The notes below the pieces were generated by a model, which saw nothing but the letters and a program-made list of their open reading frames with translations, made no database searches and was not told the origin of the DNA. From the IMG/VR virus record IMGVR_UViG_3300042328_000969, positions 1-58,275 of that record: 58,275 nt of DNA; one strand, written 5' to 3'. Position 1 is the stretch's first letter, and each line of letters opens with the position of its first letter. The position numbers were made by a program, and so were the translations under genes. The DNA comes from a virus. Lineage: Duplodnaviria; Caudoviricetes. Of the stretch, positions 1-58,275 are shown one piece after another.

Positions 1-1346
1 CCTATACCTAAATTACTAGCCAAATAATTATCAGCCGTTCCTGCCATGTAGAGATTATATCTGCCTGTGCCAGACGCTATACCACCATAGAAACCGTAGT
101 TGTTGGTTGCGCCTATTAGTGAGTCGTCTGCACGGAATCCAGTTTGATAGGTGACGCTAGTTGTAAAAGTATTTTGAAATGCTGCAAAATGATTTATTGA
201 ATCCAAAGTTCCCGATGAATTGTTTACGTTTGGGTATGAAAAATAGCAGTCCGCCCTAGCTGATACCCCAGTACCAAATGTTCCTGTATAGGTAACTCCT
301 TCTCTATACATACTCCCTACATTTGTTCCAGCAACAGATAGCAATGCGTTAGATGCAGAAGGTAAAATCCCAATCCCCAAACTCCCAGCCAAATAGTTAT
401 CAGCCGTTCCTCCCATGAAGAGATTATATCTGCCTGTGCCAGACGCTATACCACCATAAAAACCATAGTTATTTGTCGCGCCTGTTAGTGAAGCTTCTAC
501 AAAAAATCCATACTGATTAGTTATTGCGCTGCCTGCACCTATTGTCCCTTGTGTAGCTATAAACCCCAAGTAATTAGTTAGCGTAAATGATGCTGCTTGT
601 GTTCTAGCTTCATTTCTAAATCCTGCGGCATTAACTGTTACATCAGAGTTAACTGTCCCTGTGTGAAATACACCCCATTGAGCCGTTGACCCAGTTAGTG
701 TTCTACCCGCTTGAATAGTCGTATCGCTTCCGCATACTACTCCTACACCCAGTCTCCCAGCCAAATAGTTATCAGCCGTTCCCGAAGCATAAATATTATA
801 GCCAGAGTTTGCAGTAAGATTGATTTGCGCCGGAAAGGTTGGGTTTGATGCAAATACACTTGCCCCCGTGCCTGTTTCATCAGTTAATGCGGCAGCGAGG
901 TTTGCAGAGGTAGGTGTTTGAAGGAATGTGGCGACGTTTGTACCAAACTGATTTGATGTGATATTAGTTATCCATGCACTACCCGACCAGACTTTAAATA
1001 CGCCCGTTGCGCTGTTCCAATATAATGCGCCAGTTAGCAATGCGTTTCCGTCATTATCAACCGTCGGATCAGATGTTTTTGCGCCTAAATATCGATCATC
1101 AAATGAATCATAACTAGCCGCTGCCGCTGTTGCACTACTTGCAGCTGCTGTTGCGCTTGCGGCAGCCCCGCTATCGCTTACATATAAATCCCAACTAGCC
1201 GTTACTGTTGGAGCGTCAGTTGTCGTAGTCACTTTACAGATATAAAGTGAGTTATTATAAGACACTACGTCTAAATTTTTATATGTCCCTGCTGACCATG
1301 TGCCGCGAGAGACTAACCCTATTCGCCCTAGATTTGTCGTTGCCAT
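1..1346 (-). CDS. Tail fibre / receptor-binding protein, cassette A (3'-truncated at window start; not in ORF track)
   Basis: ATG at 1346 overlaps the upstream stop (TAATG). Reads MATTNLGRIGLVSRGTW...AAASYDSFDDRYLGAKTSDPTVDNDGNALLTGALYWN..., then three GTADNYLAxxLGxG repeats, and runs off the window start. Confidence 0.85.
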   Translation of the reverse strand, partial: MATTNLGRIGLVSRGTWSAGTYKNLDVVSYNNSLYICKVTTTTDAPTVTASWDLYVSDSGAAASATAAASSATAAAASYDSFDDRYLGAKTSDPTVDNDGNALLTGALYWNSATGVFKVWSGSAWITNITSNQFGTNVATFLQTPTSANLAAALTDETGTGASVFASNPTFPAQINLTANSGYNIYASGTADNYLAGRLGVGVVCGSDTTIQAGRTLTGSTAQWGVFHTGTVNSDVTVNAAGFRNEARTQAASFTLTNYLGFIATQGTIGAGSAITNQYGFFVEASLTGATNNYGFYGGIASGTGRYNLFMGGTADNYLAGSLGIGILPSASNALLSVAGTNVGSMYREGVTYTGTFGTGVSARADCYFSYPNVNNSSGTLDSINHFAAFQNTFTTSVTYQTGFRADDSLIGATNNYGFYGGIASGTGRYNLYMAGTADNYLASNLGI

Positions 1347-2362
1347 TATAAAGTCTCGTAAGTTAAGATTAATTCACCGTTTGATAGCGACGGTGTGGAA
1401 GTTGATAGATGCGTCACAGTAAGTTCTCCACCCGAAATAGTAAATGCTCCAAAGTTTATTCCCAACATTGACCCCGCATTCGCAAGCAATGTTGCAGTTG
1501 AAGCTGCGCTGTTTGCAGAATTAGTTGCACTGTTTGAGGATTCGACGGCTTTAGTAGTTGCGATTGTCGCTTGATTTGTCGCAGTTGTAGCAGAGGTCGC
1601 AACCGAAGATACGCTGTTTAACGCAATAGTAGCGGACGATGCGGAAGCAGCCGCTTGTGTTGACGATATTCCAGCCTGTGTTGTTGCTGTATTTGCGCTT
1701 GATAAAGCATTATTTGCCTGTGTTGTTGCTAATTCTGCTTGTGTTGTTGCAATACCGGCTTGTGTTGTTGCAATACCGGCTTGAGTCGTTGCTGTTGATG
1801 CACTAGTCGATGCGTTTGATGCCGACGTACTTGCTGTTGATGCGCTACTTGCGGCATTACTAGCTGAGGTAGATGCGTTACTTGCTTGAGTAGATGCCGT
1901 CGATGCACTTGCCGCTGCGGCTGTTGCCGATACCCCTGCATCGTGAGCGTAAATAGCTGAGTTTGGCGTTAAATGGAAAAACCCTGTTGACGTACTATAG
2001 CGAACATCGATAACCGCTCCAGCGCTAATATCCCCTGCTTGAATCGGTTCACTATCAGTAAGTCTAATGGACTTTGCGCCAAGACTATTTAAATTGATAG
2101 TGGCACTGCCCGTATTACTATTAATAGGTCTGAATACGACTTGTAGACCATCGGTGTAACTTGTTATGGAACTGTCTAGTGCTACCACATAGGTATTCGC
2201 TGTACCGGTGTCTACAGCGAAATTGACTGTACCACGTTGAAGTTTGGTTTCACTTGGAAGTAATCCAAATGCAATTGCGGTAGCCGCCTTAACAGCGTTA
2301 ACGTCTGAGGATTTTGCTAGCGTAATCTGAGCAATATCAGCCGGTGGGTTAAAGGTACTCAT
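1346..2362 (-). CDS. Tail fibre N-terminal/shaft protein (Ala/Ser/Thr-rich), cassette A version
   Basis: 338-aa ORF with a GTANTY...NTGSATINLN domain typical of tail-fibre anchors, then an AST-rich repeat shaft; AAGGA RBS. Confidence 0.8.
   Translation of the reverse strand: MSTFNPPADIAQITLAKSSDVNAVKAATAIAFGLLPSETKLQRGTVNFAVDTGTANTYVVALDSSITSYTDGLQVVFRPINSNTGSATINLNSLGAKSIRLTDSEPIQAGDISAGAVIDVRYSTSTGFFHLTPNSAIYAHDAGVSATAAAASASTASTQASNASTSASNAASSASTASTSASNASTSASTATTQAGIATTQAGIATTQAELATTQANNALSSANTATTQAGISSTQAAASASSATIALNSVSSVATSATTATNQATIATTKAVESSNSATNSANSAASTATLLANAGSMLGINFGAFTISGGELTVTHLSTSTPSLSNGELILTYETL
1902..2028. repeat. 127-nt exact direct repeat of the contig end (58149-58275)
   Basis: Base-by-base identity; the length equals a common de Bruijn k-mer size. 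Confidence 0.95.
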
Positions 2363-2368
2363 CTTATG

Positions 2369-2391
2369 TCCTTACGTCATCTCGACGTTAT
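2369..2391 (-). promoter_or_regulatory. Late-gene leader hairpin ACGTC-GAGAT-GACGT fused to RBS (identical 23-mer at 11675-11697)
   Basis: TCCTTACGTCATCTCGACGTTAT occurs identically upstream of the tail fibre and capsid genes. Confidence 0.7.
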
Positions 2392-2402
2392 GTGTAGCGT
2401 AA

Positions 2403-3287
2403 TTATGCGTTATGGCGCATACAAATTATTAAACTAACCCGTGGTAAATCCGAATCATTTAACACCCAATGGTCAACGAGATTATTAAAACTAAATATGT
2501 TGCCCACAGGAGTAATAACAGATTGTCCTTCGTAGTTAAAAGATTGCTTATCATCGGATTCTAAAGGGATTAAATATTTATCTTTATAGTATTCTGCATG
2601 CCAGCTACCTTTATCGCTATGGCGATAAACTTGTTTGCCGGCAGGAATACGAGTAATTAAAATACCACCAAATTCTGTTTTATGAATATCATGTTTTTCA
2701 CAAATTGCACGGCTAATCTTAGCAATTTCATCTTTAAATTTCTGATCGTTAATATAGAAAACGCTATCGTGTTCATCATGAAATGCTAAAGGGTTCGATG
2801 GATTATAATTTTTAATATCATTATAGCGAACCCAGATATCGTCAACTTCTCTGTGGGGCGATTTAGACGATTCAGTACGTTGTTTAAATTTATTCCATAA
2901 ATAATCATTATCAGAAATAAATTTATTGATAGCCGATACATCAACATGAATACCGGTATTGACCATATTGGATTTGCCGATAAGCACGTCATCTATATTT
3001 TCTGCATCACAAGTATCTGTAGCATGGATACATAGCCAAACCACTCTACCGTTAACCGCTTGAACGCTATGCTCAATACCGGCTTTAATTTCAATCACAG
3101 CAGGAGCAAAATAGGTTTCTTGAGTATCACCTTGCCAGATAATAGCGCATCCTTCAACAAGAACGCTCATGTGGTCAAACGTATGAGCGTGTTGTTGAAC
3201 TTCAAAGCCATCGTCAATAATTACTTCTTTGGCATAGACTCCGCCAATAAAGTGATGTGCTTGTACGTTAAGTCCGGTGATACTCAT
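2403..3287 (-). CDS. Cupin + 2OG-Fe(II) Asp/Asn beta-hydroxylase-like fusion
   Basis: N-terminal QHAHTFDH...GIEH cupin motif; C-terminal HSD...FNNLVDHWVLN...RVSLII jelly-roll oxygenase motif. Confidence 0.75.
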   Translation of the reverse strand: MSITGLNVQAHHFIGGVYAKEVIIDDGFEVQQHAHTFDHMSVLVEGCAIIWQGDTQETYFAPAVIEIKAGIEHSVQAVNGRVVWLCIHATDTCDAENIDDVLIGKSNMVNTGIHVDVSAINKFISDNDYLWNKFKQRTESSKSPHREVDDIWVRYNDIKNYNPSNPLAFHDEHDSVFYINDQKFKDEIAKISRAICEKHDIHKTEFGGILITRIPAGKQVYRHSDKGSWHAEYYKDKYLIPLESDDKQSFNYEGQSVITPVGNIFSFNNLVDHWVLNDSDLPRVSLIICMRHNA

Positions 3288-3846
3288 AGTTTCCTTGTGA
3301 TGAAATTACTGTTCCGATAAACCCACAAATTGGCTTACCTACATTCATCACTATTTTACCAACTAATCGTTTAAATGTACTGCGATTTTTTACAATGCCA
3401 AATTGCTCTGCCATTTCATATGCCCATGCTTGAACAATATAGGCAAATAACGGGATATAAATCGCATTATTACGCAAGAATTCAGTTAGCGGTTTTGCCC
3501 ACGCATGATAGCCGATGAGGATTTCTGGATGAGTAGTTGCGATCAAATGCCCAAATAAAGTATCAGCGTCAAATACATCATCTTCAAGATAGCCGTATTC
3601 GCGCATTAAAGTACACATTACGCTCATGCCACCGCTTTCGGGTTGTTGAGGTTGAGGTGTTTTGAAATATGAAAAATCTTTTTCAGAATAAATAGGCATT
3701 TCACGCTGAGGAATATTAAGCATTCCTTGTCCAATTGGAGGTCTAGTTTCCAATTGCTTTTGATATTGACCAAGTGAACTTGTTTGTTGCCGACTTGCGG
3801 CTTGAGCCTGTAATTGACGTAATTGCTCATCTGCTGATAATGCCAT
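3268..3846 (-). CDS. Hypothetical virion-associated protein (GGxSVxCT...YHAWAxP domain)
   Basis: 192-aa ORF in the structural operon; this C-terminal motif is recurrent in phage internal virion proteins. Confidence 0.6.
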   Translation of the reverse strand: MALSADEQLRQLQAQAASRQQTSSLGQYQKQLETRPPIGQGMLNIPQREMPIYSEKDFSYFKTPQPQQPESGGMSVMCTLMREYGYLEDDVFDADTLFGHLIATTHPEILIGYHAWAKPLTEFLRNNAIYIPLFAYIVQAWAYEMAEQFGIVKNRSTFKRLVGKIVMNVGKPICGFIGTVISSQGNYEYHRT

Positions 3847-3855
3847 GATAAATAC

Positions 3856-5613
3856 CTATTTTGTTGGTGAAACTAAATTAGTAGCTGTTTTACCAGCACT
3901 TGTTTTAATAATAGCTGATGTTGCTGCGTAACGATTATAAACATCTTTAACATCTGATAAATATTTCATACTTGCTACATTAGCTAAAGATGCTTTTGTT
4001 GTAGCATTCATATCGGGTGTCAAATTATATTTTTGAATAGTATCATTATATTGAGCTGTTAATGTATCGACTGCCAAATTAGCTTGCTTTGTAGCGTCTA
4101 AATCACCAATTAATAAATCCCTAGTATGTTGAACTTGAGCAGCAATCTGGTCATTAACCATTTTCATACTATTATTAAATACGGCTAATTGCTTTTCATT
4201 TTCAAGCGTTTGCGTAGATTCTAATTGCTTAATAACTGCATCGGCTGCTTTTTGAGCAATAGTTATATTTCCACTAGTAATAAGTTGATAAAGTTGATCC
4301 GCATTTTTACGAGCATCACTTGCGCCATTAACTTTATCGTTAAGCATTGCGGTAGTAAACAAATTGGTCGCAGTATTGATAGCTTGAGTATTACTAGTAT
4401 CCACAGCAATTTTATTAGCGGCATTCCAATTCTGAACTTGAATATCGTTCTGAGCCTGTCTATCCATACTGGTAGCTTTAAGATTAAGACCAGTATTGAG
4501 CAATTGATTTTGAGCCTGTGCATTGGCTTCATTGGCTTTTTGTCTAGCTAATGCGTCTTGTTGTGCAATCGGCAATGCGGCTTTAATCGCTGCGTCTTGA
4601 GCAAATCCCGCAGCAGCGCCTGTATTAAGCATACCTCTACGCGATGCTTGCAGATTAGCCGCATTAACAGCTTGCTGGATATAAGGATTGTTCTTGGCAA
4701 GTAATCCCGATAACTGGTTAGATACCATTGAATCCGGTGTTACATTAACCTCAGCGGCTTTAGCAGCGTCTACCATCTTGGTAACATCAGCCGCTGAATT
4801 TGGATTGACAATAGTAGTTGGCGCACCTACTTTAGCAACATTGAGCATTCCCTTATCAATCATATCTTGATTGATACCTGCTCCTATAGTGCTATTTATA
4901 GGATTACCATTAACATCAAATCCACCGCCTAATTTTTTAGTATCAAGTGGCGCAGTGGCATTTTTTAATTTTAAAGCATTTGCAGTTTCTAGTGCTTGCT
5001 GATTTGCTAAATCTGTTGCTGTTGCTTCCTTAGTAGCCGTAGCATTTGCAGCAATTGCATCGGCATCAGCTTTTGCTTTAGCATCCGCTGCTATCTTAGC
5101 TTCTTCTTGAGTTTTAGCATCCGCCACTGCTTTATCCGCAATAGTTTGCGCTTGTGTTTTTTGAGCAGCCCATCTAGGGTTGTCTTGTGGATTAGATAAT
5201 AATTTATTAAGTTCAGTATCGTAAGTAGAGCCTTTTGCTGTACTTGTCCATTGAACAGGTTTATTTGTTATCGGATCAATATAATCATTAGCTAAAACAT
5301 CTTTTGCCCATGCTAATTTAGTATCATTTAATTTCTGATAAGCAGGATTATAAACTGCCTTATTACCAGTTTGAGTTAAATCTAAAAGTGTTTGTTGATC
5401 TAATAAAGGGTTTCCATACGCATCGGTCATTTTTCCATAACCGCTTAATGTATTGTATAACCCATAATCATTTGGATTATTAGTTTTTGCTTTATTAAGT
5501 AAATCTTCATACCCTGTTACATAAGCAGGATCAAAAGTTTGCGTTGCCGTAGTTGGTTTTTGTACAGGTGTTCCAGACCGCAACCCCGCTGCTATTTCTT
5601 CTATAGTTGCCAT
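3856..5613 (-). CDS. Putative internal virion / DNA ejection protein
   Basis: 585 aa, Ala/Gln/Asn-rich and helical, with an ASRRGMLNTGAAAG motif; lies downstream of the tail tubular genes. Confidence 0.6.
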   Translation of the reverse strand: MATIEEIAAGLRSGTPVQKPTTATQTFDPAYVTGYEDLLNKAKTNNPNDYGLYNTLSGYGKMTDAYGNPLLDQQTLLDLTQTGNKAVYNPAYQKLNDTKLAWAKDVLANDYIDPITNKPVQWTSTAKGSTYDTELNKLLSNPQDNPRWAAQKTQAQTIADKAVADAKTQEEAKIAADAKAKADADAIAANATATKEATATDLANQQALETANALKLKNATAPLDTKKLGGGFDVNGNPINSTIGAGINQDMIDKGMLNVAKVGAPTTIVNPNSAADVTKMVDAAKAAEVNVTPDSMVSNQLSGLLAKNNPYIQQAVNAANLQASRRGMLNTGAAAGFAQDAAIKAALPIAQQDALARQKANEANAQAQNQLLNTGLNLKATSMDRQAQNDIQVQNWNAANKIAVDTSNTQAINTATNLFTTAMLNDKVNGASDARKNADQLYQLITSGNITIAQKAADAVIKQLESTQTLENEKQLAVFNNSMKMVNDQIAAQVQHTRDLLIGDLDATKQANLAVDTLTAQYNDTIQKYNLTPDMNATTKASLANVASMKYLSDVKDVYNRYAATSAIIKTSAGKTATNLVSPTK

Positions 5614-5617
5614 TTAA

Positions 5618-6418
5618 TTATCTCCGTCCTGTAACATATTGTGACCACCATTGGTCAGCAGCGGCATTTCGATTATCATTATAATTACCTAAGTTAACAC
5701 CAGTTTGCTGGTTAGTGGGTATTTGGAAATTCTTAAAGGCATCCATAAACCCTTGTGTTGCCTGTGTACCAAACGCTTGGTTCTTGGTATCCACACCACT
5801 TAAAATATCTGATTTTAAAGTATCAGCACTAGTTTGCCAATTCTTTAAAAAATCTTCATTTTGCTTTGTTAACGCTGTTTGATTAGAGGCTAAGGCATCT
5901 GTATAGGCTTTTGTTGATGCAGATTGATTAGCATTCAATGCTGCTGTCAACTGATCTGAAGTTAATCCCGATACAGGAGGAGGTGTAACTACAGGAGGAG
6001 GTGTACCCACAGGAGGTGATGTGATATTTAAAATACCGCTTGTATTTATTTTATCACCTGTTGTATTACCCGTAATAGTAGTAGCTGATCCCGTAACAGG
6101 AGAACCTGTATTAGGTGTTGTATTACCAGAAGTAGTAGTAGCAGCTTGTTTAGTAGCTTCATTTGCAGCATTTTGAACAACTGTTAAATCTGGAAAAGTA
6201 GAGGCGATTGAAGTAGGAGCTGCTGCGGCTACTTTGGGAATTATTGAAATTGGTAAATCACCAAATGCAGTTGATAAACTGGTAATAGACATTGGATTAA
6301 CAGGTGTATTACCAAGCATCACTTGGGTAATTCCTTGTTGACCGGCTTGTTGTGCCCCCGCTATTAAATTCTGGGCATTTTGAAAATTGTCATTTGCATC
6401 TAAAACTAAAACTGCCAT
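5618..6418 (-). CDS. Hypothetical virion protein (Thr/Pro-rich)
   Basis: 266-aa ORF tightly packed in the structural operon. Confidence 0.6.
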   Translation of the reverse strand: MAVLVLDANDNFQNAQNLIAGAQQAGQQGITQVMLGNTPVNPMSITSLSTAFGDLPISIIPKVAAAAPTSIASTFPDLTVVQNAANEATKQAATTTSGNTTPNTGSPVTGSATTITGNTTGDKINTSGILNITSPPVGTPPPVVTPPPVSGLTSDQLTAALNANQSASTKAYTDALASNQTALTKQNEDFLKNWQTSADTLKSDILSGVDTKNQAFGTQATQGFMDAFKNFQIPTNQQTGVNLGNYNDNRNAAADQWWSQYVTGRR

Positions 6419-6432
6419 TTTCTTTCTTCCTA

Positions 6433-8775
6433 TTATCTATTTAGTTTTCTAGGCGTGTAATGAAGTACAACGCCCGATAAGTTATGTCCTAAATCAATAG
6501 CCGAATTAGAAAAAACGACTAAGCCAATATTTGTCCCACTTCCCTGTAATCTGAGTTCTGGTTGAGAAACGATTTTCCCATCATAATAAAATGTATTCCA
6601 TGTCGCTTCATCCCAATAACCCCCAGCGCCTTGCACTTCTTGGTAATTCATAACGTGCGTTGCGATAGTGGGGTCAGCATAAGAAAAGTCGGGATTGAAT
6701 CTAATTTCAGAATACCCTACTGCGGATAATTCAACTTCCAGTTTTCTAAATCGCTTGATTGCTGAGGGTGATTTTACATTATTAAATGCTGTTCTGATAT
6801 AGGCTTGAATAGGTTCACCATCAAAAGATGATCCGGTATTAGCAACATAAACATAACCATCTTCATCGCCAAGTAAAACGATATCTCGCCCACTTGCATC
6901 CTCACCACTCCATGCGTAACTAATATTGATGGGATAGGTGAATTGAGAAAAGTCATGACCAGTGGTCGCAGCGCCTGTTTGCGTTACGCCCGAAGTCATT
7001 GTCATAATAATACCCGTACCGTCATTTGCATAAAACCTAACTTGGTTTTTGCTTTTATAAACGGCAGTAGCGACAATCTTTTCTCGGAAACTATCAATAA
7101 CGGGTTGAATGGCTCGGCTAATGGTATCGTGTTCAAAGCCACCGAATACATAAGAAGGAACAATGCGGATAATCCCTTTATCATCAAATGAATAAAGTGC
7201 GCCAAGATTCATTAATCCATAATGAATAGCACCAATATCTGGAGAGATTAGTTCCGCTTTGTAATTGCCTGTTTGAGCATCAACGGATACTTGCCAAAAA
7301 CTATCTCGACACGCAACAGCAAGGATTCCACCAACAATCGGACTCATACCGGTAACTGTATCACCAAATTCATGTATGTCTGCAAACCCTAGACTAGTCG
7401 TTCTAAAGTCATGGGGATTACCTACTGCTGAAAATACAACTGCTCCAAAATAGGATAAGGCAAGTTGACCATTGACCGCTGCAATAGTGGTAGGAGCGTC
7501 AATAGTTATTTGAGTTCTAATCGGAATATACACGTCACCGTCAAACTCAAAAGCACGATTGAGAGCATCACATCCATATAACTTTTTAGAATCGGAATTA
7601 GCTAAAAAGTTATGTTGAACAAACTGATAATTACCACCTTGCAGAATACTAATTTGAGTAACAGGATTTCCACTGGGATTATCAACAACAGCGATATCAA
7701 TAATACCCACTCGTATCGTATCCGCTACATTACTTGTCCATGTGCCGGTGACACTTGTGACAATAAAGCGACCAGTGTCACTGCGAATATTAATTGGATC
7801 AGAATGAAGCGCCCATTGGCTATATGTGCCAGAGCCTGTTTTACCAGTAATATTAATAACAATTTGATTAGTGCTATAAGAAGTGATTGTACCGTTCAAG
7901 TAGTTAGTTGGCGAAGCAATTGCAGTAATTAAAATTGCTTGACCTGCAACGTAGGCTTTACCAGTTTGCGTAGTGAAGGTATGCGAACCCAATCCCATTG
8001 TATTTGTAGAATCACTAGTCGCATCTAAATCGTCTAAATTTTGAGATGTTTCAATTACTTGGCGTTTAACTGTGGCTGTTGCACCAGAGTTCTTTTGGTT
8101 AATAACCACACCATCAAGCACATCTACCGTACAGGTTTTAAAAGGTAGCGATTTAAATAAAGTAATTTGTTGCCATCCGGTAGAAGTAGACTTCCAAATA
8201 TCGACTGCCGTTCCTGCCGCGTTATCACGAAACGCATAAGCAATGCCTTTGTACATACAGACACCGCGAAGCACCCCACTACCAGTTACAGCAGTGATAT
8301 CAGCACGATAATCATCAGCTACTAATCCAAGAGCAGTGGCATGACCAATACCTGTAGGATGTCCGTCTTTGGAAGGCAGGATAGTTAAAGCGCCTTTTAC
8401 CGTTCCGCCTACCGTAAAGTTCTCAAGAACAAATGTTCCCGTCACTCTATCGATAATGAGATAAGTGGATTCAACCTGTAATACTTTGCCTGTAGCCGCG
8501 CTTGTAGCGCCTGTAATTGTTTGACCTACTGTGACTGCCGCTGAGAACGTGCAAGGGCAGTAGTAGTAACTCTGAGCGCTAGGAGAAGGTCTGCCGTCAA
8601 AACGCTCATACCCATCAATGCGACGATAACCACCCAGTGCATTGCACTCATAGTTATTAATTGAAATACATTTACCCGCATCAATAGTGAGAGGTGGCGA
8701 TACCAAATCAAGACCACCGGCAAAACGTGAGTATTGCGTTTGGGTTTTAACATTAGGTAGCGCGTTCATTCTCAT
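6433..8775 (-). CDS. Tail tubular protein B / nozzle-like (stabilisation) protein
   Basis: About 780 aa, beta-rich, with an FAGGLDL N-terminus and a KRFRKLEVE C-terminal motif; follows the adaptor gene. Start placed at the ATGA overlap (8775). Confidence 0.7.
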   Translation of the reverse strand: MRMNALPNVKTQTQYSRFAGGLDLVSPPLTIDAGKCISINNYECNALGGYRRIDGYERFDGRPSPSAQSYYYCPCTFSAAVTVGQTITGATSAATGKVLQVESTYLIIDRVTGTFVLENFTVGGTVKGALTILPSKDGHPTGIGHATALGLVADDYRADITAVTGSGVLRGVCMYKGIAYAFRDNAAGTAVDIWKSTSTGWQQITLFKSLPFKTCTVDVLDGVVINQKNSGATATVKRQVIETSQNLDDLDATSDSTNTMGLGSHTFTTQTGKAYVAGQAILITAIASPTNYLNGTITSYSTNQIVINITGKTGSGTYSQWALHSDPINIRSDTGRFIVTSVTGTWTSNVADTIRVGIIDIAVVDNPSGNPVTQISILQGGNYQFVQHNFLANSDSKKLYGCDALNRAFEFDGDVYIPIRTQITIDAPTTIAAVNGQLALSYFGAVVFSAVGNPHDFRTTSLGFADIHEFGDTVTGMSPIVGGILAVACRDSFWQVSVDAQTGNYKAELISPDIGAIHYGLMNLGALYSFDDKGIIRIVPSYVFGGFEHDTISRAIQPVIDSFREKIVATAVYKSKNQVRFYANDGTGIIMTMTSGVTQTGAATTGHDFSQFTYPINISYAWSGEDASGRDIVLLGDEDGYVYVANTGSSFDGEPIQAYIRTAFNNVKSPSAIKRFRKLEVELSAVGYSEIRFNPDFSYADPTIATHVMNYQEVQGAGGYWDEATWNTFYYDGKIVSQPELRLQGSGTNIGLVVFSNSAIDLGHNLSGVVLHYTPRKLNR

Positions 8776-9452
8776 GCGAGTTCTTCCGAAGCAGTGGGTA
8801 CAGGGCAATTAAACTGTTCAAGTTTAAAGAGTAATTTACGATATTCAATGTTACCGATGGCGTAAAGCTCTTGGGCATTGAGTTGTGTTGCAAAATACAT
8901 CAATGCTCGCCAAACAATAATCATGTGAAAGCGCGATTGGAAAATTGGTGTATCGGTATCGTTTACTAAGGTGAAAGGGTTTTTATAATACTCACCTTCT
9001 ACCGTGTAAACATTGTCTGGTATAGGATAAAACGTAAGTGAATTATCCGCAGGTTTTATAGTAAAGTGTGTTGGGAATCCGGTTTGAATACGCGCATTCC
9101 CAAACATAAATAAATCTCTAAACTCATCCCATTCAACAGGAATGAGATATTGTTCACTGACAATACCATTCGCTGTTAAATAGATGCGCATAGTTTCGGG
9201 CGACCATTCGCTTAAATCTAGCAAACTGATACCCGTTTCAGAATAATTATTTACACCGATAATGGTATTAAATGACATATCTCCTCGTAGGAAATCCCAA
9301 TTGGCGTGTTGTAGTTGAATATCTGCGTATGCAGTATTGATGTAATCAACAGCTTGTTTGTACTCACCCTGTTGATTTGCCGTTGTGATTAATCCTGCAC
9401 CAGAAATATCTGCTTCAGATAAAAGGCGATTAGCGAGTTCAAGAAATGTCAT
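8772..9452 (-). CDS. Head-tail adaptor / tail tubular protein A
   Basis: MTFLELANRLL...WDFL...FYPIPD...Y motif pattern typical of podoviral adaptors. Confidence 0.75.
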   Translation of the reverse strand: MTFLELANRLLSEADISGAGLITTANQQGEYKQAVDYINTAYADIQLQHANWDFLRGDMSFNTIIGVNNYSETGISLLDLSEWSPETMRIYLTANGIVSEQYLIPVEWDEFRDLFMFGNARIQTGFPTHFTIKPADNSLTFYPIPDNVYTVEGEYYKNPFTLVNDTDTPIFQSRFHMIIVWRALMYFATQLNAQELYAIGNIEYRKLLFKLEQFNCPVPTASEELA

Positions 9453-9478
9453 GGTTTAATTCCAGTACGGTTAATAAA

Positions 9479-9943
9479 TTATTGTGACAATACAGTCGTC
9501 AACCATTGGTATCCACGGGGATTAGGGTCTTTAATCACACTGAATGGATATTTTTGTGATGTGTTGCGAGAAATCAAATTCACAGGATTTTCATCATTAG
9601 TATTAGGCGCAATAGTAATGAAAGTATCTGATTTTGCTCTTGCTAAAACTTCGATATATTTACGAGCAACCTTAATAGGTTTACCCACTTCAAGCCATTC
9701 AACTCGACCATTAACAGCTACATCTACAAATTTAGGTGCGTATCTATCTGCTGAAGGTTCTAAACGAATAGTGATTTTTTCTTCCATGAATGCAAGTTCA
9801 TCAATATAAGCCATATCCATTGGATTAGTTTCAATAATGATTTCTTCATTGTCACGAATATCAACAAGAGTATCTCCTAAATTAATAGTAGGTTTTGCTC
9901 TACCGCGCACTTCTTCTGTATGTAATTCTTTTTGAATCGCCAT
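9479..9943 (-). CDS. Conserved hypothetical phage protein (head module)
   Basis: 154-aa ORF with GGAG RBS; VAVNG...VARKYIEVLARAK...YPFSV. Confidence 0.65.
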   Translation of the reverse strand: MAIQKELHTEEVRGRAKPTINLGDTLVDIRDNEEIIIETNPMDMAYIDELAFMEEKITIRLEPSADRYAPKFVDVAVNGRVEWLEVGKPIKVARKYIEVLARAKSDTFITIAPNTNDENPVNLISRNTSQKYPFSVIKDPNPRGYQWLTTVLSQ

Positions 9944-9963
9944 GTTATAAACTCCAATATATT

Positions 9964-9997
9964 AAAAAATGGCAGTGCGCCTAAAAGACACACTGCC
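9964..9997 (-). terminator. Intrinsic terminator after capsid/decoration genes
   Basis: GGCAGTG/CACTGCC stem followed by a T-run on the minus strand. Confidence 0.65.
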
Positions 9998-10005
9998 GAT
10001 AACAC

Positions 10006-10524
10006 TTAACCCGATACGCGAATCGACAAGTTTTTACTTGCCAAAATCATCGCAGTAGTTGCATTTTGTGATAATTGAACTGTGCGACCACGAACTAAAA
10101 TTGAGTTAGCAGTGACTAAGGTACGAGTGCCCGCAGCAACGGTTTTGATACATACATTATCATTAGTTACCGCTGTGCCGCTACCTGCGCCCACACCTGT
10201 TGCCGTAAATGTTACACCAACAGTATTAGACGGTGCGCCAATTGCAACATAATCAGTTGAGCCAATAGTCGCAATTGTATAAACTGTATCTGCAACAAAT
10301 GAACCCGCAGATACAGTATCGGTTACACCTTCATACCATTCAAATTTAGAACGGTCAGTAAAGTTTTCTACACAAACGTAACGTGGCTTACAGCCAATAT
10401 CTAATTCAACATAATCCGTTGCAACAATAGTTGTTGCGTCAAATGATAAACGAATGAAAGTATCCAATTGGAAATCTTCATCGTTTGTTTTACTGGTCAC
10501 TACATAAGTTGTATTTTCAGCCAT
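10006..10524 (-). CDS. Putative capsid decoration/cement protein
   Basis: 172 aa immediately downstream of the MCP; GCKPRYV motif; contains an inserted beta-module. Confidence 0.55.
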   Translation of the reverse strand: MAENTTYVVTSKTNDEDFQLDTFIRLSFDATTIVATDYVELDIGCKPRYVCVENFTDRSKFEWYEGVTDTVSAGSFVADTVYTIATIGSTDYVAIGAPSNTVGVTFTATGVGAGSGTAVTNDNVCIKTVAAGTRTLVTANSILVRGRTVQLSQNATTAMILASKNLSIRVSG

Positions 10525-10573
10525 TTCAAAATCCTCTGAGAATGCGCCAAGAATTAACTTGGCGCTAAATTAA

Positions 10574-11665
10574 TTAAAGTGCTTTTACGCCAGCGTAGCC
10601 TAAAGCCATCCACTGATTGTTTTCAATCATGACACCTTTCCACCAGATTGAACCGGCATAACCACGCTGACCGTGTGGATCAGATTTAGTTTTTTCACCC
10701 GCTGGGATGAAAGTAGGTGACATTGATTCTTTACCGCGTAATGCAATTTGCGAAAACGCATCTTGAGCAAATACGAAGAAAGGATATACGTCAATGCTTG
10801 TACCTAAAGTAGATTGGCAGAAACCAGAAGTTGTTGCATAAGCAGTATTTTGCGCATTTGCATTAGCAACACCAGCGCTCAATTGAGCAGGTAAATCTGG
10901 CGAAGTAATGAAACGGAAACGCTCAACACGACCAATTTCATTTGGCATCGGAGAACCGCTTGCGTATTGTGATGTTGGAATAAAGCCAGCAATATCACGA
11001 ATATCGGGTTCTAAATCAGTATGACAAACAACTACATAACCGCTTTCAACAGGCTGAGTAGCGATGTTTGGTGATGCTTTTAATGTATTGGTCACAGGGC
11101 GAGCATGGTTAGCTTGCATTGCTTTAGTGATTTTACGAATTAAAGACAAAGTTAACGGTGCTGCGGTTGTTGCAATAGAAGTAGAACTTGCGCCAGAGTA
11201 GAACACGTTAGTACACGCTTTTAAAGCACCGAATAGAATCATTTCGTTAACAAGCGCAACACGCTCACCAACTTGTTCCACCATTGCTTTAGGAATATCA
11301 TCTTCGTACAAATCAGCCACTTTATCAGTGAAGCTGTATAAGCATGAGTATTGATTGATTACCGCAGTAATGTCTTGCGCTACGATAGTATCCGCTTGCG
11401 GTGTAACACCTTCTTGGGTTAAGTGTGCGTTAGCCATCGCTGTACCACGATCACCAGATACGTTTTGGAAGAAGACATTTGGATTACCAGCAGTCGCGTT
11501 ATAAGGAACATAACGACGTGCTACATAAGTTTCACTTTGGTTTTTAGGCAAAGCAATTTGACGACCTTGTTTTGCTAATACTTCTAGCGCAACAGCGTGT
11601 TTTAAAATCTCGCCTTTGAATTTGTTAATTCTGGCGGGAGAAGTGTTATAACCTTGAATAGCCAT
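10574..11665 (-). CDS. Major capsid protein (N4-gp56-like, HK97 fold)
   Basis: LTQEGVTP, NEIGRVERFRFI and KSDPHGQRGYAG motifs; follows the scaffold gene. Confidence 0.9.
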   Translation of the reverse strand: MAIQGYNTSPARINKFKGEILKHAVALEVLAKQGRQIALPKNQSETYVARRYVPYNATAGNPNVFFQNVSGDRGTAMANAHLTQEGVTPQADTIVAQDITAVINQYSCLYSFTDKVADLYEDDIPKAMVEQVGERVALVNEMILFGALKACTNVFYSGASSTSIATTAAPLTLSLIRKITKAMQANHARPVTNTLKASPNIATQPVESGYVVVCHTDLEPDIRDIAGFIPTSQYASGSPMPNEIGRVERFRFITSPDLPAQLSAGVANANAQNTAYATTSGFCQSTLGTSIDVYPFFVFAQDAFSQIALRGKESMSPTFIPAGEKTKSDPHGQRGYAGSIWWKGVMIENNQWMALGYAGVKAL

Positions 11666-11674
11666 TTTAAAGCA

Positions 11675-11697
11675 TCCTTACGTCATCTCGACGTTAT
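11675..11697 (-). promoter_or_regulatory. Late-gene leader hairpin + RBS upstream of MCP
   Basis: Identical to 2369-2391. Confidence 0.7.
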
Positions 11698-11711
11698 TAA
11701 ATAAAAGTAAG

Positions 11712-12464
11712 TTAGTCTGTATTAAACCCTGCTTCAAAATCATCTTCGTAATTTTCATCAAACCCACCTGTGCTTTTTGGCATAACTGCCGATTCAAGTC
11801 GTTGATTTTTCTTACTTTTTTGTTCTTGATACAAAGCCTTGTCACGTTTATAAGCGCTAATTGCAGCGGAAATAAAACCAGAATCCCATGTAGTATCAAG
11901 TCTATCTTGAATATCCGCAGGTAATTGGTTCTTCCAACCGGTGAAATCTTGTGATTGTGCAATTGATTCCCAATCGGGATGCTCTCTTGCTACCATCTTC
12001 ATTTCAAAATTATTTTCTATTTGAGCGACCTTTTGCTGCAAAATGTAATCAATCTGATTTTGATCGATGCCACCATTTTGTTGCTGTAAAGGTATCTGCG
12101 ATAAATCCCTAGCTAAAGCATTTGCGAAATCTTCGCCAAATTCTTCTCGCATATTGGAAAACATCTCAGCAGTAACTTGGATAGGTTGAGCTTCTCTTGG
12201 TTGCGCGGACGATTGAGCCAGTGCTTCAAGACGCTTAACTTCTCGGTTAATCTCGCCAATTTTGCCAAATAATCTTTGGTTGTTTTGTTCAAACAATTCA
12301 CGAATCTGTTCTTCAGAAAACGATGGATTTTGTTCAATGATTTCTTGAATCGCTTCTTCTTTAATTTCGTTGGACGAATCTTCGCCAAACTCCTCAAAGC
12401 CATCAGCAAACGCATCATCAATTTCTAATTCAATGCTTTCTTCTTGTACTTGTGATTCTTCCAT
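11712..12464 (-). CDS. Scaffold protein
   Basis: Acidic, coiled-coil, HPDWE motif; lies between portal and MCP. Confidence 0.7.
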   Translation of the reverse strand: MEESQVQEESIELEIDDAFADGFEEFGEDSSNEIKEEAIQEIIEQNPSFSEEQIRELFEQNNQRLFGKIGEINREVKRLEALAQSSAQPREAQPIQVTAEMFSNMREEFGEDFANALARDLSQIPLQQQNGGIDQNQIDYILQQKVAQIENNFEMKMVAREHPDWESIAQSQDFTGWKNQLPADIQDRLDTTWDSGFISAAISAYKRDKALYQEQKSKKNQRLESAVMPKSTGGFDENYEDDFEAGFNTD

Positions 12465-12534
12465 TTTTACTTCCTATGCTTTCGCATTTTAGTCGCAGGG
12501 CATTTGCTGTGCGAGTTACAAATTGCAGGGGATA

Positions 12535-12726
12535 TTACTCGCCTACGGGTTTTTCTATAGACAGGAGATTCTTAATTTCAAGTATCTGCCCTCTAAGTCT
12601 ATCTGTTACATCCTGTGATTGAGGATTATCATTCTTTCTACGCAATTCATCCAGTCTTGCAATATGATATTCTCTAATTGCAATCCATGTGGGAGAATTT
12701 GTATCTACTTTAGGTTTTTCTATCAT
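12535..12726 (-). CDS. Small conserved protein downstream of portal
   Basis: 63 aa ending LRGQILEIKNLL, a pattern typical of small post-portal genes. Confidence 0.6.
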   Translation of the reverse strand: MIEKPKVDTNSPTWIAIREYHIARLDELRRKNDNPQSQDVTDRLRGQILEIKNLLSIEKPVGE

Positions 12727-13316
12727 TTACTACCTTCAACAGTAGAGCCATCTGGCAATAGGATATAAGTGCCTTTCTTTTCATAATTTGCAAAATAGTC
12801 TGCTAATTTCTCTGGAGATGTATTTTTTAAATTATGTTCAGATGGAATAAAAAGATTTTGATCTTTTCCACCACTTACCCATTTACCACCTTTTTCAAAT
12901 TCATTTGAATACTGACTTTGATCTGAAAAAGTAATATGACTTGGCATTTTAAAAGTATCTGGATAGTGTGTTTCCCCATCTTCACGAGGTTTTATCTTCC
13001 CTTCTTTTAATGCCTGTTCATATCCAGTGTAATCGTAATCTTTATCTGATGGAGGCGCTTGTTTTTCCCCGAGTGCTTCAGATACTAATTTCCCAACTTC
13101 TTTATTAGAAATTTCATCTTTATTTAAAATAGTTTCTAACGCTGCTTTTATTTCTTTTTTATCGGGAGTTTCCTCACCGCTATAGGCGTTGCGTAAAAAC
13201 ATTACTGCACGATCTTCATCAGTAGGCGGAGATTGCTTTTCTGGAGGACGAAGTATATATTCTTCCTCTTTACCATAACCTTCTTTAAAATCTTTTTCAG
13301 TAGTATCTTCAGCCAT
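12723..13316 (-). CDS. Hypothetical protein (HYPDTFKMPSHITFS...GGKW domain)
   Basis: 197-aa ORF coupled to both neighbours. Confidence 0.6.
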   Translation of the reverse strand: MAEDTTEKDFKEGYGKEEEYILRPPEKQSPPTDEDRAVMFLRNAYSGEETPDKKEIKAALETILNKDEISNKEVGKLVSEALGEKQAPPSDKDYDYTGYEQALKEGKIKPREDGETHYPDTFKMPSHITFSDQSQYSNEFEKGGKWVSGGKDQNLFIPSEHNLKNTSPEKLADYFANYEKKGTYILLPDGSTVEGSK

Positions 13317-13318
13317 AA

Positions 13319-15538
13319 CTATCTCTGATAAGCCTGCCCATTTGGCGCTCTACCTGCCGGTTCAGTGGGAGGAGTTAACACCTGTTTAGATAATTGCGTT
13401 TGTACGTTTAATTTTTGAGCTGTTTGCGCTAATTGAGATTTGATTTCAGCAACACTGATTTGAGTCGATTGCGATAGTTCCATAATCTTCATGTCGCGTT
13501 CCATCTGCTTCATTTGAATTTCGTGCTGACGATCAACCTCTGCCTGTTGCGCTTTAAATTTGAGTTCTTGCATAGCGAGCGTTTCTTTAACTTGCATCTC
13601 AGCCATATCAGTAGATTGCAAGAATTTTGCTTTATCCATCTCACCAGCAGCGCGAACTTTAGCCACTTCAATCTGACCTGCGACTTTAGGGTCTTGCGGT
13701 GGGTTTTGTTGTGCTTGCGCTTGCATCTGTTTAATTTCTTCTTCGCTAAATTTAAAGCGTTTACTGTCAAGGCGTTGCGCTTTAAATGCTTCATCAATCC
13801 ATTTAGCAGGATTGATTTGAAAAGCTGGGTTCATTACGAGAGCGCCTAATTGCATAATGGCTTGATGTTGCGCATCACGCTCAAACAGAACTGTTGATCC
13901 ACGAGCTTCAATATTAAAATCACCTTTCAATTGCTCATCACCGTAAAGCATAATCCATTCATAATAACGTGTAATATGTGGAACAGTAACGCGATCATCA
14001 AAGTTACGAGCAATGTTTCTGCGAATAGTTCCTGCGTTATTCTGAAGCATGGTCATGCCACCAACAGTATCTGGCGCATTGCCTTGTTGACCTTGTAGCA
14101 TCATCGGTAAGCCGGTAATGTCCTCAGCCATCTTTAGCGCGTACTGAATGATTGCCATCAAATCCTGTGTGATGATAGGAATAATGATTGAGCTTATTGC
14201 GCCACGCGCATCTTGTATTGGGGAATCGGGTGATAATCTAAGCAATGCACCACTACCGACTTCAACCAATCCACCATCAGCCGATTCAACTCCATCGGCA
14301 ATAATTGTGGTCGGTCTACCGCCTTTACCTGCATTATCAAGTAAATTACGAGTAGCCGCGTTGATGATGCGTTGAGGTTCTCTTACTTGTCGAGCAACAC
14401 CAATACCTGTCCAAGTATCGTTCATTGGTTGCCACACCATTACATCATAAGGGAACTCACCGCTTTCCAGTGGGTTCATGGTAGCTTTGATAACGCGATT
14501 ATTGACAATGACAACCACAACATCATAAGTATCGCTATCACCACAAGTACAATCAGCAGCTTCAAGGTCTTCTTTAGTAGCTTCGCCATAGTAGTACCAC
14601 ACTTCAAATCTATCGCCAAAGTTAGTCTTATCACGTTTCTTTTCTAAATCGTCGTCAGCACCTTCTTTAAGGACTAAATCAATTTGAGAAGAAATGTAAC
14701 CTTTTGCTTTGCGCAAATTACGCAATTCTTTTTTCGTAATATAATCACGTTCCCAAACAAAACTACCGCTGTGAATATCATCCCCACACGCAGGATCGGG
14801 ATAAAAGTTTCTTACGTCAATACGTTTTGATGCGGGACGAATTTCAATAACTTTAACATCCGCAACACCCTCTGCTTGCATTTCACCTTGAGGTGTCGGC
14901 ATTTGCTTTTGAAACATTTTATGTACAGAGTTTTGCTCATCAATAATTGGATAACAGCCTTTAACAACACCTGTACCCAGAATAGCTGAATCTCGAAGTA
15001 CCTTACGCACTTCACGATTCCAATGTGCTTCAACTAACCAGTCTTCAATTTGTTTTTGAGCTTCTTCTGCTTTTTTCTTTGCGTCTTGTTTAATCGTTTC
15101 TTCAAATTGCTCAACAGGCATTTGTTGATTCTTATACATCACGATACCGACATCAACGGGTTTTACTTGCAGTAACTCCATTGTGGCAGGTTTAGGCGTT
15201 GGGCGAACTTCAAAGTTTGCATCATCAACTGGAAGGAGCATATCAGCAAGTGACATGGCAGCAATATCTGTGTATTGCTTAGTGATATTCATAAACACGT
15301 TTGAGCCAATTCGCTTTCTATTTACACGCGAATAGCCGCCACGATCTACAAGATTTTTGGTAATGGAGGTACTGACTTCACCGCGATTGGCATCATCAAT
15401 ACCCTCATAATATTCACTGTCTTGATCCCAAATTTCTTCTATGCCCGATTTCTTACGAGCTTGGATAGCCTTCTGTCTTTTGGACAAAAGTGCTTTTCCG
15501 AATCGGTCTAGTCTGTCAATTTTAGAATCGTCTATCAT
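13319..15538 (-). CDS. Portal protein
   Basis: 739 aa with GTGVVKG and FYPDP motifs and a Gln-rich C-terminal barrel; follows the terminase. Confidence 0.9.
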   Translation of the reverse strand: MIDDSKIDRLDRFGKALLSKRQKAIQARKKSGIEEIWDQDSEYYEGIDDANRGEVSTSITKNLVDRGGYSRVNRKRIGSNVFMNITKQYTDIAAMSLADMLLPVDDANFEVRPTPKPATMELLQVKPVDVGIVMYKNQQMPVEQFEETIKQDAKKKAEEAQKQIEDWLVEAHWNREVRKVLRDSAILGTGVVKGCYPIIDEQNSVHKMFQKQMPTPQGEMQAEGVADVKVIEIRPASKRIDVRNFYPDPACGDDIHSGSFVWERDYITKKELRNLRKAKGYISSQIDLVLKEGADDDLEKKRDKTNFGDRFEVWYYYGEATKEDLEAADCTCGDSDTYDVVVVIVNNRVIKATMNPLESGEFPYDVMVWQPMNDTWTGIGVARQVREPQRIINAATRNLLDNAGKGGRPTTIIADGVESADGGLVEVGSGALLRLSPDSPIQDARGAISSIIIPIITQDLMAIIQYALKMAEDITGLPMMLQGQQGNAPDTVGGMTMLQNNAGTIRRNIARNFDDRVTVPHITRYYEWIMLYGDEQLKGDFNIEARGSTVLFERDAQHQAIMQLGALVMNPAFQINPAKWIDEAFKAQRLDSKRFKFSEEEIKQMQAQAQQNPPQDPKVAGQIEVAKVRAAGEMDKAKFLQSTDMAEMQVKETLAMQELKFKAQQAEVDRQHEIQMKQMERDMKIMELSQSTQISVAEIKSQLAQTAQKLNVQTQLSKQVLTPPTEPAGRAPNGQAYQR

Positions 15539-15617
15539 CTCTTAGTTCCAGTTAAAGGAGTTTGCTCTGTCATCACGACATGGCGTAACATCATCTCGAC
15601 GTTAATTATAAAGCATT

Positions 15618-15812
15618 TTAGATAATTTCGTTAATAGTTGCTTTCGCAATATCAATGACAGTATCTTGAGGAATTTCACGAATATTTTCAACGTGTTGCG
15701 CTGCGCCTGCAATATCACCATGTGACACATCAGTAACTGCGCCAGCCGCTTCATCAACGGCTTTCTTTGCGCCATCTGAAACCTTGTGAACCATATTATC
15801 AAAAAATGACAT
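15618..15812 (-). CDS. Small hypothetical protein
   Basis: GGAG RBS before ATG 15812; 64 aa between terminase and portal. Confidence 0.55.
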   Translation of the reverse strand: MSFFDNMVHKVSDGAKKAVDEAAGAVTDVSHGDIAGAAQHVENIREIPQDTVIDIAKATINEII

Positions 15813-15829
15813 GACTATCTCCAATTAAA

Positions 15830-17107
15830 TTAATATCCGACACCGCTATCATACGGTTGCCATCTTGGCGCAGCAACAGGAGCGCGTCTATCTTCATTGC
15901 TTAAACTCTCAGCATTGACTGCTAAATATCTAAAGGCATCTGCACTATGACTATAAGTGTCATGGAGCGGTGCGCCTGCTTCATTTGTTCTCGGGTTGAT
16001 ACTTCGACGGTAACGCTTTAAACATTCGAGCAATCGAATTGCGTGTACCTTATCAAAGTAACATTGCGAGAACATTAAACGAGCCGCCTTAATTCCCGAT
16101 TCAATTGGCATATTAGGCGTTATCTTTACTTTACGTCCAAATGCCTTTAAAAGTTCTTCTGTACTTTTACCGGTTTTAAAATCTTTAGTGCGCCCGTCAT
16201 GTGGCAGGTAATCATACCCCCAATTATACTTCTTACTATTCAATAGTCCAGCATAATAATCTAAGGTCTTGTGGTCATCCTCAATACTTTCAATAATCCG
16301 AATCTCACTTCGGACTTTTTGTACTAAGAGAATTGACATCGAGTCGTTCCAACCCAAATCCCAAATAGCATGAACTTTAAGTAATGGATCATAAGGAACA
16401 TTACAAATTCTGCCGTGCATCGTTGCAGCGTTAACTTCATTCGCATAAATAGCACCTGTTACAGCACTGCGGCATTTACCAAGCCAAATGTTATCATAAT
16501 CCTCTGGGTTTGTTGTCATGCAATGTAGACGCTCTGCTTCAAGCTCTTTAGGAAAATAAGGATTATCACCAAAGTTCATTTCAACAACAGTTGCACTCGG
16601 AGCAGGATTAAGTACAAATCGCGTGTAAGTATCATCCGTATCTAAGTCTGGATTGAAACTCACCCAAATCTCAGAATCATCTTTACGAATTGTCGGAATA
16701 AGAATATCCCAACTTTTCTTACTTACCGTTTGCGCTTCCTCTACCCATACAATATCACAGCCTTCAATAGACTTGATAGATTCAACTGTATGTTGCGCTA
16801 AACCGGCAAACATAAACAGCGATCCATTCATCCCACGAATCTCTGTTTCAAGGACAGTAAAGAATGCCCCAAGTCCAAGTCGTTGAATTTGATCGGATAA
16901 AAGCAAATGCACTGATTGCTTGATACTTTTTTGAATCTCCCGTGTGCATAATACGCGCATGGGTTTTTGAGCCGCTAAAAGAATCAGTGCTTGTGCAAAG
17001 TTATAACTTTTCCCGCTGCCCCTTCCTCCGTGTGCTACTTTATAGCGTTTCGGAGCAAACAAGAATTGGAGTTTCTCTGGGAAATGTACATCTAGGTTTT
17101 CAGCCAT
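15830..17107 (-). CDS. terL: Terminase large subunit (PBSX-like)
   Basis: Walker A GGRGSGKS, Walker B WVEEA, nuclease WDLG and HSADAFRY. Confidence 0.95.
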   Translation of the reverse strand: MAENLDVHFPEKLQFLFAPKRYKVAHGGRGSGKSYNFAQALILLAAQKPMRVLCTREIQKSIKQSVHLLLSDQIQRLGLGAFFTVLETEIRGMNGSLFMFAGLAQHTVESIKSIEGCDIVWVEEAQTVSKKSWDILIPTIRKDDSEIWVSFNPDLDTDDTYTRFVLNPAPSATVVEMNFGDNPYFPKELEAERLHCMTTNPEDYDNIWLGKCRSAVTGAIYANEVNAATMHGRICNVPYDPLLKVHAIWDLGWNDSMSILLVQKVRSEIRIIESIEDDHKTLDYYAGLLNSKKYNWGYDYLPHDGRTKDFKTGKSTEELLKAFGRKVKITPNMPIESGIKAARLMFSQCYFDKVHAIRLLECLKRYRRSINPRTNEAGAPLHDTYSHSADAFRYLAVNAESLSNEDRRAPVAAPRWQPYDSGVGY

Positions 17108-17576
17108 TGTTTATTGTCGTATCGGATTTAATGAAGTTTAAGGTAATACATGGTAAATCTGCACCATCCTTACCGCTGTGTTCAATCTTATCAACGAACA
17201 TACCCATATTCTTAGCAAGCAATTCACTGGCTCGAATACGCGCATCTAACTTAATATAATCACCATTTTCATCTTTGTTATTGCGAACGAGGTTAGTCCA
17301 AAATTCCTGTATCTCAAAAATAGATGCAATATTAGCCGCGTACTGTTCTCGAATCTCGGTCACAATCGCATGATGACTGGAAGTCACTTCTCCCATTTCT
17401 TTCCACGCTGCTTGCACATTAGGATTATTGAGAAGGGTATAGGCTTGTTTACTTGCCGCCTTATCTGAATATCCCGCTGCAATAGCCGCCTTAGTACCGT
17501 CCTGCCCATTACCTAAGTAATGGGTCAAGAAAGCACGTTGCTTGGAAGTGAGCTTGCTTAGAGCTTCAAAATCCAT
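17100..17576 (-). CDS. terS: Terminase small subunit
   Basis: LTSKQRAF...AAIAAGYS...LL HTH; C-terminal KIEHSG; overlaps terL. Confidence 0.9.
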   Translation of the reverse strand: MDFEALSKLTSKQRAFLTHYLGNGQDGTKAAIAAGYSDKAASKQAYTLLNNPNVQAAWKEMGEVTSSHHAIVTEIREQYAANIASIFEIQEFWTNLVRNNKDENGDYIKLDARIRASELLAKNMGMFVDKIEHSGKDGADLPCITLNFIKSDTTINNG

Positions 17577-17577
17577 A

Positions 17578-17901
17578 TTACATCATCGCAGGTCTAGTTG
17601 GTTTACCCATAGGTGCGGCTTGTGCTGGCGCACCGCCCATACCCATACCGCCTTCTTCACCGCCAAAGCCTTTAGTAAATAATGACTCAGCACTTGCTGA
17701 TTCCCCACCTTCTAAAAGACCTTTGGCAATTTTCAAAGCATCGTTAAGGTCACGCGCTTTTTGAACACCAGCACCCATACCTTCTGCCATACCTTCCATT
17801 GCGCCTTCACCACCTTCAGCCATTTGCTCTTGTTGGTTTTCAGTTTCAACAGTGTATTGACCTTGGGCATCGCGTGTAATTGTAACTGCTAATTCTTCCA
17901 T
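17578..17901 (-). CDS. Hypothetical acidic Gly/Met-rich protein
   Basis: 107-aa ORF with RBS upstream of terS. Confidence 0.6.
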   Translation of the reverse strand: MEELAVTITRDAQGQYTVETENQQEQMAEGGEGAMEGMAEGMGAGVQKARDLNDALKIAKGLLEGGESASAESLFTKGFGGEEGGMGMGGAPAQAAPMGKPTRPAMM

Positions 17902-17960
17902 CTTCTTTCCTAGTTAAAGGGCGCTACGGTATGTAGCGCCATGGGTATTATAAAACGTAT

Positions 17961-20900
17961 TTACTTTAATACATCAGTTTCATCTTTAAACTTTTGCTTC
18001 TTTTCTTTTACTCTTTCAATTCGAGCATCGTACTTCTCTCTAACAATTCCACGTTCTTCTTCACCTAAATTAGGATTAGCGCGTAGCTCTTTAGTTCTTT
18101 GGGCTTTAATACCTGTAATCATATTATTAAACGCTTCAATCTTTTTATGTCTTTCAAAATCTACATCCACGCTTTTAATAGATAAGCCGGTAAATAGATG
18201 AATAAATGCCTGTTCCTCTGTTTTCTTAGGTGAACCGTCTTTATTCATTATTCCTTCATAACTCGATGGCGATTGAGATTTAATAATAGTTGCAATATCA
18301 CCTTTTGAACCAAGCATTGGTGGCATCATCATGCCGTAAGTATATTCAAGAATTGTTTGCAATTTCTGCGCTGATGTATCATTTTCATCAATAATTTGCT
18401 TACCAGTAAATGTATCTCTGTTTGTATCAATAGCCACAACTGCTTGTGTTATTGGACTACTAAATACACCTATTGCATCTGCTAAAGTACGCAATTCTGC
18501 AACATCTTGATTACCTACTAATTTTGATAAGGCTTCAACCCCTTCCGCAGTTTTACCCCAAGGGAATAAGTTTTTCATATCAATTAACTGAGTTCTACCT
18601 GCGTCATCTTTCATTGGTAGAATCCAGACACTTCCTCCACGTTGCATACGCTCTGGTAATAATTTGAGAATAGCTTTTAATTTATCCTCACCGTCATCAC
18701 CAAAATCAGCCGCTGCCGCAAGAGATAATGCGTAACCTAGCATATAGTAAGGTAACAATGCAGTCGGTCTATTAGCAAGTGTTCTAAGCGTTGATTCAAA
18801 TGATTTTATTGTCCAAGTAATAAATGGAATACCCATTGGAACAGTTCTCAACCATTTTGCCCATCTAGGAATAAAGCTATAATCAAATAATGCACGATGA
18901 GCCATAACCGCTGCTGTTCCATCCGTAGCGCCTTTGGCTTTCATATCAATGAATTTTGCTACCTTAAAAATCATTTCAATATTTTGATGCAAGTTATTTG
19001 CACTTCTTACTGTTTTACCTGTTAAGTATGAAAGTTCTCTAAACAAATGCGTCATTGAAAACCAATCCATATCTTTATCGCTAAATTCAGCTTCATTCTC
19101 AAGTAACCAGTCAGTAATACCTTTCAGTTCTTGATTACTAAATGTGGCTTTTCTACCGCCCATATCCACCATTTTTTGGTAATTTTCACCATTGTTCAAT
19201 ACTTCTTTAAATGCTTGAATAACTCGCACAGGTACTTTATCAAATCTAACACCACTGGTATGAAGAAGAATACCGTTTGATAATAAGTTAGTTACCTGTG
19301 TTGGAATATTTACCGCAACATGAGAAAACTTAAAGGCGCTTGTAATTCTAGCGAGAAGTCCATTATTACCAAAGAAGTTTTCAAGCGCTGTTTGTTCACC
19401 TGTTGCACCATAAGTATTGATAGTACCTACTAAATCATCATAAATAAGTTTATGGACAACAAGTCCTCTAAGCGATCCATACTTAGCAACATTAGGCATC
19501 TTGATAAAATCACTTGGAATAGCATCCATATTTTGTAACGCCTGTGACGCTGCGCGTTTCATCATTTGCGCCAAATCCTGCATATCTTTTCTATCTTCTT
19601 CTGGAGCAGAGTAAGATTGGTCAAGAATGCGATCTGCTTCTTTATCTAAGAAATAAGGTGTAACTTTACGAACAACAGTTTTCTTAGGCGCACCTTCTAA
19701 CGCACTATTAGTTGCCTTATAATTAATTACCCCATCCTCATCAAATATGGCTGTTGGGCGATTAGTAGTAGCATCTAACTCAATATTGATAAGTGATTGT
19801 TTCCAAACCCATTTTTCATTATCTGAAATTTGGTTAAAGAATTCCATCATAGCAATATCGCGTAGTGGAATACTGATTGTGCGAGATGCTAAATAAGCAG
19901 GATTTTTAACTTCTCCTTTTAATAATCGACGCACTTCTTCGGGTAAATTATTATCACGTTTTTTAGCGTAACCCATTGACGATAAGGTTTTACCGCTTCC
20001 AAGTGATTGATATCTATCGCTACTTTGAATAATATGTTCCAAATATACGCGAGGTAAATAACGACCTTCATACATTTGATATGATTCTATTGGAATAATA
20101 TTGAACTCAACTAATTTCTTACCGATGATTTGGATGGCTTCTTTTAAATCTTTAGCCACCTGTGCCATTTGACGATCCATAATAAAATCAGTGGTAGCTT
20201 TATTATCAGTCAAATAAGTATAGATTTCTTTGGAATCTTCTTTAGTCGCATTTTGCAAAGTATCAAATACATTGCGGACAATATCATCAACATTATCAAT
20301 CTTACCTAATGTTTTGTAACGCATACCTAGGTATTTACCAAGTTCGGGTAAATACCCCATTGTAGTTAAATACTTATCGATAAGCTCATTAGATTTATCA
20401 TTGAGTCTGCGGAAACTATCAAATCGACGAAGCTGTTGAGTTACCCAATCCTTTTCTTCTTCAAGAGAAACATCGTCTGGGTAATTATCTTTATTATCAA
20501 CTTCTTCTGGAATAGGTTTGGCATTTTCATAAGCCGTATAGCCTGTAGAGCGATTGACAATCTCGCCTTCTTTGGCCGTATCCTCGGTAGATTGTTTTTT
20601 AGATTTACTAAACTTAATAGAGGATGTTGCTTTCTCACCTTTATAAGTTTCAGCTCTAGCATCAAACTTAGATTGGTCTAAAATAGTTACATTATCACCA
20701 TCACGCGCTTTATTATAATTAACAAAGAAGCCTTTGGTACGTTCAGTTGCATCCTCAGTGCCACCAGTGTTGTCTTTATTGGTTAAACCAATAATCATAC
20801 CGATACCATCAGCACGTTTAGGGTCTAAGAAACGTGCATCGTAATTATCACCATTCCAGACTTGATACACTTTACCTGTCGCTTCATCAGTAACAGTTTT

Positions 20901-23900
20901 AGGCATATCATTTTTATCTGAAAACACCATTGCGACATTGAAGCCAGTATCAAGACGTTGTACTGATTGTCGCCAGTTACTGTGTTTGTTAAAGATAGGC
21001 ACACCATTAACAATTTGGGATACCCCTGTTGAACTGTACGTTATATGTAAATTAGGTAATTTTGAATCTGAGTTTAACTTAGTGTAATCATAAAATTCCA
21101 CATTAGGATACGCTTTCATTATCGGTTCAAATACCGTTGGAGGAATATCCGAAGTCACATTCAAACGCATAGCAGGTTGATATATTTCTTTATCAATTTT
21201 TACACGGTCATTTGTTACAGGGTCGCGCAAGAATTTTTTAGGATTTACAGGATCACGGACGTATTCAAAAGTTTGATTTGCCCATGATTCATATAATTTG
21301 ATTTCATGAGCAATAGCAATTGCAAATTCCTCTGGATGAAGAACCATTGCTTCAGTTTTTAAATATTGTGATAGCCTTGCGCCACTTCTATATTTACCTT
21401 TACCGCCATATAGCAAGTTTTGCCCAGAGGTTTCCCCTAAACATAACTCCTCACAAATTGCTGACACTGGACAAGTTGAAAGGTTTCTATTGTTTATTTT
21501 TTGAGCAGACGCTAAACCTAAACCTTGAGATGCAACACTATTTCCTTCATAAGTTAAACCGTAATCACCTACGCGAGTTTTCTCTAACTTTCTATTTTCT
21601 GTTAAGAAAGTAGTTATATTGTGGTGTCTTTTTAAAACTTTTTTTGCTCTAGTGTAACGAGTTGCTTTTTGACGGTCAGTTAAAGTTTTGTATTCTTCAA
21701 TTGCTTTTGCAATACGTTCGCCAACTTCAGCCAAGGTGGTTGTTTCAGCAATACCTTGTTCCCTAGGCTGGTTTAATGTAAATAGCTTTATCATTTTTGG
21801 TTTTTTCATAAACGCTTCTCCCTCACCAATCGGAATGAAAAAGTCACGTCTACCGTCTTTATGCTCAACACTATCTTCAATTTGAACTAGCGATGGGTCA
21901 ATTTGAATTAAGACTACCGCGCCATCCATCTCATTAGTAATTGCTCCACGGTTTTCCATTACAGAATAACCGGCTGATTCATTAGTCAAATAAATTCTAT
22001 TTGCATTTGGATTATCAGCAATTAATTTTCCTTCTTGCAACACTCTACGAGCAATAGCATTTGTTGTTGGATAATACAATGATACCGTTTCATTTTTATT
22101 CATAGGAATACCTAATACACTATGAATACCCCATTTAGCTTGAGCCGCTGTTTTGATTGCAAACTTAGGTAATTCAATTGGTATTTCTAATTGACCTTCA
22201 GATAAATATGGCATAAACCCAGTTCTATCAAAATACTCTTGTGCTTGCGCTACTTCATATTCTGATGATTTTTTAAGAAGGAGTTCTGGTGCTTTACGCA
22301 ATGTCGCATTAGCAATGTAAAGCAAATCTTGGTCGCTTAGATTATTTGCCCATTGGATAAATCCTAGTTTTTGTGAAGCAGGGAACATTTTACTCATATT
22401 GCGAAGTGCATTTTTGAGCCATGCTTTGAATCTTTGAACAATTTTGAGTTTAGGCGCATATTTAATTAAATAGGCAAGTGTTTCTTCGCGCAAATCTTCT
22501 TGAGGAGTATCTGCATCCAAGGCATCTTGTCTACCTTTAACAGCCGCTGGGTTTTTAACTTTCACTAAGTTATCAGTTTCTTTTAAGAAATTTTCAAATT
22601 CAGCTTCATTACCCCCCATTTTAAGCATATGCACACTAACTTCGTGCATCATTAAATAATGTAAATCTTTTTCTTTATCAATGTTTTCCGCAACAAAATA
22701 AGTTTTACCGTCAGCAGGATTATAGAACGCTTCAATGTCACCGTTTTTACTGTAACTAACTTCCACTGCATTTTCAATAATTGCTTGAGCTTGCTCGTCG
22801 GAGATAATCTCAAACATCCCTGTGCCAAGTAACCTATCAGTCCAGCCTTTACCGTAAGCATCGTCACCGGCTTTGGTCAAACCTTCTTTTAAAGATTGCT
22901 CGGTGTGAGTATTGGTAGCAGGTTGTTGAGTTTCACTAAAACGAAAATCGCTCTTTCTCCCATAAACAGGATTCTTAGCAAGTACCAATGAGCCGATTTG
23001 AATTATTTCATCTGCATAAATAACAGGTTGACTATTTTCTCTATCGTAAAAATAAGAATGCTTTAATGGGTTCATACCTACTTGCACCCACTCTTTGCTA
23101 TTCATTGCTTCTTCAGCTTTGGCTTTTGCTTCTTCAATTGTTGTACCTTGCCATTTACCCATCATGGTAGCAATTGTACCTTTTGGAGTACCGCCTGCTA
23201 TATCCAAAGCATTTGTTTCGCCCATTCCAAAGGTGACTTCTTTAGCAATAGCAACAGATTGATAACCTGCGCTATCTCCAGCTTTAAACGAACTATCTGA
23301 AGCAGGAATAATGTTTCCGTTTTTAATACCAAGTGTTTCTTTAATATAACCTGTTATTGATTTTGGAATATGAACTGACACTACCCATGTGTTATGGTCT
23401 CTATAGGATGGGATATCGAGTCGCAATTGAATAATTTCCCCATCCTTAAATGTAAGCATTGGCAAACCGTATTTAGCGGCTTTCTTTTCTGATTGCCCTT
23501 TACCGTTTTCTAAAGCATAACGAGCTTCTTGCTCAGTAGCGATAGGCGGAAGTTCTTCATAAGGAGTCATTGGTAAAAGTTCATTTGATAATAACTCATA
23601 TTCATACGGTGTTATCAAACCTTCTTTTAACTTTTTAGCCGCTGCTTCTAATTCTGGGATACGAGCTAATACGTCTTTATGAGATAAACGTAGACGATGG
23701 TTTTCTTCTCTATCTGCTACTGTTTTGACTTTATTCTCAAGTTCATCAATGCGAGCAACAAAATCTTCTTCGCCTATATTAATTAAATTTTGGCGCATCT
23801 CGTCAGACATAGGTTTAAAATCCCATGCTCTGGCTTTGCTGAATTTTAAACTTGATGGTTTAATTAAATTAGGAATAGCCTTTGACATTTCGTATTTGAA

Positions 23901-26900
23901 GATATCAGTTCTATCGTACCCAAATCGAGGATGATCATATGTAAATTCATTAATATTTTTAGGAGAGTATTTACTGTACAGCCGAACTATGTCGTTTAGT
24001 TTTGATAAATCTCCGTAAACTTCTTTTATTTTACCGGCTATTTGTTTTAAATCGTTTTCTGAAAACCCATTATGATTTTCCCCAAACACATTTATTGACA
24101 AGGCTTTGGCAAAATCATGAAAGCTTCCCTCAAGAAGGGTATTTCCTTTTTTATCAAAAGCCACCATATTAGGGTAATTTAAAAAATTATTTGGATTGTT
24201 AAATACAAGATATTCATCTTTACTATTTTTAAAAATAGTAAAGACACCTGTATTCTTAAATTTTTCAAATCCTAAATACTTTACCAAACTATCTATTTCT
24301 TTATAAAACCTATCTTTATATGTTTTGTCGTCAGATGGGTCATTAATCTCTTCCAAAAATTCATTACGTCTATTTTCAAGACTACTTTCTTTTAATTTTG
24401 ATGTGTACTTTGCTTTGGCTTCTTTTTCTTTATATTTCTTTCTAAGGCTATCTTTTTTTTCCCAAATATCTAGGTAGTCTTCAAAGTTTGCGCCATATAT
24501 GCCCCATCCTTCAGCTACTCTTAATTCAATAGCGGCTCTATGTTCACGTTCAGCTTGTTTGGTAATTTCTTCTACATCACCTTTAGGATTACTTGCAAGT
24601 TTTTGTTTTACATATTCTTTCTTGGTGTAATCATCAATTTCTTTAACGTAATCAGATGTTTTTCTATTTTGATCTTTGAGATTATCAGTTTCCTCCCCAT
24701 ACCCTTTCTCAATAGTCACATTCGCCTGTTTAAGCGCTGCTGTGAGTGCTTTATTGTCTTGGCTACCTAACTTAATGCTTACATCTTTTCTGCCCTCTAA
24801 AAGCTCTTTATAAAGCTCTGGTGCATAGGCTTTGGCTTTGACTGGAAAAACGTGCGCATAAAGATTAAATTCAGCCACAAGTTCTTTATCACTTGCTAAA
24901 TAAGGATGATTGGCTTCCGCATCACCTAGAATTAATTCTTTAAGTGTAGCGCGTTCATCCTCAGTCAATTTGCGATAATTCAGTAGTTGATGGTGAATAG
25001 CGTGACCGAGTTCGTGTATTGTCGTGCGATCAGATTGGCTTGTTTGATAAATAGCCTGCTCATCTTGATCGTAGAATCCACCGATATTGCTATCTGTATT
25101 GATTAATGAAACCGATTCGAGATTAGGGTATTGGGTTTCATAATCAATTTCAGTTTCATCAAATTTACTTTGAGCGCCTTTATCCCCATAGAACCAATGA
25201 TTGGGATAAAGTTTTTTAAGCTCAAGTGGAGAGTTAGCAAGTTGCTCACCTTCAATTGTCACTTCACGCCCAACGGTAGCTTTGCCCTTACGTTCTGGTG
25301 CAAACAAATCACCAGAAGTTGTCATGCCTGTGCCGTTCATTTCATCCCAAAGCGTATCTCGTTCTAAATCAGCTTTACGTTCCTTTTCCGCTTTAATATC
25401 TGCAATGATTTTATCTTTTTCAGCTTGCGTCTTTGCATCTAAAATTGCGTTAACTTCTTCATTTGTATAGGTATTTAGAAGCTCGTCTTGTGCCTGTTTA
25501 TCTTGGTCGGCTTGTTCAATAGCAATTTTGTCCATTGCTTTATCAATACCCTCATAGCCGTAATACGGTTTACCAGAACGCAAACTATCTTTGAGAATAG
25601 TATCTAAATCATCGCCAGTTTTAATTTCATCAAACCCATGATCTACACGAAGCACTGTCGCCATATCATCAAAAGTGCGTCCATTTTTATTAAATAAAGC
25701 GGTGTTTCTTTTATAATCATCCAACTGGCGTTGTGACATTTCAACACGAGATAAGCCTCCCAGTTTTCCTATCATACTTACAATATTTTCAAAACCGGTT
25801 ACTTTTTTTAGATTTTCAGCAGGTTTTGTTGGTTTTCTAACCACTTGGTCTTCAGTGACAATACCGTATTTCTCCTCGCCAAGTTTTACCCAAGTGTGAG
25901 TATCCTTAGATAATTCTGGATTGGTGCGAATATGCGTTTGCGCTCCTTGCGGACTAGTAAATGCCTTACCGTTCTTTCTAAGAATAGGGTTGTTGATTGT
26001 TCCTTTGGGTTCTGCTACTGGTGTTTCTGCTACTGGTGTTGCTTCAATCTTTCTTTTTTGTACTAAGTAGCTATCATTTTGCCAAGGTACAACCCTATAT
26101 TCATTTTTAGGCTCTATCTTTTCCATAGATTTTGCCATTTGATTTGCATCACTTAGTGAATTGGTTGGGAAATGAAAAACCCATTCACCCGCAGCATACG
26201 CTTCATCTTCTTTTTTATTAGCCGATTCTCTTTCTAAGTTATTTAACTTATCTTTTACAGCAATCTCAGCTTTACGAGTTCCTTCAAAATGACGCTCATT
26301 ATCTGATGTTTCTTCAGCATAAATTGATTGTATTTCTTCTGGTGTAGATGCTTGATTAATTCGTGCAATACGATCCGAATTTCTTGTTTCATAATCTGCT
26401 GTGGGGATTAATACCTTAGATAACTCTTTTACTGTGTCTGAAGTGAGTAGACCGGTAGACTTGGCGCTATTGTAAATAGACATAGCGTCGTCTTTGCTAA
26501 TAGTATTGTTTTCAATTTCCCCAAGTGCTTTTTTAATATCGTTATTAATTACATACTTAGCAAAAATACTTGGATTATTAACTGAAAATTCATTTCGTTT
26601 ATTTTGAGCTTCCTCATAATTAACTGGCGCATTTGAAACTGGATTAGGATTAACAAATGTATTTTTCTCGATGCTTCCCCATCCGCTTTTATTTTTGCGG
26701 CTTGATTCATAAATTGGAGCAGGATACATTACATCCATAAAATCATAATGCGATAAATTTTCCGCACCATAAGACCCTTCTTCTACATACGGTATCAAGT
26801 TAATCACGTTGCCATCTTCATCTTTTTCAACAGATTTAATTGGTATTCTGTAATTGTCATAAGTAACTAATACATCACCTGCTTCCAATGAATTAAACGC

Positions 26901-28697
26901 ATCTTTAGTATTATTTACATTTATATAATCGCCTTTTGTAATATCTTTTAAACTAATTACAGTCGGTGTTTCTGCTGTTGGCATTTCTGGCGCTTGCTCA
27001 ATCGGTGTAACCAGATTAGTGTAATGATCCCTTTGCGCCTTATTGAGCGAATATTTCTCACCTGTTGGAAGATACAGCATTCCGCCTTTAAGCTCTGCGC
27101 CACCTTGCGCTACTGCTTGACCAATAAAATCTAAACTTTCCTGTGTAGCAGGTAATTTATCAGCCTTTGCTTTTATAGGCTCTTGCATTAAGGGTTCTTG
27201 CATAGCGGTAATTTGGTCTTGACCGCGTTGCGCTTCAATGGCTTGTTGCTCTTGGGTTTTCAACTCATGGGTAATGGCATGGTCAGTTGAGATAGCTTCA
27301 CCAATATGATTGAATGCTTGTAGGGCATCATCTACATTGTTTGCACCTGCAATATCTTTAGCAATTACTTCATTGCTAACTAATTGATTTTTACCAACAA
27401 TGCCACGAATACCGCCCATTGTTCTTTCCCAATCGGTCATTGGTTGAGTGGTAGCGGTTTGCTCGGTAGCGGTTTGCTCGGTAGTATCTGCTGTGGGTTC
27501 TACTGGTTTTTGTTGAGCAGATGACATTACACCACCGATGCCGCTCATCGTCCCGCCACCAATAAAGCCTAATGCTGATGCGTCGATAGCCTGTCTGAAA
27601 GATTCACTGCTAAATGGGTCTTTACCTTTACCTACTTCTTCAATAAGCGTTTGGGCAAACTCAGTTCCACCTTCAATACCTGCGCCTTTAGCACCTGTTG
27701 CAGCGCCACGAAGTAAATTACCTTTTAATCCTTCAGTGTATTTACCGGCTTCAGATAAGCGTTTACCACCAAGTACATCCAATCCAAACTTATCTGCATA
27801 AAATTCACCTGCGGCTGCAAGCGCAGTTGCACCTAAGCCTCTGCTAACTTCCCATGGTGTTAATGCGCGATTTTGCTCAGTGGATTGTTTAGCTAAATCA
27901 CCTAAAATCTCACCACCTTCTAAACCTACTGCTTGAGCGCCTAAGGTATAATCACGACCTTTTGTGCCAATTGATTCTGCAACATTCTTAACGGCTTGTC
28001 TTTCAATTTCAGATTGAGTTATATCCCTACCTGCATTTTGCTCGGCAATTTTAAGCGCTTCTTGTTCAACTAATTTTGCTGTGTATTCTTTAGCAAACAT
28101 TTCACTGGCAAGTTTAGCACCCACTTCACCTATGCCCCCTGCAAGTATGGCTTGAGTTCCTTGACCAAGCCCATACCCTATACCGTATTGCACCGTATCA
28201 GCAAGCGCACCAAAGTCACCTTCTTTTGCTTTCTGATAAGCATAAGTAAACGAATCACTTTCTTTTGCATTGGCTTGAGTTTCTTTTTGCGCGGCAATCA
28301 TTTTACCAACAGCTTCCTGCTTATCTTGCGTAAGCATTCCACCTTCACCAAATGCAGTTTCACCAATGGCGTATGCGCCTGCTTCTAATCCATAGCCTAA
28401 TTCTGGCAATTGCTCATAAGATGTTTTAAAGCCTCGTGAGAAGTCGCTATTATCCTTTGGGTTAGCCTCCGCTTGCATTTGTGCAATCTGCTCTGACGTT
28501 GGTTGCTCAACTGGCTTATTGAATTGCGTTAAATCACCACTAGGCTCAGTAAGAGTTGGACGATTAACAGTATCTTCTTCCAATGAAGGCAAATAGCGAT
28601 TATTAAAATAATCCATTACCTCTGTTTCTGACATTGCATCTGGTAAATCTAGTTGATATGTCGCGCCTGCTTTTGTGGTGATTTCGTAATTAGCCAT
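17961..28697 (-). CDS. Giant (3578 aa) internal virion / large polyvalent protein
   Basis: Ejection-protein-like N-terminus, HELGH zincin motif, degenerate ART-like segment, Gp88-like Cys domain, LPD38-like C-terminus. Confidence 0.85.
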   Translation of the reverse strand: MANYEITTKAGATYQLDLPDAMSETEVMDYFNNRYLPSLEEDTVNRPTLTEPSGDLTQFNKPVEQPTSEQIAQMQAEANPKDNSDFSRGFKTSYEQLPELGYGLEAGAYAIGETAFGEGGMLTQDKQEAVGKMIAAQKETQANAKESDSFTYAYQKAKEGDFGALADTVQYGIGYGLGQGTQAILAGGIGEVGAKLASEMFAKEYTAKLVEQEALKIAEQNAGRDITQSEIERQAVKNVAESIGTKGRDYTLGAQAVGLEGGEILGDLAKQSTEQNRALTPWEVSRGLGATALAAAGEFYADKFGLDVLGGKRLSEAGKYTEGLKGNLLRGAATGAKGAGIEGGTEFAQTLIEEVGKGKDPFSSESFRQAIDASALGFIGGGTMSGIGGVMSSAQQKPVEPTADTTEQTATEQTATTQPMTDWERTMGGIRGIVGKNQLVSNEVIAKDIAGANNVDDALQAFNHIGEAISTDHAITHELKTQEQQAIEAQRGQDQITAMQEPLMQEPIKAKADKLPATQESLDFIGQAVAQGGAELKGGMLYLPTGEKYSLNKAQRDHYTNLVTPIEQAPEMPTAETPTVISLKDITKGDYINVNNTKDAFNSLEAGDVLVTYDNYRIPIKSVEKDEDGNVINLIPYVEEGSYGAENLSHYDFMDVMYPAPIYESSRKNKSGWGSIEKNTFVNPNPVSNAPVNYEEAQNKRNEFSVNNPSIFAKYVINNDIKKALGEIENNTISKDDAMSIYNSAKSTGLLTSDTVKELSKVLIPTADYETRNSDRIARINQASTPEEIQSIYAEETSDNERHFEGTRKAEIAVKDKLNNLERESANKKEDEAYAAGEWVFHFPTNSLSDANQMAKSMEKIEPKNEYRVVPWQNDSYLVQKRKIEATPVAETPVAEPKGTINNPILRKNGKAFTSPQGAQTHIRTNPELSKDTHTWVKLGEEKYGIVTEDQVVRKPTKPAENLKKVTGFENIVSMIGKLGGLSRVEMSQRQLDDYKRNTALFNKNGRTFDDMATVLRVDHGFDEIKTGDDLDTILKDSLRSGKPYYGYEGIDKAMDKIAIEQADQDKQAQDELLNTYTNEEVNAILDAKTQAEKDKIIADIKAEKERKADLERDTLWDEMNGTGMTTSGDLFAPERKGKATVGREVTIEGEQLANSPLELKKLYPNHWFYGDKGAQSKFDETEIDYETQYPNLESVSLINTDSNIGGFYDQDEQAIYQTSQSDRTTIHELGHAIHHQLLNYRKLTEDERATLKELILGDAEANHPYLASDKELVAEFNLYAHVFPVKAKAYAPELYKELLEGRKDVSIKLGSQDNKALTAALKQANVTIEKGYGEETDNLKDQNRKTSDYVKEIDDYTKKEYVKQKLASNPKGDVEEITKQAEREHRAAIELRVAEGWGIYGANFEDYLDIWEKKDSLRKKYKEKEAKAKYTSKLKESSLENRRNEFLEEINDPSDDKTYKDRFYKEIDSLVKYLGFEKFKNTGVFTIFKNSKDEYLVFNNPNNFLNYPNMVAFDKKGNTLLEGSFHDFAKALSINVFGENHNGFSENDLKQIAGKIKEVYGDLSKLNDIVRLYSKYSPKNINEFTYDHPRFGYDRTDIFKYEMSKAIPNLIKPSSLKFSKARAWDFKPMSDEMRQNLINIGEEDFVARIDELENKVKTVADREENHRLRLSHKDVLARIPELEAAAKKLKEGLITPYEYELLSNELLPMTPYEELPPIATEQEARYALENGKGQSEKKAAKYGLPMLTFKDGEIIQLRLDIPSYRDHNTWVVSVHIPKSITGYIKETLGIKNGNIIPASDSSFKAGDSAGYQSVAIAKEVTFGMGETNALDIAGGTPKGTIATMMGKWQGTTIEEAKAKAEEAMNSKEWVQVGMNPLKHSYFYDRENSQPVIYADEIIQIGSLVLAKNPVYGRKSDFRFSETQQPATNTHTEQSLKEGLTKAGDDAYGKGWTDRLLGTGMFEIISDEQAQAIIENAVEVSYSKNGDIEAFYNPADGKTYFVAENIDKEKDLHYLMMHEVSVHMLKMGGNEAEFENFLKETDNLVKVKNPAAVKGRQDALDADTPQEDLREETLAYLIKYAPKLKIVQRFKAWLKNALRNMSKMFPASQKLGFIQWANNLSDQDLLYIANATLRKAPELLLKKSSEYEVAQAQEYFDRTGFMPYLSEGQLEIPIELPKFAIKTAAQAKWGIHSVLGIPMNKNETVSLYYPTTNAIARRVLQEGKLIADNPNANRIYLTNESAGYSVMENRGAITNEMDGAVVLIQIDPSLVQIEDSVEHKDGRRDFFIPIGEGEAFMKKPKMIKLFTLNQPREQGIAETTTLAEVGERIAKAIEEYKTLTDRQKATRYTRAKKVLKRHHNITTFLTENRKLEKTRVGDYGLTYEGNSVASQGLGLASAQKINNRNLSTCPVSAICEELCLGETSGQNLLYGGKGKYRSGARLSQYLKTEAMVLHPEEFAIAIAHEIKLYESWANQTFEYVRDPVNPKKFLRDPVTNDRVKIDKEIYQPAMRLNVTSDIPPTVFEPIMKAYPNVEFYDYTKLNSDSKLPNLHITYSSTGVSQIVNGVPIFNKHSNWRQSVQRLDTGFNVAMVFSDKNDMPKTVTDEATGKVYQVWNGDNYDARFLDPKRADGIGMIIGLTNKDNTGGTEDATERTKGFFVNYNKARDGDNVTILDQSKFDARAETYKGEKATSSIKFSKSKKQSTEDTAKEGEIVNRSTGYTAYENAKPIPEEVDNKDNYPDDVSLEEEKDWVTQQLRRFDSFRRLNDKSNELIDKYLTTMGYLPELGKYLGMRYKTLGKIDNVDDIVRNVFDTLQNATKEDSKEIYTYLTDNKATTDFIMDRQMAQVAKDLKEAIQIIGKKLVEFNIIPIESYQMYEGRYLPRVYLEHIIQSSDRYQSLGSGKTLSSMGYAKKRDNNLPEEVRRLLKGEVKNPAYLASRTISIPLRDIAMMEFFNQISDNEKWVWKQSLINIELDATTNRPTAIFDEDGVINYKATNSALEGAPKKTVVRKVTPYFLDKEADRILDQSYSAPEEDRKDMQDLAQMMKRAASQALQNMDAIPSDFIKMPNVAKYGSLRGLVVHKLIYDDLVGTINTYGATGEQTALENFFGNNGLLARITSAFKFSHVAVNIPTQVTNLLSNGILLHTSGVRFDKVPVRVIQAFKEVLNNGENYQKMVDMGGRKATFSNQELKGITDWLLENEAEFSDKDMDWFSMTHLFRELSYLTGKTVRSANNLHQNIEMIFKVAKFIDMKAKGATDGTAAVMAHRALFDYSFIPRWAKWLRTVPMGIPFITWTIKSFESTLRTLANRPTALLPYYMLGYALSLAAAADFGDDGEDKLKAILKLLPERMQRGGSVWILPMKDDAGRTQLIDMKNLFPWGKTAEGVEALSKLVGNQDVAELRTLADAIGVFSSPITQAVVAIDTNRDTFTGKQIIDENDTSAQKLQTILEYTYGMMMPPMLGSKGDIATIIKSQSPSSYEGIMNKDGSPKKTEEQAFIHLFTGLSIKSVDVDFERHKKIEAFNNMITGIKAQRTKELRANPNLGEEERGIVREKYDARIERVKEKKQKFKDETDVLK

Positions 28698-28699
28698 AG

Positions 28700-30202
28700 T
28701 TAAATTCTCTTAATTGTTTCAGCAGTGTCTTGGGTTTTAGCCGATTTTGTTGAAGTGTACTTATTAACAAAGTCCAATAGTCTAGGGTCTGGTTCAATAC
28801 CTGCCGCTTTAAGTTCTGCAATTGATTCTCTTGCTCTGACATAAACTTGAGGCATATTCTGTATTAATTTAGGATTTTTTAATTCATCCCACCATTTTGT
28901 TCCTTTGCTTTCAGCGCGACCAATAGAATTGCTAACTGCCTCTTGTCCAAAGTTAGCCGCTAACATTGCCGCTGGATCACCGTCGGTTATTTTATAAACA
29001 TACGCATAATATTTTGGAGCAACTCTGTCTTTTTCAGCATTGCTCACTTTACCATCAGCGCCTCTTTTAGCACCAAACTGAACAGCTGTATCATCAACTA
29101 ATTGCCAAGTGCCACCTGCCGTTGAGTCTGGATTTTGAGCATTAACGCCTTTATTGCCAGATTCATGTGGCTTCACTACTTTATTAAAGATAATGTCATA
29201 TTCTTTTTGCTTTGTCGGATCATCTGATTTAAATGGTGCTTCGTTTGATGTAGATGTTTTGTCTGTTGTACCGGTAGTTTTATCAATTCCTTTAGAATTA
29301 AGCATTCCATCTTTTGCTTTTTCTTGTGATACCCAAACGGAAGTACGCGCTTTAACAAAGTCATCGTAGGCTTGGCTGTTATCTTTGTCGCCTTCAGTAT
29401 CAAAGAAGGTGGTATTGCGTTTGCCAAACTTATCGTTAGCTTCAGCAATGGCAATCGCTTTAGCATCCTCAATACTATATCGTGCCGCTGAATCTTCACC
29501 TATCTTTTTGATTTCTTGGCTAATTGGATTAATAGAAATTAATTGCTTTCTGTATTTAGGAACGCCTGTATTTTCATCTTTAACCTGTTCACCTTTCTCA
29601 TTATAAATAGGTACATCAATCGTTTCAAAACTAGGCTTATTGCTTTTACCTTCAAGTATCAATAAGCGATTATAGATTTTATCCTGTTGGGTTTTATCCG
29701 GTTCAGTTTTCAATTGATTGCGTAGATTGTTGATTTCTTGTTTATTAGATAATTCCAGATTAGCTACTTGCCGTGCAATATTTTGATTTTCAACTGTTGA
29801 CTTAGAGGCTTCTACAGATTGCTCTGACGCATTTATCGCAGCTACTTTGGCTTTGTATTCTGGGTTATCTGGATTAACTGCCCATTTTTGCGCTCTCAGT
29901 TCATCGGCTATTTTTTCATCTTGGTGACGTTGAGCATCTTCGCCTTTTACAATGTAGTCTTGTGCGTATTGCGTTTCTTTATCAGCTAAAGTATCTGCAC
30001 GGAGTTTGTTGTATTTTAAATCTTCGCGTGTTGATGCTCTGCCTTCAGACCTTATAGCCGCTTCCTCAATTCGTGCTTCACGCTCTTGATCTGCCTTGGC
30101 TTTAATCTCAGCATCTTGATCTTTGCTGTATTTATTGACAATAGCATTTCCTAGACCTTCAGCAGCGCCTAAGGCAAAACTGGTTAACATTCCATAAGCC
30201 AT
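28700..30202 (-). CDS. Ejection protein with C-terminal lytic transglycosylase-like domain
   Basis: Coiled-coil N-terminus; HESGNK...STAGGTWQL...AANFG lysozyme-fold motifs. Confidence 0.7.
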   Translation of the reverse strand: MAYGMLTSFALGAAEGLGNAIVNKYSKDQDAEIKAKADQEREARIEEAAIRSEGRASTREDLKYNKLRADTLADKETQYAQDYIVKGEDAQRHQDEKIADELRAQKWAVNPDNPEYKAKVAAINASEQSVEASKSTVENQNIARQVANLELSNKQEINNLRNQLKTEPDKTQQDKIYNRLLILEGKSNKPSFETIDVPIYNEKGEQVKDENTGVPKYRKQLISINPISQEIKKIGEDSAARYSIEDAKAIAIAEANDKFGKRNTTFFDTEGDKDNSQAYDDFVKARTSVWVSQEKAKDGMLNSKGIDKTTGTTDKTSTSNEAPFKSDDPTKQKEYDIIFNKVVKPHESGNKGVNAQNPDSTAGGTWQLVDDTAVQFGAKRGADGKVSNAEKDRVAPKYYAYVYKITDGDPAAMLAANFGQEAVSNSIGRAESKGTKWWDELKNPKLIQNMPQVYVRARESIAELKAAGIEPDPRLLDFVNKYTSTKSAKTQDTAETIKRI

Positions 30203-30204
30203 GA

Positions 30205-30789
30205 TTATTTACCTCTCTTGACTGGTTTATTAGGCGCTTTGCCTTTAGCCTTTACTGCCTGCATCTTATTGCCGACATACTCTTGATGCGTTTGATAATC
30301 CTCAATTTCCTGCTTACCTTGAGCGATTGCCGCTTTGAGCTGTTCGGGCGTGATGCCCATTTGCTCAAACAGTTTATCTGTTGTGCGCTTGGTTGTCTGT
30401 GAGATGATTTCCGGAGTGACTGGTAGTTTTAAACCGCGTTCGGCAAAGTCTAGCACCTTGCAGATAGTGGTCGTTCCTGCGAATACTAGCACTTCTGCTG
30501 GCAGGCTTTTCTTTGATTGCTGATAGAGTAACCACATTAAGCCGCTAACGCCTTTACTGACCGTTTCAACTAGGTTCTGTTGGCTGTCTGGATTCTTGAC
30601 TAGTTCCATATTTTGATGGGTTTTCGGATCAAACATTAAAGTTTCAGCGGCTAACACCGTTTTGTTGTAGCGCTGTTTATTTTCTGGTGATACTTTTGAT
30701 TCGATATTATGCTGGATATCTATCAGCATTTGATTAGTCATACCGCCTGTTGAGCTTTTGCCTGCTGGAGTATCTGTTTTATTTTCCAT
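30205..30789 (-). CDS. Hypothetical protein (ejection cluster)
   Basis: 194-aa ORF coupled to its neighbours. Confidence 0.6.
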   Translation of the reverse strand: MENKTDTPAGKSSTGGMTNQMLIDIQHNIESKVSPENKQRYNKTVLAAETLMFDPKTHQNMELVKNPDSQQNLVETVSKGVSGLMWLLYQQSKKSLPAEVLVFAGTTTICKVLDFAERGLKLPVTPEIISQTTKRTTDKLFEQMGITPEQLKAAIAQGKQEIEDYQTHQEYVGNKMQAVKAKGKAPNKPVKRGK

Positions 30790-30792
30790 TGT

Positions 30793-31803
30793 CTATAGTC
30801 CCGCGTTAGCATTTAAGCCGGCATTAGCATCGAGTGTATTGCGTAGAGTCGGTACACTGTTTAGATTAGCAATACGCTGCTCGCGTTGCGCTTGTTGGTA
30901 TTCATACTGTTTTTGCTGATTAGCGCTTGCTTGATTGGCTTGCATCATCTTTGCCCCTCCTGTTAACGCGCTAAAGCCTGTGATAACATAATCTTTTTCA
31001 GTCATGCTACCTAGTAGCTTATCTATGAATCCGCCACTAGATGCCGCTGCCGTGCCTGCCAAATTGCTTGCCGAGCTTGCACCGATTGCATTTAAAGCAT
31101 TGCCGCCTGCTGCATTTAAGCCACTTCCTACTTGCCCCATCAATCCTGTACCACCTTGCCCTGCCATGGTTATCGATTGCGGAGTAACTGCCGATAGGCT
31201 ATTGGATGCCGCGCCACTTAGTCCCATTGTAGTTTGATTAGTTAAAGGCGCTGCGTTAACTAATCCTTGGGGAGTAACTGCCGCTAAGTTACTTGCCGCT
31301 GTGCCTGCTTGCCCTAATGCTACTGAAGTTTGAGCGGCTGCGCTTGCCGCATTAGCTGCATTAGCTGATTGGATACCTGCCGTGCCCATAGCAAACTCAC
31401 CACCGGCAGCAAGCGAAGCCACTGCACCGGAGGCAAGAGAAGCAACGCCACCTGCTAAACCTACAATTGCGCCTATTTTCATCAAACCTTTATCGCCTGT
31501 CACCATGCCGACTACCGACATTGCTGTACCAGCCACTGCTGCGATTGTGCCAATTGCCCCGACGGTAGCTAAAGCCGCTGTACCGATTGCACCCATTGAA
31601 GCCATCACGCCACCTGCTGCAATAGCTGTCCCTGCTGCTGCAAAGGCTGTGCCTGCTGCCGCGATAGCTGGAGCGATAAAGAAAGGCATTTCCTTTTGTT
31701 TAAAAGGTGGTTTGTGTGGATTGCCGATTGGCATACCCATTTGATCCATTTGCCGACGAGAAAATGATTCTCCCGCCACAAAGTTTATTTGTCTGATTGT
31801 CAT
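30793..31803 (-). CDS. Putative DNA pilot/ejection protein (Ala/Gly-rich, hydrophobic)
   Basis: Long Ala/Gly hydrophobic helices and a Gln-rich C-terminus; start uncertain (31803 or 31851). Confidence 0.6.
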   Translation of the reverse strand: MTIRQINFVAGESFSRRQMDQMGMPIGNPHKPPFKQKEMPFFIAPAIAAAGTAFAAAGTAIAAGGVMASMGAIGTAALATVGAIGTIAAVAGTAMSVVGMVTGDKGLMKIGAIVGLAGGVASLASGAVASLAAGGEFAMGTAGIQSANAANAASAAAQTSVALGQAGTAASNLAAVTPQGLVNAAPLTNQTTMGLSGAASNSLSAVTPQSITMAGQGGTGLMGQVGSGLNAAGGNALNAIGASSASNLAGTAAASSGGFIDKLLGSMTEKDYVITGFSALTGGAKMMQANQASANQQKQYEYQQAQREQRIANLNSVPTLRNTLDANAGLNANAGL

Positions 31804-31897
31804 AACGTCCTCACGACGATGAAGTGATAAGATTTTGCGCGATTGTATCATATCAATACTATAATAGAACTAGTCACATAAAAAGGAGGTGATGAGC

Positions 31898-31948
31898 ATG
31901 GCTATGAAAAAGAAAGGCGGTAAAGGCGGAGGCGGTAAAAAATGCTAA
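31898..31948 (+). CDS. 16-aa basic peptide MAMKKKGGKGGGGKKC
   Basis: Perfect AAGGAGGT SD 7 nt upstream, TATAAT at 31860-31865, and a terminator downstream. Confidence 0.6.
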   Translation: MAMKKKGGKGGGGKKC

Positions 31949-31991
31949 GTTAAATTAGCAGGTAAAATATTTTATTTGTTTTAAGTTAGAG

Positions 31992-32027
31992 AAGCCTCAC
32001 AGGTTTTAAATCCTGTGAGGCTTTTTT
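31992..32027. terminator. Intrinsic terminator between the converging peptide gene and rha
   Basis: 12-bp stem AAGCCTCACAGG/CCTGTGAGGCTT plus a T-run. Confidence 0.8.
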
Positions 32028-32034
32028 GTGCCTG

Positions 32035-32685
32035 CTAGTTTAGTTTAAGGAGTGGTTGCAGTTCGCTGACTCTGTCTTTACATAGTAGGTAGATGTCATC
32101 ATAGGGGAGTTGTTCCCGCAAACCGTCACCGATAGCAATGCGTATGGATGTTTCGATCATTTGCAGTACACACAGTTGGCGTGTGTCTAGTGTGTCACGT
32201 TGACCTTTATCTATACCAATAACTTTATTTGTCATGATAGTGATATTGGGATAATAGAACTGAGCGTTTTTAGAGCCGTTAGCCGTCGCGTATTCTACCA
32301 GTTCCTTGATTGCGTCTGTTTCATCTCTGCGTACCTGCTTACCAGATAACCGTGCCATATCCCTATTGGCGATTTGCTTTCTAGCATCTCGGAAGGCTTT
32401 TACCAGTTTTAATTTCAGCGCTACCACGTGGGGATTGTTTCGCATTAAGGTTAAGACAAAATAGCATTGATCCTCTGTGAGTAGTGCAAAGCGAATAGTT
32501 TTAGAGAATCCACCTTGGGGGAGAGCTTTACCCTTTTCCGTTTGAAACGGAAGTTGGTTAAGAGTTTCCAGTTGCTCTTTATACTTATCGATGTTTTCTA
32601 AAATAGTTCGATGACGATGATCTAATTGACCGGCAAGAAGTCGAGAGTCGATGCGTAGTTCTTTTTTGATTTGGATGATATCCAT
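32035..32685 (-). CDS. rha: Rha-family phage regulatory protein
   Basis: IDSRLLA...HRTIL..I...LLTEDQCYFVLTLMRN...LKLKLVKAF. Confidence 0.85.
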   Translation of the reverse strand: MDIIQIKKELRIDSRLLAGQLDHRHRTILENIDKYKEQLETLNQLPFQTEKGKALPQGGFSKTIRFALLTEDQCYFVLTLMRNNPHVVALKLKLVKAFRDARKQIANRDMARLSGKQVRRDETDAIKELVEYATANGSKNAQFYYPNITIMTNKVIGIDKGQRDTLDTRQLCVLQMIETSIRIAIGDGLREQLPYDDIYLLCKDRVSELQPLLKLN

Positions 32686-32842
32686 TTTGAAAATCCTCTT
32701 ATTAGCTATGCCAAAATTGGCAATTGAATTTTAGCAGGTAATTATTAACAGGCAATACCTTTAAGGCTTTTTTGTGCCTGCTGATTTGTGCCGCAATTGA
32801 TGCTAGGAATGAAGGCTGTCGGCAATGATTGCGGAGGAGCTG

Positions 32843-32861
32843 AATGAGAATGATTATCATT
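32843..32861. promoter_or_regulatory. Fur-box-like operator
   Basis: AATGAGAAT-G-ATTATCATT, one mismatch from the AATGATAAT-N-ATTATCATT palindrome. Confidence 0.6.
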
Positions 32862-33047
32862 TGCAATTGGTTTTCTTCAATTAAATCAACATTTTAGCAA
32901 AATAGGCTATTAATTTTACGCTAAACAATATTAATAAAGTTAATTATCTAAAATAATAAAGTTGATTAATTAAATTAGATGAAATATTCTATAGTCCAGC
33001 CCAGAGCTGAGCGCCTTACACTTTTTAACCAAACCGGAGATAAGACC

Positions 33048-33365
33048 ATGAGCAACACATTTTTCATTAGCGACAAACAAACATTTAACCAATTAGCGCC
33101 CACCGACAAATGGGAAATTGTGCAAGAGCTTGCGCAAGCAATCATTGACGACCAACTTGTTTCAATTAGAGGTGAGATGATTGAAGAAATGGACGGGGAC
33201 TTTTACCCTGTTTTATATGGCGTTTACCGTCTTAAATTTGGCGAATTCTGTAATTACAGAGATGCAGGTGGTATCTGGGACTATGAAAAGCCTGTATCTT
33301 TTTTGAATACTTTTACTGCTAATTTAAAAGAGATAGAGGAACTATCTAACGCGGTAAACAAATAG
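33048..33365 (+). CDS. Early hypothetical protein
   Basis: ACCGGAGA RBS before ATG 33048. Confidence 0.7.
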   Translation: MSNTFFISDKQTFNQLAPTDKWEIVQELAQAIIDDQLVSIRGEMIEEMDGDFYPVLYGVYRLKFGEFCNYRDAGGIWDYEKPVSFLNTFTANLKEIEELSNAVNK

Positions 33366-33431
33366 TTCAGCGTGTAACGCCTTATTTTTAAGGCGTTATG
33401 CAGTGCGCTATTACACTAACCAAACCGGAGA
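33361..33431 (+). repeat. Early intergenic double-hairpin element, copy 1 (copy 2 at 34698-34771)
   Basis: About 70-nt imperfect direct repeat with a compensatory base-pair change. Confidence 0.85.
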
Positions 33432-33437
33432 ATAAAA

Positions 33438-34043
33438 ATGAGCTTTAAATTACACATGACGATGGGAACTGCAAAAATGCAGGATATCCCTTCTTTCAAC
33501 ACTCCTGCCTCTAGCAATCCTTTCTGCATCAAAATGAATGGATCAGCAGACAAAACAGTGGTATGTACTAGATGTTATTCGATTACTACAGAAAAGCGTT
33601 ATCCGACGTTAGTAAAAGCATTAGAACGCAATGCCGATCTGTACAAAAGAATTTTGCTCGATACCGAGTTACCGCGTTTAAATTTTGCTATTGCTCGTTT
33701 TGACAGTTTTGGCGAAGTACATAATGAAATTCATGTACTTAACTATTTTAATCTTGCGCGTAAAAACCCCGAAACCGTTTTTGGGTTCTGGACTAAGCGC
33801 AAAGATTTAATAAAAGTAGTGCTATCAATGGTTAGCAAACCGGCTAACGTCGTTTTGATTCATAGCAGCACAAAGATGAACAAAATCGACAAACTACCTG
33901 CCGGTTACGACAAAGTATTCACGGCACATAAAAAATCAGAGTTAAGCGCTAACGTCGATATCAATTGCAGTCAAAAATGCAATGATTGCAGATTGTGCTA
34001 TAGCCACAACGACACAATTTTTATTAACGAAATTGCTAAATAA
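33438..34043 (+). CDS. Gp88-like Cys-rich protein
   Basis: C...CTRCY, RFDSFGE, FWTKR, C-terminal CSQKCNDCRLC. Confidence 0.7.
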   Translation: MSFKLHMTMGTAKMQDIPSFNTPASSNPFCIKMNGSADKTVVCTRCYSITTEKRYPTLVKALERNADLYKRILLDTELPRLNFAIARFDSFGEVHNEIHVLNYFNLARKNPETVFGFWTKRKDLIKVVLSMVSKPANVVLIHSSTKMNKIDKLPAGYDKVFTAHKKSELSANVDINCSQKCNDCRLCYSHNDTIFINEIAK

Positions 34044-34056
34044 CTGGAGATATAAA

Positions 34057-34287
34057 ATGAAACTCAATAAAACTTATCAATCTACACTTGCGGCACGTCG
34101 TCAAACAACACTGATACATTCATCTTGGAGCGTATTTTACAAAGGAGAGTATATCTGTGGCGCTGTTTATAACGGAGAGTCTATCATGTCTGTTTGCTTG
34201 CCTTGCGGCTTAGTAGTATTAACCAAATCAAAAGACATTGCTAAAAAAGCAATCAGAGAATATCAAGCAGGGAGATTAGAAGCATGA
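34057..34287 (+). CDS. Early hypothetical protein
   Basis: ACTGGAGA RBS, ATG 34057. Confidence 0.6.
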   Translation: MKLNKTYQSTLAARRQTTLIHSSWSVFYKGEYICGAVYNGESIMSVCLPCGLVVLTKSKDIAKKAIREYQAGRLEA

Positions 34288-34526
34288 AAATGAAACAGGC
34301 ACATTATCAAATGATGAAGGATGCTATCGCAGCATTGCCGCGCGATCAAATGTTAGCATTCCGAGCGTGTGATCTTGGAAAGAATAAAGAAAAGTTTTTT
34401 ATATGGGGATTGTTCAAAGCGGCAAAACTACACTTTACCGCTACCGATTTTCTTTATCAGTACCTTGATGACAATCACATTGAAACAGCGCTTAAACGCA
34501 TTGCTAAAGAACTAGACTACATTTAA
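34284..34526 (+). CDS. Early hypothetical protein
   Basis: ATGA overlap; LYQYLDDNHIETALKRI motif recurrent in phage early proteins. Confidence 0.65.
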   Translation: MKMKQAHYQMMKDAIAALPRDQMLAFRACDLGKNKEKFFIWGLFKAAKLHFTATDFLYQYLDDNHIETALKRIAKELDYI

Positions 34527-34540
34527 CCGGAGATATAGAA

Positions 34541-34702
34541 ATGATTACTTATTTACTTGATAACGATACCGTCGTTCGTAGTGAAAACCGCAAAGATATA
34601 GGCGATATGATCCACGCGCAAATCTATGATTCTAACAGCGCATTAATCGACGTTAGCGGGCGTGTAGTTGACGTGCTGGAAGATTACAGCGACTGGGAAT
34701 AG
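34541..34702 (+). CDS. Early small protein (53 aa; not in ORF track)
   Basis: ACCGGAGA RBS; MITYLLDND...DYSDWE. Confidence 0.6.
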   Translation: MITYLLDNDTVVRSENRKDIGDMIHAQIYDSNSALIDVSGRVVDVLEDYSDWE

Positions 34703-34771
34703 TTCAGCGTGTAGCGCCTTAATTTAGGGCGCTATGCAGTGCGCTATTGCACTAATTAACTTAACCGGAGA
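34698..34771 (+). repeat. Early intergenic double-hairpin element, copy 2
   Basis: Matches 33361-33431. Confidence 0.85.
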
Positions 34772-34777
34772 TATAAC

Positions 34778-34873
34778 ATGAATACATTTTATGACGTAGT
34801 AGTTGGATCAATCCTTACAACAATTTTTACTGTTGTGTTTGTTGCAGAGCTGATTGTGTTGTGGGGAGAATAA
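34778..34873 (+). CDS. Early 31-aa membrane peptide (not in ORF track)
   Basis: ACCGGAGA RBS; MNTFYDVVVGSILTTIFTVVFVAELIVLWGE, a single hydrophobic helix. Confidence 0.6.
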   Translation: MNTFYDVVVGSILTTIFTVVFVAELIVLWGE

Positions 34874-34875
34874 GC

Positions 34876-35118
34876 ATGTCATTATTCAAACTTGATATTA
34901 ATCATGAATTTTCAGCTAAATGCCGCACCTGTTTTCCTAACTTGCGCTACCGGATGACTTTATCGATTGGTCAATGGGGTAAGGTTTATGGTTCAAAAAC
35001 TGATTACTTTACGGTAGATGGTAAAAAGATAGGTTTTAAAATTGTGCGCCATTATGACCGCAAAGGGTTGCCAATTTATAACGACAAACAACGCATTTAT
35101 ATTTACACCGGAGAATAA
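34876..35118 (+). CDS. Early hypothetical protein
   Basis: GGAGA RBS, ATG 34876. Confidence 0.6.
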   Translation: MSLFKLDINHEFSAKCRTCFPNLRYRMTLSIGQWGKVYGSKTDYFTVDGKKIGFKIVRHYDRKGLPIYNDKQRIYIYTGE

Positions 35119-35121
35119 GCC

Positions 35122-35358
35122 ATGATTAGTCACGCTGATTTTATGAAACAAACATACCCTGCCACCATTCCGCAATATTTTGTAAATGGTATTTACCATC
35201 AGCAATTATCGCTTGATATTGCTCGTATGGAGTACCTTAAAATTTATTTGTGGGCAACTTACACGCCATCTACTGAAAAACCGACACGCAATCCCATGAC
35301 TTACACTGAAGTAGAAATTGCAGAAATGTTTAGAATCTTTGAAGAAACTGGAGAATAA
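35122..35358 (+). CDS. Early hypothetical protein
   Basis: ACCGGAGA RBS. Confidence 0.6.
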   Translation: MISHADFMKQTYPATIPQYFVNGIYHQQLSLDIARMEYLKIYLWATYTPSTEKPTRNPMTYTEVEIAEMFRIFEETGE

Positions 35359-35360
35359 AA

Positions 35361-35522
35361 ATGATGATGACATATAAAGAGTACATTCAATCACTACCGA
35401 GTGATTATCTTCAGATGCTTTACGATGAAGACGTTCACTTGTTCCAAGCATACAAAGAATATGTTACCGCATGGAAATCACTCGAAGCAGAGTACGGGGA
35501 GATTAAAAATGCTGTTCACTAA
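35361..35522 (+). CDS. Early small protein (53 aa; not in ORF track)
   Basis: ACTGGAGA RBS; MMMTYKEYIQSLP...NAVH. Confidence 0.55.
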   Translation: MMMTYKEYIQSLPSDYLQMLYDEDVHLFQAYKEYVTAWKSLEAEYGEIKNAVH

Positions 35523-35916
35523 AAAGGCAATGAAAGTAAAAGTACCCAAGGCGCTAAAAGTTTCACGCGGTAGACCTAAGATTGATCCGCGCAAAAAATC
35601 AAGACATTATCAATTATCAATACAGGGAGATTTGATTGATTTTCTTGAAAGCGCTGGACTCAAATCAAAATCGGCTTTTGTGAGTTTAGCAATTCGCACA
35701 ATGATGGAGTTCAAAAAATACCGTTCACTGCCTTATGATAAATGCCTTGATTGTGGGTGCGATATGACAGCGCCACTTAACCCCATGGATGGTGCAAAAA
35801 CATACGTTGATGAGGATGGTAAAGTTTTGGATGTTTTTGTTCAATGCGAAGGTTGCGGTGGTCGTGCTGGACATAGGCAATATGATCCACGAAACCATGG
35901 ACTAGAATCAGAATAA
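35509..35916 (+). CDS. Putative DNA-binding protein (GRP hook, RHH-like segment, CxxC...CxxC zinc finger)
   Basis: SRGRPK, YQLSI...SKSAFVSLAI, CLDC and CEGC. Confidence 0.6.
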   Translation: MLFTKKAMKVKVPKALKVSRGRPKIDPRKKSRHYQLSIQGDLIDFLESAGLKSKSAFVSLAIRTMMEFKKYRSLPYDKCLDCGCDMTAPLNPMDGAKTYVDEDGKVLDVFVQCEGCGGRAGHRQYDPRNHGLESE

Positions 35917-35922
35917 AATATT

Positions 35923-35946
35923 AGCCGGTTAATTACCGGCTTTTTT
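35923..35946 (+). terminator. Intrinsic terminator ending the early operon
   Basis: AGCCGGT/ACCGGCT stem plus T7. Confidence 0.8.
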
Positions 35947-35949
35947 GTC

Positions 35950-36201
35950 TGCGACAAAGCGACACAGTGGACATAGTTTTTTCTATTTATATATTTTTTA
36001 TAAATCAATTCATTTTACCTATATTTTTATTAAATATTTCTCATAACCATTATTACTAAAACTATGTCTACTATGTCGCAGAGAGTATAGGAATATAGAG
36101 TTTATAAGGGTTTGAAGGTGCGACATAGTAATTTTTAAACTCTGTCGCAAATACATAGTTACTTTGTCGCAAAGAAAATTTAGCATTTTTTCTCTGCGAC
36201 A
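35950..36201. other. Candidate replication origin (iterons + AT-rich tract)
   Basis: Six TGCGACA/TGTCGCA and five ACATAGT/ACTATGT copies around an AT-rich stretch, adjacent to the primase-helicase. Confidence 0.6.
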
Positions 36202-36212
36202 CAGTTTAAATT

Positions 36213-38729
36213 TTAAATTCCGTAATGATCCTTAACTTTCTTGATAACTTCATTCTCGTCTAACGTGCTTCTACGCCAAATCGTGTGTTTTTTCCGCCCT
36301 CCATCGCTTGTCGGTACATCGATTCTCTTGTGAACTTTCTCGTAGCCAATTTGTAAAAGTATTCGAGTCAATGCCGACGTTTTCGGGAGCTTTAAAACTG
36401 AAGGTTCAAACTCCTCAAAATTAAGTTTACCGAGTAGCGTAATATCGACTATGTTTTCGTTAATAACCTCACAGTGGTAATGTGCGATCAAATCTTTCAC
36501 TTCTTCAAATTCATGTGACACAGAATAGCCTATCATCTTTTCACGCGACAAGGTTTTAGGCGCTCGACCTTTCGCTGAAAAGTCTGGACTTATCACCCGA
36601 TTCATAAAGTAATGGCAAAGTGCATCCATCCGTCGATCAGTTTCTAAAAACAGTTTCTCAAAATACCGGTTAGTTTCCTGCTCACCACCAAGCAGTGCAA
36701 ACAAATGTTCCTCCGACTGACAGCGACTATACATAACGCAGTAACGACGATCCCCATTGGTAATCGGCAGCGCATCTTGGTAATTAGTCAAAAGAAAATA
36801 CGACGTGAAATTCGGAACAGTCCGAGAGTTAGAAAACTTTTCTTCAATCTGTATCGTTTCGTTTGTAATATATGGCTTCATCGTATCGATAATCGACCAG
36901 CGGTTATCGCCCGATAGCCGAATCTCCTCGACAATATTCAACACCGACCCATACGCCCAACCGCTAAACGTTCCTTTCGTGAATTGCTTCGGATCGAGTT
37001 GCGTGGCATTACTCCCAAGTATCCCCTGCAATATCTTTGTAAAGTATGTTTTACCGCCACCTTGAGTCCCCTGCAAAAGGACTGCCCAGTTCACTTTACT
37101 GCCAATGTTTTGCACAACGTGACACATCCAGTCCAGCAATATCACCCGCTCTTTTGGCTCAACCAGCGTAAATTCCAAGTGCTTGAGCATCATATCCACA
37201 ACACGCAACCCATCGTCGTCCATCACTTCACATGGCAACACACCGCGTTTCTTATACGAGTTTACATATCGCAGTCCATCGTTATCATTAACGAAAATTC
37301 CATCGTTCTTACTCGCCCAATACATGGTATCGATGACTGTATCCATTTTCCAATCAACCAGCGCCATCGACGATGCTGATCTTTCCGCTGCGACGCACTC
37401 ATCCATGCGATCAAACTCCGCGTTGAACGCTTCGCGCTTGATAGAGTAGCCGTGCTTTAAGTTATGAAACTCCATTGGGCGCTGCACATAAACCCAGTTA
37501 CGCAACCAAGACGGCATCTCCTCAACAACCAAGCCACCTTTCTTTGGTGGGCAAAGCTCACGAACAATAGCCGACTTCGTCATCCCCTCACCTTTACCCC
37601 ACCGGTCATAAATGTCCTGTGCGATTTGCTGACGCTTGGTAAGTGTCACCGCGCTGAGTGGTAATTTACGCAACTTATTGCGCACATCCTCATATGCCCT
37701 GTCATTATCAACCGACAGACCTTCCGACCCAGTGACAAAGATTTCTTTCACCTGCTTCTCGACAATCTCCCCAACACTTACTCCGCTGTCCTTGACCATC
37801 TTAATCACTGTGGCAAACGTCAACGGGCGCACTTTCTTTTCCGTCTTGAATGATTGCCATTTCTTATCAATATCTGCCGCGTTGAACTTATCCGAGTTAG
37901 CAGACCAGTGAAGCCAAAGAAGTTTACCCTCATCCGATCCTCTATATTGATGATGCAATGCCTGCCCGACGGTAATCCACGTCGAGTAATCACCTGCCGA
38001 TTCAACCAGTGCATCGAGATTAGCTTCGACCAGCGCATCGCTGACATCAATTGGCTCATGCGCGAGTGCAAGCGATAGTCCCTGCATATCGTCTGCGTCA
38101 TCATCCGTATCATCTACATCGAATTCAACTGTCAAGTATTCCTTGACAGTTCCCTGCACCAGCTTTTCAACAGGAAAGGCAAGCGCTACCTCTACATCAA
38201 CCTCACTGCCTTCCATCACCATCACAAAAGACGACTCAATCGACTCAGCACTAACACTCGGCATATACATAAACTGAGCAGGCTTAAATGCACTGTCATC
38301 AATAATAAAACTGCTAAACTCCGACGCGAACCAGCGCATCACGGCAACGTATTCCTCCGCGCTGACCTCCCGTGACAATGGCAACACTATACGAAAGCGA
38401 TTAGCGTCATCTGTACTACGCCATGTTGAGTACGCAACCAGCGCAAAGCCTGTCATCTCCAGCTCAAACTCAATCTCTCCTTTAGTCATTGCGCATTCAT
38501 CAACGTCAATGGTCAAAAGCGAACGCCCAAGCAGGTTCTCCGTGTTGCGATGACCACCACTGAACCCACCGCCACAGAACCAGCCTTCCTGCTCTTTGGT
38601 CTTTGCAACTTTGTGCTTACCAAGTACCGTGCAAATTCGCTCCCAACTCACTTCTACATTGCGACAGACAGCACTGTTCTTATCCCCGCGACTTATGCGG
38701 TACGTTTTAGTAGACTCCACCATAAACAA
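36213..38729 (-). CDS. Primase-helicase (primase domain + PriCT-2-like + SF3/DUF5906-like helicase)
   Basis: LTIDVD, YSTWRS...RFRIVLPL; YSTWITVGQALH...WS; Walker A GTQGGGKT. Confidence 0.9.
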   Translation of the reverse strand: MFMVESTKTYRISRGDKNSAVCRNVEVSWERICTVLGKHKVAKTKEQEGWFCGGGFSGGHRNTENLLGRSLLTIDVDECAMTKGEIEFELEMTGFALVAYSTWRSTDDANRFRIVLPLSREVSAEEYVAVMRWFASEFSSFIIDDSAFKPAQFMYMPSVSAESIESSFVMVMEGSEVDVEVALAFPVEKLVQGTVKEYLTVEFDVDDTDDDADDMQGLSLALAHEPIDVSDALVEANLDALVESAGDYSTWITVGQALHHQYRGSDEGKLLWLHWSANSDKFNAADIDKKWQSFKTEKKVRPLTFATVIKMVKDSGVSVGEIVEKQVKEIFVTGSEGLSVDNDRAYEDVRNKLRKLPLSAVTLTKRQQIAQDIYDRWGKGEGMTKSAIVRELCPPKKGGLVVEEMPSWLRNWVYVQRPMEFHNLKHGYSIKREAFNAEFDRMDECVAAERSASSMALVDWKMDTVIDTMYWASKNDGIFVNDNDGLRYVNSYKKRGVLPCEVMDDDGLRVVDMMLKHLEFTLVEPKERVILLDWMCHVVQNIGSKVNWAVLLQGTQGGGKTYFTKILQGILGSNATQLDPKQFTKGTFSGWAYGSVLNIVEEIRLSGDNRWSIIDTMKPYITNETIQIEEKFSNSRTVPNFTSYFLLTNYQDALPITNGDRRYCVMYSRCQSEEHLFALLGGEQETNRYFEKLFLETDRRMDALCHYFMNRVISPDFSAKGRAPKTLSREKMIGYSVSHEFEEVKDLIAHYHCEVINENIVDITLLGKLNFEEFEPSVLKLPKTSALTRILLQIGYEKVHKRIDVPTSDGGRKKHTIWRRSTLDENEVIKKVKDHYGI

Positions 38730-38735
38730 TCCTCG

Positions 38736-38954
38736 TTATCTTTTAATTATTGGTAAATCAACCGCCTTAATTGCCCCATCGGTTAATTGCTCAACCTGTA
38801 TCGCCCTGTTTGCCGGTATCTTTCCTTCAGTTACCCAATACGACACCGCTGCTTTAGTCACACCCAACTTCTTTGCTAACACAACCTGCTCACCACCAAA
38901 CCACTGCACCACATCATCAACGGTCACACCGTCATAAAATTCTTCATTTTCCAT
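38736..38954 (-). CDS. Cro-like HTH regulator
   Basis: FGGEQVVLAKKLGVTKAAVSYWV..GKIP; likely start ATG 38954. Confidence 0.85.
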   Translation of the reverse strand: MENEEFYDGVTVDDVVQWFGGEQVVLAKKLGVTKAAVSYWVTEGKIPANRAIQVEQLTDGAIKAVDLPIIKR

Positions 38955-39018
38955 TTGCATCTCTTTGTGAGTTAAGTTAAGATTGACTCTCATTTTACAA
39001 CAACAGAGGAAAAACACA

Positions 39019-39693
39019 ATGAATGATTTAACAATACTCACAAACACTCAACTTGGTGAATTCATTTCACTCTCATTAATACATGGCACAAACACCCAGT
39101 TTAGCTATGAGTTATTGCATGAAGTGGCAGAGCGCTTAGTGCAAACGGATGAAATTATCAAATCTGGAATCAGTCACGGCATTCACGAAACGCTAACTAA
39201 GCAATCAACTGCATTCAAATTCAGACTTGAGGATGTTGTCAAAACGCTTGATGAAACGTTAGCGCCTGCAATTATTGAGGATAATAAAGAAACTGTTGAA
39301 AGCATCACTGATATTGAGCATCACGAAGCAATGAACAAAGCGATGAAAGTGGATAGGGATGAAGGCAGAGCAGGATCATCTAGCGCTAAGAAAACAGTTA
39401 TTGAACAATTAGCCGATCAAATAAAACCTAAAGCAGTAAAGAAAAAAGAAAAGCCTGTAGAAGTAGAAGTGGAAGAACTCGCTGAAGAACCTGTTGAAGA
39501 AGTAAAAGAACCCGAACTTCTCATAACATCTAAACTATTAAAAGAAATAGCGCTTGAACTGCGTCAACGTAAAGCCATTTCAAAAGAGCAAATTGTGGAT
39601 AAGTTAACTGAACTAGGTGCGTCTAGCACAATGACTCTTGCGCCTAAACACTATGTTGAATTTTATAACTTCTTGGAGAGCTTCAATGTCTAA
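39019..39693 (+). CDS. Hypothetical protein (replication cluster)
   Basis: GAGG RBS before ATG 39019. Confidence 0.65.
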   Translation: MNDLTILTNTQLGEFISLSLIHGTNTQFSYELLHEVAERLVQTDEIIKSGISHGIHETLTKQSTAFKFRLEDVVKTLDETLAPAIIEDNKETVESITDIEHHEAMNKAMKVDRDEGRAGSSSAKKTVIEQLADQIKPKAVKKKEKPVEVEVEELAEEPVEEVKEPELLITSKLLKEIALELRQRKAISKEQIVDKLTELGASSTMTLAPKHYVEFYNFLESFNV

Positions 39694-40150
39694 TTTAGTA
39701 TTGACTGTAACTGAAAGATATGAACTTTTGGATGTTATATGTGAGATTCGCCCTATTCTCGAATCAGTGACGCATGAGGAAACTAAACGTAAATTATATG
39801 AATTGCAAGGTATGTTGCGATCAAAGGTTGCGTGTTCAGTAGACACTGAAAAGTATGTAAAAGATTTAGATTTTTATATTGGCGAAGAATATTGTGGCGA
39901 TTGGCATGCCGCTATGATAAACGAAGAAGATGGATGGGAAATTCCGACTATTGATGATTTAATAAAAATAAGTGAATGTATTGATAATCCACTTATGTAC
40001 ACGGCTGATGAACTTTACTGGTCAAATGAATCTCATTGTAAAACAAAGGCAACCTGCTACTTTTTTTATAATGATGACATTGTAACTGTATCTAAAAAAC
40101 ACGCTCATTATTATTTTTATATTTCGCGCAAAGGTGAGAAAAATGACTAA
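39686..40150 (+). CDS. Hypothetical protein (GWEIPTIDDL...YWS motif, DUF1566-like)
   Basis: GGAG RBS before ATG 39686. Confidence 0.55.
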   Translation: MSNLVLTVTERYELLDVICEIRPILESVTHEETKRKLYELQGMLRSKVACSVDTEKYVKDLDFYIGEEYCGDWHAAMINEEDGWEIPTIDDLIKISECIDNPLMYTADELYWSNESHCKTKATCYFFYNDDIVTVSKKHAHYYFYISRKGEKND

Positions 40151-41288
40151 CGAAGAACAACCTAAACACTCTTTACTGAGCGCAAGTGGTAGTGCTACTT
40201 GGCTATATTGCTCCGGTAGCGTCGCAGCGCAAAAGCCTTACAAAGAATCCCGTAGCGCATTTGCGGACGAAGGCACGGCAGCGCATGAGCTTGCAGAGAT
40301 ATGCTTGAAAGGTGATCTCAATCCGTTTGATTTTGAAGGTAAGCAATTGCCCGAAACGAACTGGATAACAGTAGATAAAACCATGTGCCACCATGTAAAT
40401 GATTACATGGATTTCATTGCAGAACACAAAGGTCATAAAATCTATGAGCAGAAACTCGACTACAGCGAGTACGCGCAGGACGGGTTTGGTACAGCCGATT
40501 GCATCATTCTAAATGACGATAACGTAACGATTATCGACTTGAAGTACGGTAAAGGCGTAAAAGTCTATGCTGATACTACGCAAACTAAAATCTACGCGCT
40601 AGGAGTCTATAGCGAGTTCGGTATGCTCGAAGATATCAAGACCATCACAATGATTATCTACCAACCGCGACTAGACCATATCGATGAATTGACAATAAGC
40701 ATTGAGGAGTTACTAGCATTTGGTGAGTGGGTAAAAGAGCGAGCAGAATTGGCTATGCAGGAAAACCCCCCGCTGACTGCTGGTGAGAAGCAGTGTCAAT
40801 GGTGTAAACACAAAGCACGATGCCCAGAGCTTATGCGCTACACAGAAAATGCCATTCAAAACGAGTTTGGTTTTTTCGACGAACTACCCAGTGTAAACAG
40901 GTTATCCGACGCAGAGCTTAACCTTGCACTGAGTAGCGCAACACTGATTAAATCTTGGCTAAATGCCATTGAAGAACACGTCAGAGAGCGCTTAGAATCG
41001 GGCAATGGCTTTACCGGCTACAAACTTGTCGAAGGTCGTAGTTCACGCGATTGGGCAAATATTGATGAGGCAGAAAGTGCGTTACGAATTGACCATACAG
41101 ACGAGGAACTTTACGAAATGAATTTTATCTCTGTAGCTAAATTCGAGAAGTTGGTAGGCAAGAAAAACATAAAAGACTTTGAAAATCTGATAGTTAAAAA
41201 ATCGGGTAAACCAACCGTTGTGCCAGAAAGTGACCCCAGAAAATCGTTGTCAGTTTCTGCAAATGATTTTTCTGAATTTGACGATTGA
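40143..41288 (+). CDS. DUF2800 Cas4-like PD-(D/E)XK exonuclease
   Basis: HSLLSAS..WLYC, EGTAAHEL, GTADC, IDLKYGKG, CQWC...C. Confidence 0.9.
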   Translation: MTNEEQPKHSLLSASGSATWLYCSGSVAAQKPYKESRSAFADEGTAAHELAEICLKGDLNPFDFEGKQLPETNWITVDKTMCHHVNDYMDFIAEHKGHKIYEQKLDYSEYAQDGFGTADCIILNDDNVTIIDLKYGKGVKVYADTTQTKIYALGVYSEFGMLEDIKTITMIIYQPRLDHIDELTISIEELLAFGEWVKERAELAMQENPPLTAGEKQCQWCKHKARCPELMRYTENAIQNEFGFFDELPSVNRLSDAELNLALSSATLIKSWLNAIEEHVRERLESGNGFTGYKLVEGRSSRDWANIDEAESALRIDHTDEELYEMNFISVAKFEKLVGKKNIKDFENLIVKKSGKPTVVPESDPRKSLSVSANDFSEFDD

Positions 41289-41313
41289 CAGATGCACTAA
41301 ATCAATCTAAACT
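41285..41313 (+). promoter_or_regulatory. Sigma70-type promoter (TTGACA-17-TAAACT)
   Basis: TTGACA at 41285-41290 and TAAACT at 41308-41313. Confidence 0.7.
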
Positions 41314-41447
41314 TAACTCAACTTATCTCTCCGGTTAAGTTAAAACGAGGATGGGAAATCACTTAATAGGCGATTTATCAATACCCCATCCTCACCTAAA
41401 TCCCATATACCCATAATCCCATATAGCCATAAGGCAGGAAGGTCAAA

Positions 41448-41972
41448 ATGTCAGATACACAAATTAAATTAGGTGATGTTCGTTTAAGTTTTCCATCTTT
41501 GTTTCGCAAAGCGGTTTTCGATAATGTTGAAACCAAATTCGAAGCAAATTTTTTGATGGAAAAAAACAGCAAAAACCATAAAATTACCCAAGCCGCAATT
41601 GATAAATTTATTGCGCAAACATTTCCCAACGGTGCGCCCAAAAACCTAGTTATCACTTGTTTTCAAGATGGGGATAAAAAAGGCATTGAAGGGTATGATG
41701 ACATGATGTCGCTTAAAGGCACATCAAATAAACGCATTCCAGTATTCGATAAAGACCGCTCACCTATTACAGAAGAAGATAACAAGGTGTATGCTGGGTG
41801 CTATGTAAACGCCATTTTTGACTTCTGGTATTCAAGTCATAAAAGAGGCGGTAACCAAATTCTATGTAATCTCCTTGGTGTTCAATTCAAGAGAGATGGC
41901 GATCCATTCTCTGATGCTAAAGTCGCAAGCGCTGATTTCTTTGACGACGAATCAGAAGAAGATGATTTCTAA
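41448..41972 (+). CDS. Single-stranded DNA-binding protein (DUF2815 / T7 gp2.5-like)
   Basis: VRLSFPSLF, YAGCYVNA, acidic tail ending in Phe (DDESEEDDF). Confidence 0.9.
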   Translation: MSDTQIKLGDVRLSFPSLFRKAVFDNVETKFEANFLMEKNSKNHKITQAAIDKFIAQTFPNGAPKNLVITCFQDGDKKGIEGYDDMMSLKGTSNKRIPVFDKDRSPITEEDNKVYAGCYVNAIFDFWYSSHKRGGNQILCNLLGVQFKRDGDPFSDAKVASADFFDDESEEDDF

Positions 41973-41987
41973 ATACTCTGTGTCCTC

Positions 41988-42054
41988 AGTGTGGTGAAAA
42001 GACGATTGGATTAACATCGTAAAAGTTAATTGACAGCTTGGAAAGACAAGCACT
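41988..42054 (+). ncRNA. C4-antisense-like RNA, copy 1
   Basis: Three-stem layout: AGTG / GTGAA / ACGAT..ATCGT / TGACA / GCTTG-GAAAGA-CAAGC / CACT. Resembles the P1 C4 / P4 CI family as recalled. Confidence 0.55.
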
Positions 42055-42230
42055 ATCAATAATCAACTTTACGAAGAATTGACAACCTTGGCTGGCAAGA
42101 ATCCAAACGTGAACCAGATATAAAGGATTGGCGATGTTGGAATCGACCAATCGGGTTGGCTCAAGACGCAGGTAGAATACGGTGTACAACGTATCGAAAT
42201 GTATAAGTAAGAGAGTTGATTATTGATAGT
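42052..42230 (+). ncRNA. Stem-enclosed structured RNA 1
   Basis: Perfect 17-bp inverted repeat 42052-42068/42214-42230. Confidence 0.55.
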
Positions 42231-42351
42231 ACGCGCACAGCGCACCTGTAATGGCCAGACGCTCAGAAATAGGAGACTTGGGATCGCTTGAAAGTACAGC
42301 GACGAATACTGAGATTACTATTGTGACAGCTTGGAAAGACAAGCACTATCA
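42231..42351 (+). ncRNA. C4-like RNA variant, copy 2
   Basis: 28-nt exact repeat TGACAGCTTGGAAAGACAAGCACTATCA (42324-42351 = 42031-42058), preceded by nested stems CTCAG/CTGAG and TCGCT/AGCGA. Confidence 0.45.
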
Positions 42352-42530
42352 CTAAAAGCATTGCTTGTAGCGTACCGCAATTCGCAACCTTGCAGCCTTT
42401 AATATCGGTAAAGCGCACTAGCTACGCGCTCGATTCGGGTTGAGATTACCGGTGACGGTAATTCACTAACTACATAGGGAAGATTAGAACTGATTGTAGT
42501 GGGGTAGTAAACAGTGCTTTTAGTGATAGT
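42345..42530 (+). ncRNA. Stem-enclosed structured RNA 2
   Basis: 16-bp perfect inverted repeat 42345-42360/42515-42530 enclosing several hairpins. Confidence 0.55.
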
Positions 42531-42653
42531 TAAACTGATTATTTAGCTATTGGCTTTTGTTGAATGTTTTAAGCACACTATATTTCGAGTGTATAGTGTG
42601 TTGCATTAAATCCTAGACACGCATATTGGCGTATGCGTGTCGCCTAATTGAGT

Positions 42654-42756
42654 TTTTAAAAGTAAGTTTGCGGGTGTCCTCATAGACCCAAAAAAGGTAT
42701 GAGTCAGTAGCTTTATATGTTCACTCTTATAAAATCAAGCAAACTTACTTTTAAAA
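42654..42756 (+). ncRNA. Stem-enclosed structured RNA 3
   Basis: 18-bp perfect inverted repeat 42654-42671/42739-42756. Confidence 0.55.
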
Positions 42757-42780
42757 CCTCAAGCTCCACCTAAAGACCTC

Positions 42781-42816
42781 ACCGACAATTTGTTACTCCA
42801 GATTGTCGGTTTTTTT
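42781..42816 (+). terminator. Terminator/attenuator upstream of DNA polymerase
   Basis: ACCGACAAT/ATTGTCGGT stem plus a T-run, ending about 23 nt before the pol ATG. Confidence 0.7.
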
Positions 42817-42839
42817 ATATTCACAAATAGGACACCCCT

Positions 42840-44636
42840 ATGAATACTTACATTATTGACACTGAGTGTTATAAAAACTATTGGTTATTTTTAGCCGTTA
42901 ACCACAAAACAGGTACATCGCTTGAAATAGAATTATTTGGCGAAGATGCAAAGTTAAATGAGCAGCAAGCCAAAAAGATACAGCGCCTATTTCTTAATCA
43001 TGAAACCGTTTCATTCAATGGGTTAAACTACGATATACCTGTTATACATGGCGCATTGGACGCATGGGATTGCTCAAAATTACACAAACTTTCCACAAAA
43101 ATAATCACAGATCAGCGCGTTACTTGGCAGATACTCAAAGAGCATAACCTCCAAGTCCCCACTTACGATAAACATATCGACATTATCGAAATCCCCATTG
43201 GACAGGCATCGCTTAAAATTTACGGTGGACGTATTCACACGCAGAAAATGCAAGACTTGCCAATTGATCCTAATGCGTTAATAAAAGATACTGAGCGTAG
43301 TTTGATGCGCAAGTATTGCAGAAACGATACGCAAGTTACAGGTGAACTGTTTGACAAGCTCAAAGGGCAGATAGACTTGCGCAAAGAGATGACACAGCAA
43401 TACGGTATCAACCTTAATTCAAAATCCGATGCGCAAATTGCTGAAACTATTATAAAATCAGAACTTTACGAGAAAACTGGCGAGCATTATCGTGCCACAA
43501 AGTTTGATGATAAATACACGTTTACTTATCGAAATCCAGATATTATTCAGTTTAAAACACAGGAACTCTGCGACATTTTTGACCAGCTAATTTATGAAAC
43601 CTTCACGCTAAAAGATAACGGTAGTGTTGAATTGCCTAAATGGTTAAGCGAACCTATTAAAATCGGCAATGCGTCATATCAAATGGGCATTGGTGGATTA
43701 CATTCACGCGAAGTTGAGCAACACATTAAATCCAGCAGTGGTTACTTTTTATCTGATTTTGATGTTGCCAGTTACTACCCATCAATTATCCTGCATCAAA
43801 GGTTATTTCCAGAATCAATGGGAGAGAATTTCCTTAACCTATATCGAGAGATTGTAAAAAAACGTATTACAGCGAAACACACAGGCGATAAAGTTACTGC
43901 CGATACACTTAAAATCGTACTCAACGGGAGTTTTGGTAAATTCGGTAGTAAATACAGTAGCTTATACTCACCACAATTACTCCTGCAAACAACAATCACT
44001 GGTCAGCTATCACTTCTCATGCTGATTGAAGAACTTGAATTAAACGGTATTCGCGTAGTTAGTGCAAACACCGATGGGATTGTGACGTATTACCACGAAA
44101 GTCAAATACCTACGCTACAAGATATTCTATTTAATTGGGAAATTCAAACCAGCTATACGCTAGAGCAAACCGATTACCGTGAACTGGCATCGCGTGATGT
44201 AAATAACTATATTGCCGTGAAGCTCGACGGTAAAACTAAATGTAAAGGGTGCTTTGGTGAAGCGTCAATGAGTAAAAACCCAGATGGTTTAATCATCTAT
44301 GAGGCGGTTGCTAAATTTATCGCTGACGGTACACCAATTGAAAAAACCGTTACCGAGTGTGAGGATATTAGAAAGTTTGTCACAGTTCGCAGAGTTACCG
44401 GTGGCGCATTGTTTAGAGGGGAGTATCTTGGTAAAGCAGTTCGCTTTTATCACAGTTGCGATTTAGGTCTTGTTGATATGTCACTTGTTTATGCAAAGAA
44501 TGGAAACAAAGTCCCGATGTCACAAGGCTGTCGTCCATTGATGAATTTGCCAAATGCTTTTCCAGAGGATGTTAATTTTTATTATTACTACACTAAGGCA
44601 AATGAAGTGTTAAAAGGTGTTGGCTACAAAGAATAG
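42840..44636 (+). CDS. DNA polymerase, family B-like
   Basis: Exonuclease IDTE and FNGLNYD; DVASYYP; LKIVLNGSFGK; SANTDG. Confidence 0.9.
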   Translation: MNTYIIDTECYKNYWLFLAVNHKTGTSLEIELFGEDAKLNEQQAKKIQRLFLNHETVSFNGLNYDIPVIHGALDAWDCSKLHKLSTKIITDQRVTWQILKEHNLQVPTYDKHIDIIEIPIGQASLKIYGGRIHTQKMQDLPIDPNALIKDTERSLMRKYCRNDTQVTGELFDKLKGQIDLRKEMTQQYGINLNSKSDAQIAETIIKSELYEKTGEHYRATKFDDKYTFTYRNPDIIQFKTQELCDIFDQLIYETFTLKDNGSVELPKWLSEPIKIGNASYQMGIGGLHSREVEQHIKSSSGYFLSDFDVASYYPSIILHQRLFPESMGENFLNLYREIVKKRITAKHTGDKVTADTLKIVLNGSFGKFGSKYSSLYSPQLLLQTTITGQLSLLMLIEELELNGIRVVSANTDGIVTYYHESQIPTLQDILFNWEIQTSYTLEQTDYRELASRDVNNYIAVKLDGKTKCKGCFGEASMSKNPDGLIIYEAVAKFIADGTPIEKTVTECEDIRKFVTVRRVTGGALFRGEYLGKAVRFYHSCDLGLVDMSLVYAKNGNKVPMSQGCRPLMNLPNAFPEDVNFYYYYTKANEVLKGVGYKE

Positions 44637-44687
44637 AAACTCACGATAATTTTTTCGTTTGAGTTTATTTTACATTGAGGAATAAAA

Positions 44688-44987
44688 ATGCTTGAAAAAG
44701 AAATTGAAAAATACCTGTGCGATCAAATTAAAAAAGTAGGTGGAACGTGTGAAAAATTTACATCGCCCAATCGTCGCTCAGTCCCAGATCGTTTAATTAC
44801 TTTACCATTTCAGCCGATATTTTTTGTTGAATGCAAAGCGCCTAAAAAGAAACCCACTGAAGCACAAGAACGCGATCATCAAAGACGACGCGAGATGGGC
44901 GTCCATGTCTATGTCATTGACTCAAAAGAAAGCGTTGATACTTTATTGCTTTATCGATTACCAGTGGAAGGCGATTATGCGCACTAG
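44688..44987 (+). CDS. VRR-NUC domain nuclease
   Basis: EKEIE...KFTSP...VPDR...FVECK...Q. Confidence 0.9.
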   Translation: MLEKEIEKYLCDQIKKVGGTCEKFTSPNRRSVPDRLITLPFQPIFFVECKAPKKKPTEAQERDHQRRREMGVHVYVIDSKESVDTLLLYRLPVEGDYAH

Positions 44988-47148
44988 AGCAGAACTCCGT
45001 CATTACCAAGTCAGAACCTCCTCGTTTCAAATTGAACAAGAGCGAACACTTTGTGCGCTTAAAATGGGGATGGGGAAAACAGCTTCTACGCTCACTACAA
45101 TCCACGATTTAATTGATGCTTGTGTGATTACCAAAGCACTTGTTATCGCGCCACTGAGAGTAGCTAATAGCGTCTGGGCGCAAGAAGCAAAGGAATGGGA
45201 ACATCTCAAAGATTTAAAATTCAAAATATGTACAGGCACAGAGCAAAAGCGCCTAGCCGCCTTGCACCATGATGCGGATGTTTATGTTATTAATCGAGAA
45301 AACGTGGTCTGGTTAGTGAATCACTATAGGGATAAGTTCCCCTTTCAAATGGTGGTGGTAGATGAGTGTTTTCCAGAGGGTACAATGATATTGACCCCTA
45401 CAGGACTTCGTGATATAAAAACTCTTGAAATTGGAGAATCTGTAATAACTTCAATTGGAGAAAAACCTATTACTAATATCTTTAAAAAAGAATCTTATGA
45501 CCTTATCAAATTATATTTATCAGACGGAACAAGTATTGAATGTACAGGAAATCATCCTTTTGCAACAGAAAAGGGGTGGATTCAAGCACGGGGATGTCGG
45601 GGTTTGCATTTTGTGCGGAACAATCTATATGAAACGCAAATTAACTCATCAGTTATGCAGCCGGTCTTGTTCAAAAAAACATATGCACAATATCAGAACA
45701 GAAGAACACAAAAAAGAAGTCATAGAAAAAACTTCAAAAACAGCAAAAAAGAATTACGCATCTGGACAAAGAACCACTTGGAACAAAGGGTTAGAATGGT
45801 CAGACGAAGTAAAACAAAAATTAAGTTTAGCTCACAAACTTTCTGGGCATCAACCAATTGTGCGCGGAGGGAATGGGAAAATTTCAGAATGCGAGAAGAT
45901 GATGAGGGAAATCTTACCGTCAGAATGGATAATGCAGTGTGCAATACCCACAAAAATGGGAAGAACCAGTGGCTATCCAACTTGCTACAAAGTAGATTTC
46001 GGAATTCCGCAAAAGAAAATTGCGTTAGAAGTAGATGGAAACTCTCACAGATCGCGAAAGCGGTTGGACGAAAAGAAAGATACCTTTCTTCAATCGTTAG
46101 GGTGGACAGTATTGAGAATATCCAACAATCGCGCTCAAGAAATGTATTCAATTTACAAATTAACGGGATCAATGATTATTTTGCCAACGGAATTTTAGTA
46201 CACAATTGCTCCAGCTTTAAAAGTGATAAAAGTAAACGTGTCAAAGCACTGCGCAAAGCATTACCTTATGTTCACTACATCACTCTACTGACAGGTACAC
46301 CCTCACCCAATGGCTTACTCGACCTGTGGTCACAATGCTATTTAGTAGATAACGGAAAAGCGCTTGGGCGAACCATGACTATGTATAAAAGCCGATTCTT
46401 TGAACAGGATTATAGCGGTTACAAATACACCCCTCGCAAAGATTCACAAAAGAAAATTGAAGCATTGATAGCGCCATTTACCATATCAATGGAAACAAGT
46501 GATTACCTTGATATGCCAGACTACATTGAATTATATGAAGAAATTCAATTAGAACCTGCGGTAATATCTAAATACAAGCAGTTTGAAAAAACACTATATC
46601 TTGATTTTGAAAATAGCGAAGTTGAAGCATTAAGCGCAGCGACACTTGCCAATAAGTTATTGCAGTATTGCGCTGGTGCTGTGTACGTCGATGAGTTTAA
46701 AAACTATGAAATAGTCCATGATGCAAAACTTGATGCGCTTGCAGACATTATTGAGCAGAACGATGGGGAGAATATCCTTGTTGCCTATAACTTCAAAAGC
46801 GATCTTGAGCGACTACTTAAACGCTTTCCAGACGGGCGAGTTCTCGATAAGCATCAAAGCACTATTGATGAATGGAACAATGGCGAAATACCCCTTCTAT
46901 TTGCGCATCCTCAATCAGCCGGTCACGGTCTTAATATCCAACACGGTGGTAGCATGATTGTGTGGTTTTCACTGAGCTGGAGTTTGGAGTATTACCAGCA
47001 GTTTAATGCTCGATTGTACCGGCAAGGACAGACTATGGCGGTAAGGATTATCCACTTAATCTGCAAAGGCTGCATTGACGAGCGAATCATTAACGTATTG
47101 AAAGATAAAGATATTGTGCAATCTGACTTACTTCGTGCATTAAAATAA
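44977..47148 (+). CDS. SNF2-like helicase containing an intein
   Basis: LRHYQ, MGMGKT, VVVDE|intein|CSSFK, LTGTP, GHGLNIQ, QFNARLYRQGQ; likely start ATG 44977. Confidence 0.92.
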   Translation: MRTRAELRHYQVRTSSFQIEQERTLCALKMGMGKTASTLTTIHDLIDACVITKALVIAPLRVANSVWAQEAKEWEHLKDLKFKICTGTEQKRLAALHHDADVYVINRENVVWLVNHYRDKFPFQMVVVDECFPEGTMILTPTGLRDIKTLEIGESVITSIGEKPITNIFKKESYDLIKLYLSDGTSIECTGNHPFATEKGWIQARGCRGLHFVRNNLYETQINSSVMQPVLFKKTYAQYQNRRTQKRSHRKNFKNSKKELRIWTKNHLEQRVRMVRRSKTKIKFSSQTFWASTNCARREWENFRMREDDEGNLTVRMDNAVCNTHKNGKNQWLSNLLQSRFRNSAKENCVRSRWKLSQIAKAVGRKERYLSSIVRVDSIENIQQSRSRNVFNLQINGINDYFANGILVHNCSSFKSDKSKRVKALRKALPYVHYITLLTGTPSPNGLLDLWSQCYLVDNGKALGRTMTMYKSRFFEQDYSGYKYTPRKDSQKKIEALIAPFTISMETSDYLDMPDYIELYEEIQLEPAVISKYKQFEKTLYLDFENSEVEALSAATLANKLLQYCAGAVYVDEFKNYEIVHDAKLDALADIIEQNDGENILVAYNFKSDLERLLKRFPDGRVLDKHQSTIDEWNNGEIPLLFAHPQSAGHGLNIQHGGSMIVWFSLSWSLEYYQQFNARLYRQGQTMAVRIIHLICKGCIDERIINVLKDKDIVQSDLLRALK
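45367..46206 (+). mobile_element. Intein (280 aa) in helicase Walker B
   Basis: Block A CFPEGT, block B CTGNHPF, block F VFNLQING, block G YFANGILVHN, +1 Cys. Confidence 0.92.
45497..46198 (+). CDS. Vsr/DUF559-like (EDxHD-type) homing endonuclease overprinted in the +1 frame of the intein
   Basis: CxxC...CxxxC, NUMOD3-like WNKGLEWSDEVKQKLSLAHK, SECE, YKVDF, ALEVDGNSH...D, GWTVLRI. Start uncertain (TTG 45455, ATG 45497 or later). Confidence 0.85.
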   Translation: MTLSNYIYQTEQVLNVQEIILLQQKRGGFKHGDVGVCILCGTIYMKRKLTHQLCSRSCSKKHMHNIRTEEHKKEVIEKTSKTAKKNYASGQRTTWNKGLEWSDEVKQKLSLAHKLSGHQPIVRGGNGKISECEKMMREILPSEWIMQCAIPTKMGRTSGYPTCYKVDFGIPQKKIALEVDGNSHRSRKRLDEKKDTFLQSLGWTVLRISNNRAQEMYSIYKLTGSMIILPTEF

Positions 47149-47160
47149 GTTAAGTTAAGG

Positions 47161-47188
47161 TTGACTGAGGGGATAAAATCAATAAAAT
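47161..47188 (+). promoter_or_regulatory. Sigma70-type promoter (TTGACT-16-TAAAAT) preceded by GTTAAGTTAAG
   Basis: Motif match upstream of a small-gene cluster; 10-bp hairpin at 47218-47251. Confidence 0.5.
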
Positions 47189-47340
47189 AGCTTCACGGTT
47201 TCTCGAAACAAAAAAATCCTACTGCCCCAAAGGAATAAACAGGCAGTAGGAATAGAGTCGAGGAGTCTAACACATGAACGCATTTCAAACAGTTGGAGTG
47301 GAATGCAAAGTGAGTATAACACAAACAAGAGGTTATATAA

Positions 47341-47520
47341 ATGCAAGTATTTGAAGATTTTACTTCTGACGCATATTGGTATGCTGAGGAAGAAGAAGAT
47401 GAGCGCAAGTATTGGACACACTCCCAATGGGATGCTTTCAATAAACAAAGAGCGATTGATACTGAAAAACAACTTAAAAAAATGTTAGGAGCAAGATATG
47501 TCGAACCAAAGAAAGTTTAA
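47341..47520 (+). CDS. Small acidic protein (59 aa; not in ORF track)
   Basis: AGAGG RBS; MQVFEDFTSDAYWYAEEEEDERKYW... Confidence 0.55.
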   Translation: MQVFEDFTSDAYWYAEEEEDERKYWTHSQWDAFNKQRAIDTEKQLKKMLGARYVEPKKV

Positions 47521-47764
47521 TAATCATGAGGTTATTTTAAAATTACTAACAACTGCGTTGGAACATGATAACCAACAAGAAGCCCTTAGTGATTTAACCT
47601 TTGAGCTTGTAGAGGCAGTAGGGTATTTAGTCGGTAGCACTGACAAACTAGAAGATAGGGAAATATTTATTAGAAAAATTAACAGTCAAATTAATGATTG
47701 CGTTGAAATGCTTGAAGGTGTTCGTGAAGAACTTAATACTAATTCAGCAACACTAGAAGCGTAA
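47498..47764 (+). CDS. Hypothetical protein
   Basis: AGGAG RBS, 88 aa. Confidence 0.6.
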   Translation: MSNQRKFNNHEVILKLLTTALEHDNQQEALSDLTFELVEAVGYLVGSTDKLEDREIFIRKINSQINDCVEMLEGVREELNTNSATLEA

Positions 47765-47782
47765 TAGCTGAGGACACAGGTA

Positions 47783-47959
47783 ATGGACGCAATAATTGAA
47801 AGTTTAGATTTTTTAGATAAAAGCAGTATTGCTTATGTCTTAATGATAATTTTGTTTATGGCTATGGCGTACTTGCACTTCAGCGCATTAGATGAAATTA
47901 CCCGTCTGCGTAGAGCGCTTAAAACCGCAGTCTTGGAGAATAAAAATGGAAAGCGATGA
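47783..47959 (+). CDS. Small membrane protein (58 aa; not in ORF track)
   Basis: GAGGA upstream; hydrophobic IAYVLMIILFMAMAYLHF. Confidence 0.55.
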   Translation: MDAIIESLDFLDKSSIAYVLMIILFMAMAYLHFSALDEITRLRRALKTAVLENKNGKR

Positions 47960-48158
47960 AAAAAAGGAACTTAGAAAACGAACACATAGAAGTATCGTAA
48001 CTAAAGTTAAGAACAATAAAAAGCGTAGGTTTCAACCTTACCAAGATGACTACATTAACTTTTTTGTAAAAATAAATAACGAGGAAACAGTTTATGGGAA
48101 CTATATTAGCTACTCTGACATTGACACTATCGTTTCTGACCTCAGAAACCACTATTGA
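47946..48158 (+). CDS. Hypothetical basic protein
   Basis: GGAGA RBS before ATG 47946. Confidence 0.5.
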   Translation: MESDEKKELRKRTHRSIVTKVKNNKKRRFQPYQDDYINFFVKINNEETVYGNYISYSDIDTIVSDLRNHY

Positions 48159-48351
48159 TAAACACGGTAAAGTAACTACTCATGAAGTGATTGCTTACAC
48201 AACAAGTGTAATCCCTTACGACAGCATGACGGCTTGCACAAACGCTCGTGAAGAGTGGAATCTTGCAGTTGGCGCATACCAAATGTCAAAGCGCCCAACA
48301 AGAGTAATTACAGCAATATGTAATGATGTTAAAACGGGGACGGTACAATGA
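48094..48351 (+). CDS. Small putatively exported protein with Cys pair
   Basis: GAGG RBS, hydrophobic N-terminus, YDSMTAC...AIC. Confidence 0.55.
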   Translation: MGTILATLTLTLSFLTSETTIDKHGKVTTHEVIAYTTSVIPYDSMTACTNAREEWNLAVGAYQMSKRPTRVITAICNDVKTGTVQ

Positions 48352-48536
48352 GTGATATTAAAAATAATGGCGGTACTGCGCTTTCAACTTTTCATGGTAT
48401 GACATTGCGCGATTATTTTGCGGCAAAGGCAATGCAAGCCTATATGTCTGATCCGAATATGACTTGGTCTGACAGTGAAATAGCAAGAGAAGCCTATGTA
48501 ATGGCAGATGCAATGCTTGAAGCTAGAGGTGAATAA
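48348..48536 (+). CDS. Conserved phage protein (GMTLRDYFAAKAMQ family)
   Basis: Hallmark motif and AYVMADAMLEAR. Confidence 0.8.
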   Translation: MSDIKNNGGTALSTFHGMTLRDYFAAKAMQAYMSDPNMTWSDSEIAREAYVMADAMLEARGE

Positions 48537-48748
48537 TGAGTTCCATGACCATTAGACAATTCCGAGAAAAAACAGGAATGTCGCAAGCAACATTAAGACG
48601 TAAATTAATAGCGCTTAATGTATTGCCCGTAGGTGTTAGTAAACAAGGTAAAACAGCATGGCTGTGGGCAACATCTGATTTAGAAAAAGCGTTCTCATTA
48701 GTAAATACTTATTTATCCCCCCGTGGGCGACATAAAAAACTGTGGTGA
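48536..48748 (+). CDS. Small HTH-like protein
   Basis: MTIRQFREKTGMSQATLRRKL. Confidence 0.6.
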   Translation: MSSMTIRQFREKTGMSQATLRRKLIALNVLPVGVSKQGKTAWLWATSDLEKAFSLVNTYLSPRGRHKKLW

Positions 48749-48960
48749 TTAATATGAAATACGACATGATATATGTAGCTATTGCCTCATTTTGTTTAGG
48801 TGTAATTTTAACTTGGAGTATTGACTCAGCATTTCATCGTCATTACTACGAAGTGATTAAAGTAACAACAGGCGAATTTATCATCCATGATGGCAAAATG
48901 TATGCAGTCTATGAGATGGAGCGCAATGTAAAAGGCGAATTGCAAGTAGGTATAAGATGA
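48742..48960 (+). CDS. Small membrane-anchored protein
   Basis: Hydrophobic N-terminal helix. Confidence 0.5.
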   Translation: MVINMKYDMIYVAIASFCLGVILTWSIDSAFHRHYYEVIKVTTGEFIIHDGKMYAVYEMERNVKGELQVGIR

Positions 48961-49528
48961 CCAAAGACGAATGTATAAGTCGCCTTAAAACGGCTCAAAA
49001 AAACAAAAAAGAACTAAGAAAAATTAAACTTCAACTCCTCAAAGAAATAGAGCAGTTGAAGTTGATGCTCAGAGCGCTTGAGGAGGAAGAACAATGGGCG
49101 AGTTAATTTACTGGGCAGTTATTGGGTTTACCGTTATTTGTTTTATGGTTGAGTATAGTAAAGGGGATGACAATGACATTACATGACTGGGTGGCACTTG
49201 TTGCTTATGTAGGATTGATTGGTTTATGTATGAGGATTATATGGACAAAGTTAAAAAGGTAGAAGCAGTACGAGCGTTACCAGACGCTACCAATTGCAAA
49301 CATGATCACTGGCGAGTTTATCAATCACTTGGTTATCGGGAGTGCGATAGATGCAAAGCAAGACGCGCTATATTTAATGACATAAGGCATCAGAGATGAA
49401 CACACTAATAAACATACTGAAGTTTCCTGTATTCCTTATTTGCTGTTTGTTGTACTTAGCAAGTGAGTTGTTACTAGGACTTAGCGTACTGCTAGATTGT
49501 ATTGGGGAAGTGCTTGAGGATTTAATAG

Positions 49529-50131
49529 ATGAATAAAATTGAACATAAAATTGTAGGCTACAAAGTAGTTGATAAGACAGAAGAAAAAGTAGTGTTTGAG
49601 ATGATACACGAGAATTTTCCTCGACCACCGCATTTGACAGGCACAACGTATAAGATTAAGACACCTCAGTCTGAACACGCTTTGTATATCACAATTAACG
49701 ATATGGTGCTGAATGGTGACGAGCGTCATCCCTACGAGATGTTTATTAACAGTAAGAACATGGAGCACTTTCAGTGGGTACTTGCATTAACTCGCTTAGT
49801 GTCGGCTGTTTGGCGCAAAGGTGGTGACAGTACGTTTTTAGTTGAAGAACTCAAGAATGTCTTTGACCCGAAAGGTGGTTACTATAAAAAAGGTGGTGTG
49901 TATATGCCATCGCTCGTAGCAGAAATAGGAACAGTTATCGAGCAACATTTAATAGCAACTGGCGTGATTAAAGTTGAAGTGGATGAACACCAACAGGCGT
50001 ACTTGGAAGCAAAGAAAGAAGAAGCTAAAGGTGTTGAGATGCAACTCTGCACTAAATGTAATGTCAAAGCTCTGATACTAATGGATGGCTGTATGACGTG
50101 TACTAACTGTGGCGATAGTAAATGTGGGTGA
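49529..50131 (+). CDS. nrdJb: NrdJb-like (class II ribonucleotide reductase C-terminal, TSCPD-type) protein
   Basis: GTTYKIKTP...ALYITIND...FINSKNMEHFQW...FDPKGGY; C-terminal CTKC...DGCMTCTNCGDSKCG. Confidence 0.85.
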   Translation: MNKIEHKIVGYKVVDKTEEKVVFEMIHENFPRPPHLTGTTYKIKTPQSEHALYITINDMVLNGDERHPYEMFINSKNMEHFQWVLALTRLVSAVWRKGGDSTFLVEELKNVFDPKGGYYKKGGVYMPSLVAEIGTVIEQHLIATGVIKVEVDEHQQAYLEAKKEEAKGVEMQLCTKCNVKALILMDGCMTCTNCGDSKCG

Positions 50132-50134
50132 TTT

Positions 50135-50545
50135 ATGAGTAAAGAAAGAGAGTTGTTAAAAAGAGTGCTAGATACACTGCGCGAATTAAAAGAAACTCAT
50201 TATGATTTGTACTGGGATATACAAGCTGAACTAGACCTAGATGAGCAAGTGCCTGTGGCGTGGATGTCAACAAAAGGAGAAGGCGGTCTTACTGACGATA
50301 GTTATTATGCTAACCACAAAGATTATGTGCCACTCTACCTAGCACCACAAAAACAAGAACCTTTGAGTGATGATGAAATTTTTAACATTGGATACAATGC
50401 AGGATTCACTCTTGACCATGTTAAAGATGATGATGGTTCTGTCTACGGCTTTTTAAACGAGTATGGTTACATTGATAATAGCCCCTATTTTAAGTTTGTC
50501 AGAGCAATAGAAAAAGAACACGGTATTGGAGTAGAAAATGAATAA
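50135..50545 (+). CDS. Hypothetical phage protein
   Basis: QVPVAW...PLYLAP..EPLSDDEI...FVRAIEKEHGI pattern. Confidence 0.7.
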   Translation: MSKERELLKRVLDTLRELKETHYDLYWDIQAELDLDEQVPVAWMSTKGEGGLTDDSYYANHKDYVPLYLAPQKQEPLSDDEIFNIGYNAGFTLDHVKDDDGSVYGFLNEYGYIDNSPYFKFVRAIEKEHGIGVENE

Positions 50546-50798
50546 AGAATTAGCCCTCCGCACCATAAAACTGCTGTCAGCATTAGAGGCTTATGCCTTT
50601 ATGATTGAAAAGTTTATGCCAGATTATCTGCACGACGAGCTTATAACAATTGTGAGTGATTTGGAAAGCATCGTGCTTGATAAGCCAATTGAAACCGATT
50701 TTTTAACAGCGAGTAAATACAGCGGAGCTGAATACACAAATCCGCACAAACACAATAATAGCTTATTGCAAAGCGTTGCACTAAAGGAAACAAAATGA
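50538..50798 (+). CDS. Hypothetical protein
   Basis: GGAG RBS; overlaps both neighbours. Confidence 0.6.
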
Positions 50799-51235
50799 AA
50801 ATTGAAATTAAGAAGCTAGACCAAAAAGTGATACTACCGGCTTACGAAACATCTGGCGCAGCGGCTGTGGATTTACGCGCTAACATCAATAAGGCAATCA
50901 AACTTGATCTTGGCGAAACAGCGTTGATTCCTACAGGTATTGCCATCAACATCAATGACGATAATGTCGCAGCGGTAATCTTACCTCGCAGTGGTCTTGG
51001 GCATAATCACGGTATCAAACTCGGCAATAGTGTTGGCTTAATTGATAGCGACTACACGGGAGAACTTAAAGTGTCAGTAAAGAATACAGGTACTGGTGTG
51101 TACAAGATTAATCCGCAAGACCGCATTGCTCAAATGAAGTTTATTCCAATAGTGCGAGCAGAGTTTATAGAGGTAGAGGAGTTCAGTAGTAGCACTGAAC
51201 GTGGTGCGGGTGGATTTGGTAGTACGGGGGTATAA
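50795..51235 (+). CDS. dut: dUTPase
   Basis: [34 protein letters not shown]. Confidence 0.97.
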
Positions 51236-51236
51236 C

Positions 51237-51671
51237 ATGAGCTTATTAACAGAAGAACAGATTGCCGAACTTGCTTGTATTGCTAGTAACCAATCGACAA
51301 GTAAAGATTTGTACCAAGAATTTTGTGAATGGAACGAAAAGCAGGATGACTTATGTGGTTTTTTACAATGCTATGAACCAAAATGGCTTTATTTATATAA
51401 AAATGTAAAAAAAATGGACATTAAAGTTAATTTTTATAGTGATAATGAAAATATATTAGAAGCGCTTATTGTTACACACCACCGACCAGAACCAGTCATC
51501 ACACCACACCCACACGCTGAAATGATTATGAAATATGCTGAGGTAGCGCAAAGACGAGTTGACCCTTGGGTGGAGTTTGAATATGAGGATTGTGGTCAAT
51601 GGGAGAGTTTAGATGACCACCCAATGTGGACACACAATACAGAATACCGCCACATTGGAGAAGCAAAATGA
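51237..51671 (+). CDS. Hypothetical protein
   Basis: PHPHAEMIMKYAE...W...EYR motif; ATG 51237. Confidence 0.6.
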   Translation: MSLLTEEQIAELACIASNQSTSKDLYQEFCEWNEKQDDLCGFLQCYEPKWLYLYKNVKKMDIKVNFYSDNENILEALIVTHHRPEPVITPHPHAEMIMKYAEVAQRRVDPWVEFEYEDCGQWESLDDHPMWTHNTEYRHIGEAK

Positions 51672-51880
51672 TTACAACAACAGCTTATATTTTAATTAGT
51701 ACGATTACATCGTGGTCATCAAGCATCCATACTACACAGTCAACAGCCACATTTGCAGACAAGGTATCATGTGAATCAGCGGCAACAAGACAAGACTTTG
51801 TTTTGAAATCTATGCAGTTGACTAGCTCAAAATGGAATTTAACCTGCCATCCTTATCAACTTACTGGAGAGAAGAAATGA
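51668..51880 (+). CDS. Small putatively exported protein with Cys pair
   Basis: GGAGA RBS; FADKVSCESAA...TC. Confidence 0.55.
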   Translation: MITTTAYILISTITSWSSSIHTTQSTATFADKVSCESAATRQDFVLKSMQLTSSKWNLTCHPYQLTGEKK

Positions 51881-52449
51881 AAGTAACCCTAGTGCAAAGC
51901 ACACCCAATCCCGAAGAACACATCGGATTACTGGCAGGAATATGCTACGGTAAGACAGGTGAACAATCACCAGAGCAATGTATTAAGAGAGCTTACCACT
52001 GCGTAACCAAAGGGCATTTATCTACACTGCGGTTTGCCCATGCTACGTTTTTGATTGAGGGTATTAGCCGTATCTGTAGTCACCAGTTTGTTCGCAGTAA
52101 GCATTTGGATTTCTTGCAACGTAGCCAACGGTATTGTAATGAAGAAGAAACTAATGTGATTATCCCAGAAAGTATTAGCAAATATGATTTGGTGTTAGAA
52201 CATATGTCTGATTCAATTAAAATATATGAAAATCTAATTCTTAATGGCGTTAAAAAAGAAGACGCACGGTTCATCCTGCCACAAGGCACGACAACAGAAT
52301 TACTGGTAGTAGGTAACTTCCAAGCGTGGTATGACTTTATTAAACTGCGCAGTGGTAAAGAAGCACAGTGGGAGATACGCGCAGTGGCACATGAGATTAA
52401 CCGTCAACTGCATGGGATTGCACCAAACGTATTTGTGGAGCTTGATTAA
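51877..52449 (+). CDS. thyX: Flavin-dependent thymidylate synthase
   Basis: GHLS, ISRICSHQFVRS, SQRY, EDARFILP, LRSGKEAQWEIR. Confidence 0.92.
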   Translation: MKVTLVQSTPNPEEHIGLLAGICYGKTGEQSPEQCIKRAYHCVTKGHLSTLRFAHATFLIEGISRICSHQFVRSKHLDFLQRSQRYCNEEETNVIIPESISKYDLVLEHMSDSIKIYENLILNGVKKEDARFILPQGTTTELLVVGNFQAWYDFIKLRSGKEAQWEIRAVAHEINRQLHGIAPNVFVELD

Positions 52450-52697
52450 TGACTGAGCAACTAAAAGAGTGTTGTTATTGCCGAAAGAAATTACCACTAG
52501 ATGCGTATTACATAAAAAGCACAAGGCGATTATCATCAGACTGTAAAGCCTGTCATCGATCAAAAGCCGCACTTAGACAGCGATTAACACAAAAAGTAAA
52601 ACTTGAATCACGGCAACTTGATTTTGCGCTTTACCGTGAGTTTATAACAAGGCACTTAATTGTTCCAAAGCAATGGGAATTAACACTATGTCATTAG
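52449..52697 (+). CDS. Zinc-finger protein
   Basis: CCYC...CKAC. Confidence 0.65.
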   Translation: MTEQLKECCYCRKKLPLDAYYIKSTRRLSSDCKACHRSKAALRQRLTQKVKLESRQLDFALYREFITRHLIVPKQWELTLCH

Positions 52698-53236
52698 AAA
52701 AAGTTATTTTTGAAATTATGCGCTATAACGAATTTTGGACAGTGACTGAAATTCATGATCGTGCAATGGTGACTCAGCCGTTTATTAAACGACCCGATGT
52801 GTTCGCAGCTATGCACGAAATGGTTAACAACAATATCCTAACTAAAGAACCTAACGGTAAAGACAGTTTCTATCGTTTGAAAAATTACGATCCGGCAGAT
52901 AAGCATCAAAAAGAAACTGAAGCGCAAGTAAAAATAGAAACGGATATTCCTGCCGAGTTTAACCGACACGATGAAGCACTGCGCCAAATTGAACTCAGAA
53001 AGGAAGATAAACAAAAAGCCGATTCTCACTATCAATTCAGCTATAAAGGTCATAAAATAGACCCTTATCGCATCTTTAGAATTTATAATATCGTAGCACC
53101 AGAGCAACAACACGCTATCAAGAAATTACTTCGAGCCGGTAAGTCAGTTAAGACGCTTGACCAAGATATTGATGAGGTTATTCTTACGCTACAGCGCTGG
53201 AAAGAGATTTTAAAAGAAGATGTTAAACTGAACTGA
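52688..53236 (+). CDS. wHTH-like + DUF3310-like protein
   Basis: SHYQ...IDPYR...QHAIKKLLRAG. Confidence 0.6.
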   Translation: MSLEKVIFEIMRYNEFWTVTEIHDRAMVTQPFIKRPDVFAAMHEMVNNNILTKEPNGKDSFYRLKNYDPADKHQKETEAQVKIETDIPAEFNRHDEALRQIELRKEDKQKADSHYQFSYKGHKIDPYRIFRIYNIVAPEQQHAIKKLLRAGKSVKTLDQDIDEVILTLQRWKEILKEDVKLN

Positions 53237-53238
53237 CC

Positions 53239-53508
53239 ATGATTACATGGTCTGATTTGACACTACCGCCCATAAACTTATGGAATTTACCAAGACAAAT
53301 TAAGATGGCTACAGAAGAAGGAAATACCGACCTTGCAACGCAACATGAAGAAATGATGCGTGACAAGGCGATAACTATTATAAGGTCAAAAGCATCGGCT
53401 ATTGATACCAGCAACCCCACAGGCTTATGCTGGACGTGTGGTGACTATATTGGTCATGGGCGTAGATGGTGTGATGCAGATTGTCGAGATAACGTAAATG
53501 AAACCTAA
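53239..53508 (+). CDS. TraR/DksA-like C4 zinc-finger protein
   Basis: DLA..HEE...TGLCWTCG...RWCDADC. Confidence 0.6.
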   Translation: MITWSDLTLPPINLWNLPRQIKMATEEGNTDLATQHEEMMRDKAITIIRSKASAIDTSNPTGLCWTCGDYIGHGRRWCDADCRDNVNET

Positions 53509-53644
53509 ACTAAAAAAAGTAGGGCGACTTTGGGTATGTTACACAGAGTGGGAAGATACGGTAACTTGTACGGGTAAGTCACCAGAACAAGCGTATTATA
53601 GGTGGTTAACCAAAAACCAATTGAAATTAGAAGAAAGCCGCTGA
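53498..53644 (+). CDS. Small protein (48 aa; not in ORF track)
   Basis: MKPKLKKVGRLWVC...GKSPEQAYYRW. Confidence 0.55.
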   Translation: MKPKLKKVGRLWVCYTEWEDTVTCTGKSPEQAYYRWLTKNQLKLEESR

Positions 53645-53658
53645 GTAAGCGGCTTTTT
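53634..53658. terminator. Bidirectional terminator between the converging arms
   Basis: AAAGCCGCT/AGCGGCTTT stem with A/T runs. Confidence 0.8.
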
Positions 53659-53660
53659 AA

Positions 53661-54107
53661 TTATTTGCTTAAAAACAATTCTGCTTCAGCGTTGCGTCGT
53701 CGTGTAAGACCAGCAAGCGGTTTACCCCCTGCTTTATCCCATCGTAAAAATTGCTTTGCAATCTCAGATTTAGGATTACCGGCTTTGAGCATTTTAACAA
53801 GCGTTGAACTGGCTAAATTACCTGCTCCGATATTGTAAGTAAGCGATACCAGCGCATCAAATTCATTTTGAGTTAAATCAACCTTAATGGCGTTTACTGC
53901 GTGTTCATATGACGTTAATGTTTTAGATAATAGTAGTAACGCAGCTTCTTCATTTGCTAAAGTCTGACCTTGTTTAACTGCGCTCCCATCAGCATATCGC
54001 GTTGAGCCAATACCAATAGTCCATACACCCGCAGGGCATTTATAAGCAGTCAGTTTACACCCTTCAAATTCTTTAATTAAACGTAAACCTTTATTGCCAA
54101 TATTCAT
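53661..54107 (-). CDS. Endolysin, GH24 lysozyme
   Basis: FEGCKLTAYKCPAGVWTIGIG, FDALVSLTYNIG, GLTRRRNAE. Confidence 0.95.
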   Translation of the reverse strand: MNIGNKGLRLIKEFEGCKLTAYKCPAGVWTIGIGSTRYADGSAVKQGQTLANEEAALLLLSKTLTSYEHAVNAIKVDLTQNEFDALVSLTYNIGAGNLASSTLVKMLKAGNPKSEIAKQFLRWDKAGGKPLAGLTRRRNAEAELFLSK

Positions 54108-54346
54108 TTTCTCGATCTCATAGAAAGTACCGTAATTAATTTTTGTGTTAAGCGAATCATATCATTATCAAGCAGGCGTATTTGGTCGATTAATTCAATC
54201 AGCGCGTCTGTTGTTTCAGTAAGGATTGGCTTAACAATTGTCGTTACCCATATCCACACGAAATAGACGATATACCCCATGCTACTCGATGCAATAATGG
54301 GGAATCCATATTGGTTGATATATTTAGCTAATGCGTCAACATCCAT
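54104..54346 (-). CDS. Putative holin (GFPI-type) 1
   Basis: YGFPII plus a TM helix and coiled coil; adjacent to the endolysin. Confidence 0.6.
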   Translation of the reverse strand: MDVDALAKYINQYGFPIIASSSMGYIVYFVWIWVTTIVKPILTETTDALIELIDQIRLLDNDMIRLTQKLITVLSMRSRK

Positions 54347-54624
54347 TAATCAATTCTCTTTTCTTGCGGGTTATTAAAACGCGCCACCTTCTCTTTTTCA
54401 ATTGGCATATCAAGTGTTTCTGTCATGAGTACATCTATTTTTACAATATCCTCTGACATAGCAGTGACACGCTTATCAAGTTGCTTGATGATACCGATAA
54501 GGCTTTTAATCTTTTCAAGTACACTATCAAGCAGGAATTTGATGGTCAAAAATACAAAGTACATTCCTACACACGCAGCGGCAATGGGGAAACCTACGTC
54601 CGTTGCAAACTGTAAAAATTCCAT
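54346..54624 (-). CDS. Putative holin (GFPI-type) 2
   Basis: VGFPIA plus a TM helix and coiled coil; paralogous to its neighbour. Confidence 0.6.
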   Translation of the reverse strand: MEFLQFATDVGFPIAAACVGMYFVFLTIKFLLDSVLEKIKSLIGIIKQLDKRVTAMSEDIVKIDVLMTETLDMPIEKEKVARFNNPQEKRID

Positions 54625-54836
54625 TATTTACTTGTCCACCAAGCAATAAACGAAAACAATGCGCCCACTGTGAAAACAATTCCACCGAGAAACCCCTTGT
54701 AACGAGTCTGGTCGTTCTTCATTTCTTCAAGAGTAGCAATTATGGAGTCAAGTTTTTTACCCCGATCTTCAAATATTTCTTCGAGGTTTTCAATTCGTTG
54801 CTCTACTTTAGCTAATCTGCAAGCATCATCAGGCAT
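54624..54836 (-). CDS. Coiled-coil protein with C-terminal TM (lysis cassette)
   Basis: RLAKVEQRIENLE...GFLGGIVFTVGALFSFIAWW. Confidence 0.55.
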   Translation of the reverse strand: MPDDACRLAKVEQRIENLEEIFEDRGKKLDSIIATLEEMKNDQTRYKGFLGGIVFTVGALFSFIAWWTSK

Positions 54837-55263
54837 TATCGTACTCCGCTAATTGCTGTCTAAGTTGACCAATCTGAAGCTCAACGTCTGCAAGCCATGT
54901 GGTGTCGATAGCTAAAATAGCTTCGCGCTGTCTGCGTGGTGTGACTGAATCTTCTAGTTTTGCAATTTCTGCTTTGATTTTTGCTTTCTCATCTTCACTC
55001 TTTTGCGCTTGTGCTAACACTAACTGCTCGTCATTGAGGTCTAAGACTATCCATGTTTGCTCCCAGTGACCTTTTATTGTTTCAACTGGAACACTTTGAG
55101 CTACAGTCTGTGTGTACTTGTCGTAAGTAGGTTGAGGTGCATCAAATACTACTGCATAACCTTCTATTGTAAAAGGTGATGGGAAAGATGTATTAGGGTG
55201 TGCGCTACGGATTTCATGCTCCGTGCTGACTTGTTTTGTTTCTAAATTGATGTAATTAGCCAT
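54829..55263 (-). CDS. Putative tail fibre assembly chaperone
   Basis: HPNTSFP...W.QTW motif; follows the fibre genes. Confidence 0.6.
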   Translation of the reverse strand: MANYINLETKQVSTEHEIRSAHPNTSFPSPFTIEGYAVVFDAPQPTYDKYTQTVAQSVPVETIKGHWEQTWIVLDLNDEQLVLAQAQKSEDEKAKIKAEIAKLEDSVTPRRQREAILAIDTTWLADVELQIGQLRQQLAEYDNA

Positions 55264-55271
55264 TGTTGTTC

Positions 55272-57233
55272 TCAAGAAATTGCAAGATAAATGTAAGATA
55301 CGCCAGATGCGTTAATTGAACAAGTTGCTTCTTGGTTTACTGTAATCCCCGCAGCGTAAGGGTCAACAGCATCAGCCGTGGTTATTTCAGCAGCAGTTGA
55401 GTTTAATTGCAAAGCAGGGTCATTTCCAGCCGTAATACCTCTAGCACTATCCCAAACCCACCATGAACCTGTTGTGCTTGTCGCTTTTACTAAGAAAAAT
55501 CTTGCACCAGCCGCAAATCCGCATTCGATGTTTTGACTAGAACCATTACCTGTATAAGAACCTACTTTAGAGATTCCAGCGAGTGTGGCGAATAGATAGG
55601 CGACATAGTTGTATCCAGTTTCATTTGAATCGTTAACAGCACCTACAGCAAAAGAAGAAGAAGTAGGGGCTGAAAATAAAGTGTTTCCTGTCCCGTAGGT
55701 TGATGTGCTACCAGCCCAATTAAAGTTTAAATATGTTTTTATGTAAGTTGTAGCACCAAAATTTGTATGTACATTCCATTCGTTTGGGGCATTTCTTGCC
55801 TTCATAATTATTAGCTCAGGAGTAACAGCTAAATTATGGTAAATCGCAGTATTTGACGTGGAATTTCCACTCCAGCAAACCTCATCAAAGAATCCGGGTG
55901 CGCGTTTGAACATCTCATAAATTTCATTATCTCCCCCACTAGACCACGCATCATAGTAAGTGGTATTTGATTGAAATGTATTAGATACTGAATATGTAGA
56001 ACTTTCAGCGTTTGTTGAGCTGGTTTGTAAAGCTGGAGTATTGCGAAGTCTATCTAATATTAAAAAATTATATGTCCATGACCCGTTTCTTTTTCCTTGT
56101 ATAACCATGTCAACAGGGAAACCCGCGGTCGCTTGGTATGGAGGAACAACATGAGAGTCTGGCATAAACACCTGCGTCCCCGTTGTAGGCGGCTTGTTGG
56201 GCATACGGATTGCCATGTAGATAAAAGATGTTCCAGAACTGCTACCTAATCCACCGTAATGAAACCCAGTTGCAGTTGGGTATCTAGTTGTATCTGGATA
56301 GTTAACAGACTCGGCACTTGATAAATTTGCAAATAAGTAGCACTGACCAGACATATCAAACCCACGCATGGTATCAAATATCTGCCAATTACCTGCATCA
56401 TCACTCCTTTTAATCATCACATATTGCGGTTGCCATCCTAGTGAAATATCATACCCTGCAACAGTCCCATTTGTTGTAAACGACCCACACTGAATAATCC
56501 CAGTTGATGACGTGTCGTGGGCGTATAGGTAGGCGACGTAGGTTGCTCCGTTGATGTTTGCATTGTTGTTACCAACATCTAAATACAATGGATTAAATGT
56601 TGTTGCTGTCGCGTAATTTTGGTCGCTATATAAAAATCCACCAGCACTTGTATTAAGACCAAAATCATTTGTTCCCGATGCTGATGTGTAATAGTTAGTG
56701 TCACTTGCTCGCGCTAAACAAAACCAGTTCTGACTAGCATCTGTTCTTTTAACTATAATAAACGCTGGTTTTGACGTAAGCGAATGTGAGATATTTTGAC
56801 CTCCACCGTTACCATTCCCCGTATAAGTCACCACATCAAAAAACTTCGGTGCTTTGCGGAATGTCCATGAGGCGTAGTTGTTTGGAGGCGTTCCGTCTGA
56901 CGTAGTAGAATTTAGCTCTGTTCCAGTTACAGTAAAGCCAGAAGACAATCTGGTTATATTTTGCCCTGCATTTAAAGCTGCCGTTGTGTTTGAACGCAGT
57001 CTCCCGTTGGTAACGCTATCCATAAGCACATGGTTTGTAACATTACCACTAGTATCAAAAGGCATGCGGGATTTACACCACACCAACCCACCCTGCCCAG
57101 CCAAGTCAATGCCGTTAGTAATAGTTTGCGTTGAGCCGTTGCCGGTGTAGAGATAGGTTGAGAATACATCATCGACATAGAGCGTAGCGTCTGCGCTGTT
57201 ACCTGCTGCTTCTTTTAATTTAGTAGATAGCAT
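55272..57233 (-). CDS. Repeat-containing tail/receptor-binding protein, cassette B
   Basis: Repeated (F)DVVxYTGNG / PxFIIVKR / YVAYLFA units; ATG 57233 overlaps the upstream stop. Confidence 0.75.
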   Translation of the reverse strand: MLSTKLKEAAGNSADATLYVDDVFSTYLYTGNGSTQTITNGIDLAGQGGLVWCKSRMPFDTSGNVTNHVLMDSVTNGRLRSNTTAALNAGQNITRLSSGFTVTGTELNSTTSDGTPPNNYASWTFRKAPKFFDVVTYTGNGNGGGQNISHSLTSKPAFIIVKRTDASQNWFCLARASDTNYYTSASGTNDFGLNTSAGGFLYSDQNYATATTFNPLYLDVGNNNANINGATYVAYLYAHDTSSTGIIQCGSFTTNGTVAGYDISLGWQPQYVMIKRSDDAGNWQIFDTMRGFDMSGQCYLFANLSSAESVNYPDTTRYPTATGFHYGGLGSSSGTSFIYMAIRMPNKPPTTGTQVFMPDSHVVPPYQATAGFPVDMVIQGKRNGSWTYNFLILDRLRNTPALQTSSTNAESSTYSVSNTFQSNTTYYDAWSSGGDNEIYEMFKRAPGFFDEVCWSGNSTSNTAIYHNLAVTPELIIMKARNAPNEWNVHTNFGATTYIKTYLNFNWAGSTSTYGTGNTLFSAPTSSSFAVGAVNDSNETGYNYVAYLFATLAGISKVGSYTGNGSSQNIECGFAAGARFFLVKATSTTGSWWVWDSARGITAGNDPALQLNSTAAEITTADAVDPYAAGITVNQEATCSINASGVSYIYLAIS

Positions 57234-58275
57234 TATGCTGACTTCCCAACCAGCGCACCATATAAGGTTGAGCTGATTTTCCAAAAGACGAGAGTGTTAC
57301 TTGCACTGAGTGTAGGCGCAGTATTTCCAGCCGCTGTTACCCATGTGGTTGTAGGCCAGTTGATTGTGTATGAGCTACCGTTAGTAAGCAAAAGTGAAAT
57401 GCTTTGACCAGACGATAAACTGTCAGTAAAGGTGACTGTACCCGCAGCAGCACATGACAGGGTTGTACCAGTAGATGGGTTTAATGCAATTGAGCCAGAC
57501 GTAGCAAGCGTAGCCACCTTCTCTGTATAAGCATCTAGGGTTAAGTTACCCGTCATCGTGCCACCAGCTAATGACAAAGTACCAGCAAAAGATTGCCCAG
57601 CCGCAAACGTAATTGCACCTGTCATCGTACCGCCAGACAGCGCTAAATATCCCGATGCAGGCAAGTAAGAAGTTATCCATGCGCTACCACTATAAACGCG
57701 CATTTCACTACTTGTTGTATTCCAATACAGCGCACCAGTAAGCAGTGCATTACCATCGTTATCAACTGATGGGTCAGAGGATTTAGCGCCAAGATAACGA
57801 TCATCAAATGAATCATAACTAGCCGCTGCTGCGGTAGCACTACTTGCAGCATTGGTAGCTGAAGTTGATGCGTTAGATGCCTGTGTTGTTGCAGTTGAAG
57901 CCGAAGCCGATGCGTTAGTAGCCGAAGTGCTTGCATTAGATGCCTGTGTACTTGCTGTTGATGCACTTGTCGATGCCGCTGATGCGCTACTTGCGGCATT
58001 AGTAGCCGAGGTTGAAGCGTTGCTTGCCTGTGTACTTGCTGTTGATGCGCTACTTGCAGCATTGGAAGCTGACGTACTTGCCGCTGATGCGCTACTTGCG
58101 GCATTGGTAGCTGAGGTGCTTGCATTAGATGCTGAGGTACTTGCCGCTGATGCACTTGCCGCTGCGGCTGTTGCCGATACCCCTGCATCGTGAGCGTAAA
58201 TAGCTGAGTTTGGCGTTAAATGGAAAAACCCTGTTGACGTACTATAGCGAACATCGATAACCGCTCCAGCGCTAA
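57233..58275 (-). CDS. Tail fibre protein, cassette B (5' part continues at 2029-2362; 458 aa when joined)
   Basis: Open frame from the window end: AST repeats, SYDSFDDRYLGAK...GALYWN, LSGGTMTG repeats; in frame with ATG 2362 through the 127-nt overlap. Confidence 0.85.
   Translation of the reverse strand, partial: SAGAVIDVRYSTSTGFFHLTPNSAIYAHDAGVSATAAAASASAASTSASNASTSATNAASSASAASTSASNAASSASTASTQASNASTSATNAASSASAASTSASTASTQASNASTSATNASASASTATTQASNASTSATNAASSATAAAASYDSFDDRYLGAKSSDPSVDNDGNALLTGALYWNTTSSEMRVYSGSAWITSYLPASGYLALSGGTMTGAITFAAGQSFAGTLSLAGGTMTGNLTLDAYTEKVATLATSGSIALNPSTGTTLSCAAAGTVTFTDSLSSGQSISLLLTNGSSYTINWPTTTWVTAAGNTAPTLSASNTLVFWKISSTLYGALVGKSA
58149..58275. repeat. 127-nt exact repeat of 1902-2028
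   Basis: Base-by-base identity. Confidence 0.95.

What the first reader, a model, noticed from the sequence alone, without database searches (positions are those of the whole stretch)
41285..41343. Transcript 5' end antisense to the shared RBS of the early genes
Seen: just after a TTGACA-17-TAAACT promoter, 41328-41343 (TCTCCGGTTAAGTTAA) is the exact 16-nt reverse complement of 34756-34771, an early-gene RBS. Its core pairs with ACCGGAGA at 33033, 33424, 34526, 34764 and 35107, and with ACTGGAGA at 34043 and 35347. That variant position is a G-U wobble, as expected for RNA pairing. CTTATCT(CT)CCGGT also pairs with 33033-33044 with a 2-nt bulge. Inference: a middle-phase sRNA or SSB leader silences translation of the whole early cassette through one standardised RBS.
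Basis: partly seen in the sequence, partly recalled or inferred. Interest (0 to 1): 0.8.

Follow-up and report, generated by a model that had tools for sequence, protein, structure and literature searches.

The report
SSB gene promoter with anti-RBS leader
A conserved promoter and folded leader in front of a freshwater phage's DNA-binding (SSB) gene begins with a mirror image of the ribosome-binding tag used by the phage's early genes; the match is real, but there is no sign yet that it switches those genes off.

Summary
41328-41343 is the exact reverse complement of 34756-34771, and every listed core site exists.

Is it more than chance? A 16-nt inverted match alone is not: 53 of 100 shuffled genomes have one. 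A profile of the seven early ribosome-binding regions gives a different answer. Its best antisense hit in the genome is 41319-41344 (19.1 bits, next 9.9), reached by 1 of 200 shuffles.

The element is a sigma-70-type promoter plus the 5' leader of a Gp2.5-like SSB gene. Promoter and leader head are invariant in about 40 related contigs while the promoter spacer varies. There is no terminator before the gene, so it is not a discrete sRNA.

Pairing with 4-5 of 10 early start regions is thermodynamically feasible. Nothing shows selection for it:
- The 16-nt match exists in only 4 of 20 genomes.
- The one variant leader pairs worse with its own sites.
- 15 distant relatives lack any anti-RBS.

My estimate is about 55% a purely cis promoter and leader, and about 25-30% a trans antisense brake. 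This scan has noted similar anti-RBS hairpins in at least 8 other phage genomes (unchecked).

The parts
41285..41313 (+). Sigma-70-type promoter: TTGACA (41285-90), 17-nt spacer, TAAACT (41308-13)
   Evidence: 10 of 12 consensus positions. In 29 related loci the two hexamers and the 3' half of the spacer are invariant while the 5' half of the spacer varies (GATGCAC, CAAGTAA, GGCGCAA, GTTTATG). In L013 the promoter and leader stay with SSB behind an inserted segment.
41300..41318 (.). Operator-like site AATCAATCTAAACTTAACT overlapping the -10. It is a one-mismatch copy of AGTYAA-N7-TTRACT.
   Evidence: 3 hits with at most 1 mismatch (38970, 41300, 47148) against 1.01 expected; 7 of 100 shuffles have at least 3. 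Binding by the Cro-like protein is inferred, not shown.
41320..41341 (+). Predicted transcript start (about 41320) and weak 5'-terminal hairpin HP1: arms AACUUA and UAAGUU, loop UCUCUCCGGU carrying the anti-RBS core
   Evidence: -3.4 kcal/mol, z -1.97; 8 pairs, one U-A to U.G change in the L030 type. The start position is inferred from the -10 position.
41328..41343 (+). The 16-mer TCTCCGGTTAAGTTAA, exact reverse complement of 34756-34771
   Evidence: Its first 14 nt are identical in 27 of 28 related loci (exception L030) and in 9 of 9 relevant metagenome contigs.
41347..41393 (+). Stable leader hairpin HP2 (GAGGAUGGG...CCCAUCCUC with inner stem AAAUC/GAUUU)
   Evidence: The inner pair is CG in 8, UG in 2 and UA in 1 of 11 distinct leaders (one compensatory change). 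The outer stem is invariant.
41394..41447 (+). G-poor, predicted mostly unpaired 3' part of the leader, with the SSB Shine-Dalgarno AGGAAGG (41436-42)
   Evidence: This part varies in length and sequence among relatives.
41448..41972 (+). Gp2.5-like single-stranded-DNA-binding protein gene
   Evidence: phrog_112, E 8.4e-36.
40134..41288 (+). Upstream exonuclease gene; its stop overlaps the -35
   Evidence: phrog_69, E 1.9e-107.
34756..34780 (+). Best predicted target: the translation-initiation region of a 31-aa hydrophobic peptide gene (34778-34873)
   Evidence: region predicted unpaired; net cofold gain -21.7 kcal/mol.
33021..35360 (+). Early cassette with the standardised sites AYYGGAGA at 33033, 33424, 34043, 34526, 34764, 35107 and 35347
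   Evidence: The label 'early' is inferred from position and gene content.
38736..38960 (-). Cro-like DNA-binding regulator gene, a candidate binder of the operator-like sites
   Evidence: PF14549 P22_Cro, E 5.4e-15, 55.3 bits (cut-off 30.2).
38970..38988 (.). 19-bp pseudo-palindrome AGTTAAGTTAAGATTGACT, 10 nt from the Cro-like gene's start
   Evidence: Invariant in all 32 relatives aligned.
47148..47166 (.). Second copy, AGTTAAGTTAAGGTTGACT; its TTGACT is the -35 of promoter-like TTGACT-16-TAAAAT (47161-88)
   Evidence: Invariant in all 9 relatives aligned.

Best explanation
41285-41447 is the host-RNA-polymerase (sigma-70-type) promoter and structured 5' untranslated leader of the phage's Gp2.5-like SSB gene.

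How it most likely works:
- Transcription most likely starts near 41320 (inferred from the -10 position).
- The first 22 nt can form a weak 5'-terminal hairpin.
- A stable second hairpin follows at 41347-41393, then a G-poor open stretch running into the Shine-Dalgarno.
- I read these elements as acting in cis. By analogy, they would protect the 5' end of an abundant replication-phase mRNA and set SSB translation, possibly with SSB feeding back on its own leader as T4 gp32 does.
- An operator-like site over the -10 may let the phage's Cro-like protein shut the promoter.

The leader head is an inverted copy of the phage's standard early ribosome-binding region, so it can pair with several early messages. 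On present evidence that complementarity is a property of the sequence, not a demonstrated regulatory circuit.
For: Shown:
- Gene identities.
- Promoter-type conservation, with hexamers fixed and the spacer variable.
- Promoter and leader travel with SSB in L013.
- No terminator before 42781, so the segment is a leader.
- HP2 has one compensatory and two wobble changes.
- About 30 of 43 distant relatives (33-50% exonuclease identity) place a 54-105 nt spacer between exonuclease and SSB. In those spacers I read a promoter-like site, a small 5' hairpin and an A/C-rich open leader, with none showing an anti-RBS loop. Most of the others have a gap of 13 nt or less (by eye). So promoter plus 5' hairpin is the more widely shared feature.
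- The whole block from about 41296 to 41395 is invariant, not just the anti-RBS.
- Nothing indicates selection for pairing.
- One RNA-library contig covers SSB and the leader of a relative and ends at 41344 (weak).

From the literature (passages of PMC3014915 read): T4 gp32 represses its own translation through a 5' structure followed by an unstructured stretch overlapping the ribosome-binding site.

Recalled, not from any call: 5'-terminal stem-loops stabilise E. coli mRNAs.
Against: - The leader head matches the early-RBS profile in antisense far better than anything else in the genome (19.1 against 9.9 bits; 1 of 200 shuffles). A purely cis role does not predict this.
- Shuffles that keep the core still pair worse on average than the real head (0 of 300).
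- The loop sequence is invariant, where a mere stabiliser hairpin could drift.
- HP1 is weak (-3.4 kcal/mol).
- No cis partner for the anti-RBS exists in the SSB transcript.
- The transcription start, SSB autoregulation and Cro binding are all inferred.
Confidence: 0.55

Rival explanations
1. Trans-acting antisense brake. The 5' end of the abundant SSB mRNA, or a processed 5' fragment of it, presents UCUCUCCGGUU in or next to a hairpin loop. It pairs with AACCGGAGA(G) in several early translation-initiation regions and blocks 30S binding once replication genes are on. The strongest target would be the 31-aa hydrophobic peptide gene at 34778.
For: - Antisense profile hit 19.1 bits, 1 of 200 shuffles.
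- Early start regions pair better than others: mean -18.4 against -10.6 kcal/mol, Mann-Whitney p 8e-6; 0 of 300 shuffles, and 0 of 300 core-kept shuffles for the mean. This test is post hoc.
- Net cofold gains are -21.7, -16.6, -15.8, -14.9 and -12.4 kcal/mol for five early genes.
- The target region 34753-34776 is predicted unpaired.
- The 9-nt core is present in leader and sites in all 20 genomes examined.
- The loop is invariant in about 40 contigs.
- No cis partner exists.
- c4 RNA of P1/P7 works by loop-presented pairing around a ribosome-binding site (PMC12197685, passages).
Against: - No covariation. 16 nt in 4 of 20 genomes, 8-11 nt in 16 of 20.
- L030-type leaders have a longest match to their own sites of 10-11 nt, where the common leader would have 11-15 (4 genomes).
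- Target flanks and positions -1 and -2 change in ways that break pairing, for example TTAACG|GGAGC in 4 of 16 orthologues plus one TTAACG|GGAGA.
- Only 4 of 11 early-region sites in the window share at least 9 nt.
- Non-early genes score as well as some early ones (51877 thymidylate synthase -12.8, 15618 -11.6).
- No signal in 15 distant relatives.
- It is not a discrete sRNA.
- The one RNA contig stops at 41344, just past the 16-mer.
Confidence: 0.27
2. DNA-level operator. GTTAAGTTAA and the pentamer repeats around the start site (TAAAC TTAAC TCAAC TTATC ... GTTAA GTTAA) are binding sites for the Cro-like regulator. The match to 34756-34771 arises because the same motif happens to sit beside that ribosome-binding site.
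For: - GTTAAGTTAA occurs 4 times exactly against 0.25 expected; 0 of 100 shuffles have 4 or more. All four are intergenic.
- Two copies are part of the invariant 19-bp AGTTAAGTTAAGRTTGACT next to the Cro-like gene and at promoter 47161.
- 41300-41318 is a one-mismatch copy over the -10.
Against: - In the L030-type lineage the leader copy is changed to GTTGAGTTGT, while the 38970 copy stays intact in the one L030-type genome aligned there.
- That A-to-G change keeps an RNA U.G pair but breaks the DNA palindrome.
- The copy at 34756 is not conserved in most relatives.
- The operator idea does not explain the TCTCCG half of the 16-mer or the profile hit.
- The pattern statistic is modest (7 of 100 shuffles).
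Confidence: 0.1
3. Coincidence or evolutionary relic: an inverted remnant of an early-type gene junction, or a chance match in AT-rich regulatory DNA, with no function of its own.
For: - A 16-nt inverted match occurs in 53 of 100 shuffles, and an unrelated 17-nt one exists in the window.
- One antisense core copy is about the expected number.
- On the minus strand the region reads as an early-type site followed by only TTG-AGT-TAA (read).
Against: - Profile test: 1 of 200.
- Strict invariance where the neighbouring spacer has randomised.
- Position exactly at a predicted transcript start.
Confidence: 0.08

Closest known systems
c4 antisense RNA of phages P1/P7 (review PMC12197685, passages read)
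   Same: A phage RNA with loop-presented sequence complementary to the ribosome-binding region of a phage message encoded elsewhere. The proposed effect is a block of translation.
   Different: c4 is a discrete processed small RNA with one target operon and genetic proof. Here the segment is the 5' end of an mRNA leader with no terminator, no Rfam match, several putative targets and no covariation.
T4 gene 32 autogenous translational operator (review PMC3014915, passages read)
   Same: The leader of an SSB gene has a 5' structured element followed by an unstructured stretch that runs into the ribosome-binding site. The message is expected to be abundant in the replication phase.
   Different: The protein family differs (Gp2.5-like). 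The structure here is a hairpin, not a shown pseudoknot. The open stretch is C/A/U-rich without UUAA(A) repeats. No binding data exist.
T4 RegB/S1 and RegA shut-off of early messages (PMC3014915; abstract of PMC1702504 seen in the listing)
   Same: The biological logic is the same: early genes are silenced through their GGAG-type initiation regions. The strong RegB-site consensus GGAGRAYARAA is matched exactly at 33427, 35350 and 47935.
   Different: Those are protein effectors. No RegB homologue was found in the genome (PF10715), though the control genomes did not ring either, so absence is not proven. The motif is not enriched overall (10 hits with at most 1 mismatch against 6.9 expected).
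5'-terminal stem-loop mRNA stabilisers such as E. coli ompA (recalled, no call)
   Same: A hairpin starts at or within a few nucleotides of the predicted 5' end. A small 5' hairpin is also seen in distant relatives' SSB leaders (by eye).
   Different: HP1 is weak (-3.4 kcal/mol). The 5' end is not mapped.
Type I toxin-antitoxin pairs with trans-encoded antisense RNA, such as TisB/IstR-1 (recalled, no call)
   Same: The best predicted target is a 31-aa hydrophobic peptide whose start region is complementary to an RNA made elsewhere.
   Different: Toxicity is unknown. The complementary RNA is an mRNA leader. Complementarity to this orthologue is interrupted or reduced in most relatives.

Membership tests
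Sigma-70-type bacterial promoter | -35 and -10 hexamers near consensus with a 16-18 nt spacer | tested here: met
   TTGACA-17-TAAACT, 10 of 12. The scan as a whole is not above chance (42 found against 51.6 expected).
Sigma-70-type bacterial promoter | Hexamers conserved and spacer free to vary among relatives | tested here: met
   (29 loci)..
Sigma-70-type bacterial promoter | Mapped transcription start | tested here: inconclusive
   One contig from one RNA library ends at 41344 and does not run into the exonuclease gene. Contigs cannot show a start.
Discrete trans-acting small RNA (c4-like) | Own promoter and own 3' end (terminator or processing site) | tested here: not met
   A promoter is present. 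No terminator-like site lies on the + strand between 41285 and 42781. Processing was not testable.
Discrete trans-acting small RNA (c4-like) | Match to the Rfam C4 family or any other Rfam family | tested here: not met
   Searches gave only unrelated chance-level hits.
Base-pairing antisense regulator (any form) | Complementarity to target initiation regions beyond chance, in an accessible segment | tested here: met
   The loop is largely unpaired. The target is unpaired.
Base-pairing antisense regulator (any form) | Covariation of regulator and targets across relatives | tested here: not met
   The variant leader pairs worse with its own sites. There are only two leader types, so power is low.
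Base-pairing antisense regulator (any form) | Effect on target translation or stability | not testable with these tools
   Needs reporter, toeprint or infection experiments.
T4 gene-32-type autogenous SSB operator | 5' structured nucleation element followed by an unstructured stretch overlapping the ribosome-binding site | tested here: inconclusive
   HP2 plus the G-poor open region 41394-41447. No pseudoknot was tested and there is no binding evidence.
T4 gene-32-type autogenous SSB operator | gp32-family SSB | tested here: not met
   The protein is Gp2.5-like (phrog_112).
Cro/CI-type operator | Repeated pseudo-palindromic site near the regulator gene and at regulated promoters | tested here: inconclusive
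   AGTYAA-N7-TTRACT at 38970, 47148 and, with 1 mismatch, 41300. That is 3 hits against 1.01 expected. The 16-mer itself lies outside these sites.

The most novel reading that the evidence does not exclude
The 5' end of the SSB mRNA doubles as a multi-target antisense RNA. It is an inverted copy of the phage's own standard early ribosome-binding region, displayed at a 5'-terminal hairpin. It titrates early messages at the onset of replication, first of all the message for a 31-aa hydrophobic peptide. This would be an RNA counterpart of the T4 RegA/RegB shut-off. Together with the similar, unchecked notes of this scan from at least 8 other uncultured phages, it would point to a widespread phage strategy of standardised initiation regions read by one anti-RBS RNA.
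Probability: 0.27. Interest if true: 0.7.

Novelty: new member of a known kind. Interest (0 to 1): 0.35.

Why it matters
If the cis reading is right, this is an ordinary, well-conserved promoter and leader of a replication gene in an uncultured freshwater phage. It is useful for annotation only.

If the antisense reading is right, it would be an mRNA leader acting in trans on a family of early messages through a shared ribosome-binding tag. That would be a simple RNA-only temporal switch. It would also explain why these phages standardise ACC-GGAGA sites beyond what 16S pairing needs. The case is cheaply testable with a two-plasmid reporter and compensatory mutations.

Tried and rejected
N4-like virion RNA polymerase and hairpin promoters: I considered this because of the 3578-aa ORF but did not test it. 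The replication genes are not N4-like and the nearest cultured phages are below 47% identity in the DNA polymerase. I therefore assumed host-polymerase promoters.

Close DNA relatives among cultured phages: none.

Rfam: no family at gathering score. Only chance-level unrelated hits at E up to 5 in 41250-42850. No tRNAs.

Cis sequestration of an SD-like partner by the anti-RBS: no GGAGAG, CGGAGA, CCGGAG or AACCGG in 41344-42815.

A pyrimidine-only rule at positions -1 and -2 as a sign of G-U-tolerant pairing is rejected. Over 209 sites in 23 genomes, position -1 is C 104, G 60, T 40, A 5 and position -2 is C 119, G 40, A 34, T 16.

Leader peptide: ATG at 41351 opens a 21-codon frame, read by eye. 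It abuts GAGG with no spacer, and it is cut to 6 codons in L028 and L013, so I did not pursue it.

RegB homologue: none found, but the controls did not ring either.

Duplex energies with the whole 128-nt leader are uninformative, because long gapped duplexes with non-early genes score best.

Distant-relative duplexes: the lowest shuffle fractions were 0.02 (L059, L068, top-3 measure). The pairings were gapped and not centred on ribosome-binding sites.

Search for relatives of intermediate distance: the exonuclease search jumps from 84% to 50% identity, and the SSB search found only 80-100%. Pattern scans found only the two known leader types.

RNA runs: X23 and X22 gave only a few short pieces. 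Parts without cover are not evidence. X24 depth is highest over SSB and the 42186-42679 non-coding region (13-47 against 0-6 elsewhere), but contig depth cannot rank genes.

Supplementary files of papers were not consulted.
Full report
**Context.** The window is a complete 58,275-bp virus record, found in lake and freshwater metagenomes. It has no close cultured relative: no megablast hit, and the best DNA-polymerase identity is 46.6%. Genes at 1-32685 and 53661-58273 lie on the minus strand; I take them to be structural genes from their position and size, without testing this. A plus-strand block begins at about 33000 with ten small genes of unknown function, called the 'early cassette' here by inference from position. 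After a bidirectional terminator-like hairpin (35923-35941) comes a minus-strand pair: primase-helicase at 36213-38729 and a Cro-like regulator at 38736-38960. Plus-strand replication genes follow: exonuclease 40134-41288, Gp2.5-like SSB 41448-41972, DNA polymerase 42840-44636 and helicase. The finding lies in the 159-nt exonuclease-SSB spacer.

**Is it more than chance?** Three tests give three answers.
- An exact inverted match of at least 16 nt somewhere in a genome of this size and composition is unremarkable. The real genome has 2, one of them an unrelated 17-mer at 4643/54811. Shuffles give a mean of 0.70, and 53 of 100 have at least one.
- One antisense copy of the 8-nt core is about what is expected. 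ACYGGAGA is expected 1.6 times over both strands and is observed once on the antisense side.
- The third test asks whether anything in the genome mirrors the early translation-initiation consensus. I built a 26-nt profile from the seven AYYGGAGA sites and scanned both strands. The best antisense hit in the genome is 41319-41344 at 19.1 bits; the next is 9.9. Only 1 of 200 dinucleotide-shuffled genomes reaches 19.1 on one strand. With the 34764 site left out the score is 17.0 and 2 of 200 reach it.

Read backwards, the leader head is GTTTTAACTTAACCGGAGAGATAAG. That resembles the whole early site type (for example CTTTTTAACCAAACCGGAGATAAGACC at 33021), not only the core.

**What the element is.**
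- In 29 related loci (84-99% exonuclease identity) the TTGACA, the TAAACT and the 3' half of the spacer are invariant. The 5' half of the spacer has diverged into at least four versions. This is the signature of a real promoter.
- In L013 an extra segment separates exonuclease and SSB, and the promoter and leader stay with SSB.
- No terminator-like site follows on the plus strand until 42781-42810. The segment is therefore the 5' untranslated leader of the SSB message, not a free-standing small RNA. Rfam has nothing for it.
- Taking the start as about 41320 (7 nt after the -10, inferred), the RNA begins with a weak hairpin, HP1: AACUUA/UAAGUU with loop UCUCUCCGGU, -3.4 kcal/mol, z -1.97.
- A stable hairpin HP2 follows at 41347-41393, then a G-poor open region up to the Shine-Dalgarno AGGAAGG.
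- Across 11 distinct leaders, HP2's inner stem shows one compensatory and two wobble changes, and HP1 shows one U-A to U.G change.
- The block from about 41296 to 41395 is invariant apart from HP2's loop and two substitutions in one lineage. This holds in the loci, in 35 viral contigs found by an HP2 pattern and in 9 of 9 relevant metagenome contigs (two further hits were unrelated).

**Wider family.** Of 43 distant relatives (33-50% exonuclease identity), about 30 keep a 54-105 nt spacer between exonuclease and an SSB-sized ORF; most of the others have a gap of 13 nt or less. In the spacers shown I read a promoter-like site at the end of the exonuclease gene, a small hairpin soon after the -10, and an A/C-rich open leader (by eye). 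None of these leaders carries an anti-RBS loop. In 15 of them tested against all start regions in the locus there is no convincing excess of complementarity; the lowest shuffle fractions were 0.02 and the pairings were gapped and off the ribosome-binding site. Promoter plus 5' hairpin is the more widely shared feature, and the anti-RBS is specific to the window's lineage.

**RNA evidence.** Three RNA-library runs were laid on 32800-47600. One freshwater metatranscriptome (X24) holds contigs of a relative. One 730-nt contig (depth 34) covers 41556-42037 and, across a diverged stretch, a further 56 nt ending at 41399. By its length it ends at 41344 and does not continue into the exonuclease gene, although the upstream sequence is invariant among relatives. 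This is one contig in one run, the tables were truncated, and contigs cannot show ends. It is a weak hint that a transcript 5' end lies near here. It does not show that the 16-mer is in the RNA.

**Can the leader pair with early messages?** Thermodynamically, yes.
- The 30-nt head pairs better with the ten early start regions than with the other 59: mean -18.4 against -10.6 kcal/mol, Mann-Whitney p 8e-6.
- It also pairs better than 300 of 300 shuffles, and better on average than 300 of 300 shuffles that keep TCTCCGG in place (post hoc).
- Allowing for intramolecular structure, cofolding gives net gains of -21.7 (34778), -16.6 (33048), -15.8 (35122), -14.9 (34541) and -12.4 (33438) kcal/mol. 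The other five early genes give -10.0 to -7.2. The best non-early genes are 51877 (thymidylate synthase) at -12.8 and 15618 at -11.6.
- The best target site is predicted unpaired and belongs to a 31-aa hydrophobic peptide gene.
- The anti-RBS has no partner within the SSB transcript, so a cis anti-SD role is not supported.

**Is pairing selected?** The relatives say no, or at least give no support.
- The leader head is invariant, but the site orthologous to 34756-34771 is not. It reads TTAACTTAACCGGAGA only in the window, L009, L011 and L017. In most others it is TTAACTTAAACCGGAGA (a one-base bulge), and in L004/5, L006/27, L026 and L030 it takes other forms.
- The longest exact complementarity between the leader and any early site is 16 nt in 4 of 20 genomes and 8-11 nt in 16 of 20.
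- The only variant leader (L030 type, GCTCTCCGGTTGAGTTG; four genomes) has a longest match of 10-11 nt to its own sites. The common leader would have 11-15. Its two substitutions moved away from complementarity.
- Target positions -1 and -2 before GGAG are not restricted to pyrimidines. One orthologue group reads TTAACG|GGAGC in 4 of 16 genomes, with one more TTAACG|GGAGA; both break the extended pairing.
- In the window, 4 of 11 early-region sites share at least 9 nt. Three early genes (34284, 34876, 35509) have GGGAGA or GGGGAGA sites with only 5. 'The whole early cassette' is too strong.
- With only two leader types the covariation test has little power. The 9-nt core (UCUCCGGUU against AACCGGAGA) is present in leader and sites in every genome, so it is uninformative.

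**The operator alternative.** GTTAAGTTAA occurs four times exactly against 0.25 expected, always between genes. Two copies belong to a 19-bp pseudo-palindrome, AGTTAAGTTAAGRTTGACT. One lies 10 nt from the start of the Cro-like gene (38970-88). In the other (47148-66) the TTGACT is the -35 of a promoter-like TTGACT-16-TAAAAT, which shares AATCAA...TAAA with the SSB promoter. Both are invariant in all relatives aligned, 32 and 9. A one-mismatch copy (41300-41318) overlaps the SSB -10 (3 hits against 1.01 expected; 7 of 100 shuffles have at least 3). A Cro-type operator set is therefore plausible and may regulate this promoter. It does not explain the 16-mer, for four reasons. The 16-mer lies outside these sites. 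Its GTTAAGTTAA is lost in the L030-type lineage, while the 38970 copy is intact in the one L030-type genome aligned there. The A-to-G change there preserves an RNA U.G pair rather than a DNA palindrome. And the TCTCCG half is not part of the operator motif.

**Verdict.** The most economical reading is a conserved promoter and structured leader acting in cis on SSB expression. By analogy, that would mean 5' protection and translational setting, possibly SSB autoregulation as for T4 gene 32 (PMC3014915, passages), with possible Cro-type repression. Its first 25 nt are an inverted copy of the phage's own early initiation region. I put this at about 55%. The trans-antisense reading remains open at about 27%. 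The mirror relation is unlikely to be chance, pairing is feasible, the loop is strictly conserved, and c4 RNA of P1/P7 is a precedent (PMC12197685, passages). But it is a leader rather than an sRNA, it covers a minority of early genes, and every evolutionary test available came out neutral or negative. The DNA operator reading (about 10%) and relic or chance (about 8%) take the rest.

**Relation to other notes of this scan.** A word search returned at least eight follow-up notes on other uncultured phages describing hairpin loops antisense to a shared ribosome-binding motif, some claiming covariation. These are unchecked AI notes. They either indicate a recurrent phage strategy or a recurrent reader bias, since any genome with a standardised site is likely to hold one mirror copy. 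They did not change my scores.

Noticed in passing
38970-38988 and 47148-47166, with 38736-38960 (-): An invariant 19-bp pseudo-palindrome AGTTAAGTTAAGRTTGACT occurs twice. One copy lies 10 nt from the start of a P22_Cro-family gene. In the other, the TTGACT is the -35 of a promoter-like site. Together they are a candidate operator set for the Cro-like regulator.
   Followed up: partly
41973-42840: About 870 nt between SSB and the DNA polymerase have no ORF of 60 aa or more on the + strand. The region has several long inverted repeats (I3, I9, I23), a direct repeat of about 28 nt (42031 and 42325, by eye) and a strong terminator at 42781-42810. Contigs from the RNA library X24 have their highest depth here (not rankable). 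No Rfam match. It could be a structured RNA array or a replication origin.
   Followed up: partly
33366-33437 and 34703-34777: A repeated intergenic element of about 75 nt in the early cassette (about 84% identity). It has a strong hairpin followed by GCAGTGCGCTATTRCACTAA just before the ribosome-binding site. The fold is -28.3 kcal/mol, z -2.81. It may be a terminator or processing site, or a recombination junction.
   Followed up: no
33021-35360 and loci L003-L036: The early genes are joined by standardised junctions (TTAACYWAACCGGAGAWATAA...ATG). At two of them the upstream gene ends ...T-G-E-stop inside the next gene's ribosome-binding site. Relatives carry 4 to 13 such sites with different gene sets. 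This suggests cassette shuffling at the junctions.
   Followed up: partly
34778-34873: A 31-aa hydrophobic peptide gene (MNTFYDVVVGSILTTIFTVVFVAELIVLWGE). An orthologue group of 26 sites was found across the 23 genomes examined. Function unknown.
   Followed up: no
33427-33437, 35350-35360, 47935-47945: Exact matches to the T4 RegB/S1 strong-site consensus GGAGRAYARAA (consensus from PMC3014915). No RegB homologue was detected.
   Followed up: partly
L013:3062-4633: One relative carries an extra segment of about 1.6 kb between the exonuclease gene and the SSB promoter. Its content was not examined.
   Followed up: no
47195-47255: The hairpin CCTACTGCC...GGCAGTAGG is preceded by an A-run on the + strand, so it reads as an intrinsic terminator for the minus strand inside a plus-strand gene block (by eye). 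It is conserved in 9 relatives.
   Followed up: no
4643-4659 and 54811-54827: A perfect 17-nt inverted match between distant late-region positions, longer than the finding's 16-mer. It is probably chance.
   Followed up: no

What the first reader, a model, noticed from the sequence alone, without database searches (positions are those of the whole stretch)
45367..46206. Contiguous intein whose homing endonuclease is a separate gene overprinted in the +1 frame
Seen: the helicase Walker B (VVVDE|CSSFK) is interrupted by a 280-aa intein with intact blocks A, B, F and G and a +1 Cys. Between blocks B and F the intein frame reads as Arg/Lys-rich, domain-less sequence but has no stop for roughly 180 codons. 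The +1 frame over the same DNA (to TAG 46196-46198) encodes a zinc finger, a NUMOD3-like motif and a Vsr/DUF559-type nuclease (ALEVDGNSH...D...GWTVLRI). Established: inteins normally carry their endonuclease in frame, and Vsr-like (EDxHD) nucleases are known as free-standing genes between the halves of split inteins in fractured phage genes. Inference: both frames are under selection, so this is a dual-coding mobile element whose nuclease is made independently of splicing. It could be an intermediate between cis inteins and fractured split-intein loci.
Basis: partly seen in the sequence, partly recalled or inferred. Interest (0 to 1): 0.92.

Follow-up and report, generated by a model that had tools for sequence, protein, structure and literature searches.

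The report
Helicase intein with overprinted homing endonuclease
A lake-phage helicase gene carries a self-splicing intein whose middle also encodes, one base out of step, a separate DNA-cutting homing enzyme. The double coding is real and kept by selection, but it belongs to a large family and the general layout is already in print.

Summary
The SNF2-type helicase ORF is interrupted after Walker B (VVVDE|C) by a 280-aa class-1 intein at 45367-46206. The +1 frame holds a DUF559/Vsr-like (EDxHD-type) nuclease ORF ending at TAG 46196-46198.

The dual coding is selected. Among 63 distinct IMG/VR relatives with the intein frame open, 0 of 3035 nuclease codons that could create an intein-frame stop end in T. 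At other positions 1938 of 7702 do. Between close relatives, substitutions in the overlap fall on the nuclease's third codon position (23/5/3). In the exteins they fall on the helicase's.

The nuclease frame folds confidently (pLDDT 85; I-Bth0305I Z 8.6). The intein-frame middle is disordered (pLDDT about 45).

The element is mobile. Its DNA is 94% identical between helicases that are only about 59% identical. Also, 22 of 29 close helicase alleles lack it, and both alleles coexist in single lake metagenomes.

How the nuclease is translated is inferred, not shown.

Out-of-frame intein endonucleases are already described (Gorbalenya 1998, as cited; 2025-26 preprints). This scan has also met this same family in at least 57 other genomes. 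My searches found no printed report of a same-strand +1 EDxHD version, so I rate it a new variant of a known kind.

The parts
44977..47148 (+). SNF2-type helicase gene (precursor of 723 aa with intein; the start at ATG 44977 is inferred)
   Evidence: ORF. Pfam SNF2-rel_dom, DEAD, ResIII and Helicase_C. Homologous alleles begin IMRTRAEL....
44977..45366 (+). N-extein, ending in Walker B / motif II ...MVVVDE
   Evidence: DE|C is invariant in 63 of 63 aligned relatives.
45367..46206 (+). Contiguous class-1 intein, 280 aa (C1 ... VHN, +1 Cys at 46207)
   Evidence: C1, H63, V278, H279 and N280 are invariant in 60 aligned inteins.
45367..45621 (+). N-terminal splicing lobe (intein aa 1-85, blocks A-B)
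   Evidence: AF2 pLDDT is 95-98 for aa 1-80. Substitutions are mostly at intein-frame position 3.
45622..46086 (+). Intein-frame linker (aa 86-240): stop-free, Arg/Lys-rich, predicted disordered, with no amino-acid constraint detected
   Evidence: pLDDT is about 41-63. Substitution phase is 23/5/3. Of 31 differences, 20 are non-synonymous here but synonymous in the nuclease frame.
46087..46206 (+). C-terminal splicing lobe (intein aa 241-280, blocks F-G)
   Evidence: pLDDT is 88-97. VHN is invariant.
45497..46198 (+). Homing endonuclease ORF in the +1 frame (233 aa from ATG 45497; alternative start TTG 45560 preceded by AGGA 45546-45549), wholly inside the intein
   Evidence: ATG 45497 is conserved in L021 and L022, and L022 has AGGA 9 nt upstream. 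Pfam DUF559.
45605..45670 (+). CxxC...CSxxC zinc-finger-like motif of the nuclease (+1 frame)
   Evidence: Read. The CxxC / CSxxC consensus is seen in 65 aligned nucleases. Two short strands are predicted, with pLDDT above 90.
45875..46165 (+). Vsr-like / EDxHD catalytic domain of the nuclease (+1 frame; model residues 106-202)
   Evidence: VIA-align: 3hrl Z 8.8, 3r3p_A (I-Bth0305I) Z 8.6, Vsr 1cw0 Z 7.2. G160, H163 and K173 are invariant; E157, D159 and D170 are conserved in at least 90%.
46196..46198 (+). TAG stop of the nuclease, built into the block G codons (I-L-V of GILVHN)
   Evidence: In most relatives the nuclease ORF also ends in or next to blocks F-G.
46207..47148 (+). C-extein (CSSFK...; remainder of the helicase, with stop)

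Best explanation
The locus is a composite selfish element inserted after the Walker B Asp-Glu of a lake-phage SNF2 helicase. Its outer part is a class-1 intein.

The helicase mRNA is read straight through the intein frame. The two splicing lobes (aa 1-85 and 241-280) are joined by a disordered linker of about 155 residues. Splicing restores the helicase as ...VVVDE-CSSFK....

The same DNA, read one base later, encodes a 21-25 kDa EDxHD/Vsr-like homing endonuclease with an N-terminal zinc-finger-like DNA-binding region and a C-terminal catalytic domain. This protein is most likely made by internal initiation on the helicase mRNA, at ATG 45497 or TTG 45560.

The endonuclease would cut intein-less helicase alleles, which read ...IDESSSFK.... 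Repair from the intein-bearing copy would then paste in intein plus nuclease together with a few flanking extein bases.

Because the helicase must be read through, every nuclease codon that precedes an AA-, AG- or GA-starting codon is barred from ending in T. That keeps the intein frame open at almost no cost to the nuclease protein.

Shown here: dual open frames, frame-specific selection, folds, family-wide conservation, sporadic distribution and intein/extein discordance.

Inferred: splicing, the nuclease start site and mode of translation, cleavage specificity, and homing.
For: Domains: Intein_splicing sits in the helicase frame and DUF559 in the +1 frame.

Conservation of the layout:
- In 4 of 4 GenBank phages examined, out of 46 matching records (MR14, 159E43-1b, CP-T1, 1.194.O), the nuclease match starts 1 mod 3 into one long annotated helicase CDS.
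- In IMG/VR, 140 relatives were found and the best 80 kept. In 76 of 80 the frame one base upstream is open across the whole match, inside a 504-2091 aa ORF. The third frame is never open.
- In 26 of 26 bacterial/archaeal genome-contig relatives that frame is open, but one of them (L141) actually carries the nuclease in frame.

Stop avoidance: 0 of 3035 risk codons end in T, against 1938 of 7702 elsewhere, over 63 distinct sequences. Free-standing relatives L053 and L082 have 24 of 59 and 13 of 47.

Intein identity: 60 of 63 intein-frame segments hit Intein_splicing, 62 of 63 have C1...HN + C/S, and DE|C is invariant.

Selection, window against L021, as differences at helicase-frame positions 1/2/3:
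- Exteins: 41/27/81 and 42/26/77.
- Overlap core: 23/5/3 (binomial p = 1.5e-7).
- In the core, 23 of 31 differences are synonymous for the nuclease and 5 of 31 for the intein frame.
- Nuclease-frame amino-acid identity is 110/160 against 79/160 for the intein frame at 68% divergence.

Structure:
- The nuclease model has pLDDT 85, with Z 8.6 to I-Bth0305I and 8.8 to 3hrl.
- The intein-frame model has pLDDT 95-98 in the lobes and about 45 in the middle.

Mobility:
- Intein DNA identity is 789/840, against about 59% in the flanking 360-nt exteins.
- Of 29 close N-extein relatives, 6 carry the intein, 22 lack it and 1 is truncated.
- Differences cluster within about 10 nt on each side of the insertion point.
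- Intein-plus contigs and intein-skipping joints occur in the same runs X2, X3 and X6.

Translation: many relatives have an ATG 2-13 codons before the CxxC with AGGAG, GAGG or AGGAGG 7-9 nt upstream, for example L038, L057, L031, L055 and L072.
Against: There is no expression, protein, splicing or cleavage data for this or any family member.

The window's own nuclease has no ATG close to the zinc finger. ATG 45497 lacks a Shine-Dalgarno match. TTG 45560 has AGGA at a long 10-nt spacing, and that AGGA is lost in L022.

No sigma-70-like promoter lies upstream of the nuclease ORF.

Foldseek E-values were weak (best 1.9e-3), and VIA Z values of 8-9 lie in the range the tool calls middling.

The substitution tests rest on three sequences (window, L021, L022).

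The extein identities come from ungapped 360-nt flanks.
Confidence: 0.85

Rival explanations
1. The dual-coding DNA is the same, but the nuclease is not initiated independently. It is reached by a programmed +1 ribosomal frameshift from the intein frame. This would give an N-extein/intein-N-lobe/nuclease fusion that ends at TAG 46196.
For: The window group has no well-placed ATG with a Shine-Dalgarno site before the zinc finger. No internal promoter was found. The +1 frame is open from 45449, well upstream of the conserved nuclease part.
Against: Many relatives carry an ATG with AGGAG, GAGG or AGGAGG 7-9 nt upstream, just before the CxxC. In L038, L040 and L072 the +1 open stretch begins with that ATG itself, so in those a frameshift upstream is impossible. 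The free-standing homologues L053 and L082 start at an ATG in the equivalent position. No conserved slippery site was looked for or seen.
Confidence: 0.07
2. The nuclease ORF in this window is a recently inactivated or non-expressed relic. The intein frame stays open only because the helicase is needed, and the +1 frame looks conserved only because the element is young.
For: The homing-cycle model predicts endonuclease decay after fixation (established knowledge; discussed in 10.64898/2026.09.14.751524, section 17). The start codon context in the window is weak.
Against: The near-invariant catalytic columns E157, D159, H163 and D170 are all present in the window. At 68% amino-acid identity (L022) the nuclease frame still shows a third-position excess of 66/37/35. 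It shows 50 changes that are silent for the nuclease only, against 21 silent for the intein frame only. The element is not fixed: 22 of 29 close alleles are empty and both forms coexist in single samples. The intein is 94% identical across exteins that are about 59% identical, which implies recent transfer.
Confidence: 0.07
3. This is a sequencing or assembly artefact: two compensating indels hide an ordinary in-frame intein endonuclease.
For: This is the default suspicion for a metagenome contig. One family member (L042) does show a frame break near the intein's 3' end. One genome (L141) truly has the nuclease in frame.
Against: No inserted or deleted letters appear in contigs from four independent runs. 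Six other IMG/VR contigs carry an identical sequence. The same +1 offset appears in 76 of 80 viral loci and in four cultured-phage genomes. The count of 0 of 3035 T-ending risk codons would be pointless if the intein frame were not read through the core.
Confidence: 0.01

Closest known systems
Non-canonical inteins with the homing endonuclease outside the intein frame. Sources: actinobacteriophage survey, bioRxiv 10.1101/2025.01.02.630785 (passages read); cyanobacterial dnaX intein with a +2-frame LAGLIDADG ORF, bioRxiv 10.64898/2026.09.14.751524 (abstract and sections 11, 14, 17 read); Gorbalenya 1998 (seen only as cited in those two).
   Same: The intein is contiguous and its central region is stop-free but disordered in the intein frame. 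A folded endonuclease is encoded by an overlapping ORF. Selection is frame-dependent, with low constraint in the intein frame and purifying selection in the HEG frame. Distribution is sporadic and suggests ongoing transfer. A secondary invasion of a mini-intein by a free-standing HEG is the proposed origin.
   Different: The overlapping gene here is an EDxHD/Vsr-like nuclease on the same strand in the +1 frame. The preprints report VSR-like HEGs only antisense, an Endo VII-like HEG in 'frame 3', and a LAGLIDADG HEG in +2. The hosts here are SF2/SNF2 helicases (and a few clamp-loader-like ATPases) at the Walker B DE site, in phages of Vibrio, Pseudomonas and uncultured lake, soil and gut viruses. 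The preprint's non-canonical inteins sit in polymerase, capsid, terminase and thymidylate synthase genes.
Fractured genes: split inteins with a free-standing Vsr-like or GIY-YIG endonuclease gene between the halves (Dassa et al. 2009, PMC2677866; passages read)
   Same: Both have the same kind of nuclease (Vsr-like, later named EDxHD). Both sit in phage DNA-metabolism genes, including helicases. In both the endonuclease is a separate gene and not an intein domain, and the endonuclease 3' end overlaps the downstream intein coding sequence.
   Different: Here the host gene and the intein are not broken. One ORF runs through, there is no stop after the N-lobe, and there is no start before the C-lobe. 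The nuclease is fully nested in an overlapping frame and does not lie between two genes.
I-Bth0305I, prototype EDxHD homing endonuclease (PMC3239194, passages read; PDB 3r3p)
   Same: The catalytic domain has a Vsr-like fold (Z 8.6, rmsd 3.1, 80 residues aligned, 26% identity). The domain order is the same: DNA-binding region at the N terminus and nuclease at the C terminus.
   Different: I-Bth0305I is encoded in a group I intron of a phage recA gene and has two NUMOD2 repeats. The window's protein lies inside an intein, has a CxxC...CSxxC motif at its N terminus, and gave no Pfam NUMOD match.
ShiLan 'hidden' out-of-frame HNH endonuclease in a phage methylase (PMC11855218; abstract and section 22 read)
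   Same: A homing endonuclease gene is overprinted out of frame on an insertion that is read through in the host gene's frame. The question of how it is translated is equally open.
   Different: The ShiLan insertion has no intein splicing domains. Here the insertion is a bona fide intein.

Membership tests
Class-1 intein (HINT splicing domain) | Profile match to the intein splicing domain above the curated threshold | tested here: met
   Pfam Intein_splicing, 39.4 bits against a cut-off of 35.8, E 6.9e-10, aa 31-280.
Class-1 intein (HINT splicing domain) | Cys/Ser at position 1, block B TxxH, C-terminal His-Asn, and Cys/Ser/Thr at +1 | tested here: met
   C1, T-G-N-H63, H279-N280 and +1 Cys. 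C1, H63, V278, H279 and N280 are invariant in 60 aligned relatives.
Class-1 intein (HINT splicing domain) | HINT fold of the two lobes | tested here: inconclusive
   AF2 gives an all-beta model with pLDDT 95-98 for aa 1-85 and 241-280. This model was not fold-searched against solved inteins.
Class-1 intein (HINT splicing domain) | Autocatalytic protein splicing | not testable with these tools
   Inferred only. Complete and cultured phages (CP-T1, MR14) carry the interrupted helicase as their only copy in the stretches seen.
EDxHD / Vsr-like homing endonucleases (I-Bth0305I family; Pfam DUF559) | Profile match to DUF559 above the threshold | tested here: met
   41.3 bits against a cut-off of 20.6, E 1.5e-10, in the +1 frame.
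EDxHD / Vsr-like homing endonucleases (I-Bth0305I family; Pfam DUF559) | Vsr-like nuclease fold | tested here: met
   VIA-align: 3hrl Z 8.8, 3r3p_A Z 8.6, 1cw0 Z 7.2, 1vsr Z 6.6, over model residues about 106-202. Foldseek probability is 1.00 for 3r3p, but E is only 2.1e-3.
EDxHD / Vsr-like homing endonucleases (I-Bth0305I family; Pfam DUF559) | Conserved acidic/His catalytic motif (E, D, H, D) | tested here: met
   The window reads ...ALEVDGNSH...LDEKKD.... In 65 aligned nucleases H163 is invariant and E157, D159 and D170 are conserved in at least 90%. Assigning these columns to the published EDxHD residues is by analogy. It was not checked by a residue-level superposition.
EDxHD / Vsr-like homing endonucleases (I-Bth0305I family; Pfam DUF559) | N-terminal NUMOD-type DNA-binding modules | tested here: inconclusive
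   No NUMOD family was listed at E<=1. A CxxC...CSxxC motif and helices 35-94 are predicted with high confidence.
EDxHD / Vsr-like homing endonucleases (I-Bth0305I family; Pfam DUF559) | Site-specific cleavage of the element-free allele | not testable with these tools
   Support is indirect only: sporadic presence, flank co-variation and intein/extein discordance.
Non-canonical inteins with an overlapping, out-of-frame endonuclease gene | Endonuclease ORF overlaps the intein's central region in another frame while the intein frame stays open | tested here: met
   (76 of 80 loci); 0 of 3035 T-ending risk codons.
Non-canonical inteins with an overlapping, out-of-frame endonuclease gene | Frame-dependent selection, with the HEG frame constrained and the intein frame relaxed in the overlap | tested here: met
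   Phase counts are 23/5/3 in the core against 41/27/81 in the extein. In the core, 23 of 31 differences are synonymous for the nuclease against 5 of 31 for the intein frame.
Non-canonical inteins with an overlapping, out-of-frame endonuclease gene | Intein-frame middle unstructured, HEG frame folded | tested here: met
   pLDDT is about 45 against 85.
Fractured genes (split intein plus free-standing HEG; Dassa 2009) | Host gene and intein broken into two separately translated ORFs | tested here: not met
   One uninterrupted ORF runs 44824-47148. The same holds in 76 of 80 viral relatives.
Fractured genes (split intein plus free-standing HEG; Dassa 2009) | Vsr-like or GIY-YIG endonuclease gene as a separate gene inside the intein locus | tested here: met
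   A separate +1 ORF with a DUF559 domain.

The most novel reading that the evidence does not exclude
One EDxHD nuclease lineage is caught in all the states through which inteins are thought to gain and lose endonucleases:
- Free-standing next to an intein-less helicase (L053, L082).
- Nested in the +1 frame of a contiguous intein. This is the dominant, long-lived state, seen here and in about 90 distinct loci.
- Fused in frame as a true intein domain (Singulisphaera chromosome, L141).
- By earlier literature, sitting between split-intein halves.

On this reading the +1-nested form is a stable two-gene symbiosis and not a fleeting intermediate. It is specialised on the Walker B Asp-Glu codons of many unrelated P-loop NTPases. 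It could be the reservoir from which both fractured genes and in-frame EDxHD inteins arise. That would give direct support to the 'splicing domain first, endonuclease later' model.
Probability: 0.35. Interest if true: 0.6.

Novelty: new variant of a known kind. Interest (0 to 1): 0.45.

Why it matters
Gene callers annotate only the long helicase ORF, as in all four GenBank phages checked. The endonucleases of this large family are therefore invisible in databases, and the inteins look like 'mini' or 'decaying' inteins.

The family gives a clean, quantifiable example of overprinting. One frame is held only by stop avoidance: 0 of 3035 T-ending codons at risk positions. This is a simple rule that could be used to find more such elements.

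The lake-phage population around this window holds empty and occupied alleles side by side. It also holds two further helicase inteins, each with its own +1-frame HNH gene. That makes it a natural system for studying homing dynamics.

The free-standing, nested and in-frame relatives bear on how inteins acquire endonucleases and how split inteins arise.

The splicing lobes joined by a long disordered linker may also interest protein engineers.

Tried and rejected
Searches and tests that gave nothing or little:
- Megablast of 44688-47148 against GenBank phages found no match, so no close cultured relative is known.
- Pfam listed no NUMOD family for the +1 protein at E<=1.
- Foldseek against the PDB gave no match at E<=0.001. 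The best was 1.9e-3 to a mitoribosomal protein, and 3r3p scored 2.1e-3. I therefore used VIA-align.
- phmmer against PDB sequences found only 3hrl (E 2.3e-4) and a weak zinc-finger match.
- The promoter scan of 44600-47300 found 4 sigma-70-like sites, against 7.0 expected from shuffles. None lies upstream of the nuclease start, so no internal promoter is claimed.
- Expression: no RNA holder was listed.
- Pfam gave nothing for the +1 ORFs of the two other helicase inteins. PHROGs then named them HNH endonucleases.

Limits of my own scripts:
- My motif search for the intein C-end missed several loci. The alignment-based boundaries replaced it.
- In one search my script labelled the 22 intein-less alleles '?' because it expected DECSSF. 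The printed sequences read DESSSFK straight through.
- The tree used the quick method, LG+G4 and a midpoint root. Its rows are the best hits to a query built from nested nucleases. It therefore cannot give a direction (free-standing first or nested first), and I draw none beyond 'scattered'.

Considered and rejected:
- Assembly artefact (see rivals).
- A split or fractured gene, because the ORF is continuous.
- An in-frame endonuclease domain in this window, because the nuclease frame has stops upstream of 45449.

Not used: the search for homologous proteins, the search of protein representatives, complex prediction, the protein-atlas search and the Rfam tools.

Literature limits:
- Supplementary files of papers were closed. 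Supplemental Table 1 and the supplemental figures of 10.1101/2025.01.02.630785 might list further VSR-like arrangements that I could not see.
- Gorbalenya 1998 was not read. I know it only as cited.
- The claim that a same-strand +1 EDxHD intein is not in print rests on searches only.


Full report
WHAT IS THERE

The window is a 58,275-bp IMG/VR virus record rated complete. An ORF at 44824-47148 (+), with a likely start at ATG 44977, encodes an SNF2/DEAD-type helicase (Pfam SNF2-rel_dom, DEAD, ResIII, Helicase_C).

After the Walker B residues VVVDE, the frame continues without a stop through 280 codons (45367-46206). These begin CFPEGT and end GILVHN, and are followed by CSSFK. This stretch matches Pfam Intein_splicing above its curated cut-off (39.4 against 35.8 bits).

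The +1 frame is open from 45449 to TAG 46196-46198. It matches DUF559 (41.3 against 20.6 bits). The third frame is full of stops. Only the 'NUMOD3-like' motif was not confirmed.

IT IS NOT CHANCE AND NOT AN ARTEFACT

A stop in the intein frame can arise only where a nuclease codon ending in T is followed by a codon starting AA, AG or GA. In the window's nuclease, 0 of 60 such 'risk' codons end in T, against 41 of 141 elsewhere. Synonymous shuffling gave a mean of 11.1 intein-frame stops, and 0 of 2000 shuffles were stop-free (row L015, identical to the window).

Contigs from four independent lake-metagenome runs cover 45200-46400 with no inserted or deleted letters. Six other IMG/VR contigs hold an identical nuclease.

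THE LAYOUT IS A FAMILY TRAIT

A tblastn search of the +1 protein against GenBank phages found 46 records. I examined four: Pseudomonas phage MR14 and Vibrio phages 159E43-1b, CP-T1 and 1.194.O. In all four the match lies inside one long annotated helicase CDS, offset by 1 mod 3. Each CDS reads ...QDE|CFPAGT...VVVHN|CHH....

A profile search of IMG/VR found 140 relatives, of which the best 80 were kept.
- In 76 of 80 the frame one base upstream is open across the whole match and belongs to an ORF of 504-2091 aa. The other frame is never open.
- Over the 63 distinct sequences with that frame open, 0 of 3035 risk codons end in T, against 1938 of 7702 (25%) elsewhere.
- The free-standing relatives L053 and L082 have 24 of 59 and 13 of 47.

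The intein-frame segments behave as inteins in helicase-type hosts.
- 60 of 63 match Intein_splicing.
- 62 of 63 have C1...HN followed by C or S. The exception, L042, has a frame break near the 3' end.
- The junction DE|C is invariant.
- Host domains are ResIII (33), DEAD (9), SNF2 (7) and, in three, clamp-loader-type ATPases.

In bacterial and archaeal genome contigs, 26 of 26 relatives also have that frame open. One of them is really an in-frame case (see below).

WHICH FRAME IS UNDER SELECTION

L021 (nuclease 95% identical) and L022 (68%) have gap-free 840-nt inteins. The counts below are differences at helicase-frame codon positions 1/2/3.

| Comparison | Region | Differences at positions 1/2/3 |
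|---|---|---|
| Window vs L021 | N-extein | 41/27/81 |
| Window vs L021 | C-extein | 42/26/77 |
| Window vs L021 | Intein aa 1-75 | 4/2/10 |
| Window vs L021 | Intein aa 76-235 (core) | 23/5/3 |
| Window vs L022 | Intein aa 76-235 (core) | 66/37/35 |

In the core of window vs L021, the variable position is the nuclease's third position (binomial p = 1.5e-7). Of those 31 core differences, 23 are synonymous for the nuclease and only 5 for the intein frame.

Against L022, amino-acid identity over the core is 110/160 in the nuclease frame and 79/160 in the intein frame.

So the nuclease is under amino-acid-level purifying selection. In the core, the intein frame shows only the ban on stops.

STRUCTURE

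With a 65-row alignment, the +1 protein folds with mean pLDDT 85. Its C-terminal domain (model residues about 106-202) aligns as follows:
- DUF559 structure 3hrl: Z 8.8.
- Catalytic domain of the EDxHD homing endonuclease I-Bth0305I (3r3p): Z 8.6, 26% identity.
- Vsr: Z 7.2 (1cw0) and 6.6 (1vsr).

Foldseek E-values were weak.

In 65 aligned nucleases, G160, H163 and K173 are invariant, and E157, D159 and D170 are conserved in at least 90%.

The intein-frame protein, with 60 rows, has pLDDT 95-98 for aa 1-85 and 241-280, and about 45 for aa 90-240. That is two splicing lobes joined by a disordered linker.

THE ELEMENT MOVES

- Window and L021 share 789/840 intein bases, but only about 59% of the adjoining 360 extein bases on each side.
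- Of 29 IMG/VR loci whose N-extein is 89-100% identical to the window's, 6 carry the intein and 22 read ...IDESSSFK... straight through. One is truncated.
- Occupied and empty alleles differ by a cluster of substitutions within about 10 nt of the insertion point, including Ser to Cys at +1 and Ile to Val at -3. They are otherwise nearly identical. This fits co-conversion and/or target immunity.
- Runs X2, X3 and X6 hold both a contig through the intein and a contig that skips 855-859 bases at exactly this site. Both alleles therefore coexist in one lake sample.

HOW THE NUCLEASE IS MADE (INFERRED)

Many relatives have an ATG 2-13 codons before the first CxxC, with AGGAG, GAGG or AGGAGG 7-9 nt upstream (for example L038, L057, L031, L055, L072). 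In L055 and L072 the GAGG is supplied by the Asp-Glu-Val codons of the intein frame.

The window group is less clear. ATG 45497 is conserved in L021 and L022, but only L022 has an AGGA before it. TTG 45560 has AGGA 10 nt upstream in the window and in L021.

No internal sigma-70-like promoter was found. Internal initiation on the helicase mRNA is the most likely route. A programmed frameshift is not excluded.

COMPARISON WITH WHAT IS KNOWN

Endonuclease genes that overlap inteins out of frame or antisense are already described.
- Gorbalenya 1998 (known to me only as cited).
- An actinobacteriophage survey that reports antisense LAGLIDADG, antisense VSR-like and 'frame 3' Endo VII-like genes. 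It states that VSR-like nucleases were otherwise known only with split inteins (10.1101/2025.01.02.630785, passages).
- The cyanobacterial dnaX intein with a +2-frame LAGLIDADG gene, which shows the same frame-dependent selection (10.64898/2026.09.14.751524).

Dassa et al. 2009 described the same nuclease type as a free-standing gene between split-intein halves (PMC2677866).

My four literature searches found no report of a same-strand +1 EDxHD gene in a contiguous helicase intein. This scan, however, has already recorded this same family in at least 57 other genomes. I consulted those notes only after reaching my reading.

The locus is therefore a new variant of a known kind, and one more member of a family this scan has seen often.

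THE 'INTERMEDIATE' IDEA

Relatives exist in several other states.
- Free-standing, immediately upstream of an intein-less helicase gene (L053, L082).
- Upstream of a large ORF I did not identify (L094).
- Fused in frame inside the intein of a UvrD-type helicase in a Singulisphaera chromosome (L141). That is one 817-aa ORF with UvrD-helicase, Intein_splicing aa 243-538 and DUF559 aa 427-490.

On a quick tree, the four free-standing forms are scattered among 61 nested ones. The nested state thus looks like the stable norm and not a passing stage. The sampling is biased and the tree is unrooted, so no direction is claimed.

VERDICT

The mechanism of translation and all biochemical activities remain inferred. 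Interest is moderate: the case is well supported and tidy, but the principle is published and the family has been met repeatedly.

Noticed in passing
L141:1846-4299 (+), Singulisphaera sp. PoT chromosome NZ_CP186274.1: An intein at the Walker B site (IDE|C) of a UvrD-type helicase carries the same DUF559/Vsr-like nuclease domain IN FRAME. It is one 817-aa ORF with UvrD-helicase, Intein_splicing (aa 243-538) and DUF559 (aa 427-490), and it lacks the N-terminal zinc-finger part. The papers I read report Vsr-like nucleases only with split inteins or antisense.
   Followed up: partly
L100:4102-5010 (intein) with +1 ORF 4268-4939; L022:4580-5542 (intein) with +1 ORF 4800-5474: Close relatives of the window's helicase carry two further inteins at other sites (AHP|...|SAGHG and LLQY|C...). 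Each has a junk-like middle in the intein frame. Each also has a +1-frame ORF of about 224 aa that PHROGs names an HNH endonuclease (phrog_3377 and phrog_374, E 1e-41 to 1e-60). Pfam found nothing for these ORFs. L022 has two inteins in one helicase.
   Followed up: partly
L095-L122: Helicase alleles in this lake-phage population come in at least four forms. Measured from the match start they are 444-445 aa with no intein (7 loci), 723-724 aa with the Walker B intein (6 loci) and 747 aa (7 loci). Only L100 among the 747-aa loci was checked, and it has the AHP-site intein. L022 has two inteins. Eight loci run off their contigs.
   Followed up: partly
L053:3358-3999 and L082:3489-4172: Free-standing homologues of the nuclease start at an ATG just before the CxxC. 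Each overlaps the start of an intein-less DEAH-type helicase gene immediately downstream. Their risk codons end in T at normal rates: 24 of 59 and 13 of 47.
   Followed up: partly
L042:131-2637: One family member has the helicase/intein reading frame broken near the intein's 3' end, so that the C-lobe and C-extein continue in another frame. This may be a sequencing error, a decaying copy or an incipient split. It was not resolved.
   Followed up: no
window 44688-44987 (+) and 42840-44636 (+): The gene just upstream of the helicase (99 aa) matches phrog_93 'endonuclease' (E 4e-28) and a Holliday-junction-resolvase phrog. It overlaps the likely helicase start by 11 nt. The gene before it is a 598-aa protein with a weak DNA_pol_B_2 match (E 3.2e-4, below the cut-off).
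   Followed up: no
A2 members: Three of 63 intein-frame segments sit in clamp-loader-type ATPases (DNA_pol3_delta2, DNAX_ATPase_lid, AAA) and not in helicases. They are still at a DE|C junction. The element family has therefore crossed between unrelated P-loop NTPases that share the Walker B motif.
   Followed up: no
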